Shown: positions 1 through 64,000 of the stretch, piece by piece
Layout of the letters: each line of letters begins with the position of its first letter
Position numbering within the stretch: the first letter of the stretch is position 1
From: Escherichia coli
GTDB taxonomy: Bacteria; Pseudomonadota; Gammaproteobacteria; Enterobacterales; Enterobacteriaceae
Reading direction: 5' to 3' (one strand)
Assembly (NCBI RefSeq): GCF_044647545.1
Contig: NZ_CP172818.1
Length of the DNA: 64,000 nucleotides
The notes under the pieces: model-generated
Seen by the model: the letters and a program-made list of their open reading frames with translations, nothing else
Told to the model about the DNA's origin: nothing
Databases searched by the model: none
Program-made: the position numbers and the translations under genes

Positions 1-216
1 ACTCGCTGGCAACAGGCCGGGCAAAAGGTGAAGCCTGGTTTCAAATTAGCAGGCAAGCTGGTACTTCTTACCGCACTGCGCTATGGCCCGGCGGGTGTGG
101 CGGGCTGGGCGATAAAATCAGTTGCTCGCCGACCGCTGAAAATGTTGCTGGCTGTGGCGCTGGAACCGCTGTTAAGTCGGGCTGCCAATAAACTGGCGCA
201 GCGTTATAAAAGGTGA
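1..216 (+). CDS. pspD: phage shock protein D, 3' portion (start codon lies upstream of window)
   Basis: Frame 1 open from position 1 to TGA at 214-216; translation ...[47 protein letters not shown]... matches recalled PspD; directly upstream of pspE as in the psp operon. Confidence 0.8.
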
Positions 217-290
217 GGGGAGTTTCGCAAAAATTGTTAAAGCTAAGGCGTATTATGGATGGCAATTTTCATCCATAGAAGGACGCTTAC

Positions 291-605
291 ATGTTTAAAA
301 AAGGCTTACTTGCTCTGGCACTGGTGTTTTCACTGCCCGTTTTCGCCGCTGAACACTGGATCGATGTTCGTGTTCCTGAGCAGTATCAGCAAGAGCACGT
401 TCAGGGGGCCATCAATATTCCCCTGAAGGAAGTGAAAGAGCGCATTGCCACCGCCGTTCCGGATAAAAACGACACCGTGAAAGTGTATTGCAATGCCGGA
501 CGCCAGTCAGGGCAGGCAAAAGACATCCTTAGCGAGATGGGATATACCCACGTTGAGAACGCCGGCGGCCTGAAAGACATCGCAATGCCGAAGGTCAAAG
601 GTTAA
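291..605 (+). CDS. pspE: periplasmic rhodanese (thiosulfate sulfurtransferase) PspE
   Basis: 104 aa ORF with signal peptide (MFKKGLLALALVFSLPVFA) and rhodanese active-site region (VYCNAGRQS); position after pspD. Confidence 0.9.
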   Translation: MFKKGLLALALVFSLPVFAAEHWIDVRVPEQYQQEHVQGAINIPLKEVKERIATAVPDKNDTVKVYCNAGRQSGQAKDILSEMGYTHVENAGGLKDIAMPKVKG

Positions 606-618
606 AAGAATCCACCCT

Positions 619-648
619 AAGCGGCGCTTATGCGCCGTTTACTTTTTC
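619..648 (+). terminator. intrinsic terminator downstream of pspE
   Basis: GC-rich hairpin aagcggcgc-ttat-gcgccgttt followed by T-rich run, 14 nt after pspE stop. Confidence 0.5.
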
Positions 649-818
649 TGTCACACCTTATTTACATCCCCATAGATTATTTGCGTCAGCTCACAAATAC
701 GCTTTTTCCCTGGTAAAAAATGATTTCCTGCGTGACTAAAACCCTTGTGCTCAATTGACAGTTTATTTTCTGCGGAGTAGTCTCTCGCTTCATGGGACCG
801 CTACCACGGAAAGGCAAC

Positions 819-2498
819 ATGAAACAGAAAATTACGGATTACCTGGACGAAATCTACGGTGGAACATTTACCACAACTCATTTACAGAAACTTGTAACGC
901 GTCTTGAGAGTGCGAAACGATTAATTACACTGCGACGTAAAAAACACTGGGATGAAAGTGATGTCGTGTTAATCACCTATGCCGATCAATTTCACAGTAA
1001 TGATTTAAAACCACTACCCACATTTAATCAGTTTTACCCTCAATGGCTGCAAAGCATTTTTTCACATGTTCATTTATTACCTTTTTATCCATGGTCATCT
1101 GATGATGGCTTTTCGGTAATTGATTATCAACAGGTCGCTAGTGAAGCGGGGGAGTGGCAGGATATTCAGCAACTCGGTGAATGCAGTCATTTAATGTTTG
1201 ATTTTGTCTGCAACCATATGTCGGCAAAAAGTGAATGGTTTAAAAACTATTTACAACAGCAGCCAGGTTTTGAAGATTTTTTTATTGCCGTTGACCCGCA
1301 AACCGATCTCAGCGTCGTCACTCGCCCGCGTGCGTTACCGTTATTAACGCCATTCCAGATGCGCGATCATTCAACGCGCCATTTATGGACCACCTTTAGT
1401 GACGATCAAATTGACCTGAATTACCGTAGCCCTGAAGTGTTACTGGCGATGGTGGATGTATTGCTGTGCTACCTGGAAAAGGGCGCAGAATATGTCCGTC
1501 TGGATGCCGTTGGCTTTATGTGGAAAGAGCCGGGAACAAGCTGCATCCATCTGGAAAAAACACATCTGATTATCAAACTGTTACGGTCGATTATTGATGA
1601 CGTAGCACCAGGTACAGTGATCATTACCGAGACCAATGTTCCGCACAGAGACAACATTGCTTACTTTGGCAACGGTGATGACGAAGCGCATATGGTGTAC
1701 CAGTTCTCGCTGCCGCCGCTGGTGCTGCATGCGGTGCAAAAACAGAACGTTGAGGCGCTTTGTGCGTGGGCGCAAAACCTGACACTACCTTCCAGCAACA
1801 CCACCTGGTTTAACTTCCTCGCCTCTCACGATGGCATCGGGCTTAACCCACTGCGTGGCTTGCTACCCGAAAGCGAAATATTAGCGCTGGTCGAGGCATT
1901 ACAGCAGGAAGGGGCATTAGTTAACTGGAAAAATAATCCCGACGGTACGCGTAGCCCGTATGAAATGAATGTCACTTATATGGATGCGTTAAACCGCCGC
2001 GAGAGTAGCGATGAAGAACGTTGCGCCAGGTTTATCCTTGCCCATGCGATTTTGTTAAGTTTCCCCGGTGTGCCAGCGATATATATTCAAAGTATTCTGG
2101 GCTCGCGTAATGATTACGCAGGTGTCGAAAAACTGGAATATAACCGTGCGATTAACCGTAAAAAATATTACAGTGAAGAGATCACGACCGAACTGAACAA
2201 TAAAACGACGTTAAGGCACGCGGTATATCATGAATTGTCGCGACTAATTAAAATTCGTCGAAGTCATAACGAGTTTCATCCAGATAATGATTTTACCATC
2301 GACACGGTTAATTCATCCGTAATGTGTATTCAAAGAAGCAACGCGGATGGTAATTGTCTGACAGGATTGTTTAATGTCAGTGAAAATATTCAGCATATAA
2401 ATATTACTGGCCTGCACGGTCGGGATCTGATTAGTGAAGTTGATATAGTGGGTAATGAAATAACGCTGCGCCCCTGGCAGGTTATGTGGATTAAATAA
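819..2498 (+). CDS. ycjM: sucrose-phosphorylase-family glycoside phosphorylase (glucosylglycerate phosphorylase-like)
   Basis: ORF 792-2498; likely ATG at 819 (MKQKITDYL...); GH13-like motifs; first gene of ycjM-V cluster. Confidence 0.85.
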   Translation: MKQKITDYLDEIYGGTFTTTHLQKLVTRLESAKRLITLRRKKHWDESDVVLITYADQFHSNDLKPLPTFNQFYPQWLQSIFSHVHLLPFYPWSSDDGFSVIDYQQVASEAGEWQDIQQLGECSHLMFDFVCNHMSAKSEWFKNYLQQQPGFEDFFIAVDPQTDLSVVTRPRALPLLTPFQMRDHSTRHLWTTFSDDQIDLNYRSPEVLLAMVDVLLCYLEKGAEYVRLDAVGFMWKEPGTSCIHLEKTHLIIKLLRSIIDDVAPGTVIITETNVPHRDNIAYFGNGDDEAHMVYQFSLPPLVLHAVQKQNVEALCAWAQNLTLPSSNTTWFNFLASHDGIGLNPLRGLLPESEILALVEALQQEGALVNWKNNPDGTRSPYEMNVTYMDALNRRESSDEERCARFILAHAILLSFPGVPAIYIQSILGSRNDYAGVEKLEYNRAINRKKYYSEEITTELNNKTTLRHAVYHELSRLIKIRRSHNEFHPDNDFTIDTVNSSVMCIQRSNADGNCLTGLFNVSENIQHINITGLHGRDLISEVDIVGNEITLRPWQVMWIK

Positions 2499-2511
2499 AA
2501 AGGAACATCTC

Positions 2512-3804
2512 ATGATTAAATCAAAAATCGTGCTGTTATCAGCACTGGTTTCCTGCGCCCTGATTTCAGGTTGTAAAGAAGAAAATAAAACGAATGTCTC
2601 CATTGAGTTTATGCATTCTTCGGTGGAACAGGAACGCCAGGCGGTAATTAGTCAGTTAATTGCGCGTTTTGAAAAAGAAAACCCGGGCATCACCGTTAAA
2701 CAAGTGCCCGTGGAAGAAGACGCCTATAACACCAAAGTCATTACCCTTTCACGTAGTGGTTCGCTGCCGGAAGTGATCGAAACCAGCCATGACTACGCCA
2801 AAGTTATGGACAAAGAGCAGCTTATCGATCGCCTGGCGGTTGCCACGGTCATCAGCAACGTCGGTGAAGGCGCGTTCTACGATGGCGTTCTGCGGATTGT
2901 GCGCACCGAAGATGGTAGCGCATGGACCGGTGTTCCTGTCAGCGCCTGGATTGGCGGCATCTGGTATCGCAAAGATGTGCTGGCAAAAGCCGGGCTGGAT
3001 GAGCCGAAAAACTGGCAACAGTTGCTGGATGTCGCACAGAAACTGAACGATCCGGCGAATAAAAAATACGGTATTGCACTGCCGACGGCAGAAAGCGTGC
3101 TGACGGAGCAATCTTTCTCCCAGTTTGCGTTATCCAATCAGGCTAACGTCTTTAACGCCGAAGGCAAAATCACCCTTGATACCCCAGAGATGATGCAGGC
3201 GCTGACCTATTACCGCGACCTTGCTGCCAACACCATGCCGGGTTCTAACGACATTATGGAAGTGAAAGACGCCTTTATGAACGGCACCGCGCCGATGGCG
3301 ATTTACTCCACCTATATCCTTCCGGCTGTGATTAAAGAAGGCGACCCGAAAAATGTCGGTTTCGTGGTGCCAACCGAGAAAAACTCGGCGGTCTACGGCA
3401 TGTTGACCTCGCTAACCATTACCGCCGGGCAAAAGAGCGAAGAGACGGAGGCGGCGGAAAAATTTGTCACCTTTATGGAGCAGGCGGACAACATTGCCGA
3501 CTGGGTGATGATGTCGCCAGGCGCGGCGCTGCCGGTGAACAAAGCGGTTGTGACGACTGCCACCTGGAAAGATAACGACGTGATTAAGGCGCTGGGAGAC
3601 TTGCCGAATCAGTTGATTAGCGAACTGCCAAATATTCAGGTCTTTGGCGCAGTAGGGGATAAAAACTTTACCCGCATGGGCGATGTGACGGGGTCTGGCG
3701 TGGTGAGTTCAATGGTGCATAACGTCACCGTGGGGAAAGCCGATCTCCCTGGCACGCTGCAAGCGAGCCAGAAAAAGCTGGATGAACTGATCGAACAGCA
3801 CTAA
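2512..3804 (+). CDS. ycjN: ABC transporter periplasmic sugar-binding lipoprotein
   Basis: 430 aa ORF, N-terminal lipoprotein signal (LLSALVSCALISGC), family 1 solute-binding protein features, operon context. Confidence 0.85.
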   Translation: MIKSKIVLLSALVSCALISGCKEENKTNVSIEFMHSSVEQERQAVISQLIARFEKENPGITVKQVPVEEDAYNTKVITLSRSGSLPEVIETSHDYAKVMDKEQLIDRLAVATVISNVGEGAFYDGVLRIVRTEDGSAWTGVPVSAWIGGIWYRKDVLAKAGLDEPKNWQQLLDVAQKLNDPANKKYGIALPTAESVLTEQSFSQFALSNQANVFNAEGKITLDTPEMMQALTYYRDLAANTMPGSNDIMEVKDAFMNGTAPMAIYSTYILPAVIKEGDPKNVGFVVPTEKNSAVYGMLTSLTITAGQKSEETEAAEKFVTFMEQADNIADWVMMSPGAALPVNKAVVTTATWKDNDVIKALGDLPNQLISELPNIQVFGAVGDKNFTRMGDVTGSGVVSSMVHNVTVGKADLPGTLQASQKKLDELIEQH

Positions 3805-3824
3805 ACCCAGGACAGGAATCCGCA

Positions 3825-4706
3825 ATGAACAGGCTTTTTTCAGGTCGTTCCGATATGCCTTTTGCACTGCTGCTTCTCGCGCCCAGCTTATTACTGCTGG
3901 GCGGTCTGGTGGCGTGGCCGATGGTGTCGAATATCGAAATCAGTTTTTTACGTCTGCCGCTCAATCCCAACATCGAGTCAACCTTTGTTGGGGTGAGTAA
4001 CTATGTGCGTATTCTCTCCGATCCCGGCTTCTGGCACTCGCTGTGGATGACGGTCTGGTATACCGCGCTGGTGGTGGCGGGCAGCACCGTGCTCGGGCTG
4101 GCCGTGGCGATGTTTTTCAACCGCGAGTTCCGCCTGCGCAAAACCGCGCGTTCGCTGGTGATCCTCTCCTACGTAACGCCGTCTATTTCGCTGGTGTTCG
4201 CCTGGAAATACATGTTCAACAACGGTTACGGCATTGTGAACTACCTCGGCGTCGATCTTCTGCATCTCTATGAGCAGGCACCGCTGTGGTTCGATAATCC
4301 GGGCAGTAGCTTTGTGCTGGTGGTGCTGTTCGCCATCTGGCGCTACTTCCCCTATGCCTTTATTTCGTTTCTGGCGATTTTGCAGACCATCGACAAATCG
4401 CTGTACGAAGCGGCAGAGATGGATGGCGCTAATGCCTGGCAACGGTTTCGTATCGTCACGCTGCCCGCGATTATGCCGGTCCTGGCGACGGTGGTGACCC
4501 TGCGCACCATCTGGATGTTCTACATGTTCGCGGATGTTTATCTGCTGACGACCAAGGTCGATATTCTCGGTGTCTATCTCTACAAAACCGCCTTTGCCTT
4601 TAATGACTTAGGGAAAGCGGCGGCGATCTCGGTGGTGCTCTTCATCATTATTTTCGCTGTCATTCTGCTGACCAGGAAACGGGTGAACCTCAATGGCAAC
4701 AAATAA
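3825..4706 (+). CDS. ycjO: ABC transporter permease (MalF-like)
   Basis: 293 aa multi-TM ORF with permease EAA-like loop; overlaps ycjP start by 14 nt (translational coupling). Confidence 0.85.
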   Translation: MNRLFSGRSDMPFALLLLAPSLLLLGGLVAWPMVSNIEISFLRLPLNPNIESTFVGVSNYVRILSDPGFWHSLWMTVWYTALVVAGSTVLGLAVAMFFNREFRLRKTARSLVILSYVTPSISLVFAWKYMFNNGYGIVNYLGVDLLHLYEQAPLWFDNPGSSFVLVVLFAIWRYFPYAFISFLAILQTIDKSLYEAAEMDGANAWQRFRIVTLPAIMPVLATVVTLRTIWMFYMFADVYLLTTKVDILGVYLYKTAFAFNDLGKAAAISVVLFIIIFAVILLTRKRVNLNGNK

Positions 4707-5535
4707 ACGCACACTCAGTCGCATCGGTTTTTACTGCGGGCTGGCGCTGTTTCTCATCATCACGCTGTTTCCGTTTTTTGTGATGCTGATGACCTCGTTC
4801 AAGAGCGCAAAAGAGGCGATCTCGCTGCATCCTACGCTGCTGCCGCAGCAGTGGACGCTGGAGCATTATGTCGACATTTTTAACCCGATGATTTTCCCGT
4901 TTGTCGATTATTTCCGTAACAGCATGGTGGTGTCGGTAGTTTCATCCGTGATAGCAGTATTTCTCGGCATTCTCGGGGCTTACGCGCTTTCCCGCCTGCG
5001 CTTTAAAGGGCGAATGACCATCAACGCCAGCTTCTACACGGTGTACATGTTCTCCGGCATTTTGCTGGTGGTGCCGCTGTTCAAAATCATCACCGCGCTT
5101 GGCGTTTACGACACCGAGATGGCGCTGATCATCACCATGGTTACGCAAACCCTGCCTACCGCCGTGTTTATGCTGAAAAGCTACTTCGACACCATCCCCG
5201 ATGAAATCGAAGAAGCGGCGATGATGGATGGCCTCAACCGGCTGCAAATCATCTTCCGCATCACGGTACCGCTGGCGATGTCCGGGCTGATATCCGTATT
5301 CGTCTACTGCTTTATGGTGGCATGGAACGACTATCTGTTTGCGTCGATTTTCCTCTCCAGCGCCAGCAATTTCACCTTACCAGTCGGCCTGAACGCGCTG
5401 TTCAGTACGCCTGATTACATCTGGGGACGGATGATGGCGGCCTCGCTGGTGACCGCATTGCCGGTGGTGATTATGTATGCGCTTTCGGAGCGTTTTATTA
5501 AGAGTGGTTTGACCGCCGGTGGCGTGAAGGGCTAA
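4693..5535 (+). CDS. ycjP: ABC transporter permease (MalG-like)
   Basis: 280 aa multi-TM ORF with EAAxxDG motif (EEAAMMDGLNRLQIIFRITVP). Confidence 0.85.
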   Translation: MATNKRTLSRIGFYCGLALFLIITLFPFFVMLMTSFKSAKEAISLHPTLLPQQWTLEHYVDIFNPMIFPFVDYFRNSMVVSVVSSVIAVFLGILGAYALSRLRFKGRMTINASFYTVYMFSGILLVVPLFKIITALGVYDTEMALIITMVTQTLPTAVFMLKSYFDTIPDEIEEAAMMDGLNRLQIIFRITVPLAMSGLISVFVYCFMVAWNDYLFASIFLSSASNFTLPVGLNALFSTPDYIWGRMMAASLVTALPVVIMYALSERFIKSGLTAGGVKG

Positions 5536-5565
5536 AGCGGCCAGTTTCTTGACAAGGAGTTTTAC

Positions 5566-6618
5566 ATGAAAAAGTTAGTAGCCACAGCACCGCGCGTTGC
5601 CGCGCTGGTTGAGTATGAAGATCGGGCGATTTTAGCCAATGAAGTGAAGATCCGCGTGCGTTTCGGCGCACCGAAACACGGAACGGAAGTGGTCGACTTC
5701 CGCGCCGCCAGCCCGTTTATCGATGAAGACTTTAACGGCGAGTGGCAGATGTTCACCCCGCGTCCCGCAGATGCGCCGCGCGGCATTGAGTTTGGCAAAT
5801 TCCAGCTTGGCAACATGGTGGTTGGCGACATTATCGAGTGCGGCAGCGACGTTACCGACTACGCGGTGGGCGACAGCGTATGCGGCTACGGCCCGCTCTC
5901 CGAGACGGTCATCATTAACGCAGTGAATAACTACAAGCTGCGCAAAATGCCGCAAGGCAGCTCCTGGAAAAACGCCGTCTGTTACGACCCGGCGCAGTTT
6001 GCCATGAGCGGCGTGCGCGATGCCAACGTACGCGTAGGGGATTTTGTCGTGGTGGTAGGGCTTGGCGCGATCGGTCAAATTGCCATCCAACTGGCAAAAC
6101 GCGCTGGCGCGTCGGTGGTAATTGGCGTCGATCCTATTACCCGTCGTTGTGAGATTGCCCGTCGCCACGGTGCGGATTTCTGTCTTAACCCCATTGGCGC
6201 TGACGTAGGTAAAGAGATCAAAACGCTGACCGGCAAGCAGGGTGCCGATGTGATTATCGAAACCAGCGGCTACGCCGACGCGCTGCAATCGGCACTTCGC
6301 GGCCTGGCATATGGCGGCACCATCTCGTATGTCGCATTTGCCAAACCATTTGCCGAAGGTTTCAACCTCGGACGTGAAGCCCATTTCAACAACGCCAAAA
6401 TTGTCTTCTCTCGTGCGTGCAGTGAACCGAACCCGGATTATCCGCGCTGGAGTCGCAAGCGTATTGAAGAAACCTGCTGGGAATTGCTGATGAACGGTTA
6501 TCTCAATTGTGAAGATTTGATCGACCCGGTGGTGACCTTTGCCAATAGCCCGGAAAGCTACATGCAGTATGTCGATCAGCATCCGGAACAGAGCATCAAA
6601 ATGGGCGTTACGTTTTAA
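5566..6618 (+). CDS. ycjQ: Zn-dependent medium-chain dehydrogenase (sugar 3-dehydrogenase family)
   Basis: 350 aa ORF with Rossmann GLGAIG motif; RBS aaggag upstream; operon context. Confidence 0.85.
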   Translation: MKKLVATAPRVAALVEYEDRAILANEVKIRVRFGAPKHGTEVVDFRAASPFIDEDFNGEWQMFTPRPADAPRGIEFGKFQLGNMVVGDIIECGSDVTDYAVGDSVCGYGPLSETVIINAVNNYKLRKMPQGSSWKNAVCYDPAQFAMSGVRDANVRVGDFVVVVGLGAIGQIAIQLAKRAGASVVIGVDPITRRCEIARRHGADFCLNPIGADVGKEIKTLTGKQGADVIIETSGYADALQSALRGLAYGGTISYVAFAKPFAEGFNLGREAHFNNAKIVFSRACSEPNPDYPRWSRKRIEETCWELLMNGYLNCEDLIDPVVTFANSPESYMQYVDQHPEQSIKMGVTF

Positions 6619-6635
6619 TTCAAAGGAATGAAAAA

Positions 6636-7424
6636 ATGAAAATAGGCACACAGAATCAGGCATTCTTTCCGGAAAATATTCTGGAGAAATTTCGTTATAT
6701 CAAAGAGATGGGCTTCGATGGTTTTGAGATTGACGGCAAACTGCTGGTCAACAACATCGAAGAAGTCAAAGCGGCAATCAAAGAAACCGGCTTACCGGTG
6801 ACCACCGCCTGCGGCGGCTATGACGGCTGGATTGGCGACTTTATCGAAGAGCGTCGTCTTAATGGCTTAAAGCAGATCGAACGCATTCTTGAAGCGCTGG
6901 CCGAAGTGGGCGGTAAAGGTATCGTCGTTCCTGCTGCATGGGGCATGTTTACCTTCCGTTTACCGCCGATGACCTCGCCGCGCAGCCTGGATGGCGACCG
7001 CAAAATGGTGAGTGATTCCCTGCGCGTACTGGAGCAGGTGGCAGCGCGTACCGGAACCGTGGTGTATCTCGAACCGTTAAACCGTTATCAGGATCACATG
7101 ATCAACACCCTCGCCGATGCCCGCCGTTACATCGTCGAAAACGATCTTAAACATGTACAGATTATCGGCGATTTCTATCACATGAATATCGAAGAAGATA
7201 ACCTGGCGCAGGCGTTGCACGACAACCGCGACTTGCTCGGTCATGTGCATATTGCCGATAACCATCGTTACCAGCCGGGCAGCGGCACCCTCGATTTCCA
7301 CGCGCTGTTTGAACAGCTGCGCGCCGATAACTATCAGGGTTATGTGGTGTATGAAGGGCGTATCCGGGCAGAAGATCCTGCCCAGGCGTACCGTGATTCT
7401 TTGGCCTGGGTGCGTACCTGCTAA
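6636..7424 (+). CDS. ycjR: sugar phosphate isomerase/epimerase (xylose isomerase-like TIM barrel)
   Basis: 262 aa ORF, TIM-barrel epimerase family features, operon context. Confidence 0.85.
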   Translation: MKIGTQNQAFFPENILEKFRYIKEMGFDGFEIDGKLLVNNIEEVKAAIKETGLPVTTACGGYDGWIGDFIEERRLNGLKQIERILEALAEVGGKGIVVPAAWGMFTFRLPPMTSPRSLDGDRKMVSDSLRVLEQVAARTGTVVYLEPLNRYQDHMINTLADARRYIVENDLKHVQIIGDFYHMNIEEDNLAQALHDNRDLLGHVHIADNHRYQPGSGTLDFHALFEQLRADNYQGYVVYEGRIRAEDPAQAYRDSLAWVRTC

Positions 7425-7433
7425 GAGGTCTTT

Positions 7434-8489
7434 GTGAAAAGTGCAATGACAAGCTCTCCGCTGCGAGTCGCGATCATAGGCGCGGGCCAGGTGGCGGATA
7501 AAGTTCATGCTTCGTACTACTGCACCCGCAACGATCTGGAACTGGTGGCTGTCTGTGACAGCCGCCTTTCCCAGGCGCAGGCGCTGGCAGAAAAATACGG
7601 GAATGCATCCGTGTGGGACGATCCGCAGGCCATGCTGCTGGCGGTGAAACCTGATGTGGTTAGCGTCTGCTCACCTAACCGTTTTCATTACGAACATACC
7701 CTGATGGCGCTGGAAGCGGGCTGCCATGTGATGTGCGAAAAACCGCCCGCCATGACGCCAGAACAAGCGCGGGAAATGTGCGATACCGCGCGCAAACAGG
7801 GCAAGGTGCTGGCCTACGACTTTCACCATCGTTTTGCACTCGATACGCAACAGCTGCGTGAACAGGTGACCAACGGCGTTTTGGGAGAGATTTACGTTAC
7901 CACCGCCCGCGCCCTGCGTCGCTGCGGTGTTCCCGGCTGGGGTGTCTTTACTAATAAAGAATTGCAGGGCGGCGGGCCGCTTATTGACATCGGCATTCAT
8001 ATGCTGGATGCGGCGATGTATGTACTGGGCTTTCCGGCGGTGAAAAGCGTGACCGCGCATAGCTTTCAAAAGATCGGAACGCAAAAGAGCTGCGGTCAAT
8101 TTGGCGAGTGGGACCCGGCAACCTACAGCGTCGAAGATTCGCTGTTTGGCACCATTGAATTTCATAACGGCGGCATTCTGTGGCTTGAGACCTCATTTGC
8201 ACTCAACATCCGCGAACAGTCGATTATGAACGTCAGCTTTTGTGGTGATAAAGCCGGGGCGACGCTGTTTCCAGCACATATCTACACCGATAACAACGGT
8301 GAGTTAATGACGCTGATGCAACGGGAAATGGCAGACGACAACCGTCATCTGCGCAGTATGGAAGCCTTTATCAACCACGTACAAGGTAAGCCCGTGATGA
8401 TAGCCGACGCCGAGCAGGGGTACATCATCCAGCAACTGGTGGCGGCGTTGTATCAATCCGCAGAAACAGGAACGCGTGTGGAATTATGA
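7434..8489 (+). CDS. ycjS: Gfo/Idh/MocA family NAD-dependent oxidoreductase
   Basis: 351 aa ORF starting at GTG; N-terminal Rossmann (VAIIGAGQVA); operon context. Confidence 0.85.
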   Translation: MKSAMTSSPLRVAIIGAGQVADKVHASYYCTRNDLELVAVCDSRLSQAQALAEKYGNASVWDDPQAMLLAVKPDVVSVCSPNRFHYEHTLMALEAGCHVMCEKPPAMTPEQAREMCDTARKQGKVLAYDFHHRFALDTQQLREQVTNGVLGEIYVTTARALRRCGVPGWGVFTNKELQGGGPLIDIGIHMLDAAMYVLGFPAVKSVTAHSFQKIGTQKSCGQFGEWDPATYSVEDSLFGTIEFHNGGILWLETSFALNIREQSIMNVSFCGDKAGATLFPAHIYTDNNGELMTLMQREMADDNRHLRSMEAFINHVQGKPVMIADAEQGYIIQQLVAALYQSAETGTRVEL

Positions 8490-10752
8490 CCAGGCCAGTA
8501 ACGTTAACGGAACCCCATTTCAGCCAGCATACCCTGAACAAGTATGCTTCGCTGATGGCGCAGGGGAACGGCTATCTTGGGCTTCGCGCCAGCCATGAAG
8601 AAGATTATACGCGCCAGACACGCGGTATGTATCTGGCGGGGCTTTATCATCGCGCGGGGAAAATGACATCAACGAACTGGTGAACCTGCCTGACGTCATA
8701 GGGATGGAGATTACCTTGAATGGTGAACTTTTTGCGCTATCCCGCGAAACGTGGCAGCGCGAGCTTGACTTCGCCAGTGGTGAATTACGTCGCAATGTCG
8801 TCTGGTCTTCAGCCAGCGGCGCACGTTATGCCATTGCCAGCCGTCGCTTTGTTTCGGCAGAACAACTGCCGCTGATGGCGCTGGAAATCAGCATTACGCC
8901 GCTGGACGCTGACGCGTCAGTGCTGATTTCAACAGGCATTGACGCCACGCAAACCAACCACGGACGACAACATCTCGACGAAACCCAGGTGCGGGTGTTT
9001 GGTCAGCATTTGATGCAGGGGATCTATACCACTCAGGATGGACGCAGTGATGTGGCCATCAGCTGTTGCTGCCAGGTGAGCGGTGACGTGCAGCAATGCT
9101 ATACCGCCAAAGAGCGCCGCTTGCTGCAACATACCAGTGCACAACTACCTGCGGGCAAAACGCTGACGCTGCAAAAACGGGTGTGGATCGACTGGCGGGA
9201 CGACAGACACGTCGCTTTAGACGAGTGGGGTAGTGCATCGCTTCGTCAGCTTGAAATGTGTGTACAGCAGAGTTACGACCAACTTCTTGCAGCATCCACA
9301 GAAAACTGGCGTCAATGGTGGCAGAAACGTCGTATCACGGTAAACGGTGGCGATGCGCACGATCAGCAAGCGTTAGATTATGCGCTTTATCACCTACGCA
9401 TCATGACGCCTGCTCACGACGAGCGCAGCAGTATTGCGGCAAAAGGTTTGACCGGGGAAGGCTACAAAGGCCACGTTTTCTGGGATACGGAAGTATTTTT
9501 ACTGCCGTTCCATCTGTTTAGCGAACCGACGATTGCCAGAAGTTTACTGCGTTATCGCTGGCACAACTTGCCAGGCGCGCAGGAGAAAGCGCGACGCAAC
9601 GGCTGGCAGGGCGCGCTATTTCCGTGGGAAAGCGCGCGCAGCGGCGAAGAAGAGACGCCGGAATTTGCCGCCATTAACATTCGCACCGGGCTGCGGCAAA
9701 AAGTGGCCTCGGCGCAGGCGGAACATCATCTGGTCGCCGATATCGCCTGGGCGGTTGTTCAATACTGGCAGACCACGGGGGATGAAAGTTTCATTGCTCA
9801 TGAAGGCATGGCGCTACTTCTGGAAACTGCAAAGTTCTGGATTAGCCGCACGGTGAGGGTTAACGACCGTCTGGAAATTCATGATGTTATTGGGCCAGAC
9901 GAATATACCGAACATGTCAATAATAACGCCTTCACCAGCTATATGGCGTATTACAACGTCCAGCAGGCGCTGAACATCGCTCGTCAATTTGGCTGTAGCG
10001 ACGATGCGTTTATCCATCGCGCCGAAATGTTCCTTAAAGAACTGCGGCTGCCAGAAATTCAGCCCGACCGCGTTTTGCCGCAGGATGATTCGTTTATGGC
10101 GAAACCAGCGATTAATCTGGCGAAATACAAAGCGGCGGCGGGGAAGCAAACCATTCTGCTGGATTATTCACGCGCAGAAGTGAACGAGATGCAGATCCTC
10201 AAACAAGCTGATGTGGTGATGCTCAATTACATGCTGCCGGAGCAGTACTCAGCGGCATCGTGTCTTGCCAATCTGCAATTTTATGAACCGCGCACCATTC
10301 ACGACTCTTCACTGAGTAAAGCGATCCACGGCATTGTTGCCGCACGCTGTGGCCTGTTGGCGCAAAGTTATCAGTTCTGGCGGGAGGGGACTGAAATCGA
10401 TCTTGGTGCTGATCCGCATAGCTGTGATGACGGTATCCACGCTGCCGCAACTGGCGCAATCTGGTTGGGGGCGATTCAGGGTTTTGCCGGGGCGAGCGTG
10501 CGCAACGGTGAATTACATCTCAATCCGGCGTTACCTGAGCAGTGGCAACAGTTGTCTTTCCCTCTGTTCTGGCAGGGCTGTGAATTACAGGTCACTCTTG
10601 ACGCGCAGCGCATTGCGATTCGGACTTCTGCGCCAGTTTCACTGCGTTTGAACGGTCAGCTTATTTCAGTCTCTGAAGAATCTGTTTTCTGTTTAGGGGA
10701 TTTTATTTTGCCCTTCAATGGGACCGCTACCACGCATCAGGAGGGTGAATGA
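8486..10752 (+). pseudogene. ycjT: kojibiose phosphorylase (GH65) with reading frame interrupted by a 1-nt frameshift near 8665-8680
   Basis: Two consecutive ORFs (8486-8683 and 8680-10752) together give a GH65-like protein of about 755 aa; frame changes inside the A-run ggggaaaatgac (restoring one A gives ...HRAGKNDINELVNLPDVIGMEITLNG...). Confidence 0.7.
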
Positions 10753-11408
10753 AACTGCAAGGGGTAATTTTCGATCTGGATGGAGTAATCACCGATACCG
10801 CACATCTGCATTTCCAGGCGTGGCAGCAGATTGCCGCTGAAATTGGCATCAGCATTGATGCGCAGTTTAACGAATTCCTAAAAGGGATCAGCCGCGATGA
10901 GTCCCTGCGGCGAATTCTGCAGCACGGGGGTAAAGAGGGCGATTTTAACCCACAGGAACGGGCGCAACTGGCGTATCGCAAAAATCTGCTTTACGTCCAC
11001 TCACTGCGCGAACTGACGGTTAATGCTGTGCTGCCTGGCATTCACAATTTGCTGGTAGAGCTCCGAGCACAGCAGATTCCGGTTGGGCTGGCTTCTGTCT
11101 CCCTGAATGCGCCGACGATTTTAGCAGCGCTGGAGCTGCGCGAGTTTTTCACCTTCTGCGCGGACGCTTCCCAACTCAAAAATTCGAAACCGGACCCGGA
11201 AATCTTTCTCGCCGCCTGTGCAGGGCTGGGCGTGCCGCCACAGGCATGTATCGGCATTGAAGATGCGCAGGCGGGCATTGAAGCCATTAACGCCAGCGGT
11301 ATGCGCTCGGTGGGGATCGGCGCGGGCTTAACCGGGGCGCAATTGCTGTTGCCCTCAACGGAATCTCTCACATGGTCGCGGTTATCGGCCTTCTGGCAAA
11401 ACGTATAG
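10749..11408 (+). CDS. ycjU: beta-phosphoglucomutase (HAD superfamily)
   Basis: 219 aa ORF with HAD motif I ([12 protein letters not shown]); start overlaps ycjT stop. Confidence 0.9.
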
Positions 11409-11421
11409 CAAAGGAATCAAC

Positions 11422-12504
11422 ATGGCTCAGCTTTCGTTACAACATATTCAAAAAATCTACGATAACCAGGTGCATGTGGTGAAGGACTTCAACCTGGAAA
11501 TTGCCGATAAAGAGTTCATTGTCTTTGTCGGTCCGTCAGGCTGCGGTAAATCGACTACGCTGCGCATGATTGCCGGGCTTGAGGAGATCAGCGGTGGCGA
11601 TCTGTTGATCGACGGCAAACGAATGAATGACGTTCCAGCCAAAGCGCGCAATATCGCGATGGTGTTCCAGAACTACGCGCTGTATCCGCATATGACGGTC
11701 TACGACAACATGGCGTTTGGCCTGAAGATGCAAAAAATCGCCAAAGAGGTGATTGATGAGCGGGTTAACTGGGCGGCGCAAATCCTCGGCCTGCGTGAGT
11801 ACCTGAAACGCAAGCCGGGCGCGCTTTCTGGCGGGCAACGCCAGCGTGTGGCGCTCGGACGGGCGATTGTGCGCGAAGCGGGCGTGTTTTTAATGGATGA
11901 ACCGCTCTCTAACCTTGATGCCAAGCTGCGCGTACAAATGCGCGCAGAGATCAGCAAGCTGCATCAGAAACTGAACACCACCATGATCTACGTGACCCAC
12001 GATCAGACCGAAGCGATGACCATGGCGACGCGGATTGTGATTATGAAGGATGGGATTGTTCAGCAGGTCGGTGCGCCGAAAACGGTTTATAACCAACCTG
12101 CGAATATGTTTGTTGCCGGATTTATTGGATCGCCTGCGATGAATTTTATTCGCGGCACGATCGATGGCGATAAATTCGTTACGGAAACGCTTAAATTAAC
12201 CATACCCGAAGAGAAATTAGCGGTTCTGAAAACACAGGAAAGTTTGCATAAGCCCATCGTGATGGGAATACGCCCGGAAGATATTCATCCGGACGCGCAA
12301 GAGGAAAATAACATTTCCGCCAAAATTAGCGTGGCAGAATTAACCGGTGCGGAATTTATGCTCTACACCACGGTTGGGGGGCACGAGTTAGTGGTCCGTG
12401 CTGGTGCGTTAAATGATTATCATGCAGGAGAAAATATCACTATTCATTTTGATATGACTAAATGTCATTTCTTTGATGCAGAAACGAAAATAGCAATTCG
12501 CTAA
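11422..12504 (+). CDS. ycjV: ABC transporter ATP-binding protein (MalK-like)
   Basis: 360 aa ORF with Walker A (GPSGCGKST), ABC signature (LSGGQRQRV) and Walker B (FLMDEPLSNLD). Confidence 0.85.
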   Translation: MAQLSLQHIQKIYDNQVHVVKDFNLEIADKEFIVFVGPSGCGKSTTLRMIAGLEEISGGDLLIDGKRMNDVPAKARNIAMVFQNYALYPHMTVYDNMAFGLKMQKIAKEVIDERVNWAAQILGLREYLKRKPGALSGGQRQRVALGRAIVREAGVFLMDEPLSNLDAKLRVQMRAEISKLHQKLNTTMIYVTHDQTEAMTMATRIVIMKDGIVQQVGAPKTVYNQPANMFVAGFIGSPAMNFIRGTIDGDKFVTETLKLTIPEEKLAVLKTQESLHKPIVMGIRPEDIHPDAQEENNISAKISVAELTGAEFMLYTTVGGHELVVRAGALNDYHAGENITIHFDMTKCHFFDAETKIAIR

Positions 12505-12548
12505 ATACAGGGGGAAGGCATTCCCCCAGAATAATACAAGGAACAATA

Positions 12549-13454
12549 ATGAAAAAGTTATTACCCTGTACCGCACTGGTGATGTGTGCGGGAATGGCTT
12601 GCGCACAGGCCGAGGAAAAGAACGACTGGCACTTTAATATCGGCGCGATGTACGAAATAGAAAACGTCGAAGGTTATGGCGAAGATATGGATGGGCTCGC
12701 GGAGCCTTCTGTCTATTTTAATGCCGCCAACGGGCCGTGGAGAATTTCTCTGGCCTATTATCAGGAAGGGCCGGTAGATTATAGCGCGGGTAAACGTGGA
12801 ACGTGGTTTGATCGCCCGGAGCTGGAGGTACATTATCAGTTCCTCGAAAGCGATGATTTCAGTTTCGGTCTGACTGGTGGTTTCCGTAATTATGGTTATC
12901 ACTACGTTGATGAACCGGGTAAAGACACGGCGAATATGCAGCGTTGGAAAATCGCGCCAGACTGGGATGTGAAACTGACTGACGATTTACGTTTCAACGG
13001 TTGGTTATCGATGTATAAATTTGCCAACGATCTGAACACGACCGGTTACGCTGATACCCGAGTCGAAACGGAAACAGGTCTGCAATATACCTTCAACGAA
13101 ACGGTTGCTTTGCGAGTGAACTATTATCTCGAGCGCGGCTTCAATATGGACGACAGCCGCAATAACGGTGAGTTTTCCACGCAAGAAATTCGTGCCTATT
13201 TGCCGCTGACGCTCGGCAACCACTCGGTGACGCCGTATACGCGCATTGGGCTGGATCGCTGGAGTAACTGGGACTGGCTGGATGATATTGAACGTGAAGG
13301 CCATGATTTTAACCGTGTGGGGTTATTTTACGGTTATGATTTCCAGAATGGTCTTTCCGTTTCGCTGGAATACGCGTTTGAGTGGCAGGATCACGACGAA
13401 GGCGACAGCGATAAATTCCATTATGCAGGTGTCGGCGTAAATTACTCGTTCTGA
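12549..13454 (+). CDS. ompG: outer membrane porin OmpG
   Basis: 301 aa ORF with signal peptide and C-terminal aromatic residue (..GVNYSF); sequence matches recalled OmpG. Confidence 0.9.
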   Translation: MKKLLPCTALVMCAGMACAQAEEKNDWHFNIGAMYEIENVEGYGEDMDGLAEPSVYFNAANGPWRISLAYYQEGPVDYSAGKRGTWFDRPELEVHYQFLESDDFSFGLTGGFRNYGYHYVDEPGKDTANMQRWKIAPDWDVKLTDDLRFNGWLSMYKFANDLNTTGYADTRVETETGLQYTFNETVALRVNYYLERGFNMDDSRNNGEFSTQEIRAYLPLTLGNHSVTPYTRIGLDRWSNWDWLDDIEREGHDFNRVGLFYGYDFQNGLSVSLEYAFEWQDHDEGDSDKFHYAGVGVNYSF

Positions 13455-13503
13455 TAATGGGTTAAATTGCCGGATGCGGCGCGAGCGCTAAATCGGCATA
13501 CAT

Positions 13504-14502
13504 TTATTTCAACGACATATGCGTAGCAACGGTAATATTTTGTGGTGACGGTTTTCCGGCAATTAGCTGGAATAATAACTCGCAGCTTTGTTGACCTAAC
13601 TCCTGCGTCGGAACATCGATGCCGCCTGGTGCAGGCGTTAATATAAACGACAGCGTTTCATTACTATAACCCACCACCGCTAACTGCTGCGGAATAGCAA
13701 TGTTTTTCTCTGCCGCCGCACGATAAATACTCATTAATTTCAGGCTGTCAGTAGCAAACACTGCCTCAGGCAACGGTGACTGGCTTAATAATTCCCGTGC
13801 GGCTTGCAAGGCTGTTTCATGGGTATAACCGCCGTCAACAATCCATTCATCACGCACTGCAATATTATGCGTAGCCAGGCTTTGCTTATAACCATTTACC
13901 CGATCCACTGAAACATGAACATCAAGCGGCGCATGCAGGCAGGCAATATTCTTATGCCCGCTTTCAATTAACGCATTGGTCAGCGCAATACTGTCGCCAT
14001 AATTATCGGTATCGACGGAATAAACATGGCTGTATTGACCTTCAACTTTGCCAATTACCACTACCGGGATCTCGTATTTGTCGAGTTGTGCAAAGAAGGA
14101 TTCATCGGCAGGCGAACTTAGCATAATAATGCCTTTAATCATTTTCTGCTTAATTTTGCTTTCGCATTTTTGCAGATCTTCTGCCGGATTGTGCGACGTT
14201 TGTAATATCACGTCGAAACCTTCTTCTTCCGCTTTGGCGGTGATGGCATGCAAAACTTCAGAGAAAAACGGATTACCCGCCGTAGTTTTGGTCGAACGGG
14301 TAGAAATCACCATAATGGCATCAAAACCCGAAGAGGTCAGCGCGCGTGCCAGCTTGTTTGGTTGATACTGTAATTCTTCAATGGCCCGTAACACTTTTTC
14401 GCGCGCTTCCGGGGAGATATTGGTTTGCTTATTCAGCACGCGTGATACGGTGGATTTTGATACGCCTGCAACCCTGGCAATATCATAAATAGTAGGGGAC
14501 AT
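13504..14502 (-). CDS. ycjW: LacI-family transcriptional repressor
   Basis: 332 aa ORF, N-terminal HTH ([24 protein letters not shown]), periplasmic-binding-like C-domain. Confidence 0.9.
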
Positions 14503-14656
14503 AGGTCAGGAACTCCGTCCGAACGTGAATGTTGCACATCTTATGGAGTTCGCCCGTCGATGACAACACGGGCAGTTGATAATCAATGGCCTGGCCCCCA
14601 CATTCATATTCTTACGAATGATTTTTTTCTGGTCTTCAGAGCAGCACAGGACAGCA

Positions 14657-16054
14657 ATGAAGCGACTTAAAAATGAACTTAATGCGCTGGTGAATCGGGG
14701 TGTCGACAGACATCTGCGCCTCGCCGTAACCGGACTTAGCCGCAGCGGCAAAACGGCGTTTATCACTGCGATGGTCAATCAGTTGCTCAATATTCACGCC
14801 GGAGCAAGGTTGCCGCTGTTAAGCGCGGTGCGTGAAGAACGGCTGCTGGGCGTAAAACGCATTCCCCAGCGTGACTTTGGCATTCCGCGCTTCACCTATG
14901 ATGAAGGGCTGGCGCAGTTATATGGCGATCCACCCGCCTGGCCAACGCCAACGCGCGGCGTCAGCGAAATTCGCCTGGCGCTACGTTTTAAATCGAACGA
15001 TTCGCTGCTACGCCACTTTAAGGATACCTCCACGCTGTATCTGGAGATTGTGGATTATCCCGGCGAATGGTTGCTCGACCTGCCGATGCTGGCGCAGGAC
15101 TATTTAAGCTGGTCGCGCCAGATGACGGGCTTACTTAATGGTCAGCGCGGCGAATGGTCGGCGAAATGGCGAATGATGTGCGAAGGGCTGGACCCGCTAG
15201 CGCCTGCCGACGAAAACCGGCTGGCAGACATTGCCGCCGCGTGGACCGATTATCTCCACCACTGTAAACAGCAGGGGCTGCACTTTATTCAGCCTGGGCG
15301 CTTTGTCTTGCCGGGAGATATGGCAGGTGCGCCCGCGCTGCAATTCTTCCCGTGGCCAGATGTTGATGCCTGGGGCGAGTCCAAACTGGCGCAGGCCGAT
15401 AAGCACACCAATGCCGGAATGTTGCGCGAGCGGTTTAATTATTACTGCGAGAAAGTGGTGAAGGGGTTCTATAAGAATCATTTTCTGCGCTTTGACCGCC
15501 AGATTGTGCTGGTGGACTGCCTGCAACCTCTCAACAGTGGGCCACAGGCATTTAATGATATGCGTCTGGCGCTGACGCAACTGATGCAAAGTTTTCACTA
15601 CGGGCAGCGAACCCTGTTCCGGCGTTTGTTTTCACCGGTTATCGATAAGCTATTGTTTGCTGCCACTAAAGCAGACCATGTGACCATCGATCAGCACGCC
15701 AATATGGTTTCATTACTGCAACAACTGATTCAGGATGCCTGGCAAAATGCGGCGTTCGAAGGGATCAGCATGGACTGCCTGGGGCTGGCGTCAGTTCAGG
15801 CGACCACCAGCGGCATTATTGATGTTAACGGTGAGAAAATCCCGGCGCTGCGCGGTAATCGACTCAGCGATGGCGCACCGCTCACTGTTTATCCTGGCGA
15901 AGTTCCCGCTCGTTTGCCCGGTCAGGCGTTCTGGGATAAGCAAGGCTTCCAGTTTGAGGCGTTTCGTCCGCAGGTGATGGATGTTGACAAACCGCTGCCG
16001 CATATTCGCCTTGATGCTGCGCTGGAATTTTTAATAGGAGATAAATTGCGATGA
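14657..16054 (+). CDS. ycjX: conserved P-loop NTPase of unknown function (YcjX family)
   Basis: ORF 14576-16054; likely ATG at 14657 (MKRLKNEL...); Walker A-like GLSRSGKT; stop overlaps ycjF start (ATGA). Confidence 0.85.
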
Positions 16055-17112
16055 CCGAACCGTTAAAACCACGTATTGATTTCGACGGTCCGCTGGATGT
16101 CGATCAGAATCCTGAATTCAGGGCGCAGCAGACCTTTGACGAAAATCAGGCGCAAAATTTTGCCCCGGCCACGCTCGACGAAGCGCAGGAAGAAGAGGGG
16201 CAAGTTGAAGCGGTGATGGACGCAGCGTTACGTCCGAAACGCAGCCTGTGGCGCAAAATGGTGATGGGCGGGCTGGCTCTGTTTGGCGCAAGCGTTGTCG
16301 GGCAGGGGGTACAGTGGACAATGAATGCCTGGCAAACCCAGGACTGGGTAGCGCTGGGTGGATGTGCCGCAGGGGCATTGATTATCGGCGCTGGCGTAGG
16401 TTCTGTGGTAACAGAGTGGCGGCGCTTATGGCGCTTGCGACAGCGCGCCCATGAACGCGACGAAGCGCGTGATTTATTGCACAGCCATGGCACCGGCAAA
16501 GGCCGCGCATTTTGCGAAAAACTGGCGCAGCAGGCGGGCATCGATCAGTCACATCCGGCGCTGCAACGCTGGTATGCCTCAATCCATGAAACGCAAAACG
16601 ACCGTGAAGTGGTCAGTTTGTATGCGCATTTGGTCCAGCCAGTTTTAGATGCCCAGGCACGGCGCGAAATCAGCCGTTCGGCAGCGGAATCAACATTGAT
16701 GATTGCGGTCAGCCCGCTGGCGCTGGTGGATATGGCATTTATCGCCTGGCGCAATCTGCGTTTGATTAATCGCATCGCCACGCTGTATGGCATTGAACTG
16801 GGGTATTACAGCCGTTTGCGCCTGTTCAAGCTGGTATTGCTGAATATCGCTTTCGCCGGAGCCAGCGAACTGGTGCGCGAAGTGGGGATGGACTGGATGT
16901 CGCAAGATCTCGCTGCTCGTTTGTCTACCCGCGCAGCTCAGGGGATTGGTGCAGGACTTCTGACGGCACGACTGGGGATTAAAGCTATGGAGCTTTGCCG
17001 CCCGCTGCCGTGGATTGACGATGACAAGCCACGCCTCGGGGATTTCCGTCGTCAGCTTATCGGTCAGGTGAAAGAAACTCTGCAAAAAGGCAAAACGCCC
17101 AGCGAAAAATAA
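16051..17112 (+). CDS. ycjF: conserved inner-membrane protein of unknown function (YcjF family)
   Basis: 353 aa ORF with hydrophobic segments; translationally coupled to ycjX. Confidence 0.85.
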
Positions 17113-17171
17113 TGCAATATCGGGTGCTGACCGGATATCTTTACGCCGAAGTGCCCGTTTTTCCGTCTTTG

Positions 17172-17189
17172 TGTCAATGATTGTTGACA
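17172..17189 (+). promoter_or_regulatory. TyrR-box-like palindrome upstream of tyrR (candidate autoregulatory site)
   Basis: tgtcaa-tgattg-ttgaca, fits TGTAAA-N6-TTTACA class, about 70 bp upstream of tyrR start. Confidence 0.5.
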
Positions 17190-17259
17190 GAAACCTTCCT
17201 GCTATTCAAATAGTGTCATATCATCATATTAATTGTTCTTTTTTCAGGTGAAGGTTCCC

Positions 17260-18801
17260 ATGCGTCTGGAAGTCTTTTGTGAAGACCGACTCGGTCTGAC
17301 CCGCGAATTACTCGATCTACTCGTGCTAAGAGGCATTGATTTACGCGGTATTGAGATTGATCCCATTGGGCGAATCTACCTCAATTTTGCTGAACTGGAG
17401 TTTGAGAGTTTCAGCAGTCTGATGGCCGAAATACGCCGTATTGCAGGTGTTACCGATGTGCGTACTGTCCCGTGGATGCCTTCCGAACGTGAGCATCTGG
17501 CGTTGAGCGCGTTACTGGAGGCATTGCCTGAACCTGTGCTCTCTGTCGATATGAAAAGCAAAGTGGATATGGCGAACCCGGCGAGCTGTCAGCTTTTTGG
17601 GCAAAAATTGGATCGCCTGCGCAACCATACCGCCGCGCAATTGATTAACGGCTTTAATTTTTTACGCTGGCTGGAAAGCGAACCGCAAGATTCGCATAAC
17701 GAGCATGTCGTTATTAATGGGCAGAATTTCCTGATGGAGATTACGCCTGTTTATCTTCAGGATGAAAATGATCAACACGTCCTGACCGGTGCGGTGGTGA
17801 TGCTGCGATCAACGATTCGTATGGGCCGTCAGTTGCAAAATGTCGCTGCCCAGGACGTCAGCGCCTTTAGTCAAATTGTCGCCGTCAGCCCGAAAATGAA
17901 GCATGTTGTCGAACAGGCGCAGAAACTGGCGATGCTAAGCGCGCCACTGCTGATTACGGGTGATACCGGCACCGGAAAAGATCTCTTTGCCTACGCCTGT
18001 CATCAGGCAAGCCCCAGAGCGAGCAAACCTTACCTGGCGCTGAACTGTGCGTCTATACCGGAAGATGCGGTCGAGAGTGAACTGTTTGGTCATGCTCCGG
18101 AAGGGAAGAAAGGGTTCTTTGAGCAGGCGAACGGTGGTTCGGTGCTGTTGGATGAAATAGGGGAAATGTCACCACGGATGCAGGCGAAATTACTGCGTTT
18201 CCTTAATGATGGCACCTTCCGTCGGGTTGGCGAAGACCATGAGGTGCATGTCGATGTGCGGGTGATTTGTGCTACGCAGAAGAATCTGGTCGAACTGGTG
18301 CAAAAAGGCGTGTTCCGTGAAGATCTCTATTATCGTCTGAACGTGTTGACGCTCAATCTGCCGCCGCTACGTGACTGTCCGCAGGACATCATGCCGTTAA
18401 CCGAGCTGTTCGTCGCCCGCTTTGCCGACGAGCAGGGCGTGCCGCGTCCGAAACTGGCCGCTGATCTGAATACTGTACTTACGCGTTATGCGTGGCCGGG
18501 AAATGTGCGGCAGTTAAAGAACGCTATCTATCGTGCACTGACACAACTGGACGGTTATGAGCTGCGTCCACAGGATATTTTGTTGCCGGATTATGACGCC
18601 GCAACGGTAGCCGTGGGCGAAGATGCGATGGAAGGTTCGCTGGACGAAATCACCAGCCGTTTTGAACGCTCGGTATTAACCCAGCTTTATCGCAATTATC
18701 CCAGCACGCGCAAACTGGCAAAACGTCTCGGCGTTTCACATACCGCGATTGCCAATAAGTTGCGGGAATATGGTCTGAGTCAGAAGAAGAACGAAGAGTA
18801 A
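17260..18801 (+). CDS. tyrR: sigma-54-family-type transcriptional regulator TyrR
   Basis: ORF 17233-18801; likely ATG at 17260 (MRLEVFCEDRLGLT...); AAA+ domain with GDTGTGKDLFA, C-terminal HTH. Confidence 0.9.
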   Translation: MRLEVFCEDRLGLTRELLDLLVLRGIDLRGIEIDPIGRIYLNFAELEFESFSSLMAEIRRIAGVTDVRTVPWMPSEREHLALSALLEALPEPVLSVDMKSKVDMANPASCQLFGQKLDRLRNHTAAQLINGFNFLRWLESEPQDSHNEHVVINGQNFLMEITPVYLQDENDQHVLTGAVVMLRSTIRMGRQLQNVAAQDVSAFSQIVAVSPKMKHVVEQAQKLAMLSAPLLITGDTGTGKDLFAYACHQASPRASKPYLALNCASIPEDAVESELFGHAPEGKKGFFEQANGGSVLLDEIGEMSPRMQAKLLRFLNDGTFRRVGEDHEVHVDVRVICATQKNLVELVQKGVFREDLYYRLNVLTLNLPPLRDCPQDIMPLTELFVARFADEQGVPRPKLAADLNTVLTRYAWPGNVRQLKNAIYRALTQLDGYELRPQDILLPDYDAATVAVGEDAMEGSLDEITSRFERSVLTQLYRNYPSTRKLAKRLGVSHTAIANKLREYGLSQKKNEE

Positions 18802-18807
18802 GCGTGA

Positions 18808-18840
18808 ATATGCCTGATGGTGCAACACCATCAGGCATAT
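18808..18840. terminator. bidirectional intrinsic terminator between convergent tyrR and tpx
   Basis: Perfect 15-bp inverted repeat atatgcctgatggtg-caa-caccatcaggcatat between the two stop codons. Confidence 0.55.
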
Positions 18841-18844
18841 TAAC

Positions 18845-19351
18845 TTATGCTTTCAGTACAGCCAGAGCTGCTTCGTAATCCGGCTCGGTGGTGATTTCAT
18901 CCACCAGCTGGCTGAAAATCACATTGTCATTTTCATCAATAACCACAACGGCACGCGCTGCCAGACCTTTCAGTGGGCCATCAGCAATTGCCACACCGTA
19001 GGCTTGCAGGAATTCAGCGTTACGGAAAGTGGAGAGGGTGATAACGTTGTTCAGACCTTCTGCGCCGCAGAAACGAGACTGGGCGAATGGCAGATCGGCA
19101 GAGATACACAGCACAACGGTGTTGTCGATCTCGGTTGCCAGTTGGTTAAACTTACGTACTGATGCGGCGCAAACACCGGTATCAATACTCGGGAAAATGT
19201 TCAGCACTTTGCGTTTACCCGCAAACTGACCGAGGGTGACGTCAGACAGATCTTTTGCCACGAGAGTAAAAGTCTGCGCTTTGCTACCCGCCTGCGGGAT
19301 GGAATTGGCGACTGTAACCGGGTTGCCCTGGAAATGAACGGTTTGTGACAT
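18845..19351 (-). CDS. tpx: thiol peroxidase
   Basis: 168 aa ORF, peroxiredoxin family with catalytic Cys context (DTGVCAASV); matches recalled Tpx. Confidence 0.9.
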
Positions 19352-19469
19352 GATTATCTTTCCTGTTTACATATAGTTAACGTCACACCTAGTTTATGCT
19401 AACTGTCAATAACACAGCAAACGCTATTTGCGCTTAATCCGCAGACCACCGCGACAACAAGGAGTAAAG

Positions 19470-20435
19470 ATGAGAACCGTTAAGGTATTTGAGGAGGCCT
19501 GGCCCTTACATACCCCGTTTGTGATTGCCCGGGGAAGTCGCAGTGAAGCGCGCGTGGTGGTGGTTGAACTGGAAGAAGATGGCGTCAAAGGTACGGGCGA
19601 ATGTACGCCTTATCCGCGCTATGGCGAAAGTGATGCCTCGGTAATGGCGCAAATTATGAGCGTCGTGCCGCAATTAGAGAAAGGGCTGACACGGGAGGAG
19701 TTGCAAAAAATCCTCCCTGCCGGCGCAGCACGTAATGCGCTGGATTGTGCATTGTGGGATCTGGCGGCGCGAAAACAGCAGCAATCGCTGGCTGATTTGA
19801 TCGGCATAACGCTTCCCGAGACAGTCACCACGGCACAGACGATAGTCATCGGTACGCCTGATCAGATGGCCAATAGTGCATCAACACTCTGGCAGGCAGG
19901 CGCGAAATTACTGAAAGTGAAGCTGGATAACCATCTTATCAGTGAGCGGATGGTGGCAATTCGCACAGCTGTGCCCGATGCGACGCTGATCGTTGATGCA
20001 AATGAATCCTGGCGTGCAGAAGGGTTGGCGGCGCGTTGCCAGCTATTGGCAGATTTAGGCGTTGCGATGCTTGAACAACCGCTTTCTGCGCAGGACGATG
20101 CGGCGCTGGAGAATTTTATTCATCCGTTACCGATTTGTGCTGATGAAAGTTGTCATACTCGTAGCAATCTGAAGGCGCTGAAAGGGCGCTATGAGATGGT
20201 TAACATTAAGCTTGATAAAACCGGTGGTCTGACGGAAGCGCTGGCGCTGGCGACTGAAGCGCGTGCACAAGGTTTTCGTCTGATGCTGGGCTGCATGTTG
20301 TGTACCTCTCGGGCCATTAGCGCCGCTTTACCGCTGGTGCCGCAGGTCAGTTTCGCCGATCTTGACGGACCGACCTGGCTGGCGGTAGATGTGGAACCGG
20401 CGCTTCAGTTCACAACGGGCGAATTGCATCTTTAG
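19470..20435 (+). CDS. ycjG: L-Ala-D/L-Glu epimerase (enolase superfamily)
   Basis: ORF 19428-20435; likely ATG at 19470 (MRTVKVFEEAWPL...); enolase-superfamily features. Confidence 0.85.
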   Translation: MRTVKVFEEAWPLHTPFVIARGSRSEARVVVVELEEDGVKGTGECTPYPRYGESDASVMAQIMSVVPQLEKGLTREELQKILPAGAARNALDCALWDLAARKQQQSLADLIGITLPETVTTAQTIVIGTPDQMANSASTLWQAGAKLLKVKLDNHLISERMVAIRTAVPDATLIVDANESWRAEGLAARCQLLADLGVAMLEQPLSAQDDAALENFIHPLPICADESCHTRSNLKALKGRYEMVNIKLDKTGGLTEALALATEARAQGFRLMLGCMLCTSRAISAALPLVPQVSFADLDGPTWLAVDVEPALQFTTGELHL

Positions 20436-21138
20436 GATGCCAGCGCAGCAAGTTTGCCATCGCAAAGAGATATTTTTCGCTGGCTTCGTCGGAGGAGATG
20501 GGCGGAAACTCTGCGGTGATGCAATGCAGGTTGAGATCCGCACACCAACTGCCGAAAGAGCCAGGCGTTTCATAACCGACGCTGGTTACCAGTGGCAATT
20601 CAAACGCCTGGGCCAGCCATTCACCTAATTCGCTGTGTCTGGGGTCTTCAATACAGGCCAGTGGATCGTGGAATGAGACCACCCAGGCAGGTTGAATGCG
20701 GTGTATAAGCTGGCACAGCGCCTGAGTTTCAGGTTCGGAGCCAGGTTTGTCACCTGTCAGTAAAACGACATCACGTTCTTCAGCGGTGCTGTTCCAGCGA
20801 TAAACTGTTTCACCTTCCTTCCAGTTCGCTGCCGGAAAGTTTCGGTTTAAATCCACACCATTAGCATTGGCCCGTAACCCTAACTGGCAGCCGTCAGGAT
20901 TCACACACAGCACCACATGATGGCGGCGCAAAGACGGTGTCAAAGTCCGCAGAGCACAGGAGAGCGTGACGATCGAAGAGTTTTCATCACCGTGAGTGCC
21001 AGCCAGAATCAAACCACTTTCGTGACTGGCGGCTGGGGCCGGAAACCAGATCAAAGGCGCGCCCAATAATGAACGTCCGTAATGTTCTGTACCGGGCGGA
21101 AATGCGCCGCGTTCGGCGCGTGGGCGAGTTACGGTCAT
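20410..21138 (-). CDS. mpaA: murein peptide amidase A (gamma-D-Glu-Dap amidase, M14-like)
   Basis: ORF 20410-21198; likely start MTVTRPRAERG at 21138; zinc carboxypeptidase-like HGDEN motif. Confidence 0.85.
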   Translation of the reverse strand: MTVTRPRAERGAFPPGTEHYGRSLLGAPLIWFPAPAASHESGLILAGTHGDENSSIVTLSCALRTLTPSLRRHHVVLCVNPDGCQLGLRANANGVDLNRNFPAANWKEGETVYRWNSTAEERDVVLLTGDKPGSEPETQALCQLIHRIQPAWVVSFHDPLACIEDPRHSELGEWLAQAFELPLVTSVGYETPGSFGSWCADLNLHCITAEFPPISSDEASEKYLFAMANLLRWHPKDAIRPL

Positions 21139-21318
21139 GATCGTCTCTGGTTCAGGAAGTATTACAGGCAGTGTTGTGCAAATTTTGCGGATTATCAAAT
21201 CCTTTTCTTCAACGCTATGTTATCGATCTTTTCACTTTTTTGCCGGAAGTTGTTTGCATTTCTTTAAGGCGAAACAAATAATTACGCATCAATTTTAATG
21301 TCGGTTAGAGGGAAACTT

Positions 21319-22932
21319 ATGAAGCACTCTGTTTCAGTCACGTGTTGTGCGCTGTTGGTCAGCAGCATTTCTCTTTCGTATGCTGCTGAAGTTCCGAGCG
21401 GCACAGTACTGGCAGAGAAGCAGGAGCTGGTGCGCCACATTAAAGATGAGCCTGCGTCGCTGGATCCCGCTAAAGCCGTGGGCCTGCCAGAGATTCAGGT
21501 CATTCGCGATCTGTTTGAAGGACTGGTGAATCAGAACGAGAAAGGGGAGATTGTCCCCGGCGTTGCGACTCAGTGGAAAAGTAATGACAACCGTATCTGG
21601 ACATTTACCCTGCGCGATAACGCAAAATGGGCGGATGGCACTCCGGTAACGGCGCAAGATTTTGTCTACAGCTGGCAACGTCTGGTGGACCCAAAAACAT
21701 TGTCGCCATTTGCATGGTTTGCCGCGCTGGCGGGAATCAACAACGCACAGGCGATTATTGATGGTAAAGCCACGCCTGACCAGCTTGGCGTCACCGCAGT
21801 TGATGCCCATACTTTGAAAATCCAGCTTGATAAACCGTTGCCGTGGTTTGTGAATTTAACCGCTAACTTTGCCTTCTTCCCGGTGCAAAAAGCCAACGTA
21901 GAAAGCAGTAAAGAGTGGACGAAACCCGGAAATCTGATCGGCAATGGCGCTTATGTTCTTAAAGAGCGCGTAGTCAATGAAAAACTGGTCGTAGTGCCGA
22001 ATACCCATTATTGGGATAACGCCAAAACGGTACTGCAAAAAGTGACCTTCCTGCCAATTAATCAGGAATCCGCAGCCACTAAGCGTTACCTCGCGGGGGA
22101 TATTGATATCACTGAATCCTTCCCGAAAAATATGTATCAGAAGCTGTTGAAGGATATTCCGGGGCAGGTTTATACGCCGCCGCAGCTCGGGACCTATTAT
22201 TATGCGTTTAACACGCAAAAAGGGCCGACGGCAGATCAGCGCGTTCGCCTGGCATTAAGTATGACGATAGATCGCCGCCTGATGACCGAAAAAGTATTAG
22301 GGACGGGCGAAAAGCCAGCGTGGCATTTTACACCAGATGTTACCGCGGGATTTACGCCGGAACCTTCGCCGTTTGAACAAATGAGTCAGGAAGAACTGAA
22401 TGCGCAGGCAAAAACTTTGTTGAGCGCAGCTGGTTATGGTCCGCAAAAACCGCTGAAGCTGACGCTTTTGTATAACACTTCAGAAAACCATCAAAAAATT
22501 GCGATTGCTGTAGCATCAATGTGGAAAAAGAACCTTGGCGTAGATGTTAAATTGCAAAATCAGGAATGGAAAACCTATATCGATAGCCGTAACACCGGCA
22601 ATTTTGATGTTATCCGCGCCTCGTGGGTAGGGGATTATAATGAACCCTCCACTTTCCTGACATTATTAACGTCAACGCATTCCGGGAATATTTCACGCTT
22701 TAACAATCCGGCATATGACAAAGTTCTGGCCCAGGCATCGACGGAAAATACCGTTAAAGCGCGTAATGCCGATTACAACGCGGCAGAAAAAATCCTCATG
22801 GAGCAAGCACCGATTGCACCAATTTATCAATATACCAATGGACGATTAATCAAGCCGTGGCTGAAAGGTTATCCCATTAATAACCCTGAAGATGTGGCGT
22901 ACAGTCGGACTATGTATATTGTGAAGCATTGA
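21319..22932 (+). CDS. mppA: periplasmic murein tripeptide-binding protein
   Basis: ORF 21298-22932; likely ATG at 21319 (MKHSVSVTCC...); family 5 solute-binding protein with signal peptide. Confidence 0.9.
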   Translation: MKHSVSVTCCALLVSSISLSYAAEVPSGTVLAEKQELVRHIKDEPASLDPAKAVGLPEIQVIRDLFEGLVNQNEKGEIVPGVATQWKSNDNRIWTFTLRDNAKWADGTPVTAQDFVYSWQRLVDPKTLSPFAWFAALAGINNAQAIIDGKATPDQLGVTAVDAHTLKIQLDKPLPWFVNLTANFAFFPVQKANVESSKEWTKPGNLIGNGAYVLKERVVNEKLVVVPNTHYWDNAKTVLQKVTFLPINQESAATKRYLAGDIDITESFPKNMYQKLLKDIPGQVYTPPQLGTYYYAFNTQKGPTADQRVRLALSMTIDRRLMTEKVLGTGEKPAWHFTPDVTAGFTPEPSPFEQMSQEELNAQAKTLLSAAGYGPQKPLKLTLLYNTSENHQKIAIAVASMWKKNLGVDVKLQNQEWKTYIDSRNTGNFDVIRASWVGDYNEPSTFLTLLTSTHSGNISRFNNPAYDKVLAQASTENTVKARNADYNAAEKILMEQAPIAPIYQYTNGRLIKPWLKGYPINNPEDVAYSRTMYIVKH

Positions 22933-22982
22933 TGTGATGAGAACTGGCGTTACCCTTGTGGATAACGCCAGTGATGTCTGAT

Positions 22983-24014
22983 TTAGCGACCCTGGTCCGG
23001 CGGTGTAATGTTATCCATATACAGCGTCTGGCTGGGGAAGGCAAAGTCCGCACCGTGTGACTGTACAATATCGATAATCTTCAAATAAACGTCTTGCTGT
23101 GCAGCAAGCCATTCAGCCCATACCGTGGTTTTGGTAAAGCAATAAACCATAATATTCAATGAGGAGTCAGCAAACTGGTTGAAATAAACCAGTAAGGTTT
23201 GTCGCTGGTCGATGGCCGGGTGATTTTTCAGCATCTCACGTACGGCTTCGACAATAACGCCCACTTTTGCCGCATCCTCATAACGTAAACCAATGGTCGT
23301 GGTAATGCGCCGGTTGGTCATTCGTCCTGGGTTTTCTACGCTGATTGACGAAAACAACGAGTTCGGTACGTACAACGGACGATTATCAAAAGTCGTAATT
23401 TTGGTAATTCGCCAGCCAATTTCCGCTACTGTACCTTCGATATTTCTGTCCGGTGAACGGATCCAGTCGCCAATACTAAAAGGACGGTCGAAATAGAGCA
23501 TAATCCCGGAAAAGAAGTTACTCAAAATATCTTTACCGGCCATACCGACAGCCAGACCACCAATACCACCAAAGGTCAACAAGCCAGAAAGGCTCATGCC
23601 GAAATGTTCGCCATAAAGCAGAACAAGCACCACAATAATGGTGATTTTGATAATGCGCGACATGATCCGCGCACTGGTGATATCGCGACCTTTTTTAATC
23701 TGCTGTTTTTCAAACTGATTAATCAGCAGAAATAGCTTAATCGTCAGAATAACCGCAATCAGGGACGTACAGATAAAATCGATAACGCCTGGGGTGATAA
23801 ATTTGAGTTTATAGTTTTCTATAACATAGTTAATGATGCTACCAACAGCACTAATAATTATGGTGTAGATTAAAAATTGCACCGCATGGAATAAAAATCC
23901 TTTTCTTTTACGATTTCCACGGCGAAACCAAAAGCTCATCAGAATCAATGCTGCGCAGCTACCGAAAATAATGACCAGATTAAGCGCATTATTTGTAAAC
24001 AGTTCAGCGATCAT
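22983..24014 (-). CDS. ynaI: MscS-family mechanosensitive channel
   Basis: 343 aa ORF with N-terminal TM helices and MscS-like core. Confidence 0.85.
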
Positions 24015-24253
24015 TGTTTTATCAGGCTCCTCCAGATAATTGTCGTCATGCCGGAAACCCCTGGCGGGACTATTTTACCGCGACAATTCATTCAGATCAT
24101 CAATAGTCAGGGAAGGAAGTAGCAACTCTAACTAATCAATACGTTGATTGTAAATCCAGCTAAGAGGTGAGGTTTTCAGAGCAGACAACGGTGAAATGTC
24201 ATGGTATTGTTACGTTTAGGTAACAAGAAATTTGTCTGCACAAGGATTACATC

Positions 24254-24511
24254 ATGATTATGGCGAAACTGAAGTCAGCGAAAGGGAAGAAATTTCTCTT
24301 TGGTTTGTTGGCGGTTTTCATTATTGCGGCGTCGGTTGTGACTCGCGCGACCATCGGCGGCGTTATAGAACAGTACAATATTCCGCTGTCTGAGTGGACG
24401 ACATCAATGTATGTGATTCAGTCATCGATGATTTTTGTTTATAGCCTGGTCTTTACTGTGTTGCTGGCAATACCGTTGGGAATTTATTTTCTTGGCGGCG
24501 AAGAGCAGTAA
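24254..24511 (+). CDS. ynaJ: small inner-membrane protein (DUF2534)
   Basis: 85 aa ORF with two hydrophobic helices; conserved position upstream of uspE. Confidence 0.7.
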   Translation: MIMAKLKSAKGKKFLFGLLAVFIIAASVVTRATIGGVIEQYNIPLSEWTTSMYVIQSSMIFVYSLVFTVLLAIPLGIYFLGGEEQ

Positions 24512-24545
24512 GTAAAAAATAGGCCCGATAACTCGGGCCTTGTCA
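24512..24545 (-). terminator. intrinsic terminator downstream of uspE (minus strand)
   Basis: Hairpin aggcccg-ataactc-gggcct followed on the minus strand by a T-run. Confidence 0.45.
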
Positions 24546-24560
24546 GTTATTGAAGAGTCG

Positions 24561-25511
24561 TTAATCGTCTTCTTCGTCATCCAGTTCAACGGGTGTCTGA
24601 TACTGGTCAGGTTTAATGACCAGCAGGTCGCAGCGAAGATGATCAATCACCTGTTCCGCCGTGTTGCCAAGGAATGCTGCTGAAATACCGGTGCGTCCGA
24701 CCGTGCCCAGAACCACAATCCCCGCCTGTAAGTGCTCCGCCAAATCAGGAATCACCTCTTCGGGCAGACCTTTTTCTACGTGCGTCATGTTTTCATTAAT
24801 GCCGAATTTCTGCCGCAGGGCTTTCATTGCCAGCAAATGTTGCCCACGAATGGCATCGTTATAAACGCTCGGATCAAATTCCGGCAGTTCAATCGCGATA
24901 TTAATTGGCGTTACCGGATAAGCGCCAACCAGATGAACTTCGGTATGGTTGACTTGTTCCGCCAGTTCGATCGTCTCTTTGACCAGTTTTTCATTGAGCG
25001 CATTATGGTACGGCTCTTCACTGGCGAGATTCACCGCCACCAGCGCCTTACCCCCTTCCGGCCACGGCTGGTCTTTCACCATCCACACGGGGCTTGGGCA
25101 TTTGCGTAACAGATGCCAGTCCGTTGGCGTAAAAATCACCGCTTCCAGACGGTCATGTTGGTGCGCCATTTTTAGCACCAAATCGTGCCCGCCGCTGATC
25201 ACTTCCTGAATGATGGCTTCGAAAGGACGGTTATGCCAGACCACTTTAATTTCAATGGGAACGCCAGCATTGAGATAATATTTTGCCTGCTCGTGGATCC
25301 AGGCTGTACGCTGGCTGATGACGCCCTGACGCATAGCGGTACGTTCGTCCGGAGAGAGCAGGGTGGTCATTTCGTATGAGAAGTCATAGATCGGCAAAAA
25401 GGCTTTAATTTTGCCACCAATCCGTTGATGTAAATAAACAGCTCGCCGCAATGCTGGTTGGTCGTCCTGGTTAGGATCGATAACAACGAGCATGTTCTGA
25501 TACATAGCCAT
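24561..25511 (-). CDS. uspE: tandem-domain universal stress protein E
   Basis: ORF 24561-25538; likely start [15 protein letters not shown] at 25511; two Usp domains. Confidence 0.85.
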
Positions 25512-25662
25512 ACAGGGTCTCCTTACAACAACTGTCAACGCAGTTTGTAATTAAAAGATTAACCCATATCTGGTGAATGAAACAGTGATGAACCTTCTGT
25601 CAGATCAATAAATCAGAAAAATTTAATGATATGACAGAAGGATAGTGAGTTATGCGGAAGAA

Positions 25663-26415
25663 TCAGGCAACGTTACGCGTGTGACCAGCAAGCTGGGCCA
25701 GCGCATCGTTATTTTCGATAGTGATGTATTTACCTTTGACTGCCAGCATACCGCTTTTCTGGAAGCGACCCAGCAGACGGCTGATGGTTTCAACTGTCAG
25801 GCCCAGATAGTTACCGATATCACCACGAGTCATCGTCAGGCGGAATTCACGAGGGGAGAAGCCGCGTTGGGCAAAACGACGGGACAGGTTGTAGATGAAT
25901 GCAGCCAGACGTTCCTCGGCATTTTTCTTCGACAACAGCAGGATCATGTCCTGATCGCCTTTGATTTCACCGCTCATCAGACGCATCATCTGCTGACGCA
26001 GATTCGGCATTTTACCGGACAAATCGTCCAGCGTTTCGAACGGGATTTCACATACCATCGAGGTTTCCAGCGCCTGAGCGAAGCTCGGGTGATGACCGCT
26101 GCCGATAGCGTCAAATCCCACCAGGTCGCCTGCTAAATGGAAACCAGTGATTTGCTCGTCGCCTTGCTCAGTGATGGTATAACTTTTAATCGTACCGGAG
26201 CGGATGGCATAAAGCGATTTAAGTTCATCACCAGCCTTAAACAGCGTCTGGCCTTTCTGAATAGGCTTCTTCCGCTCAATGATATTATCAAGCTGATCAA
26301 GCTCATGTTCGTTGAGTGTGAACGGGATGCAAAGCTGGCTGATGCTGCAATCCTGGCAATGGATAGCACAACCGCCAGACTGAATGCGCCGTATAATTCG
26401 CTTTTCCGGGATCAT
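25663..26415 (-). CDS. fnr: global anaerobic regulator FNR (CRP/FNR family)
   Basis: ORF 25663-26472; start [29 protein letters not shown] at 26415; N-terminal Cys cluster and C-terminal HTH. Confidence 0.9.
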
Positions 26416-26434
26416 AGGTCTGCTCAAGCCGTAA

Positions 26435-26448
26435 TTGATATTTGTCAA
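26435..26448. promoter_or_regulatory. FNR-box in fnr promoter region (candidate autoregulatory site)
   Basis: ttgat-attt-gtcaa fits TTGAT-N4-ATCAA, 20 bp upstream of the fnr start codon. Confidence 0.5.
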
Positions 26449-26609
26449 TTTTAACATCTTTTTAGGGAGCAAGTAAGTCTAAGCAAACCTTAACAGCAGA
26501 GAATTCCGATATTAGATGTAAATATATGTCTATCTATTTGAAAACCCTTAAGTTGTTAAGGGTAACTTTACATAAAAGTGTGAACAAGCTGGCACAAATT
26601 GTTTAATGT

Positions 26610-27125
26610 TTACAGCAAAAGATAACCTTCGTGGCGCAATAACCACTCTTTTCGCTGAACTCCGCCTGCATATCCGGTCATGGTACCGTTTCTGCCAATG
26701 ACCCGATGACAAGGCACAACAATGCTGATGGGATTCGATCCATTTGCCGCACCTACGGCACGCGCCGCACCGGGGCGGCCCAATTGTTCAGCCAGTTGGC
26801 CGTAATGCATTACCTGCCCGCAGGGGATTGTGCGTAATGTTTTCCAGACTTCGCGCTGAAATGGCGTCCCCCCCGTGGCAGTGGGAAGCGTATCAATAAT
26901 GCTAAGATTACCGGCAAAATATTCACGAAGCTTGTCGCTTAAACCACCTGGGTTGGTGGCAGAAATGCGCTCATAGCCTTCTTTGCGATAATGGATGTCC
27001 AGCAGCTGCACCATGCGTTCGCTGTACTCTTCCCATTCAACCGCCCGCAGGCGAAATTGCTCATCGCAAATCACCCACAGTGGACCCAGTGGCGTGACAA
27101 TTTTTTCTTCAAGTAATCTCAGCAT
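26610..27125 (-). CDS. ogt: O6-alkylguanine-DNA alkyltransferase
   Basis: 171 aa ORF with active-site PCHRV motif ([10 protein letters not shown]). Confidence 0.9.
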
Positions 27126-27135
27126 CCGTTCTCTC

Positions 27136-28668
27136 TTAAGACAAACGTGGGTAAATCCCCGGACCTATCGGCAGACCAACAAGATACCACGCCAGCAACA
27201 TCAGCAGCCATACCACCAAAAAGATAAGTGGATAGGGCAAAACTAACGAATAGTAAGTACCCAGTTTCGCGTCTGGTTTGTAACGTTGCAGGAATCCAAG
27301 AAACAGTGGAACAAAAGGAGATACCGGCGCTAAAGGCAATACGGATGAGTCGGCAATACGAAAGAGGATTTGCGCAAATGCCGGGTGAAAGCCAAGTAGC
27401 ATAAACATTGGTACGAAAATGGGGGCCAGAATCGACCAGATTGCGGAACCGCTGGCGATAAACATGCATAAGAAAGAGGAAAGCAACGCCAGACCGACAA
27501 ACGCCGGGATGCCGCTAAGCCCTGAACTTTCCAGTATATCGGTCAGCCCCACGGCGATGAATTTCCCCATGTTGCTCCAGTTAAACATGGCGACAAACTG
27601 GGCGAGGGGAAAAACCATCACGATAAATCCCGCCATCTCTTTCATCGGTTCAATCATTAAATGCGGTAAATCCGCCTGACGTCGAATTGTGCGGGTAGCG
27701 ATGCCATAAGCCAGCGAGACCACAAAGAAAAAAAGAATGATCAGTGGCACGATACCTTTAATAAAGGGTGATGGCATCACGGTGTGATTAATCGGATCGC
27801 GCAATATCCCGTTTTCCGGGATCACCATCAGCGCAATCGCAGCAATAAAAAGTAGCGATACGACACCTGCTATGTGTAAACCAAAACGCTGACTTTCGGT
27901 CAATGTCTGCAGTTTCTCATCGCTGTTTCCCTGCCATTGACCTAAACGTGGCTCAATGATTTTGTCGGTTATCAGGCCGCCAACAATCGTCAGTACGACT
28001 ACGGAGCTGGCCATAAAATACCAGTTATCAATTACACTGACGTGCATTTGCGGATTGAACGCAGCCGCAGCCTCCGTGCTGATCCCCGACAGCAACACGT
28101 CGGTTGTGACAATCAGTAAATTAGCCGTAAAGCCGCAACCTACGCCTGCAATGGCGGCAAGTAAACCTGCAACTGGATGCCTGCCCACCGCCAGAAAAAT
28201 TAGCGCACCCATCGGTGGCATGATCACTAACGCCGCATCGGAAGAAATGTGGCTGAAAAAAGCAATAAACAGCACCATATAACTGGCGTAGCGGGCATTC
28301 ACATGCGATGCCATTTTAACCATCAACGCTGGCAGTAAGCCGACGCGCTCCGCCAGACCGGCACCTAAAACCAGCGCCAGGATCGCGCCAAGTGGAGCAA
28401 AACCGCTAAAGTTTTTAATAACATTGGGTAAAAACCAGTGTAATCCTTCCACACTGAGCAGGTTTTTCACGACCACTGGCGTACCATCGGTCGGGTTTTT
28501 CGCACTGACGCCAAAGGCCGACAAAATTGCCGTCGTCACCATGAGTACGATAATCAAATAGATAAAGAGCAAAAAAGGATGGGGAACCTTGTTACCAATT
28601 CTTTCGACCCAGCCATAGAGCTTCCCGGATTGGGAGGACGACGGTATGGATGACATACTCATGGGCAT
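27136..28668 (-). CDS. abgT: p-aminobenzoyl-glutamate transporter (AbgT family)
   Basis: 510 aa polytopic membrane ORF; operon with abgA/abgB. Confidence 0.85.
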
Positions 28669-28698
28669 TCCTCGTTTGTTGTGTTTGCGTTGTTGTTG

Positions 28699-30144
28699 TT
28701 ATTTTAAAGGTGACGGTGTCACGTTTTTCGGGATAGGGCAGTGATACGGTTGCGTGTCCGTAACTTGCTGATGCTCTTGTTGGCATTCTTGCAATAGCCC
28801 TGAATCAATGAAGAGATTAAGTGTGGTTGCTGCCATAGTTTTCGCCGCCAGCAGCATTCCTTTATGAGCAATAGATGTTCGCCCCTGGCTAACCAGTTGC
28901 CACGTATGTAGCGGGGTACCGACGGCAAAGCAGGGGCTGAAACACTGGGCAACAGGCAGTTTCCAACTGACGTCGCCGACATCAGTCGATGCCGCAAGCA
29001 CGTTATCGGTGGCGGCATATGGAGCGACTTCATTCGCCAGTACCGTTTCACGATGACGTAGTGCAAAAGCCTTGCCGTTTTCGCCACCGGTTGCAGCGAT
29101 ATTGTTCAAACTGTTTTGCCGATCGTTGGGGGTGAGCGTAGCCTGAATTTGTTTCGCAAAAGCCAGTTCTTCGCAGTTCCATTCCGGGGTACCAAAATGG
29201 GATAGGGCTCGGTACATGGCATTTTCTAAGGTGCGATTCGGGAGATAACTGGAACAGGCTTTGTCGAAGCGGCATTCAACCGTGGTTTCGGTCATCAATG
29301 CCGCACCTTCGGCGATTTTGGCGACCCGATCATAAATATGCTGCACATCGGTCATTTCGGGGGCGCGGATAAGATAAAGCACTTCTGCCTGCGCCTGGAC
29401 CACGTTGGGCGAGATCCCGCCGCTATCTGTGATGGCATAGTGTACGCGCGCTTTTTCAATAATATGTTCGTTGAGGAAGTTGGTGCCAGTGGTCATCAAC
29501 GTTACGGCATCAAGGGCGCTGCGTCCCAAATGAGGGGAATTCGCGGCATGTGCTGCGATCCCTTTAAAGCGCCATGATGCCTGAATGTTTGCCAGCGTGC
29601 GGGTATTGAACATACCGGCAAAGGCTTCCGGGTGCCAGGTGAGTGCCGCATCCACATCATCAAATACCCCCTCGCGGACCATGAACGTTTTACCCGAGCC
29701 GCCTTCTTCGCCAGGACAACCATAAAAGCGCACCGTGCCGCCTTGCCCATATTGTTCCAGCCATTTCTTGACGGCTATTGCAGCGGCAAAGGCGGCGGTT
29801 CCCAGCAAATTGTGTCCGCAACCGTGACCATTTTCACCGGGCGTCGCGGATGTAGGTTGCGCGCAACTTGCTTGCTGACTTAAACCTGCCAGGGCGTCAT
29901 ATTCCCCCAGCAGGGCGATAACCGGTTTGCCTTGACCAAACGAAGCAATAAAGGCATTTGGGATATTGCCTACGTTGCGGGTAACGATGAAGCCTGAAGA
30001 TTCCAGCGCCGAAGCCAGATGCTCCGCTGACCAGAACTCTTCAAAACGTGTTTCTGGATGATCCCAGATTTGATCGGCAATATCGGTATAACGTTGGCGA
30101 TCGGCTTCAATCGCATCGTCGATAAAACGATAGATTTCCTGCAT
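28699..30144 (-). CDS. abgB: p-aminobenzoyl-glutamate hydrolase subunit B (M20 peptidase)
   Basis: 481 aa ORF, M20 metallopeptidase features. Confidence 0.85.
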   Translation of the reverse strand: MQEIYRFIDDAIEADRQRYTDIADQIWDHPETRFEEFWSAEHLASALESSGFIVTRNVGNIPNAFIASFGQGKPVIALLGEYDALAGLSQQASCAQPTSATPGENGHGCGHNLLGTAAFAAAIAVKKWLEQYGQGGTVRFYGCPGEEGGSGKTFMVREGVFDDVDAALTWHPEAFAGMFNTRTLANIQASWRFKGIAAHAANSPHLGRSALDAVTLMTTGTNFLNEHIIEKARVHYAITDSGGISPNVVQAQAEVLYLIRAPEMTDVQHIYDRVAKIAEGAALMTETTVECRFDKACSSYLPNRTLENAMYRALSHFGTPEWNCEELAFAKQIQATLTPNDRQNSLNNIAATGGENGKAFALRHRETVLANEVAPYAATDNVLAASTDVGDVSWKLPVAQCFSPCFAVGTPLHTWQLVSQGRTSIAHKGMLLAAKTMAATTLNLFIDSGLLQECQQEHQQVTDTQPYHCPIPKNVTPSPLK

Positions 30145-30158
30145 CAGATACCTCGCGT

Positions 30159-31469
30159 TCAGGGAAAATTGAGCGCGGTGCGCGCCAGCGTTTCGACGGC
30201 AATAGTGAGAACCTGCTCGTCAAAATCGAATTTTTCGTTGTGGTGACCTGCCGCCAGCTGTGTGCCAAACACCATATAGGAGGCTTGCCCTTGATGTTGC
30301 TGCACGCGGGCCATCATTAATGTGGCATCTTCGGAACCCGCAGGCGCTTCAACACGTTCAATTGCCTGATTGACCCCCGCGACCTGAGCTGCCTGACTTT
30401 GCAACCATGCGACCCATTGCGGCGAAGGAGAACTGGCGGTAGCTGCACCCATCAGACGAGTTTCAACGCCGACACCATACATGGTTGCTGCGCCCTGAAT
30501 CGCTTGTTGTGCACGGTCAAAAACATATTGATTAATGACGTCGCTGGCCCCGCGTGTTTCCACTTTCAGCAACGCTGAGGCGGGAACAACATTACGACCG
30601 CTTCCTGCCTGCATAACGCCCACGTTTACTCTGGAAGCGCCTTCGCTGTGCGGGGCGATTGCATGCAGTGCAAGAGTTGCTTGTGCTGCAGCCAACAAGG
30701 CATTGTGACCGTCTTCTGGTTTTGCGCCTGCGTGAGCGGCGGTCCCGGTGAAGTGCGCGTCAAATTTGGTGGTTGCCATAAAATTATCACTGCCGCACAC
30801 CACGGTGCCCGCAGGTACGCCAGTGCCAATGTGAACGGCAGTAAAATAATCAACATCATCCACTACTCCTGCATCGACCATCGCCCGCGCGCCACGCGTA
30901 CCTTCCTCTGCAGGTTGAAAAATCAGTTTGATGACGCCATGTAGTCCGGACTCGAACTGTTTAAGGGTATGCGCCAGCCCAAGCCCAATGGCGGTATGTC
31001 CATCATGACCACAGGCATGCATCATTCCGGCGTTACATGACGCAAAACCGTCGCGGTAGGGGCGATGGCTGACATCTTGCTCTTCACTGAGATCCAGCGC
31101 GTCCATATCGACACGGAAAGCCATCACCGGACCGGGGCGACCAGTATCCAGGGTAGCGACGATGCCAGTGAAACCGCCTTCAAAAGCCGCAATCCATTGT
31201 TCTAGCGCCCCCTGTTGACGAGCGCGCTCGAATTCGCGTTGTAGAGTGAATTCATCAGGTAATCCCATCCGGCTACTTTCATTAACGACTTCGCGGCCCA
31301 GCGCCAGTGAATAACCGAGCTGGTGCAATTCTTCCGCAACAACGGTGGCAGTGCGGAATTCCACCCAGCCAGACTCTGCATAGTGGTGAAAATCACGTCG
31401 CCAGTGCGATAATTTTGGGGCAAGCGAATTAATAAATTGATTCAAAGACTCCATAACCTTTCCCGTCAT
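30159..31469 (-). CDS. abgA: p-aminobenzoyl-glutamate hydrolase subunit A (M20 peptidase)
   Basis: 436 aa ORF, M20 family, adjacent to abgB. Confidence 0.85.
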   Translation of the reverse strand: MTGKVMESLNQFINSLAPKLSHWRRDFHHYAESGWVEFRTATVVAEELHQLGYSLALGREVVNESSRMGLPDEFTLQREFERARQQGALEQWIAAFEGGFTGIVATLDTGRPGPVMAFRVDMDALDLSEEQDVSHRPYRDGFASCNAGMMHACGHDGHTAIGLGLAHTLKQFESGLHGVIKLIFQPAEEGTRGARAMVDAGVVDDVDYFTAVHIGTGVPAGTVVCGSDNFMATTKFDAHFTGTAAHAGAKPEDGHNALLAAAQATLALHAIAPHSEGASRVNVGVMQAGSGRNVVPASALLKVETRGASDVINQYVFDRAQQAIQGAATMYGVGVETRLMGAATASSPSPQWVAWLQSQAAQVAGVNQAIERVEAPAGSEDATLMMARVQQHQGQASYMVFGTQLAAGHHNEKFDFDEQVLTIAVETLARTALNFP

Positions 31470-31629
31470 CAGTAAAAAGTGTGACCCGGTTCACGTAGCG
31501 ATAGTTTTTACTTATCACTAACTGATTTTTCACAGTTTTAACCGTTCATAAATTACCCTGACACAATCATCTGCATTAAAGTAGATGCCAGTTTCTTTGG
31601 TCTGATAAATAACGGTTATCGGTGGCGTC

Positions 31630-32538
31630 ATGGCTTTTCAGGTAAAAATTCATCAAATTCGGGCTTTTGTTGAAGTGGCTCGTCAGGGCAGCATTCGCGG
31701 AGCGAGCCGAATGTTGAATATGTCGCAACCGGCACTGAGTAAATCTATTCAGGAACTGGAAGAAGGGTTGGCGGCACAACTCTTTTTTCGCCGTAGTAAA
31801 GGCGTGACGTTAACTGATGCCGGTGAAAGTTTTTATCAGCACGCCAGTCTTATTCTTGAAGAGCTGCGCGCAGCGCAAGAGGATATTCGCCAACGACAAG
31901 GGCAACTGGCAGGGCAAATTAATATCGGCATGGGGGCCAGTATTTCCCGCAGTCTGATGCCAGCTGTCATATCTCGTTTTCATCAGCAGCATCCGCAGGT
32001 AAAAGTACGCATTATGGAAGGGCAACTGGTGTCGATGATTAATGAATTGCGCCAGGGAGAACTGGATTTCACCATCAATACCTATTATCAGGGACCCTAC
32101 GACCACGAATTTACTTTTGAGAAATTACTGGAAAAGCAATTCGCGATCTTTTGCCGCCCGGGACATCCCGCCATTGGTGCCCGTTCGATCAAACAGTTAC
32201 TGGACTACAGCTGGACAATGCCGACGCCACACGGCAGCTACTACAAACAGTTGAGTGAATTGCTTGACGATCAGGCGCAAACGCCACAGGTCGGCGTAGT
32301 CTGCGAGACGTTCTCAGCCTGTATCAGTCTGGTGGCAAAAAGCGATTTTCTCAGCATACTACCTGAAGAAATGGGCTGCGATCCCTTGCACGGACAGGGG
32401 CTGGTGATGTTGCCGGTTAGCGAAATTTTACCGAAAGCGGCCTATTATTTGATTCAGCGGCGTGATAGTCGCCAGACACCACTGACCGCGTCATTAATCA
32501 CGCAATTCCGGCGAGAATGCGGCTATCTGCAAAGTTAA
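31630..32538 (+). CDS. abgR: LysR-family transcriptional regulator
   Basis: 302 aa ORF with N-terminal HTH (SIRGASRMLNMSQPALSKSIQELE), divergent from abgABT. Confidence 0.85.
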   Translation: MAFQVKIHQIRAFVEVARQGSIRGASRMLNMSQPALSKSIQELEEGLAAQLFFRRSKGVTLTDAGESFYQHASLILEELRAAQEDIRQRQGQLAGQINIGMGASISRSLMPAVISRFHQQHPQVKVRIMEGQLVSMINELRQGELDFTINTYYQGPYDHEFTFEKLLEKQFAIFCRPGHPAIGARSIKQLLDYSWTMPTPHGSYYKQLSELLDDQAQTPQVGVVCETFSACISLVAKSDFLSILPEEMGCDPLHGQGLVMLPVSEILPKAAYYLIQRRDSRQTPLTASLITQFRRECGYLQS

Positions 32539-32544
32539 AACTGC

Positions 32545-32640
32545 ATAAAAAAATAGAGTCTGTCGACATCCGCCAGACTCTACAGTACACACAGCAGTGC
32601 ATCCGCGTCTTAAATCCGGCATGGTCTCCTCTGCGCCGGT
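32545..32640 (-). ncRNA. mcaS: small regulatory RNA McaS (IsrA)
   Basis: Reverse complement reads ACCGGCGCAGAGGAGAC...GAGTCTGGCGGATGTCGACAGACTCTATTTTTTTAT, matching the recalled McaS sequence including terminator hairpin and U-tail; abgR-smrA intergenic location. Confidence 0.8.
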
Positions 32641-32867
32641 GACTGTGTTATAACGGTTTTAACCTTTAGTTGCCAATTTTCTTCAGTGACAGATTTCACG
32701 AAAATATAAGTTACATTATTAATATCGTGAATGAATAATCATGCATAAGCATTTTGCTTAAAATATCGGCAACATTTGGAACTTATTACTGGAAATTTGG
32801 GTAATACGTTGTTGGACCAGCCCGGTCTGGTTATCATATCGCGCTCTTAATTGCGGGAGGATGTAAC

Positions 32868-33431
32868 ATGAACCTTGACGACAAATCGCTGTTTCTTGAC
32901 GCCATGGAAGATGTCCAGCCGCTGAAACGTGCTACAGATGTCCACTGGCATCCAACGCGTAACCAACGTGCGCCGCAGCGTATCGACACGCTGCAACTTG
33001 ATAATTTCCTCACCACTGGATTTCTCGACATCATCCCGCTAACTCAGCCGCTGGAGTTTCGGCGGGAAGGGTTGCAACATGGGGTGCTGGATAAGCTGCG
33101 CAGTGGTAAATACCCGCAACAGGCGAGCCTGAATCTTTTGCGCCAGCCGGTGGAAGAGTGCCGCAAAATGGTGTTCAGTTTCATTCAACAAGCCCTGGCG
33201 GATGGTTTGCGTAATGTGCTGATTATTCATGGTAAAGGGCGGGAAGATAAATCGCATGCCAATATTGTCCGCAGCTATGTGGCGCGCTGGTTGACCGAAT
33301 TTGATGATGTCCAGGCATATTGTACCGCGCTACCGCATCATGGCGGCAGCGGGGCGTGTTACGTCGCACTACGTAAAACGGCACAGGCAAAGCAAGAAAA
33401 CTGGGAGCGCCACGCTAAGCGCAGTCGTTGA
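32868..33431 (+). CDS. smrA: Smr-domain DNA endonuclease
   Basis: 187 aa ORF with C-terminal Smr domain (LIIHGKG...). Confidence 0.8.
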   Translation: MNLDDKSLFLDAMEDVQPLKRATDVHWHPTRNQRAPQRIDTLQLDNFLTTGFLDIIPLTQPLEFRREGLQHGVLDKLRSGKYPQQASLNLLRQPVEECRKMVFSFIQQALADGLRNVLIIHGKGREDKSHANIVRSYVARWLTEFDDVQAYCTALPHHGGSGACYVALRKTAQAKQENWERHAKRSR

Positions 33432-33451
33432 TCTCGAGACGCATCCGCGGC

Positions 33452-34684
33452 TTATGCCGCCAGCACGCGGTTGCGTCCATCATTTTTCGCCCGATACAAA
33501 GCATCATCAACGCGTTTAAACAGCTCATCGATGCTTTCATTTCCTTCGTGATGCGCCACACCAATGCTGACGGTAAAGCGTGGTAAGCCCGAAATACTCA
33601 CTTTTGCCACGCTTACGCGGATAGTTTCAGCCAGCGAAAGCGCGGTATCCAGTGGGGTTCTTGGTAGCAATAAGACAAACTCTTCGCCTCCCCAACGAAA
33701 CACCAAATCGCCTTTGCGAGCGCAACTTTCGAGGGTGCGGGCGAGGGCGCATAACACCTCATCACCTTTAGAATGCCCATAGAGATCGTTAATGTGTTTA
33801 AAACGATCGGTGTCGATGAGCAATAAGCTGTAATCCTGAGCGATGGCGAGGTGCTGCATTTGGCCAGGCTCGGTAATGTGATAAAACTGTCGCCGATTCA
33901 GTAATCCGGTCATCGCGTCATGGTGGGCAGCATGTTCCAGCTGCTCCTCCAGCCGTTTTTGCTCAGTAATATCATGCACAATACATAACATGAGCTTGTC
34001 GCCATAAATTTCAATCGGCCCAGCATAGGTCTGCACATGACGAGTCGAACCATCCGCCAATTTATGAACAAAATTCAAAGGCTTATGGCCACCGGGTAAA
34101 TGCGAAATTTCATGCATGATAGGCATGACGCGTCGCCCGAGCATATTTATTTCCCAGGTATGTTTCTGGCACATCGTTTCATGGTTATAACCATAGAAAT
34201 TGAGCGCGGCGAGGTTAGCATCAACGATTTGGCCATCTCGTGAGGGGTCAATCAACAACATTGGTGCAGAGTTAGTCAGAAAAAAGCGCGCATAAAAACC
34301 TTGTTTTTTGCGCTGATAATTTGCCGAGCGACTGGCTTTTAAACCCAGCGTTGCCGGCGCTTCGATACCTTCGAAAATAATCACCGGTTCTGTTTCTGTC
34401 AGCTCTCGCAAAACAAGCCGACAGCTTAATGCTGTTTCCTCTTCTTTACGTTGAACGGTGAGGATTTCGATAATATCGTGTTGGTTTTGCAGATCGGAGA
34501 GGTATTTCGGCAGTTCTTTTTGTGAGGAGACGGAATAGGGACCGGTTCGTAGCTGACTAAACGTGAGGTCTTGCATCAACAGTCGCGCCGCGCTGTTGGC
34601 ATAAATTAACTGTTCCTCAAAGGGCGAAACGATCCAGACAGGACTGGTGAGTAAGTCCAGGGTATTGAAGTTGTGCGTAATCAT
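33452..34684 (-). CDS. dgcM: diguanylate cyclase with PAS and GGDEF domains
   Basis: ORF 33452-34744; likely start MITHNFNTL at 34684; GGEEF motif (FRWGGEEFVLLLP). Confidence 0.8.
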   Translation of the reverse strand: MITHNFNTLDLLTSPVWIVSPFEEQLIYANSAARLLMQDLTFSQLRTGPYSVSSQKELPKYLSDLQNQHDIIEILTVQRKEEETALSCRLVLRELTETEPVIIFEGIEAPATLGLKASRSANYQRKKQGFYARFFLTNSAPMLLIDPSRDGQIVDANLAALNFYGYNHETMCQKHTWEINMLGRRVMPIMHEISHLPGGHKPLNFVHKLADGSTRHVQTYAGPIEIYGDKLMLCIVHDITEQKRLEEQLEHAAHHDAMTGLLNRRQFYHITEPGQMQHLAIAQDYSLLLIDTDRFKHINDLYGHSKGDEVLCALARTLESCARKGDLVFRWGGEEFVLLLPRTPLDTALSLAETIRVSVAKVSISGLPRFTVSIGVAHHEGNESIDELFKRVDDALYRAKNDGRNRVLAA

Positions 34685-34917
34685 TGAGATCCCGTTATTT
34701 TTATCAATTTTTGTTGCTATCCGATCGCAAAAAAGCCACGTCATATGATCAGATAATTCTGATAATGATAGACGCTATTTAACACTTCACACGGTTTGTA
34801 TACGGAAAAGCATTTTGCTTTTTGTATTCAATTTAGACAGAATTTTATTAATCATTTCAGGGTAATGGGGTGATGAGATGTTGCGTAACAGGGCCAGAAG
34901 GCTAGACTACAAAATAA

Positions 34918-35922
<1,005 letters not shown>

Positions 35923-35968
35923 CAAAAGCAATTTCTCCGGGATTCTGTATACAAAAACGCCGTAAAGT

Positions 35969-35982
35969 TTGAGCGAAGTCAA
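35969..35982 (+). promoter_or_regulatory. FNR-box-like site upstream of fnrS
   Basis: ttgag-cgaa-gtcaa fits TTGAT-N4-ATCAA, centred about 42 bp upstream of the inferred FnrS 5' end. Confidence 0.5.
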
Positions 35983-36017
35983 TAAACTCCCTACCTATTC
36001 AGGGCAATATCTCTCTC

Positions 36018-36139
36018 GCAGGTGAATGCAACGTCAAGCGATGGGCGTTGCGCTCCATATTGTCTTACTTCCTTTTTTGAATTACTGCATAGCACAATTG
36101 ATTCGTACGACGCCGACTTTGATGAGTCGGCTTTTTTTT
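36018..36139 (+). ncRNA. fnrS: FNR-activated small RNA FnrS
   Basis: Sequence GCAGGTGAATGCAACGTCAAGCGATGGGCG...CGACGCCGACTTTGATGAGTCGGCTTTTTTTT matches recalled FnrS, ending in a terminator hairpin plus 8 Ts; zntB-dbpA intergenic location. Confidence 0.8.
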
Positions 36140-36196
36140 GCCTGTTATTTATCAGCGTCTACCCTTTAAGAGTCCACCCAATGACCGGAGGGAAAT

Positions 36197-36370
36197 ATGA
36201 CGACACTTATTTATTTGCAAATTCCTGTCCCTGAACCGATTCCTGGCGATCCTGTTCCAGTACCAGATCCGATCCCTCGCCCGCAACCCATGCCTGACCC
36301 ACCACCCGATGAAGAACCGATTAAATTGTCGCATCGTGAGCGTAGATCTGCGAGGATACGCGCCTGCTAA
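36197..36370 (+). CDS. hypothetical 57-aa proline-rich small protein
   Basis: ATG preceded by ggaggg Shine-Dalgarno; translation MTTLIYLQIPVPEPIPGDPVPVPDPIPRPQPMPDPPPDEEPIKLSHRERRSARIRAC; lies between fnrS and dbpA; below the 60-aa ORF-track cutoff. Confidence 0.35.
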   Translation: MTTLIYLQIPVPEPIPGDPVPVPDPIPRPQPMPDPPPDEEPIKLSHRERRSARIRAC

Positions 36371-36399
36371 CTTTGCGTCGATGACCACGAGAATAGATT

Positions 36400-37773
36400 G
36401 TGACCGCTTTTTCTACCCTGAATGTTTTGCCTCCCGCCCAACTCACGAACCTTAATGAGTTGGGTTATTTAACTATGACGCCGGTGCAGGCTGCCGCGCT
36501 TCCGGCGATCCTTGCCGGAAAAGATGTTCGCGTGCAGGCGAAAACCGGCAGCGGCAAAACGGCGGCTTTTGGCCTCGGCTTGTTACAGCAAATTGATGCG
36601 TCGCTATTTCAAACCCAGGCTTTAGTGCTGTGTCCTACGCGTGAACTGGCGGATCAGGTGGCAGGTGAATTGCGTCGGCTGGCGCGTTTTCTGCCAAATA
36701 CCAAAATTTTGACGTTGTGCGGTGGTCAACCGTTCGGTATGCAGCGTGATTCGTTGCAACATGCGCCGCATATTATCGTGGCAACGCCGGGCCGTTTGCT
36801 GGATCACTTGCAAAAAGGCACGGTATCACTGGATGCGCTGAATACTTTGGTGATGGATGAGGCCGACCGCATGCTGGATATGGGATTTAGCGATGCCATT
36901 GATGATGTCATCCGTTTTGCGCCTGCATCTCGACAGACGCTTCTGTTTTCGGCAACCTGGCCGGAAGCCATCGCCGCAATCAGCGGAAGAGTGCAGCGCG
37001 ATCCTTTAGCGATTGAAATTGACTCAACAGATGCTCTGCCACCTATTGAACAACAATTTTATGAGACATCCAGCAAAGGCAAAATTCCGTTGTTGCAACG
37101 GTTATTAAGTTTGCATCAGCCATCCTCTTGCGTGGTGTTTTGCAATACCAAAAAAGATTGCCAGGCTGTCTGCGACGCGCTGAATGAAGTAGAGCAAAGT
37201 GCATTGTCGTTACACGGCGATCTGGAGCAACGTGATCGCGATCAGACCCTGGTACGTTTTGCTAACGGTAGCGCCCGTGTACTGGTTGCGACTGATGTTG
37301 CTGCGCGTGGTCTGGATATTAAATCGCTTGAGCTGGTGGTGAACTTTGAGCTGGCGTGGGACCCTGAAGTTCATGTACATCGCATCGGCCGTACAGCGCG
37401 TGCAGGAAATAGCGGTCTGGCGATCAGTTTCTGTGCCCCGGAAGAAGCACAGCGGGCCAATATCATTTCTGACATGTTGCAGATAAAACTTAACTGGCAA
37501 ACGCCGCCAGTTAATAGTTCCATTGTGCCGCTGGAAGCAGAAATGGCAACGTTATGTATCGATGGCGGGAAAAAAGCCAAAATGCGCCCGGGTGATGTAT
37601 TAGGTGCGCTGACAGGAGACATCGGGCTTGATGGCGCAGATATTGGCAAAATCGCCGTGCATCCGGCGCATGTCTATGTCGCGGTGCGTCAGGCTGTTGC
37701 TCATAAAGCATGGAAACAGTTACAGGGCGGGAAGATTAAAGGAAAAACGTGCCGGGTGCGGTTATTAAAATAA
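36400..37773 (+). CDS. dbpA: ATP-dependent RNA helicase DbpA (DEAD-box)
   Basis: 457 aa ORF starting at GTG; DEAD-box motifs (AKTGSGKT, DEAD, SAT, HRIGRTARAG). Confidence 0.9.
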   Translation: MTAFSTLNVLPPAQLTNLNELGYLTMTPVQAAALPAILAGKDVRVQAKTGSGKTAAFGLGLLQQIDASLFQTQALVLCPTRELADQVAGELRRLARFLPNTKILTLCGGQPFGMQRDSLQHAPHIIVATPGRLLDHLQKGTVSLDALNTLVMDEADRMLDMGFSDAIDDVIRFAPASRQTLLFSATWPEAIAAISGRVQRDPLAIEIDSTDALPPIEQQFYETSSKGKIPLLQRLLSLHQPSSCVVFCNTKKDCQAVCDALNEVEQSALSLHGDLEQRDRDQTLVRFANGSARVLVATDVAARGLDIKSLELVVNFELAWDPEVHVHRIGRTARAGNSGLAISFCAPEEAQRANIISDMLQIKLNWQTPPVNSSIVPLEAEMATLCIDGGKKAKMRPGDVLGALTGDIGLDGADIGKIAVHPAHVYVAVRQAVAHKAWKQLQGGKIKGKTCRVRLLK

Positions 37774-37785
37774 TGAAATGTTGAA

Positions 37786-37896
37786 TTGCCGGGTGCAAGA
37801 GTAAACATCTTATTCGGGATTGCCGGATGCGACGCTGGCCGCGTCTTCTCCGGCCTCCATAAGAGTAGCCCGATAAGCTTGCGCATCGGGCGCTAT
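37786..37896. repeat. REP/BIME-like palindromic elements between dbpA and ttcA
   Basis: tgccggatgcgacgctggccgcgtcttctccggcctcc and gcccgataagcttgcgcatcgggcgctatccggg, REP-like GC-rich imperfect palindromes between convergent genes. Confidence 0.45.
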
Positions 37897-37901
37897 CCGG
37901 G

Positions 37902-38837
37902 TTATTTCACTTCAACCACATTCAGTCGTAACTCATCCAACTGATTTTCATCTTCTTCAGGCTGCCAACCCGCCGGTTGTAGAGGGATCTCTTCGCGATC
38001 AAACGCCAGATCACCCCCGTTAACCACTTCAGAACCGTGGGTAATGCCTTTGAAATCGAACAGGTTGGTATCGCACAGATGCGACGGCACCACATTCTGC
38101 ATCGCGCTGAACATCGTCTCGATACGCCCCGGATAACGTTTATCCCAGTCACGCAACATGTCAGCAATCACCTGACGTTGCAGGTTAGGCTGTGAACCGC
38201 ACAGGTTGCACGGAATAATCGGGAACGCTTTTGCATCGGCAAAGCGCTGAATATCTTTCTCGCGGCAGTAGGCCAGCGGACGAATAACGATATGTTTGCC
38301 ATCATCGCTCATCAGTTTCGGAGGCATACCTTTCATCTTGCCGCCGTAGAACATATTTAAGAACAACGTTTGCAGGATATCGTCACGATGGTGACCCAGC
38401 GCGATCTTCGTCGCTCCCAGTTCCGTTGCGGTACGGTAAAGAATTCCGCGACGAAGACGAGAACACAGTGAGCAAGTGGTTTTGCCCTCCGGAATCTTCT
38501 CTTTCACGATACCGTAAGTGTTCTCTTCCACAATCTTGTACTCAACGCCCAGTTTTTCAAGATACTCGGGCAGAACGTGTTCCGGGAAGCCCGGTTGTTT
38601 TTGATCGAGGTTGACAGCCACCAGCGAAAAATTGATTGGCGCGCTTTGCTGCAAATTGCGCAGAATCTCCAGCATGGTATAGCTGTCTTTACCCCCTGAG
38701 AGGCAAACCATGATGCGATCGCCTTCTTCAATCATATTGAAGTCAGCAATGGCTTCGCCCACATTACGACGCAGACGTTTTTGTAATTTGTTCAGGTTGT
38801 ATTGTTCTTTCTTACTAATTTCTTGATTTTCTTGCAT
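37902..38837 (-). CDS. ttcA: tRNA 2-thiocytidine synthase TtcA
   Basis: 311 aa ORF with PP-loop SGGKDS motif and paired CxxC motifs; its 5' end overlaps the prophage attachment repeat. Confidence 0.85.
38788..38830. repeat. prophage attachment-site direct repeat (attL copy)
   Basis: ttgttcaggttgtattgttctttcttactaatttcttgatttt, identical to 61887-61929. Confidence 0.75.
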
Positions 38838-38888
38838 TATTTCAGTTCTCTGGTACTAAATGGGGCAAATTGGGGGCAAACTTTGCAA

Positions 38889-40119
38889 CTACGATAACCG
38901 CGCATTCAACATGGCTATCTGTTCGTCGTTCATGTCATCAATCCACATACCGTAAATTTCATACACCATCTGCGCAGTTTCATGCCCCATTTGGCTGGCT
39001 ATAAATGCCGGGTTCGCTCCTGCCGTCAACAGCCAGCAGGCAAAAGTATGCCGCGTATGGTACGGATTACGGCGGCGAATACCAGCACGTTTTACTGCTG
39101 CATTCCACCTTGCCCCCAAACTGCTTACCGAGTAATAAGGTTTTTGTTTTCCGTTACACACCCTGGGCATGAAAACAAAATGCAGTTTTTGCTTTTCGGT
39201 TCTGCATACTGCCGATAATAAAAGGTGACGACTTTTGCGATGATGCCCGGTCAGTTTGTATTGCTCCTTCAGTGCTTCAAGAGCAGGCTGCAGTAGTGTT
39301 ACTGTTCGGATCCCGGCATTTGTTTTTGGGGGACCGAACATATCGAGCCCTCGTCAGGTTTCTTCTGACATTCACTATTCCCTTTTCGAGATCCACATCC
39401 TCCCACGCCAGAGCTGCCAGTTCCCCGTGACGAAGTCCTGAGTAAACGGCAAAGTTCCACAAGTTCTCGCTATCTCCTTTTTCACTTTCCATTAATGCAT
39501 TGAATTCTGTTTTAGATAACGGATCAGGCTTTATTCTGTTCGCTGTAATTTTTTTACTCCTTCAAATGGTTTGGTTGATATAAATCCGACTGATACGCAA
39601 AACGCAACAGCGAACAGAGCAAGGCAATATCGTATCAACTGTGCGCACGGTTCTTCCTTTTTTGTTGGATCTTGGATTATCCAGGTAAAGCGTTTCTCCA
39701 TGCAGCAGTTCATTCCGGTAGTTTAAGATATCGCTATAACGAATATGTGATATCGGGGTACTTTCACAAATTATTATTCTGAGTGTTTTTAATTGTGATT
39801 TCGTTTTCTTCATTGTGTTTGTTGTTAACTCTGTCTCTTTAATTTTTGTCCAGATATCACAAAGCTCTCCGAACGTTTTTATGACTCTCGTTGTCACCAT
39901 TTTTGCCCCAGTGCTGGACTGGGGAAAACGTCTTAAATACTCAAATTCACCGGAGTTTATTTCATGAACTATCAGCGCTCTTAAATTTCCGGCCTTTTTA
40001 ATATTACTGTTTGTAATCTCCCAGCCTTTTAATGTTTCCCGACATCGTTTTCCTCGAAACATGAACCAGATGCGAATGTATCTACCTCTAATCTCGACAC
40101 CTGTTGGTAATTTAGACAT
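38889..40119 (-). pseudogene. intR: prophage tyrosine integrase, reading frame broken by at least two frameshifts
   Basis: Three consecutive minus-strand ORF fragments (39562-40119, 39277-39492, 38889-39341) together resemble one tyrosine recombinase (MSKLPTGVEIRGRYIRIWF...; ...LRHGELAALAWEDVD...; ...RHTFACWLLTAGANPAFIASQMGH...EIYGMW). Confidence 0.75.
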
Positions 40120-40120
40120 A

Positions 40121-40336
40121 TCATGAGTCTTTGATAAACTGATTTATCTTTGGATAGTTGTACCAGATAATCCCTCGTTTGCTGTCTGGCTTACCTAAAG
40201 GAGATACTCGTTTGAAGTGGAAGCCCTCCACCCAACAGTTCTGGCGGTATGCTTCAATTTGTCTGGCCCCCAGACCAGTGCGAAGCATCAGGCCGTATTC
40301 AACCATCCACTCTTCATTAAAGATTACTTGTGCCAT
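40121..40336 (-). CDS. xisR: excisionase-like protein
   Basis: ORF 40121-40360; likely 71-aa product from [15 protein letters not shown]...; immediately upstream of the integrase as in lambdoid int-xis modules. Confidence 0.7.
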
Positions 40337-40414
40337 CGCATCACCTCTGGCAGGCGCCAATGTTAGACTGAAATTGACGCCCGATGTTGATTATTAATAA
40401 TCAGCTATGAAGTT

Positions 40415-40696
40415 TTAATTTGAATACAATGCAATTCTCGAGGACTGAAGTTTCTCGCAATTAAAATTTATCAGTTTTACTTTCTGCTCTCTGGAAACGC
40501 CTGCTTCTTTTTTACCTGAGAGCATTTTTTCGCATTCTGATTTCGTTAGTTTAGATTTTGAATATCTTGTCCAGTTAGTAGGAGTGCCACCTTCCTTTTC
40601 AATAGTGGCGGTAATTTTATACATGAACACCTCCATTATTATTTCCAGTGGTTCGTTTATTCCATCTTTCGAGTGCTTCTTTTTCACTTCCACCAT
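40415..40696 (-). CDS. ydaC: prophage protein of unknown function (alternative internal starts give a 69-73 aa product)
   Basis: 93 aa maximal ORF; internal Met candidates (MEVFMYKITATIEKEGG...); overlaps the 3' end of ralR. Confidence 0.6.
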   Translation of the reverse strand: MVEVKKKHSKDGINEPLEIIMEVFMYKITATIEKEGGTPTNWTRYSKSKLTKSECEKMLSGKKEAGVSREQKVKLINFNCEKLQSSRIALYSN

Positions 40697-40811
40697 AACC
40701 GGTTCGGGATTCGCATCCGTTACACTTCGCTCGGTAATATCCTGAAATGGCTTTCACCGTTACTGATGGACAACCACAAAATGGACATGGTTTAACATTG
40801 TCATATCTCAT
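40617..40811 (-). CDS. ralR: restriction alleviation protein RalR (Lar-like), toxin of a type I toxin-antitoxin pair
   Basis: ORF 40617-40850; likely 64-aa product MRYDNVKPCPFCGCPSVTVKAISGYYRAKCNGCESRTGYGG... with Cys4 zinc-ribbon pattern. Confidence 0.7.
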   Translation of the reverse strand: MRYDNVKPCPFCGCPSVTVKAISGYYRAKCNGCESRTGYGGSEKEALERWNKRTTGNNNGGVHV

Positions 40812-40867
40812 AATTTTTCTCATAAAAAATATTTCAAGTTGGCGGTGCATTACACCGCCAGGCTGAA

Positions 40868-41677
40868 TTATTCCTCTGAATTATCGATTACACTGTATTC
40901 CCCGGTTAATACAGAGGAATCTGCAGGATCGATTGTCAGTGGTTCCTTTTCATCCATTGATACTGCACGCTGGATCTCAATTGATACGGGCAAATATTTG
41001 AACAGGCGACGAATAGCCGTTTTCTTTGCCATTTCTTCCCAGTGAGTTACCCACGGCCCGTTATTACCAGCTTTACTCAGGCTGCGCACCAGCTCAATCT
41101 GTTTGCGCGTCATAACTTCAAACTGAGTACCTCCGTCTTTCAGTCTTGCGACAGCATAGACGTGGGTAACCGGGGCATCTTCGTTTTCTCCCGGGCGGTG
41201 TATTAACTTTTCATCAAGGCCAAATTCGAAGCTAAACTCGTCACCTTCACGGACAACACGGGCTGACAGGCTGGCGATTTGACCAGAACGGCGAGCCAGA
41301 TCAATCATGCCGCGATAGCCAATGATTAGCTGAACGTTCTTTTTACCGCTCTTTTCGTTTTTATTACCAAAAGGCAGTAAATATGCATGACCGAGGGCGC
41401 TACCTGGCTCAAGTCCGAGCTGTGAACACTGTACGATCGCACTGACAAAACTCATAGTGTCACAGTTTCCTAACGCCGGAACTTTACGAATTTCTGTGGT
41501 GGCGATACGGATCATACGTTCAGCCGTCATATGGCGTGGAAGAGCTGCTGCCAGTTGCTCTTTCATTGATGGCTGGTTAATAAAACTAATCACGTCGCTA
41601 TTTTTAACTGCTGCTGGTGCACGGTTTCCCTGAGTTTTTTGCAGATCGGCTTTTGCGATTGGTGGTTGCTTAGTCAT
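40868..41677 (-). CDS. recT: single-strand annealing recombinase RecT
   Basis: ORF 40868-41734; likely start [16 protein letters not shown] at 41677; matches recalled RecT. Confidence 0.9.
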
Positions 41678-44312
41678 TTGCATATTCCTTAGCCCAGCGG
41701 GGCAGTGATAATGTCTTAATAGCTGGCCATTCATCGGTATTCAGGCAGTCAGACAGGGTTCGCAGATTGCGGTGATATTCCTGTTGACCTGCCAGTTTTG
41801 CTTCTTCGCCCATCATGAAAATTTCAACCGGATAACGTCCGCATTCAATAGTTGTGCTGGCAACCAGAAAAACGAAAGTTGGCTGCACTCCAAACTGTGC
41901 TTCATAACCGTCACTGTAGAATGCATCCTGAACGTGATAGCGGTAGTCGTAATAAGCGGTTTTGAATCGTTGAATATCCGCCGTAGTTTTCACGTCCATG
42001 ATCCAGTGAAATTCAGGGATAATTTTGTCCGGACGGCACCGACACAAAATTCCTGTTTCAGGATCTTCCCAGTAAATTGATGATTCAGCGTGTCCGGCGC
42101 TTTCAACAAGCCATTGCCCCAGCGGCAAAGCCATAACGCTTTGATACATGAGTTCAATTTTCCGGCCTTCTTCCGCAGTGATAACCGTTTTTCCTGTGCT
42201 TGCGCATTCCATCAGAAACGCTTTCTCTTCTTCTTTTCCGGCGTTTGTACGGCGGTTAAATTCAGGTGCTACGATAAAGCGGTTACTGAATTCTTCCGGT
42301 TCAAGTACCCGGCAGTGGAAAGCAGTTCCTAAATCGAGCGTTTTTGTCTTTGTGGTGTCCACGGGGGCATTTTTACGCCACAAATATAGTGCCGGAGTAT
42401 CAGCAATGTCATCGAGCTGAGACTTACTGATACCGGGACCCGCGTGGTAATTCTCATTCGAAATTCCGTAATAAATACCTGGCTCTATGTCTTCTACGAT
42501 TAAGGGATCTGACGCCTCGCCAGTTTCACTATCGCTGGCATGATGCTGATTGCTGCCAGTGTTCTCCTTGTGCTGATGCGCAGTGCCTTCCATTTCCTCC
42601 AGATCATTTTTCTGAACTTCAGGCTGATTCTCTCCATCGAATATTTCCTGGTATGTTGCGTCACCCATCACCGCACCACAATCAGGGCAGTTGCCGCCAC
42701 CGCTCTGACCGCAGGCGGTGCAGATCTTTTCCGGTTCCTGTTGCACTACTGGTTCAGGTTGTTTCGTTTCTGGCTCGTTTTGTTGCGTATTTGGGCTGTT
42801 TTGTTCCGCTTTCTGGTCGTTCTGTTCCGTTTCTTGCTGGTTCTGGTTCACAGAATCGCGGGTCTGGATCCCCTTAATCCATTTCGGATCATTCGGGTCG
42901 CTAATCCCTTCAACAAATTCACCACGTGATACTGCAAGCAGTTCATCGTCATCGACAGGATTTTTTGATGGAATGTTTTTCCGGGCTTCATGGAGTTCTG
43001 CCCGCAGTTCCTGATATTTCGCATCAACAGAATTTACCTGTGACTGAGCATCCAGCGGCTGCGTGTCCTGATGATGTTCAGTTGCGTCCGGTTCCATTGT
43101 TTCAGCCTCTCCCTGTTCAACTGCCGTTGTTCCAGATGGTTGCGGTTTTTCTTCATCATCCTGTTTTCCTTCTTCTGTTACTCGCTGCGGCATCGGGGCA
43201 GAGGAGCGACCGCAGGCAATATCCACGATTTCCGGATCAGGGTTGGCATGATCGGTTTCAGTCAGTACTTTGTTCAGATATTCAGTGACGTGCGCGGGGA
43301 TGACCTCGATCCCAATTGGTGCTTCTTTTACGGACGCAACCACGATGGCGCGGGAATAATCCAGCCCGCCAGGCATGGTGATGAATTTGTCGCGGAAAAC
43401 AGAAAAGGGCGGTTTATTTTCAGCGATAATTTCCTCAATGCGTTTAGCGTGTGCCGGATGAAGGTTATAGATGTCCAGATCCATTGAACGGGCCAGTACG
43501 CCAGTGGCTACGTCGCGCGCCAGTGACGTCAGATCGTGTACGAAACCTTCGCCGCGATCGGTGAGGTTTCCGCCGCCAGCATTAGCACCGGAAGCCGTGC
43601 GAGTGATGTGTGAAACACGATTACCCTTCATCCACTCTTTTGTCAGCAGTCCTCGATCGGTGTAGTCAGCGTTCAGGTATGCTTCGAAAAAAGCAGTTAT
43701 CAGTCCCAGGTTTGAATTACCAGGATTAGGGAAAACTTTGTCAGTGTCACGAACCAGTTTGTGGAGTTCGCGAATTTCCAGCGGGTCGAGCAGGCTGGTT
43801 TTGTGGGAAACAGCCAGGGCAGTAACAGCCGGTAGTTCTTCAGCCCGAGCAATGTGTAATGCCTGGAGTCCGTCGCGTGAAACGTGCGTTACCGGTTTTT
43901 CGCTGCCGTGTTGAGCAAGCCAACGAATGGGCAGTTCCTGGCCAGAAATTGGGAGTAGCATATTCTCCTCAATCTCAGTCATGTCTTCGCCGTTGACGTT
44001 GGTATTGCCTTGATAGTGAGCGTTGTCTGGTGCTGCTCCCGGTTTTAGTTCCCATGTCATGGAGTCTTTGCTGAGTTGATAGCGTTCACTCCAGGTAAAA
44101 TCGATCTCACCTTCAGCGGGCAGGTCATTAACGACAGGAAAATTCGTGGCAACAGCTTTAAAATAGCTGCTCAGTTTTTTACCTGACTTAACGATCAGGT
44201 AGTCCAGAGTGGCACAGGTCGATTCAAAATCGTTGCTTGCCCACAGGACGACGTCAGGTTCACCGGATGATTTTTTCGCTTTCCGTAACAGGAAGAGTGG
44301 TTTTGTGCTCAT
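41670..44312 (-). CDS. recE: exonuclease VIII (RecE)
   Basis: 880 aa ORF beginning [24 protein letters not shown]; Q/E/P-rich central linker; overlaps recT start by 8 nt. Confidence 0.9.
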
Positions 44313-44413
44313 TGTTTTTTAACCTCAACTCAGATTAAAATTCGTTTTGTTCAGTGAATGATCTTGCCGGATACACACTGTTCATAGCCTGCGCCATACG
44401 CAGGCTATTTCTT

Positions 44414-44689
44414 TCAGATTTCACCTTTTAATTTCATTGCAATTAGAGTTGCCAGAAATTCGGCTTTTTTTTCTGCGGGCAGATTCTTTCCGATATGCAC
44501 CAGGCACATTTTTTTGACACCTTCATCAAGTGTTTTTACGTTGCCTGATGGACCATCGATATCAACCACAGTGAATGGGGTTTCTTTATTTTCTGTTTTA
44601 ATTACGTAGCCAATGCGCTTTCCTTCCAGATTCACCTCGTGAACAATGTCATCGGTAGTTACAACAGTGGCTTCATAATTGGTAATCAT
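44414..44689 (-). CDS. racC: prophage protein RacC
   Basis: ORF 44414-44737; likely 91-aa product MITNYEATVVTTDDIVHEV...; upstream of recE. Confidence 0.7.
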   Translation of the reverse strand: MITNYEATVVTTDDIVHEVNLEGKRIGYVIKTENKETPFTVVDIDGPSGNVKTLDEGVKKMCLVHIGKNLPAEKKAEFLATLIAMKLKGEI

Positions 44690-44763
44690 GTTTTTCTCCT
44701 TAATTAAGGTTGAGCGAATACCTGCCATTTCTGGCATAAATTCAGTTTCGAATAGTCAATTAA

Positions 44764-44934
44764 TTAAAGTTCATGTGCCATCTGGTCTTTTTCGGCACAA
44801 GCTTCACTGCAATATTTTCTCGGTTCGTCTTTTGATAAAATCCCGTGCATGAAGTGAAGCATTCTTTCAATAGCTTTGCTTTCTTCAACGTCTTTTTTGC
44901 AAAGGTGGTAAGCACATTTTATTTTCTTAGTCAT
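44764..44934 (-). CDS. ydaE: small prophage protein YdaE (Cys-rich)
   Basis: 56-aa minus-strand [59 protein letters not shown]; start overlaps kilR stop; below ORF-track cutoff. Confidence 0.55.
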   Translation of the reverse strand: MTKKIKCAYHLCKKDVEESKAIERMLHFMHGILSKDEPRKYCSEACAEKDQMAHEL

Positions 44935-45155
44935 CACCATGACTCCGCCTTTACAGGTAAACCATCACGACCGAGGAAGACTTTAATCATGCGGTCAGTA
45001 ATGAATGTTTTTGTGGTCAGGTTACGAATATATAGTTTTCGCTTTTTAATATTGTTTGCCGAGGCAATATATGTCCGGCCTTCATGAAGAACATAATCGC
45101 CAGGAGTCACACACTGACGTGGTATTTCATCAGTTCCGAAGTGATGTGCAATCAT
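44934..45155 (-). CDS. kilR: cell-division inhibitor KilR
   Basis: ORF 44934-45167; 73-aa product [40 protein letters not shown]... matches recalled KilR. Confidence 0.8.
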
Positions 45156-45596
45156 AATTATCTCCATTTTTACAAATGAACTTTGTTGATGCGGTGTCTG
45201 GTGCCTCCAGGTGACTGCAACCAGTTAACAATTACAGTCGGCTTTCCCACCCAAACCAATAAGGACTAACATGACTTTTAACTGTGCCACGTGCGCTTAG
45301 CCGCATTCACCGCATCACAAAATTCACTTTAAAAAGGGCGGACATCAGCCGAACTTCAAGAAAAAAACTGATGCCGCCAGGACTACACACAGCAATGTCG
45401 TTATTTACAACCGGAGGCGCACTCCCACCATTTAAATTTAACAGACAAGACCGACTCTTTATGGATATCGGAAATGCGCCTTCGTGTTGTGCCCGGTTTT
45501 ATTTCACCACCTCCGGGCTTCGGTGGTCTCGGCTATACCCCTACAGCGAGAGCTTGTGTTAACATTTCAATACCCTTACAGTTGAGAGTTATTGAT

Positions 45597-46085
45597 ATGT
45601 TGGATGTATTTACTCCATTGTTGAAACTTTTTGCTAACGAGCCACTCGAAAGACTTATGTATACGATTATCATTTTTGGTCTCACTCTCTGGCTGATACC
45701 GAAAGAGTTTACTGTCGCATTCAATGCTTATACTGAAATACCTTGGCTCTTTCAGATTATCGTTTTTGCCTTTTCTTTCGTGGTCGCCATTTCCTTCTCA
45801 AGATTGCGAGCACATATTCAAAAGCATTATTCATTACTACCAGAGCAACGAGTATTGCTTCGTTTATCTGAGAAAGAAATCGCTGTATTTAAAGATTTCC
45901 TTAAAACAGGAAATCTTATTATCACTTCTCCTTGCCGTAACCCGGTTATGAAAAAATTAGAACGGAAGGGCATCATTCAACATCAGAGTGATAGCGCAAA
46001 CTGTTCTTATTATCTCGTCACCGAAAAATACTCCCATTTTATGAAGTTATTCTGGAACAGCAGGAGTAGACGTTTTAATCGTTAG
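45597..46085 (+). CDS. sieB: superinfection exclusion protein SieB
   Basis: ORF 45474-46085 without upstream in-frame start signal context; likely ATG at 45597 (MLDVFTPLLKLFANEPLERLMYTIIIFGLTLWLIP...), membrane-anchored N-terminus. Confidence 0.8.
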   Translation: MLDVFTPLLKLFANEPLERLMYTIIIFGLTLWLIPKEFTVAFNAYTEIPWLFQIIVFAFSFVVAISFSRLRAHIQKHYSLLPEQRVLLRLSEKEIAVFKDFLKTGNLIITSPCRNPVMKKLERKGIIQHQSDSANCSYYLVTEKYSHFMKLFWNSRSRRFNR

Positions 46086-46237
46086 CTTACTGTGTGCTTC
46101 TCCAACCATCGGCGCGCACCAGTTTCGGTTTTAAATGTTTTGCTTTTGGTATACGTCATGGCAGTGAACGTTCCATCCTGGTTGGGGAACACGCCGCACA
46201 CCAGGGATTCGTTGTTGCCGAGGTCGATTTTTTGCAT
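46082..46237 (-). CDS. ydaF: small prophage protein YdaF
   Basis: 51-aa minus-strand ORF MQKIDLGNNESLVCGVFPNQDGTFTAMTYTKSKTFKTETGARRWLEKHTVS; below ORF-track cutoff. Confidence 0.5.
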   Translation of the reverse strand: MQKIDLGNNESLVCGVFPNQDGTFTAMTYTKSKTFKTETGARRWLEKHTVS

Positions 46238-46247
46238 TTTGCGAATC

Positions 46248-46382
46248 TCACATCTTGTTGCTACGTATAGCGACTTCTGCCTGCCAGAGATCCCAGTCGT
46301 TGCTGCGTAAAGCCTGCACAGCCTGGTTGTAAGTGATACCGCAACAATCCATCAAATACTGAACTACTTCGTAATGCACCAT
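46248..46382 (-). CDS. ydaG: small prophage protein YdaG
   Basis: 44-aa minus-strand ORF MVHYEVVQYLMDCCGITYNQAVQALRSNDWDLWQAEVAIRSNKM; below ORF-track cutoff. Confidence 0.5.
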   Translation of the reverse strand: MVHYEVVQYLMDCCGITYNQAVQALRSNDWDLWQAEVAIRSNKM

Positions 46383-46551
46383 CTTATCTCTCCCCTTAAC
46401 GCCGGGTGGCGGAACTAACTGCTGCACTGCAAAATTTGAATCCCGCCGTCATGTTCATACGCCTCGGGCTGGCTACTTAACCCCTTACCACTGCCTGGTA
46501 ACTCGAAGTATTGCCCGGCGTTCTGTGGGGCGGGGTGGGTGGTATGCTGGA

Positions 46552-46596
46552 ACTATAGGTAATGCCTAATTGATTGTCAATAGGCTATGCCTAATG
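46552..46596 (-). promoter_or_regulatory. leftward early promoter (PL-like) with overlapping operator half-sites, downstream of racR
   Basis: Minus strand reads cctaTTGACAat-17 bp-TATAGT; TGCCTAA/TTAGGC half-sites at 46563-46570 and 46581-46595 (taggc-tat-gccta inverted repeat). Confidence 0.4.
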
Positions 46597-46690
46597 TTTT
46601 GAGCGTAACCTAATAGGTGATGGCGACAGCAGAAAGTGATGGGGGGGTTAAATAACGGAATCCAGGAGTTTTCCGTCAGACCATATAAGT

Positions 46691-47167
46691 TTAAGTTCCA
46701 GTTTTTGTGATGTTCTGGCTTTTCCGTTCAGATTCAAGAGCTTTCAGATACTTACCCACTTTCATTTCCATCGCTGCTATGTAGGCGCGAACATCGTGGT
46801 CAACCCAATCTGGTTCTGTAGCATTTCCAGATAACAGGAAAGCTACAATCGCTCTTATTTCATCAGAGGCTGCTTGATAAAGGTTGTTTATATCTAAAAG
46901 TTCACTTTTTGTATCTGAATTGGTGGGGGTTGGTATGGGGTATTCGTTAAGCCCCCAATGCTCTGGACCAACAACATCAGAAAAGAAACGCCATAATTCT
47001 GGAAGTTTATCTTTACTTATAGAGCCTTTCTTAATCCAGTCATAAATTGATGGTGGTTGGACTTTAAAGTGGCGTGCGACCTCCGCCTTTGATTTGACGG
47101 ATCCCGATGCGATTTTTTTGTTAATGGCCTGCTCTATCGCTCGGCCTAAGTCTTTACCACTAAGCAT
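46691..47167 (-). CDS. racR: prophage repressor RacR (cI-like role)
   Basis: 158 aa ORF with N-terminal HTH-like region; divergent from ydaS; flanked on both sides by operator-like repeats. Confidence 0.8.
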   Translation of the reverse strand: MLSGKDLGRAIEQAINKKIASGSVKSKAEVARHFKVQPPSIYDWIKKGSISKDKLPELWRFFSDVVGPEHWGLNEYPIPTPTNSDTKSELLDINNLYQAASDEIRAIVAFLLSGNATEPDWVDHDVRAYIAAMEMKVGKYLKALESERKSQNITKTGT

Positions 47168-47194
47168 TGCTTAATATTCTCCTATGCGCATTAC

Positions 47195-47264
47195 ATTAGG
47201 CAATCCCTACCCTTACTGCATTAGGCACAGCCTATTGACAATTGCGTTAGGCGTCGCCTAATAT
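47195..47264 (+). promoter_or_regulatory. rightward early promoter (PR-like) with operator repeats between racR and ydaS
   Basis: attaggca at 47195-47202 and 47220-47227; cctaTTGACAat at 47231-47242; perfect palindrome ttaggcg-t-cgcctaa at 47247-47261 in the spacer; TAATAT -10 at 47259-47264. Confidence 0.45.
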
Positions 47265-47290
47265 TTCTGTGTGTTTTTGGAGTTCATTCG

Positions 47291-47587
47291 ATGAAAAAAG
47301 AGAACTATTCATTCAAGCAAGCTTGTGCTGTTGTCGGTGGGCAATCAGCAATGGCTAGGCTTTTAGGTGTATCACCTCCAAGCGTAAATCAATGGATCAA
47401 AGGGGTACGTCAATTGCCTGCCGAGAGATGTCCAGCAATTGAACGTGCAACAAGAGGTGAGGTTCTGTGCGAAGAACTTCGTCCTGATATTGACTGGTCA
47501 TATTTACGACGTTCGGCATGTTGTTCGCAGAATATGTCAGTGAAGCAACTAAATGACAGTAACAAATCCTCATTTGATCATACCTGA
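47291..47587 (+). CDS. ydaS: Cro/HTH-like small DNA-binding protein YdaS
   Basis: 98 aa ORF with HTH (FKQACAVVGGQSAMARLLGVSPPSVNQWIKG); first gene of rightward operon. Confidence 0.8.
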   Translation: MKKENYSFKQACAVVGGQSAMARLLGVSPPSVNQWIKGVRQLPAERCPAIERATRGEVLCEELRPDIDWSYLRRSACCSQNMSVKQLNDSNKSSFDHT

Positions 47588-47609
47588 AACATCAAGAGGC
47601 AAATGATTC

Positions 47610-48032
47610 ATGAAAATCAAGCATGAGCACATCGAATCAGTGTTGTTTGCCCTAGCAGCCGAAAAAGGGCAGGCATGGGTAGCCAATGCAATTACTGAAG
47701 AATATCTGCGCCAGGGGGGCGGCGAATTGCCCCTGGTTCCAGGCAAGGACTGGAACAATCAGCAGAATATCTATCACCGTTGGTTGAAAGGTGAAACGAA
47801 AACGCAAAGAGAAAAAATTCAGAAGCTGATCCCAGCAATTCTGGCAATCCTTCCGCGCGAGCTGCGTCACCGACTCTGCATCTTCGATACCCTGGAACGC
47901 CGTGCATTACTGGCGGCGCAGGAAGCGTTAAGTACGGCAATTGATGCGCATGATGATGCAGTCCAAGCCGTTTACCGGAAAGCGCATTTCAGCGGCGGCG
48001 GTTCTTCCGACGATTCTGTCATTGTTCATTAA
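47610..48032 (+). CDS. ydaT: prophage protein YdaT (cII-position protein)
   Basis: 140 aa ORF immediately downstream of ydaS. Confidence 0.8.
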   Translation: MKIKHEHIESVLFALAAEKGQAWVANAITEEYLRQGGGELPLVPGKDWNNQQNIYHRWLKGETKTQREKIQKLIPAILAILPRELRHRLCIFDTLERRALLAAQEALSTAIDAHDDAVQAVYRKAHFSGGGSSDDSVIVH

Positions 48033-48044
48033 GCAAAAGTTTCC

Positions 48045-48902
48045 ATGCTGTTTGTGCTTATTCTAAGCCACCGGGCAGCATCATACGGGGCAATTATGGC
48101 CGCATTACCATACATGCAACTGTACATAGCTGATTACCTGGCTGACACCATGCATTTGTCAGCAGAGGAGCATGGTGCGTATTTGTTGCTGATGTTCAAT
48201 TACTGGCAAACAGGAAAGCCAATACCTAAAAACAGGCTGGCAAAAATTGCCCGTCTGACTAACGAGCGATGGGCTGATGTTGAACCATCCTTGCAGGAGT
48301 TTTTTTGCGATAACGGCGAGGAATGGGTGCATCTTCGGATTGAGGAAGATCTGGCATCAGTCAGGGAAAAATTAACCAAAAAATCAGCCGCAGGAAAAGC
48401 ATCTGTTCAGGCCAGAAGAAGCAGAAAGGAAGCAGATGTTCAAACAAAACAAGAGAGAAATTTAACAGGTGTTCAAACAGATGTTGAAGTGGTGTTTGAA
48501 CATGATGTCAACACAAAGGCAACTAATAAAGATACAGATAAAGATCTAAAAACAGATCCCCCCCTAAATCCCCCCCGGGGGAATCGAGGTGTCAAAAAGT
48601 TTGACCCTCTGGATATTACTTTGCCGAACTGGATTTCTGTCTCGCTTTGGCGTGAGTGGGTTGAATTTCGCCAGGCATTGCGAAAACCGATTCGAACGGA
48701 GCAGGGCGCTAACGGGGCGATACGGGAGCTGGAAAAATTCCGCCAGCAGGGTTTTTCACCTGAGCAGGTGATTCGACACAGCATCGCCAATGAATACCAG
48801 GGCTTGTTCGCGCCGAAAGGTGTTCGACCTGAGACGTTACTCCGACAGGTTAACACCGTCTCGTTACCGGATAGTGCGATCCCGCCAGGCTTCAGGGGGT
48901 AA
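48045..48902 (+). CDS. ydaU: replication-initiation-like protein YdaU (lambda O position)
   Basis: 285 aa ORF preceding a DnaC-like gene, lambdoid O-P arrangement. Confidence 0.75.
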   Translation: MLFVLILSHRAASYGAIMAALPYMQLYIADYLADTMHLSAEEHGAYLLLMFNYWQTGKPIPKNRLAKIARLTNERWADVEPSLQEFFCDNGEEWVHLRIEEDLASVREKLTKKSAAGKASVQARRSRKEADVQTKQERNLTGVQTDVEVVFEHDVNTKATNKDTDKDLKTDPPLNPPRGNRGVKKFDPLDITLPNWISVSLWREWVEFRQALRKPIRTEQGANGAIRELEKFRQQGFSPEQVIRHSIANEYQGLFAPKGVRPETLLRQVNTVSLPDSAIPPGFRG

Positions 48903-48908
48903 CTGACC

Positions 48909-49655
48909 ATGAAAAATATTGCGACAGGCGATGTTCTTGAACGTATCCGCAGACTGGCCCCGTCACATGTAACCGCGCCATTCAAGACGGTAGCGGAGTG
49001 GCGCGAGTGGCAACTTTCCGAAGGCCAGAAACGTTGTGAGGAGATCAACCGTCAGAATCGTCAGTTGCGGGTGGAAAAAATTCTGAATCGCTCTGGCATC
49101 CAGCCATTGCACCGCAAATGCTCGTTTTCGAATTACCAGGTGCAGAACGAAGGGCAGCGATACGCGTTGAGTCAGGCGAAATCCATCGCTGATGAACTGA
49201 TGACCGGGTGTACAAATTTTGCGTTCAGCGGAAAACCTGGTACCGGGAAGAACCACTTAGCGGCAGCTATCGGGAATCGCCTGCTGAAAGACGGTCAGAC
49301 AGTGATTGTGGTTACCGTGGCTGATGTTATGAGTGCCCTGCACGCCAGCTATGACGATGGGCAGTCAGGCGAAAAATTTTTGCGGGAACTGTGCGAAGTG
49401 GATCTGCTGGTTCTTGATGAAATTGGCATTCAGCGCGAGACGAAAAACGAGCAGGTGGTACTGCACCAGATTGTTGATCGCCGGACAGCGTCGATGCGCA
49501 GCGTGGGGATGCTGACAAACCTGAACTATGAGGCCATGAAAACATTGCTCGGCGAGCGGATTATGGATCGCATGACCATGAACGGCGGGCGATGGGTGAA
49601 TTTTAACTGGGAGAGCTGGCGTCCGAATGTCGTCCAGCCAGGAATTGCGAAGTAA
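48909..49655 (+). CDS. ydaV: DnaC/IstB-like AAA+ replication protein (helicase loader)
   Basis: 248 aa ORF with Walker A ([15 protein letters not shown]) and Walker B (LLVLDEIG). Confidence 0.8.
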
Positions 49656-50199
49656 TTTTTACCGGGAGAAAAATTTAATGGAGACTGTTTTTGACGCACT
49701 GAAAGCAATGGGAAAAGCCACATCCATAGAACTTGCTGCGCGACTTGATATCAGTCGTGAAGAAGTGCTGAACGAACTATGGGAACTGAAAAAGGCTGGT
49801 TTTGTTGATAAAAGCGCGTACACCTGGCGTGTGGCTGATAACAATGTTCAGCAGGAACAGCCAGCGCAGGCAGAACTGCCGGAAGAAATCACCACAGCAA
49901 CAGTAGCGAAAATCTCAGAGTGCGATTTAACCGCGACGATTGAACAACGAGGACCACAAACGGCTGATGAGCTGGCTACATTGTTTGGTACCACATCACG
50001 CAAAGTGGCTTCAACGCTGGCAATGGCAATCAGCAAAGGTCGTCTGATTCGCGTAAATCAGGGCGGTAAATTTCGTTACTGCATACCGGGCGATAATTTA
50101 CCAGCAGAGCCGAAAGCAGCATCGGTATCTCCGCTCTGGTTATCTGCATCATCGTCTGCCTGTCATGGGCTGTTAATCATTACCGTGATAACGCCATGA
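49627..50199 (+). CDS. ydaW: prophage protein YdaW, probably a remnant; 3' end runs out of frame over the Rz N-terminal coding region
   Basis: 190 aa ORF; N-terminal winged-helix-like region; its last ~33 codons overlap sequence that encodes an Rz transmembrane segment in another frame. Confidence 0.5.
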
Positions 50200-50570
50200 C
50201 CTACAAAGAGCAGCGCGATAAAAAAGTCAGTGAGCTGAAGCAGGCGACTGCCACCATTACTGACATGCAGCAGCGCCAGCGTACTGCTGATGCACTTGAT
50301 GCTAAATACACGAAGGAGTTAGCTGATGCGAAAGCTGAAAATGATGCTCTGCGTGATGATGTTGCCGCTGGTCGTCGTCGGTTGCACATCAAAGCAGTCT
50401 GTCAGTCAGTGCGTGAAGCCACCACCGCCTCCGGCGTGGATAATGCAGCCTCCCCCCGACTGGCAGACACCGCTGAACGGGATTATTTCACCCTCCGGGA
50501 ACGACTGGTAATGATGCAGGCCCAACTTGAAGGTGCTCAGCAATACATAACCGAGCAGTGTTTAAAGTAA
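50097..50570 (+). pseudogene. rzpR: Rz-like i-spanin lacking a start codon
   Basis: Frame open from 50097; encodes ...[34 protein letters not shown]... (Rz-like TM helix plus coiled-coil domain) but the first ATG (50196) lies after the TM segment. Confidence 0.65.
50326..50511 (+). CDS. rzoR: Rz1-like o-spanin lipoprotein embedded in the +1 frame of rzpR
   Basis: 61 aa ORF with lipobox ([11 protein letters not shown]) and proline-rich tail ([18 protein letters not shown]), fully nested in rzpR. Confidence 0.7.
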
Positions 50571-50707
50571 AATCTTAACTACAATATGATTCATTTTGAT
50601 GATTGTTTCATAAGGAACAGTGAAGTAAGATCTAAGAGGAGTTAAATTTTATACAGTATAATCATAATATTGCAGCAAGGTGGTTATAATTGAAAGAATA
50701 TTTAGAT

Positions 50708-52165
50708 ATGAATACATCTCATGTAAGAGTTGTTACTCATATGTGTGGGTTCCTGGTTTGGCTCTATAGTCTTTCAATGTTGCCACCAATGGTTGTAGCA
50801 TTGTTTTATAAAGAAAAAAGCCTGTTTGTTTTCTTTATAACTTTCGTTATATTTTTTTGCATTGGTGGCGGAGCGTGGTATACAACTAAGAAATCTGGCA
50901 TTCAATTACGTACCCGTGATGGGTTTATTATAATTGTAATGTTTTGGATTTTGTTTTCTGTTATTAGTGCATTCCCTTTATGGATTGACTCAGAACTTAA
51001 TTTAACGTTCATTGATGCTCTGTTTGAAGGGGTTTCTGGAATAACAACAACAGGAGCAACTGTAATTGATGATGTTAGTTCATTACCTCGGGCATATTTG
51101 TACTATCGGTCACAGTTAAATTTTATAGGTGGTTTAGGAGTTATTGTTCTGGCGGTTGCTGTATTGCCATTATTGGGTATTGGTGGTGCAAAGCTTTATC
51201 AGTCAGAAATGCCGGGGCCATTTAAGGATGACAAACTCACTCCCCGCCTGGCCGATACGTCACGGACACTGTGGATAACTTATTCTTTATTAGGTATTGC
51301 TTGTATTGTCTGTTATAGACTTGCAGGAATGCCTTTGTTTGATGCTATTTGTCACGGGATTTCCACAGTTTCGCTTGGTGGTTTCTCAACTCATAGCGAG
51401 AGTATCGGATATTTTAATAACTATTTGGTTGAGCTGGTGGCTGGTTCTTTTTCCCTGCTATCGGCTTTCAACTTCACTCTTTGGTATATTGTTATTAGCA
51501 GGAAAACGATAAAACCTTTAATCAGAGATATTGAACTTCGTTTCTTTCTGTTAATAGCCTTAGGGGTGATCATTGTTACCTCTTTCCAGGTCTGGCATAT
51601 AGGTATGTATGACTTGCATGGAAGTTTTATTCATTCGTTTTTTCTTGCCAGCTCCATGCTCACTGATAATGGTTTAGCTACGCAGGATTATGCAAGTTGG
51701 CCCACGCACACGATAGTGTTTTTGCTGTTGTCAAGTTTCTTTGGGGGATGTATAGGTTCAACTTGTGGTGGAATTAAGTCACTTCGATTTCTTATACTTT
51801 TCAAACAAAGCAAACACGAGATAAATCAGCTTTCTCATCCCAGAGCGTTGTTGAGTGTAAATGTAGGAGGGAAGATAGTTACAGATCGTGTAATGAGGTC
51901 TGTATGGAGTTTCTTTTTTCTTTATACTCTCTTCACGGTGTTTTTTATACTGGTGTTAAATGGTATGGGATATGATTTTCTTACATCATTTGCAACAGTG
52001 GCTGCATGTATTAATAATATGGGATTAGGTTTTGGGGCTACTGCATCGTCATTCGGAGTGCTTAATGACATTGCAAAATGCTTAATGTGCATAGCTATGA
52101 TTCTTGGTCGCCTTGAAATTTATCCTGTTATTATATTGTTTTCAGGTTTTTTTTGGCGCTCCTAA
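50708..52165 (+). CDS. trkG: Trk-family potassium uptake membrane protein
   Basis: ORF 50690-52165; likely ATG at 50708 (MNTSHVRVVTHMCGF...); polytopic; AT-rich relative to its flanks by eye. Confidence 0.85.
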   Translation: MNTSHVRVVTHMCGFLVWLYSLSMLPPMVVALFYKEKSLFVFFITFVIFFCIGGGAWYTTKKSGIQLRTRDGFIIIVMFWILFSVISAFPLWIDSELNLTFIDALFEGVSGITTTGATVIDDVSSLPRAYLYYRSQLNFIGGLGVIVLAVAVLPLLGIGGAKLYQSEMPGPFKDDKLTPRLADTSRTLWITYSLLGIACIVCYRLAGMPLFDAICHGISTVSLGGFSTHSESIGYFNNYLVELVAGSFSLLSAFNFTLWYIVISRKTIKPLIRDIELRFFLLIALGVIIVTSFQVWHIGMYDLHGSFIHSFFLASSMLTDNGLATQDYASWPTHTIVFLLLSSFFGGCIGSTCGGIKSLRFLILFKQSKHEINQLSHPRALLSVNVGGKIVTDRVMRSVWSFFFLYTLFTVFFILVLNGMGYDFLTSFATVAACINNMGLGFGATASSFGVLNDIAKCLMCIAMILGRLEIYPVIILFSGFFWRS

Positions 52166-52302
52166 TATATGGCTGATTTATAATTGTGAGTTTAATATTA
52201 TGTTGACTCACTCATTGATCCAATACCTAACTTTACCAGCAACACCTCCGTCCCCAGTAGCACTGGCTGCTGGGGTGCGTTTTATTCATAAAGCAAGGCT
52301 GT

Positions 52303-52566
52303 ATGAGCGAGAAATTAAAGATAGTCTATCGCCCATTACAAGAATTGTCACCGTATGCGCACAACGCCAGGACGCACAGTACTGAGCAGGTGGCACAACT
52401 GGTAGAAAGTATTAAGCAATTCGGCTGGACTAATCCGGTGCTGATTGACGAAAAGGGCGAAATTATTGCGGGTCACGGTCGTGTTATGGCGGCTGAAATG
52501 CTCAAAATGGATTCTGTTCCGGTCATTGTTCTGTCTGGCCTGACGGATGAGCAGAAGCAGCGATAA
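52303..52566 (+). CDS. ynaK: ParB-like nuclease-domain protein fragment
   Basis: 87 aa ORF (MSEKLKIVYRPLQELSPYAHNARTHSTEQV...IAGHGR) resembling the N-terminal ParB/Srx domain; overlaps ydaY by 20 nt in another frame. Confidence 0.65.
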   Translation: MSEKLKIVYRPLQELSPYAHNARTHSTEQVAQLVESIKQFGWTNPVLIDEKGEIIAGHGRVMAAEMLKMDSVPVIVLSGLTDEQKQR

Positions 52567-52906
52567 CGATCAGTATCGCTCCCGTAATGCATTAATCCGT
52601 CGCCACATTGAGAAAATGGATGCCAGTTTGCACGTCGGAACGAAGGAGTTTGATATTTCAAAGGTTTCCGAGGTGGATTCTGTTGATGATTTACTCATTG
52701 ATAATGCCGCTCGTTATCTGCTGAAAGACTGGAAAGGGGTTGGTGAACTGGTTAATGGTGTTGAGGTTGCACTGGAATATACGGCAGAACGAGGGATCGC
52801 GCTGCTTAAGCAGAATCCAGAGTTGTACTGGCAGATCCTTGCAGAAGCAGCCAGCATCGCCCAGGGTAAAGAGCAGCAGAAGCAGGATACGATAAAAAAG
52901 CCATAG
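52547..52906 (+). CDS. ydaY: prophage protein YdaY (probable remnant)
   Basis: 119 aa ORF overlapping the end of ynaK in a different frame, suggesting a split ancestral gene. Confidence 0.55.
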   Translation: MSRSSDNDQYRSRNALIRRHIEKMDASLHVGTKEFDISKVSEVDSVDDLLIDNAARYLLKDWKGVGELVNGVEVALEYTAERGIALLKQNPELYWQILAEAASIAQGKEQQKQDTIKKP

Positions 52907-52980
52907 CTGCCCAGCGGTGGTTATCGGAGTTCGGGGGAGAAAGGGGGGAAAAGGCAAGATGGAAGCGAGAAAAACTCAGG

Positions 52981-53214
52981 TTGCCACCGATACCGGAACC
53001 AGAAATAGACCCGGTGCTTAAGGAGTTGTTGTACGCCTATTCGGTAATATCCCGTGCCCGACGTTATGCTGGAATGGCTGGGGTGCCTTTGCCTTTATCT
53101 CTGACAGAGATAAATGAATATTTAGCCACTCATCCGGTATTGATTGAGCGCGATGAATTTGAAGCAGTGATCTTTGCACTGGATGACCAGTATTTTCAGG
53201 AGCAGTGTGTGTAG
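52981..53214 (+). CDS. hypothetical 77-aa ORF (TTG start), possible tail-assembly chaperone remnant
   Basis: ORF directly upstream of the tape-measure fragment, the position occupied by G/GT chaperones in lambdoid tail modules; weak start context. Confidence 0.3.
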   Translation: MPPIPEPEIDPVLKELLYAYSVISRARRYAGMAGVPLPLSLTEINEYLATHPVLIERDEFEAVIFALDDQYFQEQCV

Positions 53215-53332
53215 TTGTTAATTACGTACACTCTGTTACAGAGATGTGATGGTGTCTTTAATTAAATCGATGATGCTCCTGGAGAAAAGCATTGCGTGGC
53301 CTCGTAATCGCTATATCTACTATTATGTCGCC

Positions 53333-53362
53333 TGAAACCCACTTCGCGGTGGGTTTTTTGTT
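53333..53362 (+). terminator. intrinsic terminator-like hairpin upstream of tmpR
   Basis: gaaacccac-ttcgc-ggtgggttt followed by tttttgttg. Confidence 0.45.
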
Positions 53363-53379
53363 GTCAGGAGTTTTAATAA

Positions 53380-54408
53380 ATGGCAGAGCAAACCTCGCGT
53401 CTCGCAATAATTATTGATAGCACTGGAGCGAAAAATAATGCTGACAATCTGACCTCCTCATTAGTCAAAATGACGCAGGCTGGGGAAACTGCTGCAAATA
53501 GCGCAGGGAAAGTGACTAAGGCAACAGAAGATGAGAAGAACGCGCTCGCAAAATTAAAAGCAGCTATTGATCCAGTTGGTGCCGCAATTGATACTGTCGG
53601 TCGACGCTATTCTGAATTAAAGAAATTTTTCGATAAAGGGCTTATTGATAAAGAAGAATATGAATTTCTTGTCCGTAAACTTAATGAAACCACAGAGGAA
53701 TTGAGCGGGGTTGCGCAAGCGCAGAGAGAAGCCGAGAAGGCCGGAAAACTTGCTGCCGCTCAGCAGGAAGCGCAGGCTCAGGCCTTTCAAAGAATGCTGG
53801 ACAAGATCGACCCTCTGGCTGCGGCGCTAAGAAATCTTGAACAACAGCATGATGAACTTAATGCTGCGTTTGCATCCGGGAAAATAAATGGTTCTCAGTT
53901 TGAGAATTATAGCCGAAAAATACAGGAAACACGGCGAGAGCTTACCGGAGAGGCTCAGGCAGAGCGAGAAGCAGCAAAAGCGCATGATGAACAGGTTGTT
54001 GCTTTGCAACGTCTGATTGCTCAACTTGATCCTGTCGGAACTGCTTTTAATCGTCTGGTAGAACAACAGAAACAGCTCAATGAAGCAAAAGCTAAGGGGA
54101 TGCTTTCTCCTGAAATGTATGAGGAGCTTTCTGGAAAACTTCGTGCTATGCGGAGTGAGCTTGAGGTTACTCAATCACAATTAAGCAAAACCGGAATGTC
54201 GGCAAAACAAACGGCTTTTGCTATGCGCATGTTGCCTGCACAAATGACGGATATTGTTGTTGGGTTGTCCACTGGTCAGTCGCCATTTATGGTGTTAATG
54301 CAGCAGGGCGGCCATTCAGCTATGCAGGAGACAAGAATCGCCAGCTTACCCGTTACAGCGATACCCGCTGGCATGAAGATTCAGTGCGTAACCGCTGGTT
54401 CAGCATGA
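53380..54408 (+). CDS. tmpR: tail tape-measure protein fragment (N-terminal coiled-coil part)
   Basis: 342 aa ORF, highly alpha-helical A/E/K/Q-rich sequence; C-terminal ~35 codons overlap lom-frame sequence, indicating a deletion junction. Confidence 0.7.
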
Positions 54409-54524
54409 TGGCGGGGCCATCTGTACGCGTGAATGAATGGTTCAGTGCTTATGCGATGGCGGGTGTGGCTTACAGCCGTGTTTCGACGTTCTCCGGGGAT
54501 TATCTCCGCGTAACTGACAACAAG

Positions 54525-55720
<1,196 letters not shown>

Positions 55721-55935
55721 CAAGGGGAAAACGCACGATGTGCTGACCGGAAGTGATGACGATCGCCACAGCAACACGTCTCTGGCGTGGGGAGCTGGCG
55801 TGCAGTTTAACCCGACCGAATCCGTGGCCATTGACATTGCTTATGAAGGCTCCGGCAGTGGCGACTGGCGCACTGACGGTTTCATCGTGGGTGTCGGTTA
55901 TAAATTCTGATTAGCCAGGTAACACAGTGTTATGA

Positions 55936-55963
55936 CAGCCCGCCGGTTCAGGCGGGCTTTTTT
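55936..55963 (+). terminator. intrinsic terminator downstream of lomR
   Basis: agcccgcc-ggttca-ggcgggct followed by tttttt. Confidence 0.45.
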
Positions 55964-55968
55964 GTGGA

Positions 55969-58900
55969 GTGGATATGGCAGCAGTAAAAATCTCAGGTGT
56001 GCTGAAAGATGGTGCGGGAAAACCAATACAGAACTGCACTATTCAACTGAGGGCAAAGCGTAACAGCACCACGGTACTGGTGAACACGGTGGCCTCTGAA
56101 AATCCGGATGAAGCCGGGCGTTACAGCATGGATGTTGAGTATGGCCAGTACAGCGTCACCCTGCTGGTTGAAGGTTTTCCGCCTTCACATGCCGGAACCA
56201 TTACCGTCTATGAAGGTTCCAGACCAGGTACGCTGAATGATTTTCTCGGTGCCATGACGGAAGATGATGTCATGCCGGAGGCATTGCGTCGTTTTGAGGC
56301 AATGGTGGAAGAAGCGGCACGCAACGCGTCCGCGGTGGCACAGAACACGGCAGCCGCGAAGAAGTCAGCCAGTGATGCCAGCACATCAGCCCGTGAGGCG
56401 GCAACCCATGCGGCTGATGCTGCGGACTCAGCACGCGCAGCCAGCACGTCAGCCGGACAGGCCGCGTCGTCGGCTCAGTCAGCGTCTTCCAGCGCAGGAA
56501 CGGCATCAACAAAGGCCACTGAAGCATCAAAAAGTGCTGCCGCTGCAGAGTCCTCAAAAAGCGCGGCGGCCACCAGTGCCGGTGCGGCGAAAACGTCAGA
56601 AACGAATGCTTCAGCGTCACTACAATCAGCAGCCACATCTGCATCCACCGCGACCACGAAGGCATCAGAAGCTGCGACCTCGGCCCGGGATGCGGCGGCC
56701 TCAAAAGAAGCGGCAAAATCATCAGAAACGAACGCATCATCAAGCGCCAGTAGTGCAGCTTCCTCGGCAACGGCGGCAGGAAATTCCGCGAAGGCGGCAA
56801 AAACGTCCGAGACGAACGCCAGGTCTTCTGAAACGGCAGCGGGACAGAGCGCCTCGGCTGCGGCAGGCTCAAAAACAGCGGCTGCGTCGTCTGCCAGTGC
56901 AGCGTCAACAAGTGCCGGGCAGGCCTCAGCCAGTGCCACCGCCGCCGGAAAATCGGCAGAAAGCGCCGCATCGTCTGCTTCAACAGCCACAACGAAGGCT
57001 GGCGAAGCCACTGAACAGGCCAGCGCAGCAGCGAGGTCTGCTTCCGCAGCGAAGACATCCGAAACGAACGCGAAAGCGTCGGAAACAAGCGCAGAATCCT
57101 CAAAAACGGCTGCCGCATCGTCAGCCAGTTCGGCGGCGTCATCGGCATCATCGGCGTCTGCTTCAAAAGATGAGGCGACCAGACAAGCGTCAGCAGCGAA
57201 GAGCAGCGCCACGACGGCATCCACGAAGGCGACAGAGGCTGCTGGCAGTGCGACGGCGGCAGCTCAGAGCAAAAGTACGGCGGAATCCGCGGCAACGCGC
57301 GCCGAGACAGCAGCTAAACGGGCAGAGGATATTGCATCCGCCGTGGCGCTTGAGGATGCAAGTACGACGAAAAAGGGGATAGTACAGCTCAGCAGTGCGA
57401 CCAACAGTACGTCTGAAACGCTGGCGGCAACGCCAAAGGCAGTAAAATCAGCCTATGACAATGCAGAGAAACGTCTGCAGAAAGACCAGAACGGCGCTGA
57501 TATACCCGATAAGGGATGCTTCCTGAACAACATTAACGCGGTCAGTAAAACAGACTTTGCTGATAAGCGTGGTATGCGTTATGTGCGGGTTAACGCTCCT
57601 GCAGGTGCAACATCTGGAAAATATTACCCTGTTGTTGTTATGCGTTCTGCTGGCTCAGTAAGCGAACTGGCATCAAGAGTCATTATCACCACGGCAACGC
57701 GAACCGCAGGCGATCCGATGAATAACTGCGAGTTTAACGGATTTGTTATGCCTGGTGGCTGGACTGACAGGGGGCGTTATGCTTATGGCATGTTCTGGCA
57801 ATATCAAAACAATGAACGAGCCATTCACTCAATAATGATGAGTAATAAGGGCGATGATTTGCGCTCTGTGTTCTATGTTGATGGCGCTGCTTTCCCTGTT
57901 TTTGCGTTTATTGAAGATGGCCTGTCAATATCCGCACCTGGTGCTGATCTCGTTGTTAATGATACGACCTATAAGTTTGGGGCAACAAATCCGGCGACTG
58001 AATGTATCGCGGCGGACGTTATCCTTGATTTTAAGAGTGGGCGTGGTTTTTATGAGTCTCATTCGTTAATCGTTAACGATAACTTGTCGTGCAAAAAACT
58101 TTTTGCCACAGACGAAATTGTAGCGCGTGGTGGTAATCAGATTCGAATGATAGGTGGGGAGTATGGTGCATTATGGCGTAATGATGGCGCTAAAACTTAC
58201 CTGCTGCTTACCAATCAAGGTGATGTTTATGGTGGCTGGAATACATTAAGACCGTTTGCTATTGATAACGCAACCGGCGAACTGGTTATTGGAACCAAAC
58301 TGTCCGCAAGTCTGAACGGTAATGCATTAACAGCAACAAAGCTGCAAACGCCAAGACGGGTTTCTGGTGTTGAGTTTGATGGTTCCAAAGATATTACTTT
58401 AACCGCCGCGCATGTGGCTGCTTTTGCCAGAAGGGCAACGGATACATATGCCGATGCGGATGGTGGCGTTCCATGGAATGCCGAATCTGGCGCTTACAAT
58501 GTCACCCGCTCTGGCGACAGCTATATTCTGGTTAACTTCTATACCGGAGTCGGAAGTTGCCGGACCCTGCAGATGAAGGCGCATTACAGAAATGGTGGTC
58601 TGTTCTACCGTTCTTCAAGAGACGGTTATGGTTTTGAGGAAGACTGGGCAGAAGTTTATACCTCGAAAAATCTTCCACCAGAAAGCTACCCAGTCGGCGC
58701 ACCAATCCCGTGGCCATCAGATACGCCACCTGCAGGTTATGCAATCATGCAGGGGCAGACGTTTGATAAGGCAGCATATCCGAAACTGGCTATTGCCTAT
58801 CCTTCTGGTGTTATTCCAGATATGCGCGGCTGGACAATCAAGGGCAAACCCGCCAGTGGTCGGGCCGTATTGTCTCAGGAACAGGATGGCATTAAATCGC

Positions 58901-59340
58901 ACACCCACAGTGCCAGCGCATCCAGTACGGATTTGGGTACGAAAACCACATCGTCGTTTGATTACGGTACTAAATCAACGAATAACACAGGTGCACATAC
59001 CCACAATGTATCTGGTACTGCAAATAGTGCTGGCGCACATACTCATACCGTTCCATTAAGGAGACCAAACAGTGGCGGTATGAATTTCGACTGGCTGGAT
59101 GGTTCATCAAGTGGCACGGTGGTGGGGAATGGAACTGTGCCTTCTTCTGGCGCACATACCCACTCAGTATCAGGTACCGCTACAAGTGCTGGGGCACATG
59201 CACACACTGTTGGTATTGGCGCTCATACGCACTCTGTTAAGATTGGTTCACATGGACACACCATCACCGTTAACGCTGCTGGTAACGCGGAAAACACCGT
59301 TAAAAACATCGCATTTAATTATATTGTGAGGCTTGCATAA
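55969..59340 (+). CDS. stfR: side tail fibre protein
   Basis: 1123 aa ORF (GTG at 55969; ATG at 55975); long Ala/Ser/Thr-rich low-complexity central region and C-terminal His-rich repeats (GAHTHxVSGTA). Confidence 0.85.
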
Positions 59341-59915
59341 TGGCATTCAGAATGAGTGAACAATCACGTACCGTAAAAATTTATAACCTGCTGGCCGGAA
59401 CTAATGAGTTTATTGGTGAAGGTGACGCATATATTCCACCTCATACAGGGCTGCCAGCTAATTCTACAGATATCGCCCCACCGGAAATTCCTGCTGGCTT
59501 TGTGGCAGTTTTTAACAGTGAAAATGAATCGTGGAATATTGTTGAAGACCATCGTGGTAAAACGGTCTATGACGTGGCGTCGGGGGACGCATTGTTTATT
59601 TCTGAACTCGGACCGCTACCAGAGAATGTCACCTGGTTGTCGCCAGCAGGGGAGTATCAGAAGTGGGACGGCGTATCCTGGGTGAATGATGAGGAAGCAG
59701 AAAAACTGTTTCGGATACGGGAAGCGGAAGAAAGAAAAAGCAACCTGATGCAGGTAGCCAGTGAGCATATTGCGCCGCTTCAGGATGCTGCAGATCTGGA
59801 AATTGCAACGGAGGAAGAAACCCCGTTGCTGGAAGCATGGAAAAAGTATCGGGTATTGCTGAACCGTGTTGATACGTCAACTGCACAGGATATTGAATGG
59901 CCAGCACTGCCGTAG
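59340..59915 (+). CDS. tfaR: tail fibre assembly protein
   Basis: 191 aa ORF whose ATG overlaps the stfR stop (TAATG); Tfa family. Confidence 0.85.
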
Positions 59916-60012
59916 GGTAAAACATATAAATTCTATAATTAGATGTATCTTTCCATTTACGGCAAGGAAGGGGGCTTGGAAGACGTAAAGCATCTCACAC
60001 CGAGATTATTTT

Positions 60013-60603
60013 TTATATGTCAGGTGTCTGAAGTTTTGCTTTGGCTCTTAAAATGGTTTGCCGCGAGGTTTTGAATTCCCGGGCAATGGCACTTATACTT
60101 ACACCTGACTTAATTCGTTCGAATACCACCTGTTTCTGTTCTTCATTTAACACAGGTGGTCGACCAAAACGTTTCCCTGCGCCGCGGGCTCTTACTATCC
60201 CGGAATGAGTGCGTTCAAGTAAAAGGTCTCGTTCAAATTCAGCGACTGCTGAAATTACTTGCATCATCATTTTTCCTGTTGGACTGGTCAGGTCAATGCC
60301 ACCCAATGCTAAGCAATGCACTCTGATACCTGTTTCGGTCAGTTGTTCCACTGTTTTCCTGATATCCATTGCATTACAACCAAGGCGATCCAGTTTTGTC
60401 ACAATCAATTGATCACCACATTTCAGGCGAGCAAGCAACCGGTTAAAACCAGGACGCTCACTGGTTGCTGCTGAGCCGCTAATGTGTTCTTCGATTATTT
60501 GCTGAGGTTTGATTTTAAAACCTGCACTTTCGATTTCCCGGCGTTGATTTTCGGTGGTCTGATCCAGCGTTGATATCCGACAGTAAGCAAAAATTCGAGA
60601 CAT
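60013..60603 (-). CDS. pinR: serine-recombinase DNA invertase (Pin/Hin/Gin family)
   Basis: 196 aa ORF with N-terminal resolvase catalytic region ([15 protein letters not shown]) and C-terminal HTH. Confidence 0.85.
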
Positions 60604-60919
60604 AGTGAGACTCTATACGAAATTGGTGTTCATATCATAATGCATCTCAGAAAATAATTATGATTATTTTTGTGCATATTTGTATGTACACGTTCGAAAA
60701 TAAACGAATGCGTATGCAACCCCGTAATTTTGGTGAGACCCAAAATCGATTTTGTGAAAAAAGGCTTTAACTCGGTTTGTTTTTCGAGTTCCGGGCGGAC
60801 TCAAGGAAGAAGAATAGTGTTGCGTGTTATTTTAACCAGATTTCAAGTTGTTTGGTCGTGGAAAAGTGGAGCAAAATGTTGTTAAAGTGGAAAAATGATA
60901 AAAAAGTAAGTTTATTATA

Positions 60920-61153
60920 TTACATTTTACCATTTAAATTTTGGTTGTCTTTAAGAACTGATATCGCTGTTTGTAATAATTCTTTGTTATCCAGCCATGA
61001 TTTTTTCTTTATGTTTCCTTCAATGTAATCAAGCAATGTTCTGGTATTGATAGGTCTTCCCTGTTTTGCTACTTCCACTACAGCATCCCCTAGGATAATT
61101 CTTACTTCAGGAAGCTGCGCAGGGAACCACTTTAGGGTGTCTTTTGATTTCAT
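60920..61153 (-). CDS. ynaE: prophage protein YnaE (YdfK-like)
   Basis: ORF 60920-61258; likely 77-aa product MKSKDTLKWFPAQLPEVRIILGDAVVEVAKQGRPINTRTLL... Confidence 0.65.
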   Translation of the reverse strand: MKSKDTLKWFPAQLPEVRIILGDAVVEVAKQGRPINTRTLLDYIEGNIKKKSWLDNKELLQTAISVLKDNQNLNGKM

Positions 61154-61882
61154 GAAGATATTCCTTAAAATATTATTGATTTTCATTGCGATATTGTATG
61201 TCTGATTCAGGATATGTTGACTTATACATCGGTTTTGTCTGGTTATTGGATATGCCAATCCCTAATTTTATTAGAGCATGACTAAAAATGCTGAATATGA
61301 TAAGGAGCGAAGTGATTATCAGTATGCTGTTCATATAGCCTCGAATTAGTAATGTGTTATATATGATATAGTTGACAATTTTTATCCTGGGTGTTCTTAA
61401 AGTTCGTAGATAAACATTGTCGTTTCAGGTATACAGGAATGCTAACAGGTGGCGGCAAAAATCAGGCGGTTTATGGCGCAAGCTGAAGTGGCAACTGCAA
61501 ACTATCTTATGCAGAGACTCTACACGGATTGGGTTTAAAAGTATACATAGATAACAGTTTTTATCTGAAGAAGAAAAATATCAAGGTGATATAGCCTATA
61601 TGCCTTTGATGCGGAGGAATGAATGTGATGGGAGTGATGTATCTGAATAGTTGAAAAACCGCAGTCACGTCGTATGCAAGAACGTGCTGCGGTTGGTTTG
61701 ACTTTGATTGAGACGTTTTGGAATTTTTTTCGGTGGCAAAAATGGGGCAAAACGCTGCAAAAGGGGCAAAAAAGGGGCAAAAAAAGAGTGGATTATCGTA
61801 GCTTATTGTTGTCGCTGATGATATTTAACACATTGAAAAATAAGTAAAATACTTATGAGTCAGAGAGTTGTGATTTTTGCCC

Positions 61883-61936
61883 TTACTTGTTCAGGTTGTA
61901 TTGTTCTTTCTTACTAATTTCTTGATTTTGCGACAT
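61883..61936 (-). pseudogene. ttcC: displaced N-terminal fragment of ttcA (17 codons)
   Basis: Minus-strand ATG at 61934-61936 encodes [17 protein letters not shown] then stop; parallels ttcA N-terminus [17 protein letters not shown]. Confidence 0.5.
61887..61929. repeat. prophage attachment-site direct repeat (attR copy)
   Basis: Identical 43-bp copy of 38788-38830. Confidence 0.75.
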
Positions 61937-62111
61937 TTAAAAGCGACTCAATTCGTTATATGGCATCAGAAGAGTATGCGTCATGCCGGAACGCCCAGCA
62001 TAAGAAATCTGATATAAAAACTGTGGCGTGTATGGTACGGATTAGAGGGGAAAATGTCAGCACATTTGCGAAATGAATCAAAAAGCCCGCAGCAATGTGC
62101 GGGCGTTAGTG

Positions 62112-62627
<516 letters not shown>

Positions 62628-62686
62628 TTAGATCAAAGGAGGAAGAATAAGCAGAAAAAGCCCGCCATAACAGCGGGCAGGAGGAT

Positions 62687-63820
62687 TTAGAACTGATAAA
62701 CCAGACCTAAAGCGACAATATCATCGGTAGAGATGCCGTTGGCAGCGTAGAAGCTGTCATCTTCATCCAACAGGTTGATTTTATAGTCAACGTAGGTGGA
62801 CATATTTTTGTTGAAATAGTAAGTCGCGCCAACATCGGCGTATTTAACCAGATCTTTATCATCAACACCTGCCGGGTTGTCTGCACCACCGGCAGCGTGA
62901 AGGTCACGGCCTTTAGACATCAGGAAAGAGACTGCCGGACGCAGACCAAAATCAAACTGGTACTGTGCAGTAACTTCAAAGTTCTGGGTTTTGTTCGCAA
63001 CTGCATAATCGCTGTCGCCAAACGGGGTCATGTTACGCGTTTCTGAATACATGGTTGCCAGGTAAATATTGTTAGCATCGTATTTTAGCCCAGCAGTCCA
63101 CGCGTCTGCTTTATCACCACCTGCCGCAGTATGGTTAACCTGGTCATTGGTGCGGTCAGATGAGGTGTATGCCGCACCAGCGCTAAAGCCCATGCCTAAA
63201 TCATATGTTGTGGAAAGACCCCAGCCGTCACCGTTTTCATGGCGAACATCACGTCCGTTGTTGGTGCCTTCCTGACCATTACTGGCACCTTCGTTGTTAC
63301 CTTGATACTGCACCGCGAAGTTCAGACCATTTACCAGACCGAAGAAATCAGTATTACGATAAGTCGCGACGCCGTTGGCACGACCAGTCATAAAGTTGTC
63401 TGCATTGGTATAAGAGTCACCGCCAAATTCAGGCAGCATATCGGTCCAGCCTTCGATGTCGTACATTACGCCATAATTACGTCCGTAATCGAAAGAACCG
63501 TAATCTGCAAATTTCAGTCCGGCAAATGCCAGACGGGTCCATGACTGGTTTGTTGAAGATTCAGTGTTGTTTGCCTGAATATTGTATTCCCATTGACCGT
63601 AGCCAGTGAGTTGATCGTTAATTTGGGTTTCGCCTTTAAAACCCAGACGCGCATAGCTCTGGTCGCCATCTTTCGCTGAATTATCAGAAAAATAATGCAG
63701 GCCATCAACTTTGCCATACAGATCCAATTTGTTGCCGTCTTTATTATAAACTTCGGCTGCATGTGCAGCACCTGCGGCGAGCAGGGCAGGAATTAAAAGT
63801 GCCAGTACTTTGCTTTTCAT
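62687..63820 (-). CDS. ompN: outer membrane porin OmpN (OmpC/OmpF family)
   Basis: 377 aa ORF with signal peptide ([21 protein letters not shown]) and C-terminal ...LGLVYQF. Confidence 0.85.
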
Positions 63821-64000
63821 TGAATAAATCCTTTAGTTATTTTATTTGCCTTTTATCCCCATTTCGGGGAGTGAAAACATCCTAAAGGAGAAGTTCAGTT
63901 AGCCGATAAATATCATTTGTTACGCCTTAAGTAAAACCTTAATCAAATAATTCTACGGAAATGATAATAAGTTTGGTGAATATATTGTTGGCGACATATA

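Follow-up and report, generated by a model that had tools for sequence, protein, structure and literature searches.

Identity and distribution of the ycj locus

A stretch of 64,000 nucleotides of Escherichia coli DNA (the window) carries, at 792–14502, a glycoside utilisation cluster in which one gene, ycjT, is frameshifted. This raises the questions of which pathway the cluster encodes and whether that pathway is still complete in this strain. We are nearly certain that the region is best explained as the chromosomal ycjMNOPQRSTUV-ompG operon together with its repressor gene ycjW, located between pspE and ycjX and working as modelled below. In K-12 MG1655 (b1309–b1320), the same twelve genes were found in the same order and with the same flanks, pspE upstream and ycjX downstream, which marks the two loci as orthologous; amino acid identities of the products ranged from 93.8% (YcjT after repair of its frame) to 100% (YcjO), and DNA identity was ~95%. 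All twelve gene families were confirmed with Pfam and NCBIfam profiles and with the RefSeq annotation of the near-identical locus of FDAARGOS_497 (NZ_CP033850.1), and near-identical solved structures of OmpG, YcjR and YcjN were available in the PDB. Together with the open reading frames, these data bore out the gene content, order, names and families given in the first-pass annotation, which had listed GH13-like and GH65 phosphorylases, a beta-phosphoglucomutase, a dehydrogenase, an epimerase and an oxidoreductase; its complete ABC importer, monomeric porin and LacI-type regulator were verified by Pfam and PDB matches.

Across 17.5 kb, the window differed at 4 positions from FDAARGOS_497, where the same 12 genes are annotated, each of them as intact. 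Two of these differences are single-base deletions in the window, of an A in ycjT and of a C in the spacer of ompG and ycjW; the other two are substitutions, one at 15364 and one at 12487 that changes Glu to Lys close to the C-terminus of YcjV. Loci identical to that of FDAARGOS_497 were found in Ecol_881, MS6198, ECONIH1 and others. Compared with K-12 MG1655, the ompG-ycjW spacer is 49 bp in the window vs. 110 bp, ycjV is intact in the window but a pseudogene (ycjV/ymjB) in K-12, while ycjT is frameshifted in the window but intact in K-12. Among 5426 complete E. coli genomes, the cluster was matched in 5050, and at least 80% of it was present in 4942; 376 had no match at all and another 108 carried less than 80%. 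The upstream boundary of the operon is the intrinsic terminator of pspE (291–605), which the terminator scan located at 618–641 (+ strand) as a hairpin with a 10-pair stem, including 6 G-C pairs, followed by the T-run CTTTTTCTGT. Earlier publications cover the operon with its repressor and operators, as well as what its enzymes do in vitro, so the locus is a known one, and it is ordinary apart from the one-base deletion in ycjT.

Enzymes encoded by the cluster

In vitro activities have been assigned to all six enzymes (PMC11543891; K-12 RefSeq product names; also PMC11442529): YcjT acts as a kojibiose phosphorylase, YcjU as a beta-phosphoglucomutase and YcjM as a glucosylglycerate phosphorylase, and YcjQ, YcjR and YcjS together convert gulosides to glucosides. 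The first-pass annotation had called the native substrate of the pathway not evident, which is fair as to physiology (PMC11543891, PMC6599011) but understates this biochemistry.

The ycjM gene (819–2498, + strand) is annotated at the near-identical RefSeq locus as a GH13 glucosylglycerate phosphorylase of 559 aa. Its product contains a Pfam Alpha-amylase domain (PF00128) and is 94.6% identical to K-12 YcjM, so that domain content and orthology to the characterised K-12 protein both point to the same predicted function. Assignment to the sucrose phosphorylase equivalog was rejected, as the TIGR03852 score of 220 bits lay under the cut-off of 334. The cluster had initially been taken to start at 792; however, the true ycjM start is 819, as annotated in K-12 and FDAARGOS_497, and is preceded by GGAAAGG, while the in-frame ATG at 792 lacks a ribosome-binding site and lies inside a YcjW operator.

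The three genes of the epimerisation module are contiguous on the + strand and closely match their K-12 counterparts. ycjQ (5566–6618) encodes a Zn-dependent dehydrogenase (Pfam ADH_zinc_N; 98.9% aa identity), annotated in K-12 as D-guloside 3-dehydrogenase; ycjR (6636–7424) encodes a TIM-barrel 3-keto-D-guloside/glucoside 4-epimerase (Pfam AP_endonuc_2; 99.6% aa identity; PDB 6WN6, E=3e-179); and ycjS (7434–8489) encodes a Gfo/Idh/MocA oxidoreductase, the D-glucoside 3-dehydrogenase, with both N and C GFO_IDH_MocA domains (99.1% aa identity). For ycjU, or pgmB (10749–11408, + strand), the RefSeq annotation as beta-phosphoglucomutase was matched by an NCBIfam TIGR01990 score of 270.5 bits, over the curated equivalog cut-off of 189.4.

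In the pathway modelled from these activities, kojibiose (alpha-1,2-glucosylglucose) would be phosphorolysed by YcjT to glucose and beta-glucose-1-phosphate, and YcjU would convert the latter to glucose-6-phosphate, while YcjM would phosphorolyse glucosylglycerate. D-gulosides would be turned into D-glucosides by successive C3 oxidation (YcjQ), C4 epimerisation (YcjR) and C3 reduction (YcjS). The enzyme and YcjW steps of this model have been shown by others in K-12, and we infer those of transport, the promoter position and the physiological substrate.

Transport genes and ompG

By Pfam, the window contains every component of a CUT1-type ABC sugar importer in intact form, all encoded on the + strand: a solute-binding protein, a pair of permeases and a MalK-like ATPase that has the OB/TOBE regulatory domain. 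ycjN (2512–3804) encodes a lipoprotein solute-binding protein of 430 aa (Pfam SBP_bac_1; PDB 8VQK, E=1e-277) with the lipobox LISGC and Cys21, at which lipidation has been reported (PMC11543891). The permeases of ycjO (3825–4706) and ycjP (4693–5535), both with BPD_transp_1 domains, are 100% and 98.6% identical to those of K-12. ycjV (11422–12504) encodes an intact MalK-type ATPase of 360 aa (Pfam ABC_tran, OB_MalK and TOBE_2); in K-12, a 1-nt deletion has turned this gene into the ycjV/ymjB pseudogenes, an allele found in just 370 of 4995 genomes.

Downstream of a G+C-rich hairpin found by the inverted-repeat search (CAGGGGGAAGGCATTCCCCCAG; 12509–12530, + strand), ompG (12549–13454, + strand) encodes a monomeric 14-stranded outer-membrane porin with a 21-aa signal peptide, matching Pfam Porin_OmpG (PF09381) at 326.9 bits and PDB 2IWV over residues 22–301 (E=1e-195). 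OmpG may pass oligosaccharides or glycosides across the outer membrane, and YcjN, YcjO, YcjP and YcjV probably import them.

Like the mal regulon (LamB, MalE/F/G/K, MalP), this arrangement combines a channel for sugars in the outer membrane with a CUT1-type importer, whose ATPase is MalK-like, and with a phosphorylase in the cytoplasm, and YcjN structurally resembles the maltose-binding protein, although maltose was not bound in the published screen (PMC11543891). The ycj cluster departs from the mal regulon in that its porin is monomeric, its two phosphorylases belong to different families and are joined by an epimerisation module, and its control lies with a LacI-type repressor instead of the activator MalT.

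Putative promoter and YcjW operators

A putative sigma-70 promoter of ycjM was read by eye at 755–783 (+ strand), with TTGACA at 755–760, a 17-nt spacer and TAGTCT at 778–783, which would place the transcription start near 790–792. The consensus promoter scan did not pick this promoter, because its -10 hexamer matches the consensus at just 3 of 6 positions.

The 14-mer TGGGACCGCTACCA, which is imperfectly palindromic around a central CG, occurs exactly twice in the window, both times on the + strand: at 793–806, 12 nt 5′ of the ycjM ATG, and at 10719–10732, within the ycjT 3′ end and 16 nt 5′ of the ycjU ATG. When up to 3 mismatches were allowed, the number of matches in the window was not above chance; the operator assignment therefore rests on the two exact copies at published positions, which are identical in sequence and relative position in K-12. 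In that strain, ChIP-seq placed YcjW upstream of ycjM and at the ycjT/ycjU junction, binding that EMSA confirmed (PMC6599011), and the two predicted operators correspond to the two strongest ChIP-seq peaks. Deletion of ycjW in K-12 de-represses ycjM, ycjT, ycjU and ompG, and kojibiose relieves the repression and releases YcjW in vitro (PMC6599011). Co-regulation by YcjW, on which the first-pass annotation had staked its cluster, has accordingly been demonstrated in K-12 by ChIP-seq, EMSA and ycjW deletion, with operators identical to those of the window. Of the two operators it had expected, the one upstream of ycjM was found, whereas the 14-mer search of the window gave none upstream of ompG, the second site being upstream of ycjU. 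In the model, both 14-bp operators, which are identical, would be bound by YcjW, the first covering about +2 to +16 relative to the putative ycjM promoter, the second lying a short way upstream of ycjU.

The repressor gene itself (ycjW, 13504–14502, − strand) encodes a LacI-family protein of 332 aa, 96.7% identical to K-12 YcjW, whose repressor function has been established (PMC6599011), with an N-terminal LacI helix-turn-helix (PF00356) at residues 4–49 and an effector domain like those of periplasmic binding proteins (PF00532 and PF13377). It had been described as divergent, but it is convergent (tail-to-tail) with ompG and divergent from ycjX only. Between ompG and ycjW lies a palindrome (13469–13497, no strand assigned) called REP-like for its resemblance to the known consensus. 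It contains the second private 1-nt deletion of the window, CC to C at 13495, which was present in no complete genome.

The frameshift in ycjT

The first-pass annotation had noted that ycjT is frameshifted, and the base-by-base comparison with FDAARGOS_497 and an alignment traced this to one missing A: the tract at 8656–8663 (+ strand) reads GGGGAAAA (G4A4) instead of the GGGGAAAAA of intact relatives. The shift, A5 to A4 at 8660–8663, is real in the sequence as given. It leaves a 5′ fragment (8486–8683, + strand) of 65 codons, starting with the ATG at 8486, ending at TGA 8681–8683 and covering Pfam Glyco_hydro_65N profile positions 1–50, and a remainder (8680–10752, + strand) of 690 codons. 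This remainder corresponds to a GH65 kojibiose phosphorylase without residues 1–65 and matches three GH65 domains in Pfam, the N domain from profile position 67 on, the central domain and the C domain. The GH65 architecture of an N-terminal beta-sandwich, an (alpha/alpha)6 catalytic and a C-terminal domain in a single polypeptide is therefore absent as encoded, and is recovered when one A is restored, giving a YcjT of 755 aa that is 93.8% identical to the K-12 protein.

The repaired YcjT was aligned with CsKP, the kojibiose phosphorylase from Caldicellulosiruptor saccharolyticus (PDB 3WIQ/3WIR), the GH65 structural reference, over residues 18–726 (E=1.6e-110). E473, K320 and S608/S609 align with E483, K330 and S631/S632 of CsKP (3WIQ), so that the catalytic acid Glu and the phosphate-binding Lys and Ser-Ser (PMC11442529) are conserved. 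CsKP is a distant homologue of YcjT rather than an orthologue, and the gene of the window is split after codon 65.

Because the loss of one A from the G4A5 tract breaks the ycjT frame, the kojibiose branch would be off in this strain as the sequence is written, and, through polarity, less ycjU, ycjV and ompG could be expressed from the ycjM promoter. If the frameshift is an assembly error, this does not hold. We give about an even chance to a genuine, strain-private loss of function, by which ycjT is a pseudogene, the G4A5 tract a site of recurrent slippage and the kojibiose branch dispensable. In nature, frameshifts arise most often by slippage at homopolymers. The lineage of FDAARGOS_1267 has fixed an independent -1 allele of this tract, with its ycjT (G5A3) flagged in RefSeq as 'frameshifted'; this allele lies in a 5-kb stretch that is 100% identical in a 125-kb contig of an independent run, and nine more contigs share the same gene neighbourhood. 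The cluster also decays elsewhere, as seen in the K-12-lineage ycjV pseudogene and in the genomes that lack a match or carry less than 80% of it.

On the other hand, the ycjT allele of the window, to which the GGGGAAAAA tract is specific, occurs in ~4% of complete E. coli genomes (213/5426), and the intact 61-mer was matched exactly in 207 of these 213; the A5 to A4 deletion was shared by no complete RefSeq genome. Across a core of ~39 kb, the private differences of the window from its nearest relative were 2 substitutions and 4 indel loci; at each of the 4 the window has lost sequence, and at two the loss is of a single base from a short homopolymer. This deletion-only pattern looks technical, and argues for a homopolymer under-call in sequencing or assembly, in which case YcjT would be whole in the strain, at 755 aa, and the operon fully functional; we consider this reading only slightly short of even odds. 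Neither single-base deletion is present in any complete RefSeq genome, and the one at 13495 disrupts the stem of the REP-like palindrome. Moreover, the same 65-aa truncated product was found in 9 other public contigs of differing backgrounds, through two deletions (G4 to G3 or A5 to A4); these contigs are mostly shorter than 2 kb, some are plainly prone to error, several have extra homopolymer deletions nearby, and 11 indels fall within 6.2 kb of one draft. Against an artefact, ycjT is the single core coding sequence, over ~25 kb of the window, with a frameshift relative to FDAARGOS_497, so the assembly of the window is not generally error-ridden, and the real G5A3 frameshift of FDAARGOS_1267 lies at the same tract.

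That some functional YcjT is nevertheless made, by programmed -1 frameshifting, transcriptional slippage or re-initiation at GTG, is very improbable. The stop codon overlaps GTG 8680–8682 as GTGA, an arrangement that can permit termination-reinitiation, but the re-initiated product would be missing residues 1–65, which belong to the N-terminal beta-sandwich. The zero frame at the tract (GCG GGG AAA ATG) offers no slippery heptamer of the type X XXY YYZ, and the frameshift is not conserved, the frame being uninterrupted in nearly all relatives, so a programmed frameshift site was rejected. A run of four A's is too short for transcriptional slippage to be efficient, and the tract has been struck by three different -1 alleles, G4A4 in the window, G3A5 in other public contigs and G5A3 in the FDAARGOS_1267 lineage. 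That the GGGGAAAAA tract is a recurrent natural hot spot, at which the kojibiose phosphorylase branch has been switched off repeatedly and independently in the wild, we hold to be unlikely; were it true, it would mean relaxed selection, or selection against YcjT, with the rest of the operon kept.

Physiological role of the operon

Kojibiose, glucosylglycerate and gulosides may also be proxies for another natural glycoside or oligosaccharide, or the operon may matter mainly through how it affects neighbouring pspE, and with it H2S production, so that catabolism of these three would not be its main role; we regard this as possible but rather unlikely. Kojibiose as the only carbon source did not support growth of K-12, and those who reported this doubted that it is the natural inducer and suggested a kojibiose derivative (PMC6599011); when the regulon was de-repressed, pspE was expressed more strongly and more H2S was produced (PMC6599011). 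In a screen of sugars that included kojibiose, YcjN did not bind any (PMC11543891). However, the in vitro specificities cohere, a phosphorylase being paired with a beta-phosphoglucomutase and the three other enzymes forming a three-step epimerisation, and the negative growth result is weak because the K-12 strain used carries the gene of the transporter ATPase, ycjV, as a pseudogene.

As a discovery, the locus carries little weight, its operon, repressor, operators and in vitro activities being already in print, and the ycjT of this genome should not be counted as a gene loss before it is checked against the reads. Both the lack of growth on kojibiose and the doubt over the natural substrate derive from K-12, with its lineage-specific ycjV pseudogene (370/4995 genomes). 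Since natural isolates of the window's lineage have an intact ycjV, relatives like FDAARGOS_497, with all twelve genes intact, would be better hosts in which to search for the substrate of the operon.

Identity and conservation of the glycoside cluster

The cluster at 792–14502 is an operon that is already known and experimentally characterized, and the first-pass annotation identified it correctly as a glycoside cluster, with which the K-12 layout, the family assignments and the published characterization agree. Domain assignments gave a GH13 catalytic domain for ycjM, an SBP_bac_1 solute-binding protein for ycjN, BPD_transp_1 permeases for ycjO and ycjP, a Zn-dependent dehydrogenase for ycjQ, a xylose-isomerase-like TIM barrel for ycjR, a Gfo/Idh/MocA oxidoreductase for ycjS, and the N, central and C domains of GH65 for ycjT. 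Further, ycjU scored above the curated equivalog cut-off for beta-phosphoglucomutase, ycjV carried ABC_tran plus OB and TOBE domains of MalK type, ompG matched Porin_OmpG, and ycjW combined a LacI HTH with a periplasmic-binding-type domain. Three products matched solved E. coli structures at E ≤ 1e-179, namely, OmpG (2IWV), YcjR (6WN6) and YcjN (8VQK), and the YcjN lipobox, LISGC, contains Cys21, the published lipidation site (PMC11543891). Two details were revised. The ycjM start had been placed at 792, where the longest ORF has its first ATG; this codon lacks a ribosome-binding site and lies inside a YcjW operator, and the start annotated in K-12 and FDAARGOS_497 corresponds to 819, preceded by GGAAAGG. 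In addition, ycjW, described as divergent, is convergent relative to ompG.

The cluster was matched in 5050 of the 5426 complete E. coli genomes, with at least 80% of it present in 4942, and the best matches included FDAARGOS_497, Ecol_881, MS6198 and ECONIH1, among others; FDAARGOS_497 carries intact copies of all twelve genes. K-12 MG1655 has the same layout, with 94–100% amino-acid identity per gene and approximately 95% DNA identity, so that the two systems are alike in anatomy apart from which gene is broken. The segment farthest from K-12 was the 5′ third of ycjT (8501–9500; 89–91% vs. approximately 95% DNA identity overall). At the megablast level, the ycjT allele of the window was found in only 213 of the 5426 complete genomes, and this sequence comparison suggests separate ycjT allele classes within E. 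coli. The ompG–ycjW spacer also differs in length, being 49 bp in the window and 110 bp in K-12.

YcjW operators and the ycjM promoter

The two strongest YcjW ChIP-seq peaks were reported at the ycjT–ycjU junction and immediately upstream of the ycjM start codon; a 14-nt motif was defined, binding was confirmed by EMSA, ycjW deletion strongly increased ycjM, ycjT, ycjU and ompG expression, and YcjW was released from DNA by kojibiose, not by sucrose or trehalose (Luhachack et al., PMC6599011). Reading the ycjM leader revealed TGGGACCGCTACCA, which is imperfectly palindromic around a central CG, and a 14-mer search found it exactly twice in the region, at 793–806 and at 10719–10732. The second copy sits within the 3′ end of ycjT, with the ycjU ATG 16 nt downstream, and K-12 carries the identical 14-mer at both equivalent relative positions. 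Of the operators expected upstream of ycjM and ompG, the 14-mer search recovered the former and found none before ompG. The operator escaped both a strict palindrome scan of 1–15000 (14–20-mers with central CG and at most 1–2 mismatched pairs) and a search for inverted repeats between genes, since its palindrome is imperfect and has two mismatched pairs. As for YcjW autoregulation, the ycjW–ycjX spacer held no operator-like site at up to three mismatches.

Upstream of ycjM, TTGACA (755–760) and TAGTCT (778–783), separated by a 17-nt spacer, were read by eye as a plausible putative ycjM promoter. With a promoter at 755–783, the operator at 793–806 would fall at about +2 to +16, in agreement with the published description (PMC6599011). 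A consensus promoter scan returned sites no more numerous than in shuffled sequence and missed this likely promoter. Upstream of the operator at 10719–10732, nothing convincingly resembled a sigma-70 promoter, so an internal ycjU promoter is unsupported. A strong hairpin followed by a T-run at 618–641 terminates pspE.

One further operator-like 14-mer, TCGGACCGCTACCA, with a single mismatch to the YcjW operator, was observed at 59608–59621 (+), within a 191-aa ORF (59340–59915) that adjoins the tail-fibre gene stfR of the Rac-like prophage, in a region overlapping an Rfam IS009 match (59683–59881, +, above gathering score). By rough estimate about 0.02 such sites at one mismatch or fewer are expected by chance per 64 kb; the resemblance is probably coincidental.

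The ycjT frameshift

At the ycjT tract (8656–8663), intact relatives read CGC GCG GGG AAA AAT GAC, while the window reads CGC GCG GGG AAA ATG ACA, and its frame terminates at TGA 8681–8683 after 65 codons. The 690-codon remainder begins with GTG 8680–8682, which overlaps the stop codon (GTGA), an arrangement that could permit termination–reinitiation. Restoring one A yields a 755-aa protein with 93.8% identity to K-12 YcjT, whose K320, E473 and S608/S609 align with the phosphate-binding Lys, the catalytic acid and the phosphate-binding Ser-Ser of the C. saccharolyticus kojibiose phosphorylase (3WIQ). Programmed frameshifting was rejected because a slippery heptamer is absent and the tract is uninterrupted in 207 of the 213 genomes with this allele.

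The frameshift could be an assembly artefact or a real mutation, and we regard the two as about equally probable. Base by base, 1–17502 differed from FDAARGOS_497, the nearest relative, at four positions, two single-base deletions and two substitutions. Over the approximately 39-kb core, two substitutions and four indel loci were counted; all four indels are deletions in the window, which points to an assembly error, as does the absence of both single-base deletions from every complete RefSeq genome. The second of these (13495, CC to C) falls within a REP-like palindrome (13469–13497) between ompG and ycjW, in its 3′ arm, and disrupts its stem, again in favor of an artefact. On the side of a real mutation, the other core genes of the window are all unframeshifted relative to FDAARGOS_497.

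Public data bear on both explanations. The same 65-aa product occurred in nine other contigs of differing backgrounds and arose by either of two deletions: G4 became G3 in six (L004, L005, L007, L009–L011) and, as in the window, A5 became A4 in three (L006, L008, L012). Several of these contigs bear more homopolymer deletions, and 11 indels were counted over 6.2 kb of one draft, which argues for sequencing or assembly error. A third −1 allele at this tract, G5A3, is present in FDAARGOS_1267, a complete genome whose annotation marks it as frameshifted; over a 5-kb stretch, that genome is matched at 100% identity by a 125-kb contig of an independent run (L014), and nine further contigs share its gene neighborhood, all of which argue for a real mutation. 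The tract GGGGAAAAA (8656–8663) has been struck by three −1 alleles (G4A4, G3A5, and G5A3) and is a hot spot for errors, mutations or both.

Other features of the window

Private deletions relative to FDAARGOS_497 were also observed in the mpaA–mppA (21231–21232, two single bases) and ynaI–ynaJ (24127–24128, 2 + 2 bases) intergenic regions, and the surrounding 25 kb is otherwise nearly identical, with one substitution. Rfam matches above gathering score comprised the sRNAs McaS (32545–32640, −), FnrS (36018–36135, +) and RalA, the antitoxin of RalR (40440–40618, +).

The Rac-like prophage (approximately 38.9–64 kb) is mosaic. Its left part, to approximately 50.1 kb, and trkG (50.1–52.6 kb) are 97.5–99.7% like FDAARGOS_497, whereas the right part (52.5–64 kb) shows 97.4% identity to the K-12 Rac end, with ynaA, an IS5 copy, stfR and pinR, then ompN. 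The integrase gene intR (38889–40119, −), next to ttcA, appears fragmented into ORFs of 150 and 185 aa; compared with the 1236-bp, 411-codon gene of FDAARGOS_497, it shows several indels and numerous substitutions, concentrated at 39207–39633.

Enzyme activities and the substrate question

Enzyme activities were taken from the K-12 RefSeq product names and from summaries in two papers (PMC11543891, PMC11442529). As summarized there for K-12, YcjT acts as a kojibiose phosphorylase, YcjU as a beta-phosphoglucomutase, YcjM as a glucosylglycerate phosphorylase, YcjQ as a D-guloside 3-dehydrogenase, YcjR as a 3-keto-glycoside 4-epimerase, and YcjS as a D-glucoside 3-dehydrogenase. YcjN bound none of the sugars in a published screen (PMC11543891), which did not include glucosylglycerate, gulosides or 3-keto-glucosides, and K-12 failed to grow when kojibiose was its only source of carbon (PMC6599011).

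In K-12, a 1-nt deletion (13776 in the K-12 locus, L003; 12376 in the window) has turned ycjV (ymjB) into a pseudogene. This allele occurred in only 370 of the 4995 genomes with the region, and the genomes listed are K-12 laboratory derivatives; YcjV is intact in the window (360 aa), as in most E. coli. The question of the physiological substrate is touched by this pseudogene, since the published negative growth tests on kojibiose used that background.

Follow-up and report, generated by a model that had tools for sequence, protein, structure and literature searches.

In Escherichia coli K-12, YcjT is a GH65 kojibiose phosphorylase according to Mukherjee, Narindoshvili and Raushel (Biochemistry 2018), as cited in PMC11543891. 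Among solved structures, that of the Caldicellulosiruptor kojibiose phosphorylase 3WIQ is nearest (E=1.6e-110). The activity expected of a functional YcjT is the phosphorolytic cleavage of kojibiose, yielding glucose and beta-glucose 1-phosphate. Here we describe the copy of this gene found in a 64,000-nt stretch of the Escherichia coli contig NZ_CP172818.1; the whole stretch is referred to below as the window, and positions are counted from its first letter. The gene occupies the same position in the ycjM-ompG cluster as K-12 ycjT, and the protein obtained by restoring one missing base possesses the same three Pfam GH65 domains and aligns without gaps to all 755 residues of K-12 YcjT at 94% identity. 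The frame in the window, by contrast, is broken at codon 60. The two alleles also differ at the site of the break, where K-12 has the tract GGGAAAAGGTGAAATC and encodes K-G-E (GGGAAAAGGTGAA), without an A5 run, whereas the window allele is of the K-N-D type (GGGGAAAAATGAC).

The first-pass annotation had proposed that two overlapping open reading frames (ORFs) of the window are contiguous parts of one GH65 phosphorylase, and that this gene is ycjT. The Pfam assignments bear out the first proposal. Positions 1-50 of the Glyco_hydro_65N model were found on the N-terminal ORF (E=2.5e-12) and positions 67-231 on the C-terminal ORF, which is read one base back relative to the former and also harbors Glyco_hydro_65m (positions 1-370, E=1e-144) and Glyco_hydro_65C. 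Because a single GH65N model is split across both ORFs, they represent consecutive pieces of one GH65 protein and not a chance pair. The C-terminal ORF thus holds the remainder of the N-terminal domain together with the catalytic and C-terminal domains, and the N-terminal beta-sandwich, the (alpha/alpha)6 catalytic domain and the C-terminal domain of the family occur in the right order over the two ORFs. The assignment to ycjT is equally well founded, given the high full-length identity of the intact allele to K-12 YcjT and its place between ycjS and pgmB; the gene order ycjQRS-ycjT-pgmB-ycjV-ompG is the same as in relatives. A functional gene would have 755 uninterrupted codons; here, however, 59 native residues are followed by 6 foreign ones and a stop codon at 8681-8683, and the N-terminal product ends in ...HRAGKMTSTNW. 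As written, ycjT is a pseudogene. The coordinates are collected in Table 1.

Table 1. Features of the window and of the ycjT copies compared with it (window positions unless another sequence is named)
Feature	Coordinates	Strand	Remarks
ycjS, upstream neighbour	7434..8489	+	stop overlaps ycjT start (ATGA)
ycjT, GH65 kojibiose phosphorylase, disrupted as written	8486..10752	+	2267 nt vs intact 2268 nt
N-terminal fragment ORF	8486..8683	+	65 aa = 59 native + 6 out-of-frame (MTSTNW), then TGA
Lesion tract GGGGAAAA	8656..8663	+	intact allele GGGGAAAAA
GTGA overlap, 4 nt	8680..8683	+	premature TGA (8681-8683) overlaps GTG 8680, the earliest possible start downstream
C-terminal fragment ORF	8680..10752	+	690 aa from GTG; 682 aa from ATG 8704
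pgmB/ycjU, beta-phosphoglucomutase, downstream neighbour	10749..11408	+	start overlaps ycjT stop
ycjV	11422-12504		intact, 360 aa
Private difference, -A (A5 -> A4)	8659		ycjT, coding
Private difference, G->A (GGAAA -> GAAAA)	12487		ycjV, coding; YcjV E->K
Private difference, -C (CC -> C)	13493		ompG/ycjW intergenic
Private difference, CTTGTATCAC -> CTTTTCAC	21230-31		mpaA/mppA intergenic
Private difference, AACATTAGCTAAC -> AACTCTAAC	24126-27		ynaI/ynaJ intergenic
33-bp repeat, single copy	21229-21261		mpaA/mppA region
McaS sRNA	32545-32640	-	backbone; Rfam, above gathering score
FnrS sRNA	36018-36135	+	backbone; Rfam, above gathering score
Rac-type prophage at ttcA, 23 kb	38831-61886		43-bp direct repeats at 38788-38830 and 61887-61929
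RalA antitoxin sRNA	40440-40618	+	inside Rac; Rfam, above gathering score
IS5-family element	54523-55720		Rac lom region
IS009	59683-59881	+	inside Rac; Rfam, above gathering score
ycjT copy with G5A3 tract	L016 6001-8267
ycjT copy with G5A3 tract	L018 (NZ_CP069522.1) 2357-4623

At positions 8650-8669 the window reads tcgcgcgggg aaaatgacat, where the intact allele has the composite G4A5 run GGGGAAAAA. Two ST648-type genomes, whose 2268-nt ycjT genes are mutually identical, served as the reference for the intact allele; in FDAARGOS_497 and strain ST648, ycjT is annotated as intact and encodes the 755-aa GH65 protein WP_022645632.1 between ycjS and pgmB. Base-by-base alignment over the 2267 nt of the window gene revealed one difference, the loss of one A (GGGGAAAAA -> GGGGAAAA), which is placed at 8659-8660 in codon 60. 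The translation of the intact gene contains ...HRAGKNDINELVNLPDVIGMEITLNG..., exactly the sequence that the first-pass annotation had reconstructed when it held that restoring one A rejoins the two ORFs, and the comparison with orthologous ycjT sequences that it had called for returned an ST648-type allele that differs by just this single A in the A-run.

A megablast search with positions 8486-10752 found ycjT in 4,983 of 5,426 complete E. coli genomes, the best matches being 2268 nt long as against 2267 nt in the window, while the other 443 genomes gave no ycjT match. The K-N-D allele class, defined as the complete genomes matched by a 71-mer centred on the tract, comprises 213 of the 5426 and includes CE10/IAI39/SMS-3-5 and ST648-type strains. 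None of these 213 complete RefSeq genomes contains an identical match to the G4A4 71-mer of the window (the matches listed all span 72 nt), and the G3A5 71-mer is likewise absent from all 213. The lesion is derived and private, being absent from all complete RefSeq E. coli genomes.

To place this deletion among the other private differences of the window, positions 1-38830 and 61887-64000 were aligned with NZ_AP022098.1 (ST648-type), the nearest complete genome, with identities of 99.98% and 100%, respectively. In positions 1-38830 we counted five deletion events, which together remove 8 bases, one substitution and no insertions. Consistently, the first 25000 nt of the window correspond to 25008 nt in the best-scoring complete genomes, in all of the matches listed. 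Neither the mpaA/mppA nor the ynaI/ynaJ change can be produced by one contiguous deletion, and, when checked separately, neither variant had an exact match in any complete genome. A normal indel:SNP ratio together with one SNP predicts about 0.1-0.5 indels, and the probability of at least five indels given one SNP is 8e-8 to 2e-4. Non-coding DNA makes up just 7.9% of the backbone, yet four of the five private deletions lie there (random placement, P=1.8e-4), and P remains about 3e-3 when roughly twofold intergenic enrichment is allowed for, as estimated from a hand count of the errors in assembly GCA_052952975.1. None of the 39 homopolymers of at least 6 nt in the backbone was altered, which is weak evidence against consensus error given an expectation of ~1 by hand scaling from the same assembly. 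The G->A change in ycjV, which turns ...ETEIAIR of YcjV into ...ETKIAIR, is the sole private substitution in 38.8 kb.

At the 21230 site as well as the 24126 site, K-12 has the ST648-type sequence. We considered whether the private intergenic deletions had been borrowed from other lineages and rejected this, since the window version at 21230 is absent from all complete genomes. The closest sequences at 24126 are those of the K-12-like strains BS-01 and HS-01 over a 70-nt span, and BS-01 has a different deletion, of 5 nt, at the same spot. The 24126-27 deletion coincides exactly with the CTAA sequence that is the target of an IS5 insertion in K-12. Between mpaA and mppA, K-12 contains an extra 2.4-kb segment with pgrR, ycjY and a truncated dehydratase gene, flanked by imperfect 33-bp repeats. 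In the window and in the ST648-type genomes the pgrR-ycjY segment is missing and the repeat occurs just once. The 21230 deletion was also compared with the two K-12 repeats flanking pgrR-ycjY and is not a hybrid of them.

One-base-shorter forms of the tract (G4A4, G3A5 and G5A3) do occur elsewhere, in at least six haplotype backgrounds, although they are rare overall (about 20 contigs versus at least 1000 with the intact protein). The exact 65-aa stub of the window was found in one NCBI assembly (GCA_052952975.1), seven Logan assemblies and one ENA metagenome scaffold, that is, on about nine contigs (six by cluster look-up), several of which are short or of poor quality. These nine span at least five haplotype backgrounds; three have G4A4 and six have G3A5, the peptide being identical from both. 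In one background both forms are present on short contigs (L009 versus L011/L012), for which miscalling is an easier explanation than two independent mutations. GCA_052952975.1 has 42 gap openings in 18.9 kb, most of its genes are fragmented, and its ycjT tract is shortened to G3A5. The ENA scaffold ERZ28647465 has G4A4 on an ST648-like background and also lacks 53 nt of ycjT (window 8738-8790), owing either to a further deletion or to an assembly chimera. By contrast, a clean 6.8-kb contig of CE10/IAI39-type background (L006) shows just one gap when compared with complete genomes, namely G3A5 at this tract.

The G5A3 form, with a stub ending in ...AGEMTSTNW, is present in 10 independent Logan assemblies on contigs of 20-200 kb, nine of them 50-200 kb; the neighbouring genes are all intact in one of these assemblies, and the other nine were grouped by mostly the same neighbouring proteins. 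It is also found in the complete genome of FDAARGOS_1267 (NZ_CP069522.1), one of the 213 of the allele class, where RefSeq annotates ycjT as "frameshifted". Derivation of G5A3 from G4A5 requires a substitution plus a deletion, or an unsampled G5A4 intermediate. Of the -1 events at this tract, at least one is thus a genuine pseudogene that is inherited, and at least one is clearly a sequencing error. Neither the 690-aa and 682-aa fragments nor the E->K variant of YcjV in the window had an exact match in a collection of 15 billion proteins.

The first-pass annotation had left the missing base as either a genuine inactivating mutation or a homopolymer error; both alternatives find support, and the choice is narrowed by the spectrum and the placement of the private differences. 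We lean slightly towards a consensus or assembly error. The derived, private 1-nt deletion of the deposited sequence (A5 -> A4 in codon 60) would then reflect a homopolymer under-called in a long-read or incompletely polished assembly, and the true ycjT of the strain would be intact and identical to WP_022645632.1. Five private deletions, two of them complex, against one substitution point to a long-read consensus-error spectrum and lie far from known natural spectra, and the sole substitution is itself a homopolymer-boundary shift. The same styles of difference fill the error-ridden GCA_052952975.1, which resembles the window in the shortening of short runs (including the ycjT tract), in paired 1-nt gaps (CTTGAGA -> CT-G-GA), in boundary shifts and in its deletion bias, although its gap density is ~17-fold higher (42 in 18.9 kb versus 5 in 38.8 kb) and it is in the window that the events are concentrated in intergenic DNA, the enrichment in GCA_052952975.1 being only about twofold. 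The absence of the fragment products and of the YcjV variant from the protein collection, as well as of G4A4 and G3A5 from the 213 genomes, also argues for an error, and the combination of changes seen in the window occurs in no other genome or assembly searched. The window also crosses the 1.2-kb IS5-family element in Rac without a break, as would rather be expected of an assembly from long reads. Were the intergenic events errors, a hit of that process on ycjT would be far likelier than a real private frameshift coinciding with them; were they real, the ycjT deletion would be real too. It is at this point that a genuine mutation gains weight, since the avoidance of coding DNA by the private deletions is what purifying selection on real mutations would leave and is unlike blind error. 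In such a case, replication slippage would have removed one A from the G4A5 run, leaving ycjT as a true pseudogene within a sugar-utilisation cluster that is dispensable and decaying; we see a substantial chance of this that nevertheless falls short of even. The sole coding deletion falls in a non-essential gene, which 443 of the complete genomes do without, and K-12 has a frameshifted ycjV in the same cluster. The inherited G5A3 frameshift of FDAARGOS_1267 and the 10 Logan assemblies demonstrates that -1 events happen here and are passed on, and contig L006 offers a clean -1 form; the rarity of the exact stub, on the other hand, and the shortness or poor quality of several of its contigs tell against the same reading. 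It appears improbable that the G4A5 tract of the K-N-D allele is a recurrent natural -1 hot spot where several lineages, this one among them, have independently fixed the loss of kojibiose phosphorylase; were this so, loss of the ycj pathway would perhaps be neutral or advantageous in those niches. The lesion is best regarded as an ordinary broken gene or, slightly likelier, an ordinary sequencing error, at a tract where another RefSeq genome already has an annotated frameshift.

Two further explanations would leave the gene in use. The split ycjT might still be functional, through reinitiation at GTGA to give two associating polypeptides or through -1 ribosomal or transcriptional slippage on the G/A run. 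The premature stop overlaps a GTG codon, just as stop and start overlap where ycjS/ycjT and ycjT/pgmB are translationally coupled, and a P-site tRNA-Gly could in principle re-pair after a -1 slip on G GGG. We nonetheless consider functional splitting very improbable. The frameshifted form is not conserved, the listed rows of the 213 genomes being in frame with the exception of the annotated pseudogene (G4A4 and G3A5 in none, G5A3 in one); there is no in-frame X XXY YYZ heptamer, no Shine-Dalgarno-like sequence was visible upstream of GTG 8680 on direct reading, and the frame is broken within the N-terminal beta-sandwich (between positions 50 and 67 of the 233-position Pfam model). A4 and G4 runs are too short for efficient transcriptional slippage. 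An RNA element at the lesion was also considered, and Rfam detected none there or nearby. Still less probable is that the tract acts as a phase-variable contingency switch for ycjT, despite its three shorter versions in several haplotype backgrounds. Known contingency tracts usually have at least 7 nt, while the runs here have just 4 and 5; OFF forms are rare in complete genomes and contigs alike; most E. coli, including K-12, differ in sequence at the tract and have no A5 run; and no +1 variants were seen in searches not designed for +1 forms. Recoding, reinitiation and phase variation were thus rejected on conservation and tract length.

The two leading explanations, both of them routine and of small significance beyond annotation, differ in their consequences. 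If the deletion is real, translation would end six codons past the lesion, within the N-terminal beta-sandwich, to give the 65-aa stub, and the 690-codon remainder, which has no visible ribosome-binding site, could probably be reached only by inefficient reinitiation at GTGA. Kojibiose phosphorylase would presumably be lost, leaving the strain unable to phosphorolyse kojibiose through YcjT, and polarity might lower the expression of the translationally coupled pgmB and of ycjV and ompG further downstream. The ycjM-ompG sugar cluster, itself poorly understood, would then offer one more case of decay. If the missing base is an artefact, the assembly would carry deletion errors at ~1 per 10 kb, and its other apparent pseudogenes and small intergenic deletions would be untrustworthy without reads. 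Because the G4A5 tract is shortened in many independent data sets, truly or by error, frameshift calls at this site need read-level confirmation in either case.

The window also contains a Rac-type prophage at ttcA. The nearest ST648-type relative lacks the prophage, even though it matches the flanks with 100% identity. The best matches to the prophage segment are K-12 strains, with no near-identical ST648-type genomes among them. Identity to K-12 Rac is complete over large stretches (~43-50, 51-54 and 57 kb), while the int-recE end and the tail-fibre region have diverged, with best complete-genome matches of 98.3% and 96.0%. The IS5-family element lies in the same place as the ISKpn26-like copy of K-12 Rac, from which it diverges by ~1.3%. 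Rac was considered as an extra sample of private differences and set aside, because its diverged parts have no near-identical relative; its K-12-identical segments show no gaps.

Among described ycjT genes, a close parallel is the pseudogene of FDAARGOS_1267 (NZ_CP069522.1, I6J97_RS12270), which has a -1 frameshift in the same 9-nt tract leading to the same premature TGA and to a 65-aa stub with one residue different from that of the window. Its tract is G5A3 as opposed to G4A4, its background differs (96.8% identity to the window over 12 kb), and its variant, unlike that of the window, is corroborated by independent data sets. Within the same cluster, the ycjV gene of K-12, encoding an ABC-transporter ATPase, is a pseudogene by virtue of a single frameshift in an otherwise intact operon, which indicates that the cluster tolerates decay; in the window, ycjV is intact.

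Follow-up and report, generated by a model that had tools for sequence, protein, structure and literature searches.

The window, by which we mean the whole 64,000-nucleotide stretch of Escherichia coli DNA analysed here, is a natural chromosome segment of an ST648-type (phylogroup F) strain, a label given by similarity to complete genomes and not by MLST. It differs from K-12 at three sites, and these markers very probably have two origins, with the compact mpaA-mppA junction most probably produced by loss of a gene cassette through flanking repeats. The three K-12 markers are of unequal weight. The IS5F copy and the ycjV lesion of K-12 are rare, and the compact junction is itself rare in E. 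coli. At mpaA-mppA the unusual lineage is that of the window, not that of K-12.

Strain identity and gene map

The reference collection consisted of 5,426 complete E. coli genomes. ST648-type strains were the best matches to the window in this collection (99.9%), and identity above 99% was reached in only 82 genomes. Alignment of positions 1-38830 to strain WP4-S18-ESBL-09 (NZ_AP022098.1) gave 99.977% identity over 38,830 bp, with one substitution and five small deletions. Positions 61887-64000 were 100% identical to the same chromosome over 2,114 bp. None of the 5,426 complete genomes matched the window exactly; the best backbone match was 99.9% and the best prophage match 98.3%. The compact junction is also present in a record named "strain ST648" (NZ_CP008697.1). 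ST648-type chromosomes resemble the window in the compact mpaA-mppA junction, the intact ycjV, and a ynaI-ynaJ region without IS5.

The corresponding region of K-12 MG1655, ycjM-ttcA-Rac (NC_000913.3, 1,370,000-1,437,000), shares the gene order of the window from ycjM to ompN. It differs in that the window has neither ymjC-ymjD-ycjY-pgrR nor IS5F, and its ycjV is whole. BLAST comparison of the window with K-12 gave collinear blocks of 95.0%, 97.0%, 98.6%, 98.2%, and 99.6% identity. The backbone is 1.4-5% divergent from MG1655 rather than nearly identical to it. Exactly two segments were found in K-12 only, one of 2.41 kb between mpaA and mppA and the other the 1,195-bp IS5F between ynaI and ynaJ. 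A preliminary description, made from the sequence alone, had suggested a related non-reference strain with a Rac-type prophage and had proposed alignment of the whole window to K-12 and B as the check. The alignment agreed with it: backbone identity to K-12 is 95.0-98.6%, both insertions are missing from the window, and its ycjV is without the frameshift. A Rac prophage is indeed present at ttcA, and the backbone is nearly identical to that of an ST648-type genome. Strain B is represented by BL21(DE3), in which only half of the junction query was matched, in two places, and which has the K-12-type ycjY-pgrR cassette at 99.9%. The window is thus neither K-12 nor B, because it is closest to ST648-type genomes and BL21(DE3) has the cassette.

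The features of the backbone that are discussed below are as follows.

11422-12504, + strand: ycjV, 360-aa ABC transporter ATPase with an unbroken ORF and ABC_tran, OB_MalK, and TOBE domains
20410-21138, - strand: mpaA, murein tripeptide amidase (Peptidase_M14), intact
21139-21318: mpaA-mppA intergenic region, 180 bp, divergent and compact, with no ycjY-pgrR cassette
21232-21261, + strand: 30-bp motif, single copy, TCACTTTTTTGCCGGAAGTTGTTTGCATTT
21253-21282, + strand: predicted sigma-70 promoter of mppA, with -35 TTTGCA, an 18-nt spacer, and -10 AATAAT; consensus match only
21319-22932, + strand: mppA, murein tripeptide periplasmic binding protein (SBP_bac_5), intact
22983-24014, - strand: ynaI
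24015-24253: ynaI-ynaJ intergenic region, 239 bp, uninterrupted
24254-24511, + strand: ynaJ

The preliminary description had put the mpaA and mppA start codons about 180 bp apart and the ynaI-ynaJ gap at about 240 bp; the exact figures are 180 bp (21139-21318) and 239 bp (24015-24253). The mppA ATG at 21319 is the RefSeq start in related genomes, and the mpaA start is likewise concordant with RefSeq. An Rfam scan of the whole window at gathering thresholds found no known RNA in either intergenic region; the only matches, all elsewhere in the window, were RalA, IS009, FnrS, and McaS.

The practical value lies in provenance: genomes of ST648/phylogroup F, and not K-12, are the proper reference for annotating the window. 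Its differences from K-12 are routine strain polymorphism in well-known genes, and they raise no new biological question. One of the three "K-12 extras" is a near-universal E. coli cassette that is missing from the lineage of the window.

Two markers apparently confined to the K-12 lineage

In K-12, ycjV carries a 1-bp deletion, with a run of five G residues where the window has six (12376-12381). The MG1655 record gives ycjV and ymjB as pseudogenes, in line with the preliminary description of ycjV, and the 360 codons reported for the whole gene in the window are borne out by the ORF and its domains. The exact frameshift allele of K-12 was found in 370 of the 5,426 genomes, and about 4,459 genomes have the extra G. 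The counterpart of ycjV in the ST648-type genome carries the RefSeq label "ABC transporter ATP-binding protein".

The preliminary description also had an IS5 copy at the second site, and the MG1655 record indeed has IS5F between ynaI and ynaJ. This element is 1,195 bp long with a CTAA target duplication. The window has a single CTAA at 24128-24131, which is the target duplicated by IS5F in K-12, and no insertion. In 5,055 of the 5,426 complete genomes nothing interrupts the ynaI-ynaJ region. The two K-12 features, IS5 at this site and the frameshift in ycjV, are each limited to about 370 genomes. Those listed as examples are K-12 laboratory derivatives, and the group appears to be the K-12 lineage. 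The IS5F copy and the 1-bp frameshift are best explained as late mutations, and at both sites the window has the species-typical state.

The compact mpaA-mppA junction and the missing cassette

The start codons of mpaA and mppA are 180 bp apart in the window versus 2.63 kb in K-12, and the extra segment of K-12 measures about 2.41 kb (locus L001, 20725-23135). The preliminary description had placed ycjY, ymjC, and a LysR regulator here, and NC_000913.3 does contain ymjC, ymjD, ycjY, and pgrR. K-12 is not unusual in having this cassette, since 5,218-5,244 of the 5,426 complete genomes (about 96%) have it as well. The compact junction was found in 173/5,426 genomes with a 901-bp query and in 162/5,426 with a query spanning the junction.

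The cassette encodes an SDR oxidoreductase, one or two alpha/beta hydrolases including ycjY, and the LysR regulator pgrR. Its content varies among strains. O55:H7 has the SDR gene, a hydrolase gene, ycjY, and pgrR; Nissle has the SDR gene, ycjY, and pgrR; and in K-12 and 042 the SDR gene is cut down to a remnant (ymjC/ymjD) beside ycjY and pgrR. These three forms are a decay series. In Nissle 1917 the adjacent mpaA (locus L088, 4131-4859) is a RefSeq pseudogene with an internal stop.

The two ends of the K-12 cassette carry direct copies of a motif of about 30 bp, TCACTTTTTTG(CC/AT)GGAAGTTGTTTGCATTT. Two copies surround the cassette in K-12, Nissle 1917, 042, O55:H7, and Escherichia sp. E1V33. 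The compact genomes have a single copy, as do the examined outgroups in which the motif is present, and it is single-copy in Escherichia and Citrobacter with the ancestral arrangement. Repeats that flank the segment in carriers, with one copy at the empty site, are what a precise repeat-mediated deletion would leave.

The ancestral state of the junction was examined by a scan with one genome per species, in which 80 MpaA-encoding loci were recovered. A divergent mppA/mpaA pair with a gap of about 180-200 bp was found in E. albertii, E. whittamii, Escherichia sp. MOD1-EC7003, and two divergent representatives named "E. coli". The same pair occurs in Citrobacter, Enterobacter, Kluyvera, Raoultella, and most other loci that have both genes. 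The only species in the scan with pgrR-ycjY was Escherichia sp. E1V33. As the norm across the other Enterobacteriaceae that were scanned, the compact arrangement represents the ancestral state among enterobacteria. The ancestral pair, ycjG-mpaA followed by a short intergenic region and then divergent mppA, looks like that of the window; the difference is that the arrangement in the window is secondary if the deletion model is right. Two Salmonella enterica genomes, of subsp. arizonae and diarizonae, have a different insert of 3 kb at the same site (L029, 2847-6001; L030). It is an operon of three genes with CDtoxinA, Exo_endo_phos, and CDtoxinA domains, i.e. cdtA-cdtB-cdtC of the cytolethal distending toxin. 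Flanking direct repeats were looked for around this insert and none were found.

Loss of the cassette or a site never filled

We favour a precise repeat-mediated deletion as the likelier source of the junction in the window lineage. The lineage would have lost the cassette by recombination or slippage between the two repeats of about 30 bp in the mppA promoter region. Such a loss would exactly restore the ancestral divergent layout of mpaA and mppA. A precise deletion and a never-occupied site give an identical sequence, so the junction sequence alone cannot decide. The sequence of the repeat was also tried as a discriminator between deletion and ancestral absence and failed, as the copy in the window (GCC ... 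GCATTT) fits both: it equals the copy of the outgroup MOD1-EC7003 and also the hybrid that the left and right copies of a cassette-bearing B2-type allele would form.

Strain LP5-1 is more informative. It has the compact junction, its single repeat carries the signature of the right copy (GAT), and in both flank trees it groups with the cassette-bearing K-12, O55, and 042. Precise repeat-mediated loss of the cassette does occur. These trees are based on 0.8-1.5 kb of a species that recombines, and the flank and cassette distances were computed with pairwise gap deletion. Divergence of the cassette among phylogroups is 0.5-1.7%, similar to that of the flanks, and the cassette is old in E. coli because the two run in parallel. 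The mpaA flank of the window nests inside E. coli, its distance being 2.0% to Nissle, 3.7% to K-12, and 4.5% to the outgroup MOD1. The flank and cassette distances lean toward descent of the empty-site lineage from a carrier; on this point the junction of the window itself is uninformative.

The strongest alternative is that the site has stayed empty since ancestral times and that phylogroup F never received the cassette, which later entered other lineages of the species and spread by recombination. We consider this rather unlikely, but it is a real rival with several observations in its favour. Outside E. coli the compact form prevails, also in the nearest sampled outgroup MOD1-EC7003, whose motif is identical to that of the window. 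On the mpaA flank, the compact E. coli genomes apart from LP5-1 group close to the window. The cassette also moves laterally. In Escherichia sp. E1V33 (locus L010, 3431-5906) it is 2.2-2.4% from that of E. coli while the mpaA and mppA flanks are 9-14% divergent, the block of low divergence starts at the left repeat, and the cassette is of the truncated K-12/042 type. This indicates that the E1V33 cassette came by lateral transfer between Escherichia species at the same site. The B2 and A/D/E cassettes may likewise be separate gains. Against a site that was never filled, the parallel divergence of cassette and flanks suggests long vertical residence, and the documented loss in LP5-1 provides a route to the compact form. 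Moreover, the mpaA flank of the window lies closer to the cassette-bearing Nissle (2.0%) than Nissle does to K-12 (2.9%).

A Rac prophage of the K-12 type at ttcA

The right part of the window carries a cryptic Rac prophage with a copy of IS5.

38788-61929: Rac cryptic prophage in ttcA, about 23 kb, with a 43-bp duplication at 38788-38830 and 61887-61929
54523-55720, - strand: IS5 copy of the IS5Y type in lomR, placed exactly as in K-12 Rac

The prophage is integrated at the 5' end of ttcA with the att duplication, and attL inside ttcA is also described for Rac in PMC4632033. Its gene content is that of Rac: xisR, ralR/RalA, recET, kilR, sieB, racR, ydaSTUV, trkG, lomR::IS5Y, stfR, and pinR. 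It is collinear with K-12 Rac throughout, with long stretches of 0 mismatches, and for many of its proteins the identity to K-12 is 100%. The exceptions are recE, with a divergent patch that is 14 aa longer, stfR (95% identical), and tfaR (90%). At the nucleotide level the divergent patches lie in intR (39.2-39.6 kb), recE (42.5-42.8 kb), at 50.0-50.5 and 54-56.5 kb, and in stfR/tfaR (58.5-60 kb). An apparent "divergent IS5", 91% identical to IS5F, proved to be the IS5Y variant found at the same site in K-12 Rac. The integrase is not intact: K-12 IntR can be aligned only by switching between two reading frames, and the gene (38889-40119) is broken up into ORF fragments by frameshifts. The neighbouring xisR is 100% identical to that of K-12. 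With its integrase broken, the prophage is probably locked in place.

A Rac-type integrase adjoins ttcA in 1,835 genomes, and at least 80% of the window prophage is covered in only 353 of the 5,426, the best-ranked matches being K-12 derivatives (98.3%). The ST648-type relatives differ from the window at this site. WP4-S18-ESBL-09 has ttcA without a prophage, and KN13-4 has a full-length Rac-like phage of about 46 kb at ttcA in place of the degraded form. A degraded Rac of the K-12 kind in a backbone of the phylogroup F type is unusual. A speculative reading, to which we give limited credence, is that mpaA-mppA is a recurrent exchange site and that, separately, the window lineage acquired an already degraded K-12-type Rac very recently. 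Its first part draws on the gain in E1V33, the precise loss in LP5-1 (and perhaps in phylogroup F), and cdtABC in Salmonella IIIa/IIIb. If its second part is true, even a cryptic prophage remains able to pass from one E. coli lineage to a distant one.

Regulation of the murein-peptide recycling genes

Strains such as this one have no PgrR regulator and no YcjY hydrolase in the murein-peptide recycling locus. In K-12, the regulon of PgrR (YcjZ) is tabulated in PMC5934670, citing Shimada et al. 2013 (Genes Cells 18:123), as ycjG, ycjXF-tyrR, and the ycjY-ymjDC-mpaA operon. The window contains every one of the targets ycjG, ycjX, ycjF, tyrR, and mpaA but has neither pgrR nor the ycjY promoter from which mpaA is driven in K-12. 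Because these two elements are missing, mpaA is presumably transcribed from its own promoter in the proximal 92 bp and not as the last gene of a ycjY operon. The -35 element of the predicted mppA promoter sits within the 30-bp motif, and it belongs to the only sigma-70-like promoter predicted for this gene. Expression of mppA would start from this promoter, which overlaps the motif. PgrR control of the murein-peptide recycling genes is thus probably absent here, and their regulation is likely to differ from that of K-12; these consequences are drawn from K-12 literature and one consensus promoter match. They call for caution when the regulation of mpaA, mppA, and ycjG in K-12 is carried over to ExPEC lineages.

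Private deletions and assembly quality

The other compact-junction genomes that were examined have intergenic regions of 182 bp (mpaA-mppA) and 243 bp (ynaI-ynaJ). The window has private deletions of 2 bp at 21230/31 and 4 bp at 24126/27, and further small ones at 8659 and 13493. Two of the private deletions are complex, combining a deletion with a base change, and each intergenic region contains one of them. The 4-bp deletion borders the CTAA target (24128-24131) on the left. None of the 5,426 complete genomes shares the private small deletions, and they may be assembly errors.

A more far-reaching error would be a partial assembly artefact, with the junction collapsed over the 30-bp repeat or K-12 Rac contamination joined into an ST648 assembly. 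The small deletions (1-4 bp) that set the window apart from all 5,426 complete genomes point in this direction and would fit an assembly of lower quality, as do the clustered patches of mismatches and indels in intR, recE, and stfR and the occurrence of this form of Rac otherwise in 353 genomes, with K-12 derivatives ranked best. Such an artefact is nevertheless very improbable. The same compact junction is present in 162-173 independent complete genomes, and the prophage sits exactly at the ttcA att site with its 43-bp duplication. The prophage is also not simple K-12 contamination, because several patches differ from those of K-12.

Derivation of the window from a K-12 or B laboratory strain, with loss of the cassette and IS5 and repair of ycjV, has a negligible chance of being right: Rac does have K-12 architecture and many proteins 100% identical to those of K-12, but this reading is refuted by the 1.4-5% divergence of the backbone from K-12 on both sides of the prophage and by its 99.98-100% identity to ST648-type genomes.

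Two small differences from the ST648-type relative fall in the ycj operon. The kojibiose phosphorylase gene ycjT (8486-10752) has a 1-bp deletion in an A-run at 8659, which causes a frameshift after codon 58 and a stop at codon 66; ycjT is whole in this relative and in K-12. Unless the deletion is a sequencing error, the ycj operon would be broken at a different gene from that in K-12. The sole substitution relative to the ST648-type genome is at 12487 in ycjV. It replaces Glu with Lys at a position five residues before the C-terminus, which reads ...DAETKIAIR in the window and ...DAETEIAIR in the ST648-type genome.

Follow-up and report, generated by a model that had tools for sequence, protein, structure and literature searches.

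The small RNA McaS regulates the switch between motility and biofilm formation, as work since 2012 has established, and it was the first sRNA shown to act via both Hfq and CsrA. In K-12-type strains the RNA was detected by Northern blot and cloned as a cDNA of "94 nt, including the 7 U's at the 3' end" (PMC4824073). It is CRP-dependent and a member of the cAMP-CRP regulon (PMC3634460). On the csgD mRNA McaS has two binding sites, and together with Hfq it guides endonucleolytic cleavage to an A/U-rich region further upstream (PMC6061853). It activates flhDC via pairing with two regions of the flhD leader (PMC3634460). Its GGA motifs are given as "4 total", two of which bind CsrA (PMC10729762), and through these two exposed motifs pgaA is de-repressed (PMC4098024, PMC10729762). 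McaS also associates with the RNA polymerase core, and its RNPs include S1, Hfq and ProQ (PMC4824073).

Like the CsrA-sponge sRNAs of the CsrB/CsrC type, McaS titrates CsrA by exposed GGA motifs (PMC4098024, PMC10729762). The four motifs of McaS, two of them shown to bind CsrA (PMC10729762), are far fewer than those of CsrB; McaS also binds Hfq and base-pairs with targets, neither of which CsrB and CsrC do, and it forms a separate Rfam family. The Hfq-dependent sRNAs RprA, OmrA/B, GcvB, RydC and RybB target overlapping parts of the csgD 5' UTR as McaS does, and RprA and GcvB trigger the same upstream csgD cleavage (PMC6061853), but these RNAs are unrelated to McaS in sequence and answer to other signals. 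McaS is the csgD-targeting sRNA that was reported as CRP-controlled and flhDC-activating (PMC3634460).

We analysed 64,000 nucleotides of Escherichia coli contig NZ_CP172818.1 (assembly GCF_044647545.1), and this whole stretch is called the window here. Our analysis indicates, with a probability of about 97%, that positions 32547-32640 on the minus strand are the mcaS gene (isrA, IS061), encoding a 94-nt trans-acting sRNA that binds Hfq and CsrA and has its own promoter and terminator. The features of the locus are as follows.

31630-32538, plus strand: abgR, ORF of 302 aa, named from RefSeq records 100% identical over 1.2 kb
32547-32640, minus strand: mature McaS/IsrA sRNA, 94 nt, from the RF00115 match, the mapping of K-12 mcaS b4426 and the 94-nt cDNA (PMC4824073)
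32547-32583, minus strand: intrinsic terminator and Hfq-type 3' end, predicted by the MFE fold as well as the Rfam consensus
32586-32601, minus strand: csgD-pairing core, RNA nt 40-55, UGCACUGCUGUGUGUA, a 16-nt perfect Watson-Crick complement of the K-12 csgD leader
32608-32589, minus strand: stem-loop 2, RNA nt 33-52, from the Rfam consensus structure
32616-32639, minus strand: stem-loop 1, RNA nt 2-25, a 12-nt loop closed by six pairs, from the Rfam consensus structure
32647-32676, minus strand: sigma-70-like promoter read by hand, with -35 TTGGCA at 32676-32671, an 18-nt spacer and -10 TATAAC at 32652-32647
32685-32700, minus strand: CRP-like palindrome cGTGA-aatctg-TCACt, two mismatches to TGTGA-N6-TCACA, centred ~52.5 bp upstream of +1
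32868-33431, plus strand: smrA (ydaL), ORF of 187 aa, named from RefSeq records 100% identical over 1.2 kb

A scan of the whole window with Rfam 15 at the gathering threshold found four families, RF00115 (McaS/IsrA) among them. The RF00115 match lies at 32640-32545 on the minus strand, where the reverse complement reads ACCGGCGCAGAGGAGACCAUGCCGGAUUUAAGACGCGGAUGCACUGCUGUGUGUACUGUAGAGUCUGGCGGAUGUCGACAGACUCUAUUUUUUUAU, and scores 117.0 bits against a gathering score of 42 (E = 3.9e-21). It spans model positions 1-96 of 96 untruncated, with maximal posterior probabilities throughout. The 5' end of McaS (an A) falls at window position 32640 and the 3' end at 32547, just past the seven-U run, the Rfam model reaching 2 nt beyond the mature 3' end, to 32545.

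These results agree closely with the original prediction, which had placed McaS on the minus strand at 32545-32640 and had named the absence of a McaS covariance-model match as its refutation; the model, when run, gave a full-length match at nearly three times the gathering score. Its wider span of 32540-32645 carried 5 nt of padding on each side; the core of 32545-32640 holds, and the mature 3' end as annotated in K-12 is 32547. It had further described a hairpin with a GGCGGATGTCGAC loop and a U-tail, and GGCGGATGTCGAC is indeed the top of the 12-pair terminator hairpin (nt 58-88), followed by seven U. The position that it gave, between abgR and smrA, is confirmed by the flanking ORFs and by the layout around K-12 mcaS (b4426). 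It had also remarked that an ORF-only track lacks the gene, and the RefSeq PGAP records likewise show no feature under the match; mcaS is missing from both because it is non-coding.

The window copy corresponds to the K-12 gene McaS/IsrA/IS061 (b4426, RF00115) in locus order (abgR-mcaS-smrA), strand and ends. The K-12 MG1655 record has an ncRNA mcaS ("small regulatory RNA McaS") at 1405658-1405751 on the complementary strand between abgR and smrA, and its 94 nt align to window 32547-32640 in a pairwise alignment. In both, McaS lies on the minus strand, convergent with abgR, between two plus-strand genes. According to the RefSeq records, abgA/abgB follow beyond abgR to the left, and dgcM and zntB beyond smrA to the right. 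The two copies have in common three hairpins, four GGA motifs, the csgD-complementary core and the terminator. They are identical at 95 of 96 nt, the sole difference being A18 in K-12 and C18 in the window. This base lies in the stem-loop 1 loop, and what the substitution changes is only the fold predicted for the 5' half. Within the 120 nt upstream of the McaS start the pairwise alignment shows one base that differs from K-12, ~110 nt upstream. The window holds an sRNA gene that is already known and has been studied in detail, in its usual place.

The neighbouring dgcM (ydaM), a diguanylate cyclase gene at 33452-34744 on the minus strand, is 0.8 kb from mcaS, so that two csgD regulators stand close together. 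YdaM has been described as the route by which RprA and OmrA/B inhibit csgD transcription indirectly (PMC3634460).

The Rfam consensus of McaS consists of stem-loop 1 (nt 2-7 with 20-25, enclosing a 12-nt loop), stem-loop 2 (33-38 with 47-52) and the terminator (58-70 with 76-88). The window RNA forms 24 of the 24 consensus pairs with G-U allowed, and the cmscan alignment flags no non-canonical pairs. The loop of stem-loop 1 holds the 5'-most GGA (nt 12-14, window 32629-32627) and C18 (window 32623). We found four GGA motifs, at nt 12, 24, 37 and 70, all of them invariant in the five alleles compared; the motif at nt 70-72 corresponds to window 32571-32569. The terminator hairpin at nt 58-88, which ViennaRNA predicts with confidence, has 10 + 2 pairs (58-67 and 69-70 with 76-77 and 79-88) and a GAUGU loop, and is followed by U88-U94; all 12 pairs form in 5/5 alleles. 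The consensus terminator scan overlooked it, as the rules of that scan forbid bulged stems, and it was read by hand instead. For the 5' half of the window allele, the ViennaRNA MFE fold at -33.1 kcal/mol differs from the Rfam three-hairpin structure at -30.2, a gap of 2.9 kcal/mol. At pair 7:20, the allele of E. coli ZJ3920 has C:G in place of G:U, a compensatory change. This was the one compensatory pair in a covariation test over five near-identical alleles, and 204 of 500 shuffles equalled it, there being too little variation among these alleles to test structure.

The -10 hexamer TATAAC ends 7 nt before the annotated +1 of McaS, and both promoter hexamers are invariant in six alleles, the E. 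albertii allele and one from an alternative genomic context included. The consensus promoter scan overlooked this promoter since its rule demands T at position 6 of the -10, where TATAAC has C. The half-sites of the CRP-like palindrome are both invariant in the six alleles and the spacer between them varies in E. albertii. The palindrome is an imperfect match, and with its centre at -52.5 it fits neither the class I nor the class II textbook position. The window holds 19 CRP-consensus matches of such quality where 29 are expected, which is no enrichment, so support for the site comes from conservation and the literature. We list it as a candidate for the site behind the published dependence on cAMP-CRP. 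The same six-way alignment is invariant in the -35, the -10, the CRP-like half-sites, the four GGA motifs and RNA nt 37-81, and variable in the loop of stem-loop 1 and in the sequence further upstream.

Further upstream lies a second block, ATGCATGATTATTCATTCAC at window 32727-32746, or about -87 to -106 relative to the McaS start. E. albertii and the alternative-context allele keep most of this block, and the sequence between it and the CRP-like site varies among alleles. The block could be an additional site of regulation, acting either on mcaS or on the divergent smrA promoter. Elsewhere in the window, the divergent abgA-abgR intergenic region holds a near-consensus CRP-type palindrome, TGTGACCCGGTTCACG at 31480-31495, which has one mismatch and fits the CRP consensus better than any other site in the window.

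Of 5426 complete E. coli genomes, 5367 contain a match to the 96 nt of McaS, and in 5362 the match extends over 80% or more of the query. Approximately 1300 of these genomes have a McaS allele that matches at 90-95%. We read the altered flanks in one genome of this group, E. coli ZJ3920 (NZ_CP020545.1), in which McaS at 391-486 matches RF00115 over its full length with 112.8 bits and the promoter core is kept. Both flanks differ there: an AraC-family gene lies upstream in place of smrA, and downstream a pseudogene remnant of abgR lies beside ogt. The picture is consistent with replacement of both neighbours and retention of the promoter core and RNA in about a quarter of E. coli genomes (~1300), and with selection acting on McaS as a self-contained unit. 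The E. albertii copy scores 105.4 bits with RF00115.

E. coli FDAARGOS_943 (NZ_CP065615.1) is probably a natural mcaS-defective strain: its McaS at 1491-1590 scores 63 bits, with an interrupted terminator hairpin and a lost U-tail, and ~100 nt downstream of mcaS a gene for an IS4-family transposase starts. Six McaS matches and six csgD-leader matches were on records labelled as plasmids, which may be mis-assigned replicons or large chromosomal segments carried on plasmids. We also searched 298 Gb of genome contigs with the pattern CNGGCGGATGTCGACNG, whose 15 specified bases are too unspecific for this volume, so that the matches listed are mostly due to chance. Among the matches listed, E. albertii is the only real homolog, and an Enterobacter locus listed there gave no Rfam match.

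The csgD-pairing core UGCACUGCUGUGUGUA (nt 40-55) pairs with csgD -96 to -81. None of 500 shuffles reached 16 nt, the longest run among them being 12. The core overlaps the loop and the 3' arm of stem-loop 2 and is invariant in 5/5 alleles, E. albertii included. A test in 24-nt windows placed a second, adjacent duplex between McaS nt 53-76 and csgD -81 to -57. The csgD leader used was that of K-12 as a proxy, which is at least 99% identical in 4747 genomes. With the flhD leader, the longest perfect run was 7 nt, equalled by 260 of 500 shuffles and so not above chance in this simple run-length test, and local duplexes of ~-23 kcal/mol were predicted. The flhD step is therefore taken from the literature. 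When full-length McaS was paired with the csgD and flhD leaders in RNAduplex, the predicted duplexes ran unrealistically from end to end and were near the shuffled background, with 28 and 19 of 300 shuffles as good; the perfect-run and 24-nt-window tests took their place.

Taken with the published work, the mechanism would run as follows. Upon nutrient limitation, cAMP-CRP would activate the sigma-70-type promoter of mcaS, per the literature. With Hfq, the central region of McaS (nt ~40-76) would pair with the csgD 5' UTR and lead to endonucleolytic cleavage, so that curli would be repressed. Pairing with the flhD 5' UTR would open an inhibitory structure and activate flagella. The exposed GGA motifs would titrate CsrA, so that CsrA targets such as pgaA would be de-repressed and more PGA would be made.

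The other three families found by the Rfam scan lie to the right of mcaS.

36018-36135, plus strand: FnrS, RF01796, full-length, 134.8 bits against a gathering score of 60
40440-40618, plus strand: RalA, RF02694, full-length, 225 bits
59683-59881, plus strand: IS009, RF02111, full-length, 205 bits, a candidate RNA family

FnrS is 3378 nt from the McaS 5' end and is another known sRNA that an ORF-only track would omit. In the type I toxin-antitoxin pair RalR/RalA, RalA is the antitoxin sRNA. We take this pair to belong to the Rac prophage, and this suggests that a Rac-like prophage starts a few kb to the right of mcaS.

The stretch could in principle hold a small protein-coding gene, since an AUG at RNA nt 19-21 (window 32622-32620) opens a minus-strand ORF of 42 codons (32622-32494) and has an AGGAG 3 nt upstream. 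This spacing is short, however, and the AGGAG coincides with the 5'-most GGA, a motif that when mutated gave weaker csgD repression (PMC10729762). The AUG is lost (U20 to G) in the ZJ3920-type allele of E. coli and in E. albertii, where the RNA is still a full-length McaS match, and the 42-codon frame runs through the terminator, the 94-nt transcript holding only ~26 codons and no stop. With a start codon that is not conserved and a frame that has no stop inside the transcript, we rejected this reading as extremely improbable. Equally remote is the view that the sequence is a structural intergenic element only, i.e. the abgR terminator or a palindromic repeat, with no independent RNA gene. The hairpin does start 7-9 nt past the abgR stop codon at 32538, and convergent genes sometimes have a bidirectional terminator in common. 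But the U-run is on the minus strand only: the plus strand is A-rich before the hairpin and has ACAGTACACA after it, with no T-run. In addition, the covariance model matches all 96 positions, well beyond the hairpin alone, a conserved promoter is suitably spaced from the McaS 5' end, the McaS unit persists where abgR is a pseudogene remnant, and a discrete 94-nt RNA was seen by Northern blot and as cDNA in K-12-type strains (PMC4824073). The T-run on the wrong strand, the 96-nt model match, the conserved promoter and the persistence beside a decayed abgR led us to discard this reading as well.

Another question is whether McaS with C18 behaves differently from the K-12 RNA, an alternative long-range fold of the 5' half partly burying the 5'-most GGA and thereby weakening CsrA binding or csgD repression. 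With C18 the alternative MFE fold is at -33.1 kcal/mol versus -30.2 for the Rfam structure, while the MFE fold with A18 retains stem-loop 1, and the predicted probability that GGA 12-14 is unpaired drops from 0.86 with A18 to 0.44 with C18 (ViennaRNA). Mutation of this GGA weakened csgD repression (PMC10729762), and the identical 96-mer, carried for example by NZ_CP033850.1, occurs in at most 362 of 5426 complete E. coli genomes. Against this, the refolding is a thermodynamic prediction whose gap of 3 kcal/mol is within model error, and in vivo the structure of sRNAs is reshaped by Hfq and CsrA. The Rfam consensus moreover shows variation at position 18, which lies in a loop, and C18 is also found in the divergent ZJ3920 allele. 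We therefore consider it unlikely that the C18 RNA behaves differently in this way, and it is somewhat more doubtful still that C18, by making the 5'-most GGA less exposed, might tune both CsrA binding and csgD repression in this lineage.

The reading of this locus as mcaS brings with it the regulation described for K-12: for the present strain we infer expression, CRP control, binding of Hfq and CsrA, and the regulatory outcomes from the K-12 literature. The practical value of the finding is in annotation. mcaS is invisible to ORF-based tracks and has no feature in the examined RefSeq PGAP records, and a covariance-model pass is therefore needed to label it. If the effect predicted for C18 were true, the McaS of this strain would be a natural allelic variant of a dual-function sRNA.

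Follow-up and report, generated by a model that had tools for sequence, protein, structure and literature searches.

The spacer between zntB and dbpA in the Escherichia coli sequence analysed here (GCF_044647545.1, NZ_CP172818.1; the whole stretch of 64,000 nucleotides is called the window throughout) consists of two catalogued genes, one for the oxygen-responsive sRNA FnrS and one for the small proline-rich protein YnaL. The reading we favour, at a probability of roughly 0.8, is that fnrS and ynaL are independent adjacent genes, that YnaL is a translated peptide whose synthesis makes demands on EF-P, and that ynaL and dbpA form an operon in E. coli. Within this analysis, the reading is based on features of the sequence, membership in known families, constraint on the coding frame, conservation of the promoter and synteny; the translation of YnaL, the induction of FnrS under oxygen limitation and the need of PPP motifs for EF-P are taken from the literature, and we infer sigma-S use, the transcription start of ynaL, a role of the peptide as a polyproline-II ligand and a coupling to dbpA. 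Both genes were already known, FnrS having been described in 2010 and YnaL in 2018, and RefSeq, Rfam and Pfam entries exist. The main value of rediscovering two catalogued genes lies in checking that a reading of the bare sequence can spot a real sRNA together with a gene of fewer than 60 amino acids. The comparative results presented below are modest, testable additions that overturn nothing, and they provide handles on the function of YnaL and on the regulation of dbpA in the form of a conserved promoter of apparent sigma-S type, two C-terminal forms of the protein and two invariant leader blocks.

In the window, zntB (34939-35922) is followed by fnrS, a 57-codon ORF, dbpA (36400-37773, with a GTG start) and the convergent gene ttcA; the individual elements described below, from the FNR box to dbpA, all lie on the plus strand. 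The 551 bases around the locus show 100% identity to strain FDAARGOS_497, and among 5426 complete E. coli genomes in which the region is covered, 5392 have the locus at an identity of at least 95%; in these 5392, RefSeq names the ORF ynaL. Layout and spacings are identical in K-12 MG1655, where fnrS (b4699, 122 nt), a gap of 57 nt, ynaL (b4743, 174 nt), a gap of 29 nt and dbpA (b1343) follow one another.

FnrS is an Hfq-dependent sRNA that is produced under oxygen limitation and represses mRNAs that are dispensable in anaerobic growth. A 122-nt small regulatory RNA had been predicted at 36018-36139 from the sequence alone, and this extent was corroborated by Rfam and by the length and flanks of the K-12 fnrS gene. 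The RF01796 model matches 36018-36135 over positions 1-119 of 119, scoring 134.8 bits (gathering score 60, E = 8e-25); the Rfam match alone stops at 36135, and the end at 36139 is that of the 122-nt K-12 annotation, which gives an extent equal to the predicted one. A terminator scan placed an intrinsic terminator at 36112-36139, made up of a GC-rich 8-bp stem with a 4-nt loop (36112-36131; hairpin energy of -12.4 kcal/mol) and the predicted run of eight T (36132-36139). The RNA thus combines a rho-independent terminator with a location downstream of zntB (ydaN), both of which are characteristic of FnrS. In its full model match, its length of 122 nt, the zntB-fnrS synteny, a class-II-type FNR box and the hairpin with T8, the gene is like RF01796/b4699 with no notable difference, and the window copy is E. 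coli fnrS itself.

Upstream of the RNA, the FNR-box-like site claimed in the original prediction was found at 35969-35982 (TTGAGCGAAGTCAA), with 8 of 10 half-site positions matching TTGAT-N4-ATCAA and its centre at -42.5 by index from the first base of the FnrS model. Durand and Storz reportedly placed the FNR box of the FNR-dependent fnrS promoter at about -41.5 in 2010, in agreement with the position of TTGAGCGAAGTCAA. A conserved FnrS pattern served to collect 120 fnrS loci of other Enterobacterales; in 117, the distance of the box from the 5' end of FnrS is unchanged, and in 116 the box matches at 8-9 of the 10 half-site positions. A candidate -10 hexamer, CAATAT (36005-36010), was assigned from sequence; it precedes the 5' end of FnrS by 7 nt, and hexamers of the CAnnAT or CAnnCT type occupy this position in most of 121 loci. 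On our reading, fnrS is transcribed from an FNR-activated promoter, the centre of the box lying about 42 bp upstream, and transcription stops at the strong intrinsic terminator. Induction by oxygen limitation and negative regulation of targets are described for FnrS in PMC8595263, which cites Durand & Storz 2010 and Boysen et al. 2010.

The 57-codon ORF that had been predicted downstream of FnrS was recovered exactly, with the same peptide and the same coordinates (36197-36370; ATG at 36197, TAA ending at 36370), and is preceded at a distance of 4 nt by a Shine-Dalgarno (SD) sequence, GGAGGG (36187-36192); in an alignment of 68 loci, GGAGG and the ATG both form part of the consensus. The original prediction had called this ORF unannotated, which holds only under the 60-amino-acid cut-off of the gene track supplied with the sequence: public databases list it as ynaL, with the entries b4743 in K-12 MG1655 and WP_001296046.1, 'proline-rich small protein YnaL', in FDAARGOS_497. 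The Pfam family PF23677, 'Protein YnaL-like', matches the ORF from end to end (positions 1-57 of 57, E = 2.2e-40, 136.8 bits) and was found in all homologues recovered. The peptide shows complete amino-acid identity to K-12 YnaL as listed by VanOrsdel et al. 2018, and its gene has the same place between fnrS and dbpA. In that study, K-12 YnaL was detected by chromosomal SPA-tagging and immunoblotting, the tagged protein being seen when cells grown in LB were sampled in the exponential and stationary phases, with no anaerobic condition reported, and YnaL was also positive in a screen by tetracycline-arrested ribosome profiling; the study comments, too, that ynaL adjoins dbpA (PMC6001520). A look-up of the exact 57-aa sequence in a collection of 15 billion proteins gave no match; the collection does contain close relatives as well as N-terminally extended calls, and the missing entry is probably due to under-calling of short genes there.

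A short ORF of low complexity, with no structural or functional homologue found, might be a chance frame in a conserved non-coding spacer that yields no functional product, and we weighed this reading against the pattern of substitutions. Over the ungapped 20-codon core of ynaL in 66 distinct sequences, mean column entropy at codon positions 1, 2 and 3 was 0.51, 0.46 and 1.66, the third position thus having about three times the entropy of the other two, and pooled pN/pS was 0.29 in the ynaL frame but 1.75 and 2.72 when the alternative frames were read. Codon-level conservation, which had been proposed as a check on the small ORF along with ribosome profiling, is therefore strong, and a positive profiling result has been published (PMC6001520). 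Its proline content, with 16 of 57 residues, is no product of chance, the ORF being the only one with at least 25% proline among 217 in the window (ATG-initiated ORFs of at least 50 aa, all six frames). Since the constraint is three-periodic and confined to one frame, since SD and start codon are conserved, and since a curated Pfam family, an experimentally detected tagged protein (PMC6001520) and a proline richness unique in the window all accompany it, the chance-frame reading is refuted for practical purposes and we regard it as extremely improbable. By its substitution pattern, ynaL evolves as a protein-coding sequence.

A distance of 48-67 nt separates the FnrS terminator from a YnaL-like ORF downstream in Enterobacteriaceae and in Erwiniaceae (Erwinia, Pantoea, Mixta, Winslowiella); in Pectobacterium, Sodalis, Acerihabitans and Biostraticola the ORF is 130-530 nt away, and none was found in Yersinia, Serratia, Hafnia, Edwardsiella, Dickeya and Brenneria. 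The linkage of fnrS to ynaL is found in more genera than that of ynaL to dbpA, a point of which the searchable literature gave us no earlier account. Only 44 hits emerged when a profile was run against 1.84 billion cluster representatives, which points to a small family, and every named homologue found belongs to Enterobacterales. Almost all of these hits are 43-135 aa long, and we accordingly rejected the YnaL core as a domain of a larger protein family.

Comparison of the homologues showed two C-terminal forms of YnaL, a distinction of which we found no description in the searchable literature. The conserved part of the protein reads DPxPxDPVPVPDPIPRPQPxPDPP, and the core DPVPVPDPIPRPQPxPDPP is conserved in both forms. 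In form A, found in Escherichia, Citrobacter, Enterobacter, Klebsiella indica, Lelliottia, Kosakonia and others, the core continues with ...PDEEPIKLSHRERRSARIRAC, the tail being ...DEEPIKLSHRERRSARIRAC, and dbpA follows 19-30 nt further on in full-length loci. In form B, found in Erwiniaceae, Buttiauxella, Pluralibacter, Phytobacter, Cedecea, Siccibacter and others, the core continues with ...DPDPRPIIDPPPH(x) and the protein ends in ...IIDPPPH; a hairpin terminator within about 5-50 nt downstream of the ORF separates it from the convergent ttcA, at a site without dbpA. Because YnaL proteins of more distant lineages have B-like ends, form B looks ancestral. In several genera, an earlier stop removes the basic tail of the protein, so that this tail, at least, of E. 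coli YnaL is by comparison dispensable. The two forms also serve to separate the YnaL peptide from the dbpA leader.

YnaL is composed of a variable N-terminus of 8 residues, an acidic X-Pro core and a basic tail with 6 Lys/Arg in 16 residues. The proline-rich acidic core (36221-36319, codons 9-41) contains 16 Pro, 7 Asp/Glu and a single basic residue. AlphaFold, run with the family alignment, gave a model of YnaL with no helix or strand (no DSSP elements) and a pTM of 0.22, in which pLDDT is 87-94 over the core and 94 at residues 21-30, and this model fits a stiff, extended rod of polyproline-II type with no globular fold; no relative was found among solved structures in the PDB. The product of the gene would accordingly be pictured as a 57-aa peptide whose variable N-terminus and basic tail flank an acidic, alternating X-Pro core (DPVPVPDPIPRPQPMPDPPP) in the shape of a polyproline-II rod. 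Most likely, the peptide itself is the functional unit and would act as a rigid proline-rich ligand or spacer for a partner protein, since its core is under purifying selection at the amino-acid level even in genera where ynaL is a stand-alone gene. We know of no interaction partner of YnaL, and we found no report of a function for it in the searchable literature.

Alternating acidic/hydrophobic-Pro dipeptides and a predicted polyproline-II rod make YnaL similar to the proline-rich rod of TonB and to other X-Pro spacers; YnaL differs from TonB, however, in being a free 57-aa peptide with no membrane anchor, no C-terminal domain and no significant homology. As a TonB homologue it was rejected, the matches to Pfam TonB_N (PF16031, E = 0.75) and to NCBIfam TonB (E = 3e-4, 20.8 bits against a cut-off of 315) being compositional. 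Similarly, comparisons with internalins and with solved structures gave compositional matches or none, and no match was obtained to models of anti-phage defence systems.

Within the core, codons 35-37 encode PPP (36299-36307) inside DPPPD (codons 34-38), by its sequence a motif of the EF-P-requiring kind, and YnaL thereby has the run of at least three consecutive prolines that marks EF-P-dependent ORFs. All but a few homologues keep PPP (34 of 35 in form A, 35 of 38 in form B, 69 of 73 in total), and in form B it usually falls in the last seven residues. CadC, according to what Ude et al. are said to have described in 2013, is an EF-P-dependent polyproline protein in which a PPP motif tunes the copy number. 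YnaL likewise carries PPP, flanked by D (DPPPD) and conserved across the family, but differs from such EF-P-dependent proteins in consisting almost entirely of proline tract, and its EF-P dependence is predicted. As PPP stalls ribosomes without EF-P (PMC4176338) and the PPP/DPP motifs of YnaL are conserved, its synthesis should by analogy be EF-P-sensitive, with these motifs making it dependent on the factor.

We next turn to how ynaL would be transcribed. An alignment of the spacers between FnrS and the ORF showed a conserved TTTTTTTTGCCT followed after about 16 nt by tCTAccCTtaaag. In the window, a putative -35 element, TTGCCT (36138-36143), takes in the final two T of the tail of the FnrS terminator, and a spacing of 16 nt separates it from a block assigned by conservation as an extended -10 of sigma-S type, TCTACCCTTTA (36158-36168; hexamer TACCCT at 36160-36165). 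In most of 68 loci, 16-18 nt separate a TTGCC(T/A) from the -10 block downstream of it. All 68 keep C-13, T-12, A-11 and T-7 of the block unchanged, and 27-34 nt remain between the block and the ATG. For the extended -10 of sigma-S promoters, Weber et al. 2005 give the consensus KCTAYRCTTAA, as quoted in PMC5650638. The window block has the C-13 of a sigma-S extended -10 and matches this consensus at 9 of 11 positions, a score also reached in about 2% of random 50-nt windows, and scores across the 68 loci range from 8 to 11 of 11, with eleven genomes at 11/11. A generic sigma-70 scan called no ynaL promoter.

The behaviour of the block in rearranged loci bears on whether it belongs to the ORF. 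In Erwiniaceae, about 11 nt inserted behind the FnrS terminator bring a new TTGCCA to the correct -35 spacing. In Shimwellia, where the ORF lies 2 kb from fnrS, the -10 block scores 11/11, and in Intestinirhabdus, where the distance is 1.3 kb, it scores 10/11; in both, it is still found 32 nt upstream of the ATG. Because the block travels with the ORF, unlike an element associated with the terminator, ynaL probably has its own promoter, a call that rests on conservation, and whether this promoter is sigma-S-preferred is evenly balanced. We found no earlier description of the promoter block, or of an own promoter for ynaL, in the searchable literature. Transcription of ynaL would then be directed by TTGCCT, which overlaps the FnrS T-tract, and by TCTACCCTTTA, with its C(-13) and TAA signature of sigma-S-preferred promoters, and would yield a leader of about 25-30 nt with the strong SD at its end.

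Alternatively, ynaL could be expressed by read-through of the FnrS terminator, in which case FnrS would be the attenuated 5' product of an fnrS-ynaL(-dbpA) transcript and YnaL an FNR-induced, anaerobic protein tied to FnrS. The start of the ORF just 48-67 nt past the terminator and its linkage to fnrS in more genera than to dbpA would suit such an arrangement, as would the putative -35 on the T-tract, by which the two transcription units must interact physically; with the last two terminator T shared, heavy fnrS transcription could read through into ynaL or occlude its promoter. The terminator is strong, however, with its 8-bp GC-rich stem, T8 and -12.4 kcal/mol, and the promoter-like block between it and the ORF stays beside the ORF even at a distance of 1.3-2 kb from fnrS. 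Moreover, YnaL-SPA was found in exponential and stationary LB cultures, no anaerobic condition being reported (PMC6001520), and base-pairing of FnrS with the initiation regions of ynaL or dbpA, which we rejected, gave duplex energies no better than those of dinucleotide shuffles (p = 0.28 and 0.54). On balance, we consider expression by read-through improbable and retain separate transcription of the two genes.

An sRNA and a small ORF on the same strand in one short spacer also recall the dual-function sRNAs SgrS/SgrT and AzuCR/AzuC. In contrast to these, where the ORF is inside the sRNA transcript, ynaL lies 57 nt beyond the T8 terminator of FnrS and has a promoter-like block and an SD of its own.

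In E. coli-type genomes, ynaL would be the first cistron of a ynaL-dbpA transcript. The gene for the ATP-dependent RNA helicase DbpA (36400-37773, from the ORF list and annotation) starts with a GTG, separated from the ynaL stop by 29 nt, in line with the range of 19-30 nt in full-length form-A loci, and has a weak SD (GAGA); a terminator scan found no terminator-like site between the two genes. To our knowledge, little seems known about the regulation of dbpA. Two nucleotide blocks in the 3' portion of ynaL are conserved in 29 distinct form-A loci, third codon positions included: block 1, CCGATTAAATTGTCGC (36317-36332), in the 3' part of ynaL and the dbpA leader, is invariant, and block 2, AGATCTGCGAGGATACGCGCC (36344-36364), in the ynaL tail and the dbpA leader, is near-invariant. 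No earlier description of these blocks was found in the searchable literature. Both blocks are kept in the Enterobacter cloacae complex, Kosakonia and Pseudescherichia, where a premature ynaL stop precedes block 2. A deletion in Kluyvera has removed the ynaL SD, the start codon and the entire proline core, leaving dbpA directly next, and here block 1 is largely retained and block 2 perfect. Because both persist in genomes with early ynaL stops and in Kluyvera, which lacks ynaL, the comparison assigns blocks 1 and 2 to the dbpA leader, and the tail of form-A YnaL is by the same token partly not a protein signal. Since the 3' end of ynaL overlaps these leader blocks on what would be a shared transcript, ribosomes on ynaL probably affect the weak, GTG-initiated translation of dbpA.

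In a rival reading, YnaL is mainly a cis-acting leader peptide with no function after release, and a ribosomal pause at DPPPD, arising unless EF-P or Pro-tRNA is plentiful, or the relief of this pause, would set the transcription of dbpA (through Rho or uncoupling) or its translation (through coupling to the weak GTG start). The almost universal PPP/DPP of the family, the proximity of dbpA with its weak SD, its GTG and no intervening terminator, and the nucleotide-level conservation of dbpA-leader blocks inside the 3' end of ynaL are all consistent with this, as is the report that loss of EF-P leads to Rho-dependent and intrinsic premature termination after polyproline ORFs (PMC5021804). Additionally, conservation at the amino-acid level is equally expected of a regulatory nascent peptide, and selection alone is no proof of a free protein function. 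A leader peptide should, however, always have a co-oriented gene downstream, and the form-B ORF (Erwinia, Pantoea, Buttiauxella, Pluralibacter, Phytobacter, Cedecea and others) has none: it keeps the same core, promoter and SD and is still under amino-acid selection, but is followed by a terminator and the convergent ttcA. Conversely, Kluyvera has dbpA at the site without a YnaL ORF. Nor did we detect the alternative RNA structures or terminator expected of an attenuator, an RNA switch between ynaL and dbpA being rejected on a fold z-score of 0.15 and a weak consensus fold of -6.2 kcal/mol, and YnaL-SPA accumulates to a detectable level (PMC6001520). A leader-peptide role is thus plausible for form A but cannot explain form B or Kluyvera, and as an account of the family we regard it as unlikely, though it is the strongest competitor of a functional peptide encoded by an independent gene.

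A dual role can also be envisaged for YnaL as a polyproline peptide driven by sigma-S and gated by EF-P. Ancestrally it would be a proline-rich effector encoded by a gene of its own, with a linkage to fnrS in several families of Enterobacterales, and in the lineage of E. coli, Citrobacter and Enterobacter it would additionally have become the translated leader of dbpA. The 3' end of YnaL would then have been replaced by a conserved dbpA operator (36317-36332 and 36344-36364). If true, this would tie the output of a ribosome-assembly helicase to the polyproline translation capacity of the cell; we give it a low probability, and prefer independent adjacent genes with a functional YnaL peptide and, in E. 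coli, a ynaL-dbpA operon.

Two further ideas on the nature of the blocks were rejected. As mimics of hairpin 92 of 23S rRNA, the target of DbpA, they aligned to 23S positions 2454-2606 and to the whole 23S as shuffles did (p = 0.65 and 0.74), and as repeats or ends of mobile elements they showed no meaningful direct or inverted repeat and are unique in the window. Block 2, likewise unique in the window, contains three rare codons (AGA, AGG and AUA); it also has a GAGGA motif, about 45 nt ahead of the weakly initiated dbpA.

Two stretches spanning the 3′ end of ynaL, the 57-codon gene of a proline-rich small protein (36197–36370, + strand), and the dbpA leader were found to be invariant, or nearly so, at the nucleotide level in 29 loci from many genera: block 1 (36317–36332) and block 2 (36344–36364; near-invariant). 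Both blocks are still kept where ynaL carries a premature stop, and they are also retained in Kluyvera, in which the ynaL core has been deleted. For these blocks, we ruled out a repeat, a stable fold, a role as an FnrS target and mimicry of 23S rRNA.

Among the compared fnrS loci of Enterobacterales (L-numbers), a stop after ...IK(L/M)S(H)R cuts YnaL to 44–50 aa in Enterobacter (L005, L051, L112, L114), in Kosakonia (L052, L120) and in two further loci (L012, L072), and the gap between ynaL and dbpA grows to 57–62 nt, with the nucleotides 3′ of the early stop remaining conserved. Because this stop shortens YnaL in all of these loci, the basic tail of the E. coli protein is dispensable as protein. 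In E. coli E69 (L086), ynaL has lost 11 codons in frame between PVP repeats and encodes a 46-aa protein, which suggests slippage inside the repetitive proline tract.

In Kluyvera species (L055, L073, L121), in the region ~30–150 nt past the FnrS terminator, ynaL lacks its Shine-Dalgarno sequence, its start codon and its proline-rich core as a result of an internal deletion, and dbpA begins ~118 nt from that terminator. Shimwellia (L043) and Intestinirhabdus (L080) carry ~1.1–1.9 kb of extra DNA between fnrS and ynaL-dbpA.

Loci with a stand-alone YnaL (form B) have a hairpin directly 3′ of the ynaL ORF, 5–50 nt past its stop, preceded by A-runs and trailed by T-runs (for example in L106, L101, L022 and L074). 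Given these runs and its position between the ORF and the convergent ttcA, the hairpin resembles a bidirectional terminator used by both genes. In form-B YnaL, the DPPPH motif at the C terminus lies just 2–4 codons ahead of the stop, so that a ribosome pausing there would be near this hairpin.

Annotation of fnrS is less consistent than that of ynaL, since the PGAP annotation of a strain 100% identical to the window around these genes (L001, NZ_CP033850.1) has ynaL and lacks an fnrS ncRNA feature, whereas that of K-12 (L122, NC_000913.3) has both. Rfam additionally placed two sRNAs in the window, McaS (32545–32640, − strand; 117 bits) and the antitoxin RalA (40440–40618, + strand; 225 bits), the latter in its Rac prophage part. 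Another very small gene under the 60-aa track cut-off, the RefSeq-annotated 15-codon ORF ynaN (34878–34925, + strand), is located 13 nt upstream of zntB.

Follow-up and report, generated by a model that had tools for sequence, protein, structure and literature searches.

Results

Repeats at the two ends of the Rac prophage

The window (the whole 64-kb stretch of DNA that was analysed) holds the E. coli K-12 Rac prophage, which sits in ttcA; the gene order ttcA, intR, xisR, rcbA, ralR, recT, recE was assigned from a megablast match and the annotation of a K-12-like genome. The two prophage ends share a 43-nt direct repeat at 100% identity (38788-38830 and 61887-61929), with about 23.1 kb between attL and attR. 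The core given in the K-12 literature is 26 bp (Liu 2015, PMC4632033) and would correspond to 38788-38813 here. The ATG of ttcA (38837) lies just past the 43-nt repeat on the phage side, and therefore the phage provides the first codons of ttcA together with its upstream region, as described by Liu et al. 2015 (PMC4632033). The features of the two ends are given below, with scores from a weight matrix (PWM) described in a later section.

37902-38837, minus strand: ttcA, start codon ATG at 38837
38788-38830, no strand assigned: attL copy of the 43-nt identity, in the 5' coding end of ttcA; holds the crossover core
38816-38828, minus strand: exact IHF consensus WATCAANNNNTTR (AATCAAGAAATTA), between the core and the P' sites, at the position of lambda H'
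38858-38871, minus strand: predicted P' arm-type site, core-proximal; AATTTGCCCCATTT in the sense of int, GGGGCAAA on the plus strand at 38862-38869; best PWM score, 17.2
38869-38882, minus strand: predicted P' arm-type site, core-distal; AGTTTGCCCCCAAT in the sense of int, GGGGCAAA on the plus strand at 38873-38880; PWM 11.2
38881-38888, minus strand: unsupported third copy CTTTGCAA; PWM below 3
38889-40119, minus strand: intR, tyrosine integrase of the IntBPP-1 subgroup with an Arm-DNA-bind_2 N-domain; frameshifted relative to K-12
40121-40336, minus strand: xisR (ydaQ), excisionase; placed by position against the K-12 annotation
61729-61742, minus strand: outermost degenerate P-arm copy GTGGCAAA (61733-61740); conserved, PWM 4.0
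61740-61753, minus strand: predicted P-arm arm-type site, GGGGCAAA at 61744-61751; PWM 16.7, rank 2; invariant in 6 E. coli variants
61752-61762, minus strand: degenerate filler copy ACGCTGCAAAA; PWM below 3; 4 of 11 columns vary
61759-61772, minus strand: predicted P-arm arm-type site, GGGGCAAA at 61763-61770; PWM 16.4; invariant
61770-61783, minus strand: predicted P-arm arm-type site, core-proximal, GGGGCAAA at 61774-61781; PWM 16.4
61782-61886, no strand assigned: P-arm spacer, AT-rich, separating the arm sites from the core and containing one near-consensus IHF site (61826-61838)
61887-61929, no strand assigned: attR copy of the 43-nt identity; what remains (ttcC) of the ancestral 5' end of ttcA

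An earlier note on this DNA had quoted the string aaatggggcaaattgggggcaaactttgcaa, which is present at 38859-38889, and had read in it two copies of GGGGCAAA plus a degenerate third, with a matching array inside the right end. The two left copies are exact and 11 nt apart, lying 31 nt inward of the 43-nt identity, between the ATG of ttcA and the stop codon of intR (38889). The right-end array was also recovered, with exact copies starting at 61744, 61763 and 61774, or 106-143 nt inward of attR. The third left copy did not hold up: CTTTGCAA falls below a PWM score of 3 and lacks a counterpart in PHB10 and in two IMG/VR prophages (L070 and L079) introduced below. The motif search of both ends that the note had called for thus yields two exact copies on the left and three on the right, plus the conserved degenerate GTGGCAAA. 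Read in the sense of int, the motif is TTTGCCCC(A/T), with TTTG(C/T)CCCA as its form across phages, and this repeated motif, dissimilar to the core, occupies both the P and the P' arms within ~200 nt of the core.

Two side observations concern the interval between ttcA and intR: ttcA in lysogens may rely on read-through from intR across 38838-38888, and Int seated at the predicted P' sites would be 25-43 nt upstream of the ttcA ATG.

IntR has a separate arm-binding domain

K-12 IntR (411 aa) matches the Pfam family Arm-DNA-bind_2 (PF12167, formerly DUF3596) over residues 5-69 (E=4e-26) and, in addition, the Phage_integrase catalytic domain, and so has the separate N-terminal arm-binding domain of an integrase that acts on a lambda-type att site. 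The N-domain is predicted to adopt a fold of three strands and one helix. Structural comparison of the IntR model gave values of 5-6 against AP2 DNA-binding domains, 4.7 against the arm-binding domain of the HPI integrase (3jtz; 2.2 A over 51 residues), 4.3 against lambda integrase (1z1b) and 3.8 against the N-domain of the Tn916 integrase (1bb8). No arm-domain relatives came up when the PDB was searched by sequence with IntR and an N-domain profile.

Integrases with DUF3596, including those of the Stx2a phage, BPP-1 and Gifsy-2, form the 'IntBPP-1' arm-binding subgroup (Smyshlyaev et al. 2021, PMC8138268), in a study that classified the proteins and predicted the arm-binding fold and in which DNA sites for this subgroup are not described (PMC8138268). 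IntR belongs to this subgroup, having both the DUF3596/PF12167 domain and homology to the Stx2a-phage and BPP-1/BMP-1 integrases.

The copy of intR in the window differs from that of K-12 by clustered substitutions and at least six indels of 1-2 nt (39205-39640), which split it into two open reading frames (38889-39341 and 39562-40119). For 38700-39700 the best match among complete E. coli genomes is no higher than 97.7%, set against 100% identity to MG1655 for the attR arm. The divergence suggests either genuine decay of the gene or errors in sequencing; if the sequence is taken as it stands, the window carries a broken copy of the cognate integrase gene.

Two inverted occurrences of the motif lie within intR. 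One, TTCATGCCCCATTT at 38979-38992 on the plus strand, ranks fifth among the PWM matches in the window; its reverse complement encodes Q-M-G-H of integrase box II, and it is found at the same spot in every homologue. The Gly codon of Q-M-G-H is GGG in all 69 IMG/VR loci, and neighbouring synonymous sites vary. This inverted copy could have arisen by coincidence, or it may be an additional functional site, in which case it would constrain codon choice in the integrase. The other, an exact GGGGCAAA at 39902-39909 in opposite orientation (minus strand), lies in the N-terminal coding region of intR, has no equivalent in the int gene of PHB10 and is probably there by chance.

The motif recurs around the attachment sites of related phages

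We compared approximately nine elements, some of them related to each other, that carry integrases homologous to IntR. Copy numbers below are given as P' + P.

PHB10 (complete genome with contiguous attP): Int 69% identical to IntR; diverged ttcA 5' fragment; 2 + 3 copies
IMG/VR prophages L070 and L079, in diverged ttcA genes: Int 69%; ttcA; 2 copies each (attL only)
Stx1-converting phage NC_004913 (933W-type): Int 43.5%; wrbA; 2 + 4 copies around the annotated att
VT1-Sakai: Int 43%; yehV; 2 copies (attL only)
Yersinia phage 06.16-1: Int 42.5%; att target not determined; 2 + 2 copies
phiCTX-like Pseudomonas phage BR319a: Int 31%; tRNA-like core; 2 + 2 copies of the variant GTTCCCA
Bordetella phage BMP-1: Int 26%; tRNA-like core; 2 + 2 copies

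In PHB10 the int stop codon is followed by TTTTTGCCCCTAT, TATGCCCCTAT, the ttcA fragment, ~105 nt of an unrelated AT-rich spacer and three copies of TTTGCCCCTA. The Stx1 phage has GTGCCCCAGACGTGCCCCAA in the 3' coding end of int, then the annotated att, then the pairs TTTTGCCCCAAATATGCCCCAA and TTTTGCCCCAATAGTGCCCCAA, which its record labels only as repeat region. GTGTCCCATGTATGCCCCAT stands ~55 nt ahead of the annotated att in VT1-Sakai, and the Yersinia phage carries ATGTCCCACCCATGCCCCAT at the end of int and TTTGCCCCATTCTTGCCCCATT at the opposite end of its record. BMP-1 shows TTTGCCCCAAATTCGTCCCAAAG at the end of int, a tRNA-like core and then TTTGTCCCAAGATTTGTCCCAAG; the same layout is kept in BR319a as an 11-nt pair, a tRNA-like core and a second 11-nt pair. 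The common arrangement is two copies at the 3' end of int, the core, and then two to five further copies. Of 12 pairs, 10 have their copies 11 nt apart and two have them 12 nt apart; in the six elements that allow the measurement, 173-211 nt separate the first P' copy from the first P copy.

The comparison with other prophages at ttcA, which the earlier note had suggested as a check, placed the motif at the same positions in PHB10, L070 and L079. The latter two have two copies 11 nt apart between the int stop codon and the ttcA ATG in flanks that otherwise differ, so that the motif is present, rather than absent, at the ends of diverged ttcA prophages. They come from a scan of IMG/VR by integrase alignment, in which nearly all of the 80 loci end at the int stop codon and arms were usable in L039, L070 and L079. 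A further candidate source of attP, vB_EcoS-683R6, was set aside, its record being a prophage prediction that includes host ttcA.

Across these homologous elements the motif and its layout are held while flanks and core diverge, with one exception. Citrobacter phiNP, which has a DUF3596 integrase, carries a gene directly after int and no array adjoining int; its attP is elsewhere or different, and this exception counts against the reading of the motif as a shared arm site.

In three of the phages the P' sites fall within the int reading frame, at 2439-2463 of the 933W-type locus (L004), 2432-2456 of the VT1 locus (L005) and 2717-2741 of the Yersinia locus (L006). There they translate as a C-terminal tail, APDVPQ, VPCMPH and VPPMPH, respectively, a tail that is absent from IntR and from the integrases of PHB10 and the phiCTX-like phage.

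The motif is concentrated in the arms

Counting both strands of the 64-kb window, we found seven exact copies of GGGGCAAA, compared with 2.85 expected from shuffles. Five of the seven are in the two arms, all on the intR-sense strand, and the only two further copies, at 16159 and 39902, are both in the opposite orientation. We then scanned the window, ~128,000 strand-positions, with a 14-nt PWM built solely from sites of phages other than Rac. Its four highest matches were 38858-71, 61740-53, 61759-72 and 61770-83 (scores 16.4-17.2), all on the intR-sense strand; the second left copy ranked 14 with a score of 11.2. By our arithmetic, the chance that all of the top four matches would fall in the 2 x 160 nt on the phage side of the cores, on one strand, is ~4e-11. 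The sites for the PWM were gathered by regular expression, which introduces some circularity, and a k-mer count is free of that problem: in each attP examined, the 6/7-mers with the most repeats are TGCCCC-type words (GTTCCCA in BR319a), and for Rac, PHB10, the Stx1 phage and BR319a these words surpass all shuffles. In leave-one-out PWM scans of loci of 3-4 kb, most motif copies were recovered among the top matches.

The earlier note had named equal frequency of the motif elsewhere as grounds for abandoning its reading; within the window both the exact copies and the top PWM matches are instead concentrated in the arms. One-mismatch variants of the motif are common in the window (92 matches compared with 71 expected), as they would be if a low-complexity word had merely clustered by chance. 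That explanation has a negligible probability in our judgement, given the clustering of the exact copies, the ranking by an independent PWM and the recurrence of the motif in eight other elements.

The arrays might also be structural DNA, in which phased A-tracts bend the arms, or attract a nucleoid protein of the host, and Int makes no sequence-specific contact. The copies are indeed 10-12 nt apart with A/T runs alongside (GGGGCAAAAAA), the flanks of the PWM are A/T rich, and A/T tracts could bend DNA independently of Int. The conserved part, however, is the G/C core TG(C/T)CCC, and the A/T flanks differ from phage to phage in both length and sequence; the P' copies of the 933W-type, VT1 and Yersinia phages lie in coding sequence that lacks long A-tracts; and the occurrence of GTTCCCA in the phiCTX-like phage, whose integrase (31%) is one of the two most diverged among those examined, fits recognition by a specific protein. 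We regard a purely structural role as improbable.

Variation of the right arm within E. coli

The right arm of the window, identical to that of MG1655, is variable elsewhere in the species. Relative to window positions 61752-61763, attR of strain JX21CE33 (L090) has one extra unit of exactly 11 nt (AAAAGGGGCAA), and strains D3, UMNF18 and PapRG-04-4 carry unrelated sequence outside the array. Homology of D3 to K-12 starts approximately at the outermost GTGGCAAA, and that of UMNF18 and PapRG-04-4 a few tens of nucleotides further out, from which it follows that the conserved module ends at or shortly outside the array; the outermost GTGGCAAA copy marks the outer edge of the conserved attP module. 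Of the columns in the sites, 2 of 32 vary; the degenerate middle copy has 4 variable columns of 11, and the spacer 20 of 105. The contrast between sites and spacer is in the expected direction and is not significant (Fisher p=0.10). Because it is variable, the filler copy ACGCTGCAAAA is probably not an arm site.

These variants also bear on the proposal that the left copies are promoter or leader elements of ttcA and the right array is part of a small open reading frame (61674-61847). The left pair is suitably placed, 25-43 nt upstream of the ttcA ATG, and some strain annotations call a hypothetical protein of 51-57 aa over the right array. Yet the 11-nt insertion in JX21CE33 shifts the frame of the 57-aa version, and D3 and UMNF18 have unrelated sequence in place of the 5' half of the frame. 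On the left, a promoter scan detected no sigma-70-like promoter in 38700-39200, and promoter and terminator scans of both prophage ends returned no element overlapping the repeats. The motif, moreover, flanks attachment sites in wrbA, yehV and tRNA genes, where there is no ttcA. We consider this proposal highly improbable.

E. coli O55:H7 CB9615 (L094, 347.7-348.1 kb) has a contiguous attP-like junction next to a tail-fibre assembly pseudogene and an integrase fragment. In it, two copies on the P arm and two on the P' arm, the latter 10 nt apart, enclose a diverged core; its appearance is that of a prophage remnant in which attP has stayed unrecombined.

The repeats and the excisionase XisR

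Excisionases recognise direct repeats that are helically phased along the P arm, and XisR shifts a 294-bp attR fragment (PMC4632033); the repeats might accordingly be binding sites for XisR, the recombination directionality factor, and not for Int. Mapping the primers of Liu et al. onto the window places the shifted AttR probe at 61717-62010 and the AttM probe, which was unshifted in the published EMSA (PMC4632033), at 61596-61886. AttM contains the entire array and was nonetheless not bound, and XisR alone therefore does not recognise the repeats; since AttR was shifted and AttM was not, XisR binding needs sequence at or beyond 61887. The motif also occurs on the P' arm beside int, where Xis sites are not expected. 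With the motif not confined to the P arm and the array not bound by its cognate excisionase, we rejected the repeats as Xis/RDF sites, a role that we judge very improbable. A requirement of XisR for 61887-62010, rather than for the P-arm spacer, is unusual for an excisionase.

Comparison with lambda and other integrase systems

As a reference, we located the attachment site in the lambda genome (NC_001416), where the core centre is at position 282 of the locus, P'1-P'3 lie at +54 to +84, 10-11 nt apart and with the last overlapping the int stop codon, and P1 and an inverted P2 lie at -142 and -111. The Rac P' pair is ~50-90 nt and the P copies are ~110-170 nt from the crossover/core region. 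In both systems transcription of int runs toward attP, tandem sites spaced 10-11 nt apart stand at or over the int stop codon, the other arm has further sites 100-145 nt out, IHF has a site between the core and the P' sites, and the motif is unrelated to the core. The Rac P arm has a single IHF site, with one mismatch (61826-61838). Sites for accessory factors occupy the equivalent P-arm interval in lambda.

The two systems differ in the motif itself, TTTG(C/T)CCCA in Rac and C/AAGTCACTAT in lambda, in the number of P' sites (two and three, respectively), in the orientation of the P-arm copies, which are all direct in Rac whereas lambda P2 is inverted, and in the position of the Rac core in a protein-coding 5' end that is replaced by the phage. 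The N-domains also belong to different Pfam families, Arm-DNA-bind_2 in IntR and Arm-DNA-bind_1 in lambda Int.

The IHF site at 38816-38828, between the core and the arm sites, is where a lambda-type att site would have one, and it coincides with the IHF peak that Kasho et al. 2021 (PMC8407004) published for Rac attL.

The N-domain fold of IntR, a three-stranded sheet with a helix (AP2-like), resembles those of the Tn916 integrase and the HPI/P4-like integrases (PDB 1bb8, 3jtz, 3rmp), and N-domains of the Tn916/HPI type read direct repeats that flank the ends of the element. Unlike this shared fold, the sequences have no detectable similarity to IntR, and the DNA motifs differ.

According to work attributed to Weisberg and colleagues, the lambda and HK022 integrases reportedly share common arm-type sites and differ in core specificity. 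The elements compared here are similar in that one arm motif accompanies differing attB targets (ttcA, wrbA, yehV and tRNA genes). They differ in that the apparent sharing, as judged from sequence, spans integrases 26-69% identical to IntR and hosts in Escherichia, Yersinia and Bordetella.

Discussion

We propose that the repeats are very probably the arm-type binding sites of the Rac attachment site, recognised by IntR. This is the reading that the earlier note had offered, and it agrees with each expectation that sequence can address for arm-type sites of a lambda-like tyrosine integrase, being supported at the level of sequence by the arm-binding domain of IntR, the presence of the motif on both arms, its lambda-like distances from the core, its conservation and its rarity elsewhere in the window. 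On this basis, the functional extent of Rac attP would be defined as ~38790-38882 joined to 61729-61929.

We infer binding by IntR, bridging of arms and core, and a division of the sites between integration and excision, and suggest the following mechanism. The excised attP would consist of the 3' end of intR, two P' sites, the IHF site, the core (the ttcA 5' fragment), the ~105 nt spacer and three to four P sites, with all arm sites in one orientation. The Arm-DNA-bind_2 domain of each IntR protomer would dock on a TTTGCCCC(A/T) site while the C-terminal domains bind and cut the core, and the 11-nt pairing would set two N-domains on one face of the helix. Bending by IHF would fold the arms back, so that a tetramer of Int could bridge arms and cores as in the lambda intasome. 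Integration would split the sites, leaving two at attL and three to four at attR. The minimal 2 + 2 arrangement of the Yersinia phage, BMP-1 and the phiCTX-like phages would match the four N-domains of a tetramer, and we speculate that Rac and the Stx phages may use their extra pair to separate integrative from excisive geometries, by analogy with lambda P1/P2.

The concept is not new, being the lambda paradigm applied to another family; the predicted DNA sites of IntBPP-1 would fill a gap. Our literature search, in coverage that extended to papers other than subscription-only ones, found no description of arm-type sites for IntR, 933W, BPP-1, phiCTX or other IntBPP-1 members and no mention of the motif string, nor did it find binding or mutational data for IntR or its homologues. 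The analysis offers a testable DNA-recognition motif for a subgroup that was called only 'putative' in the one survey found and that includes the integrases of the wrbA and yehV Stx phages. The motif could sharpen the prediction of prophage boundaries and could guide the design of a minimal attP for integration vectors of the IntR or phiCTX type, and the predicted sites frame work on directionality and on cross-talk between prophages.

A broader and, in our view, doubtful possibility is that the arm code TTTG(C/T)CCCA in 11-nt pairs is common to the IntBPP-1 integrases examined, the phiCTX-like variant apart, including the integrases of the wrbA and yehV Stx phages. If this were true, the integrases of co-resident prophages, such as a Rac-like prophage and the Stx phages of O157 strains, could occupy each other's arms, which could favour or impede integration and excision of the prophages nearby.
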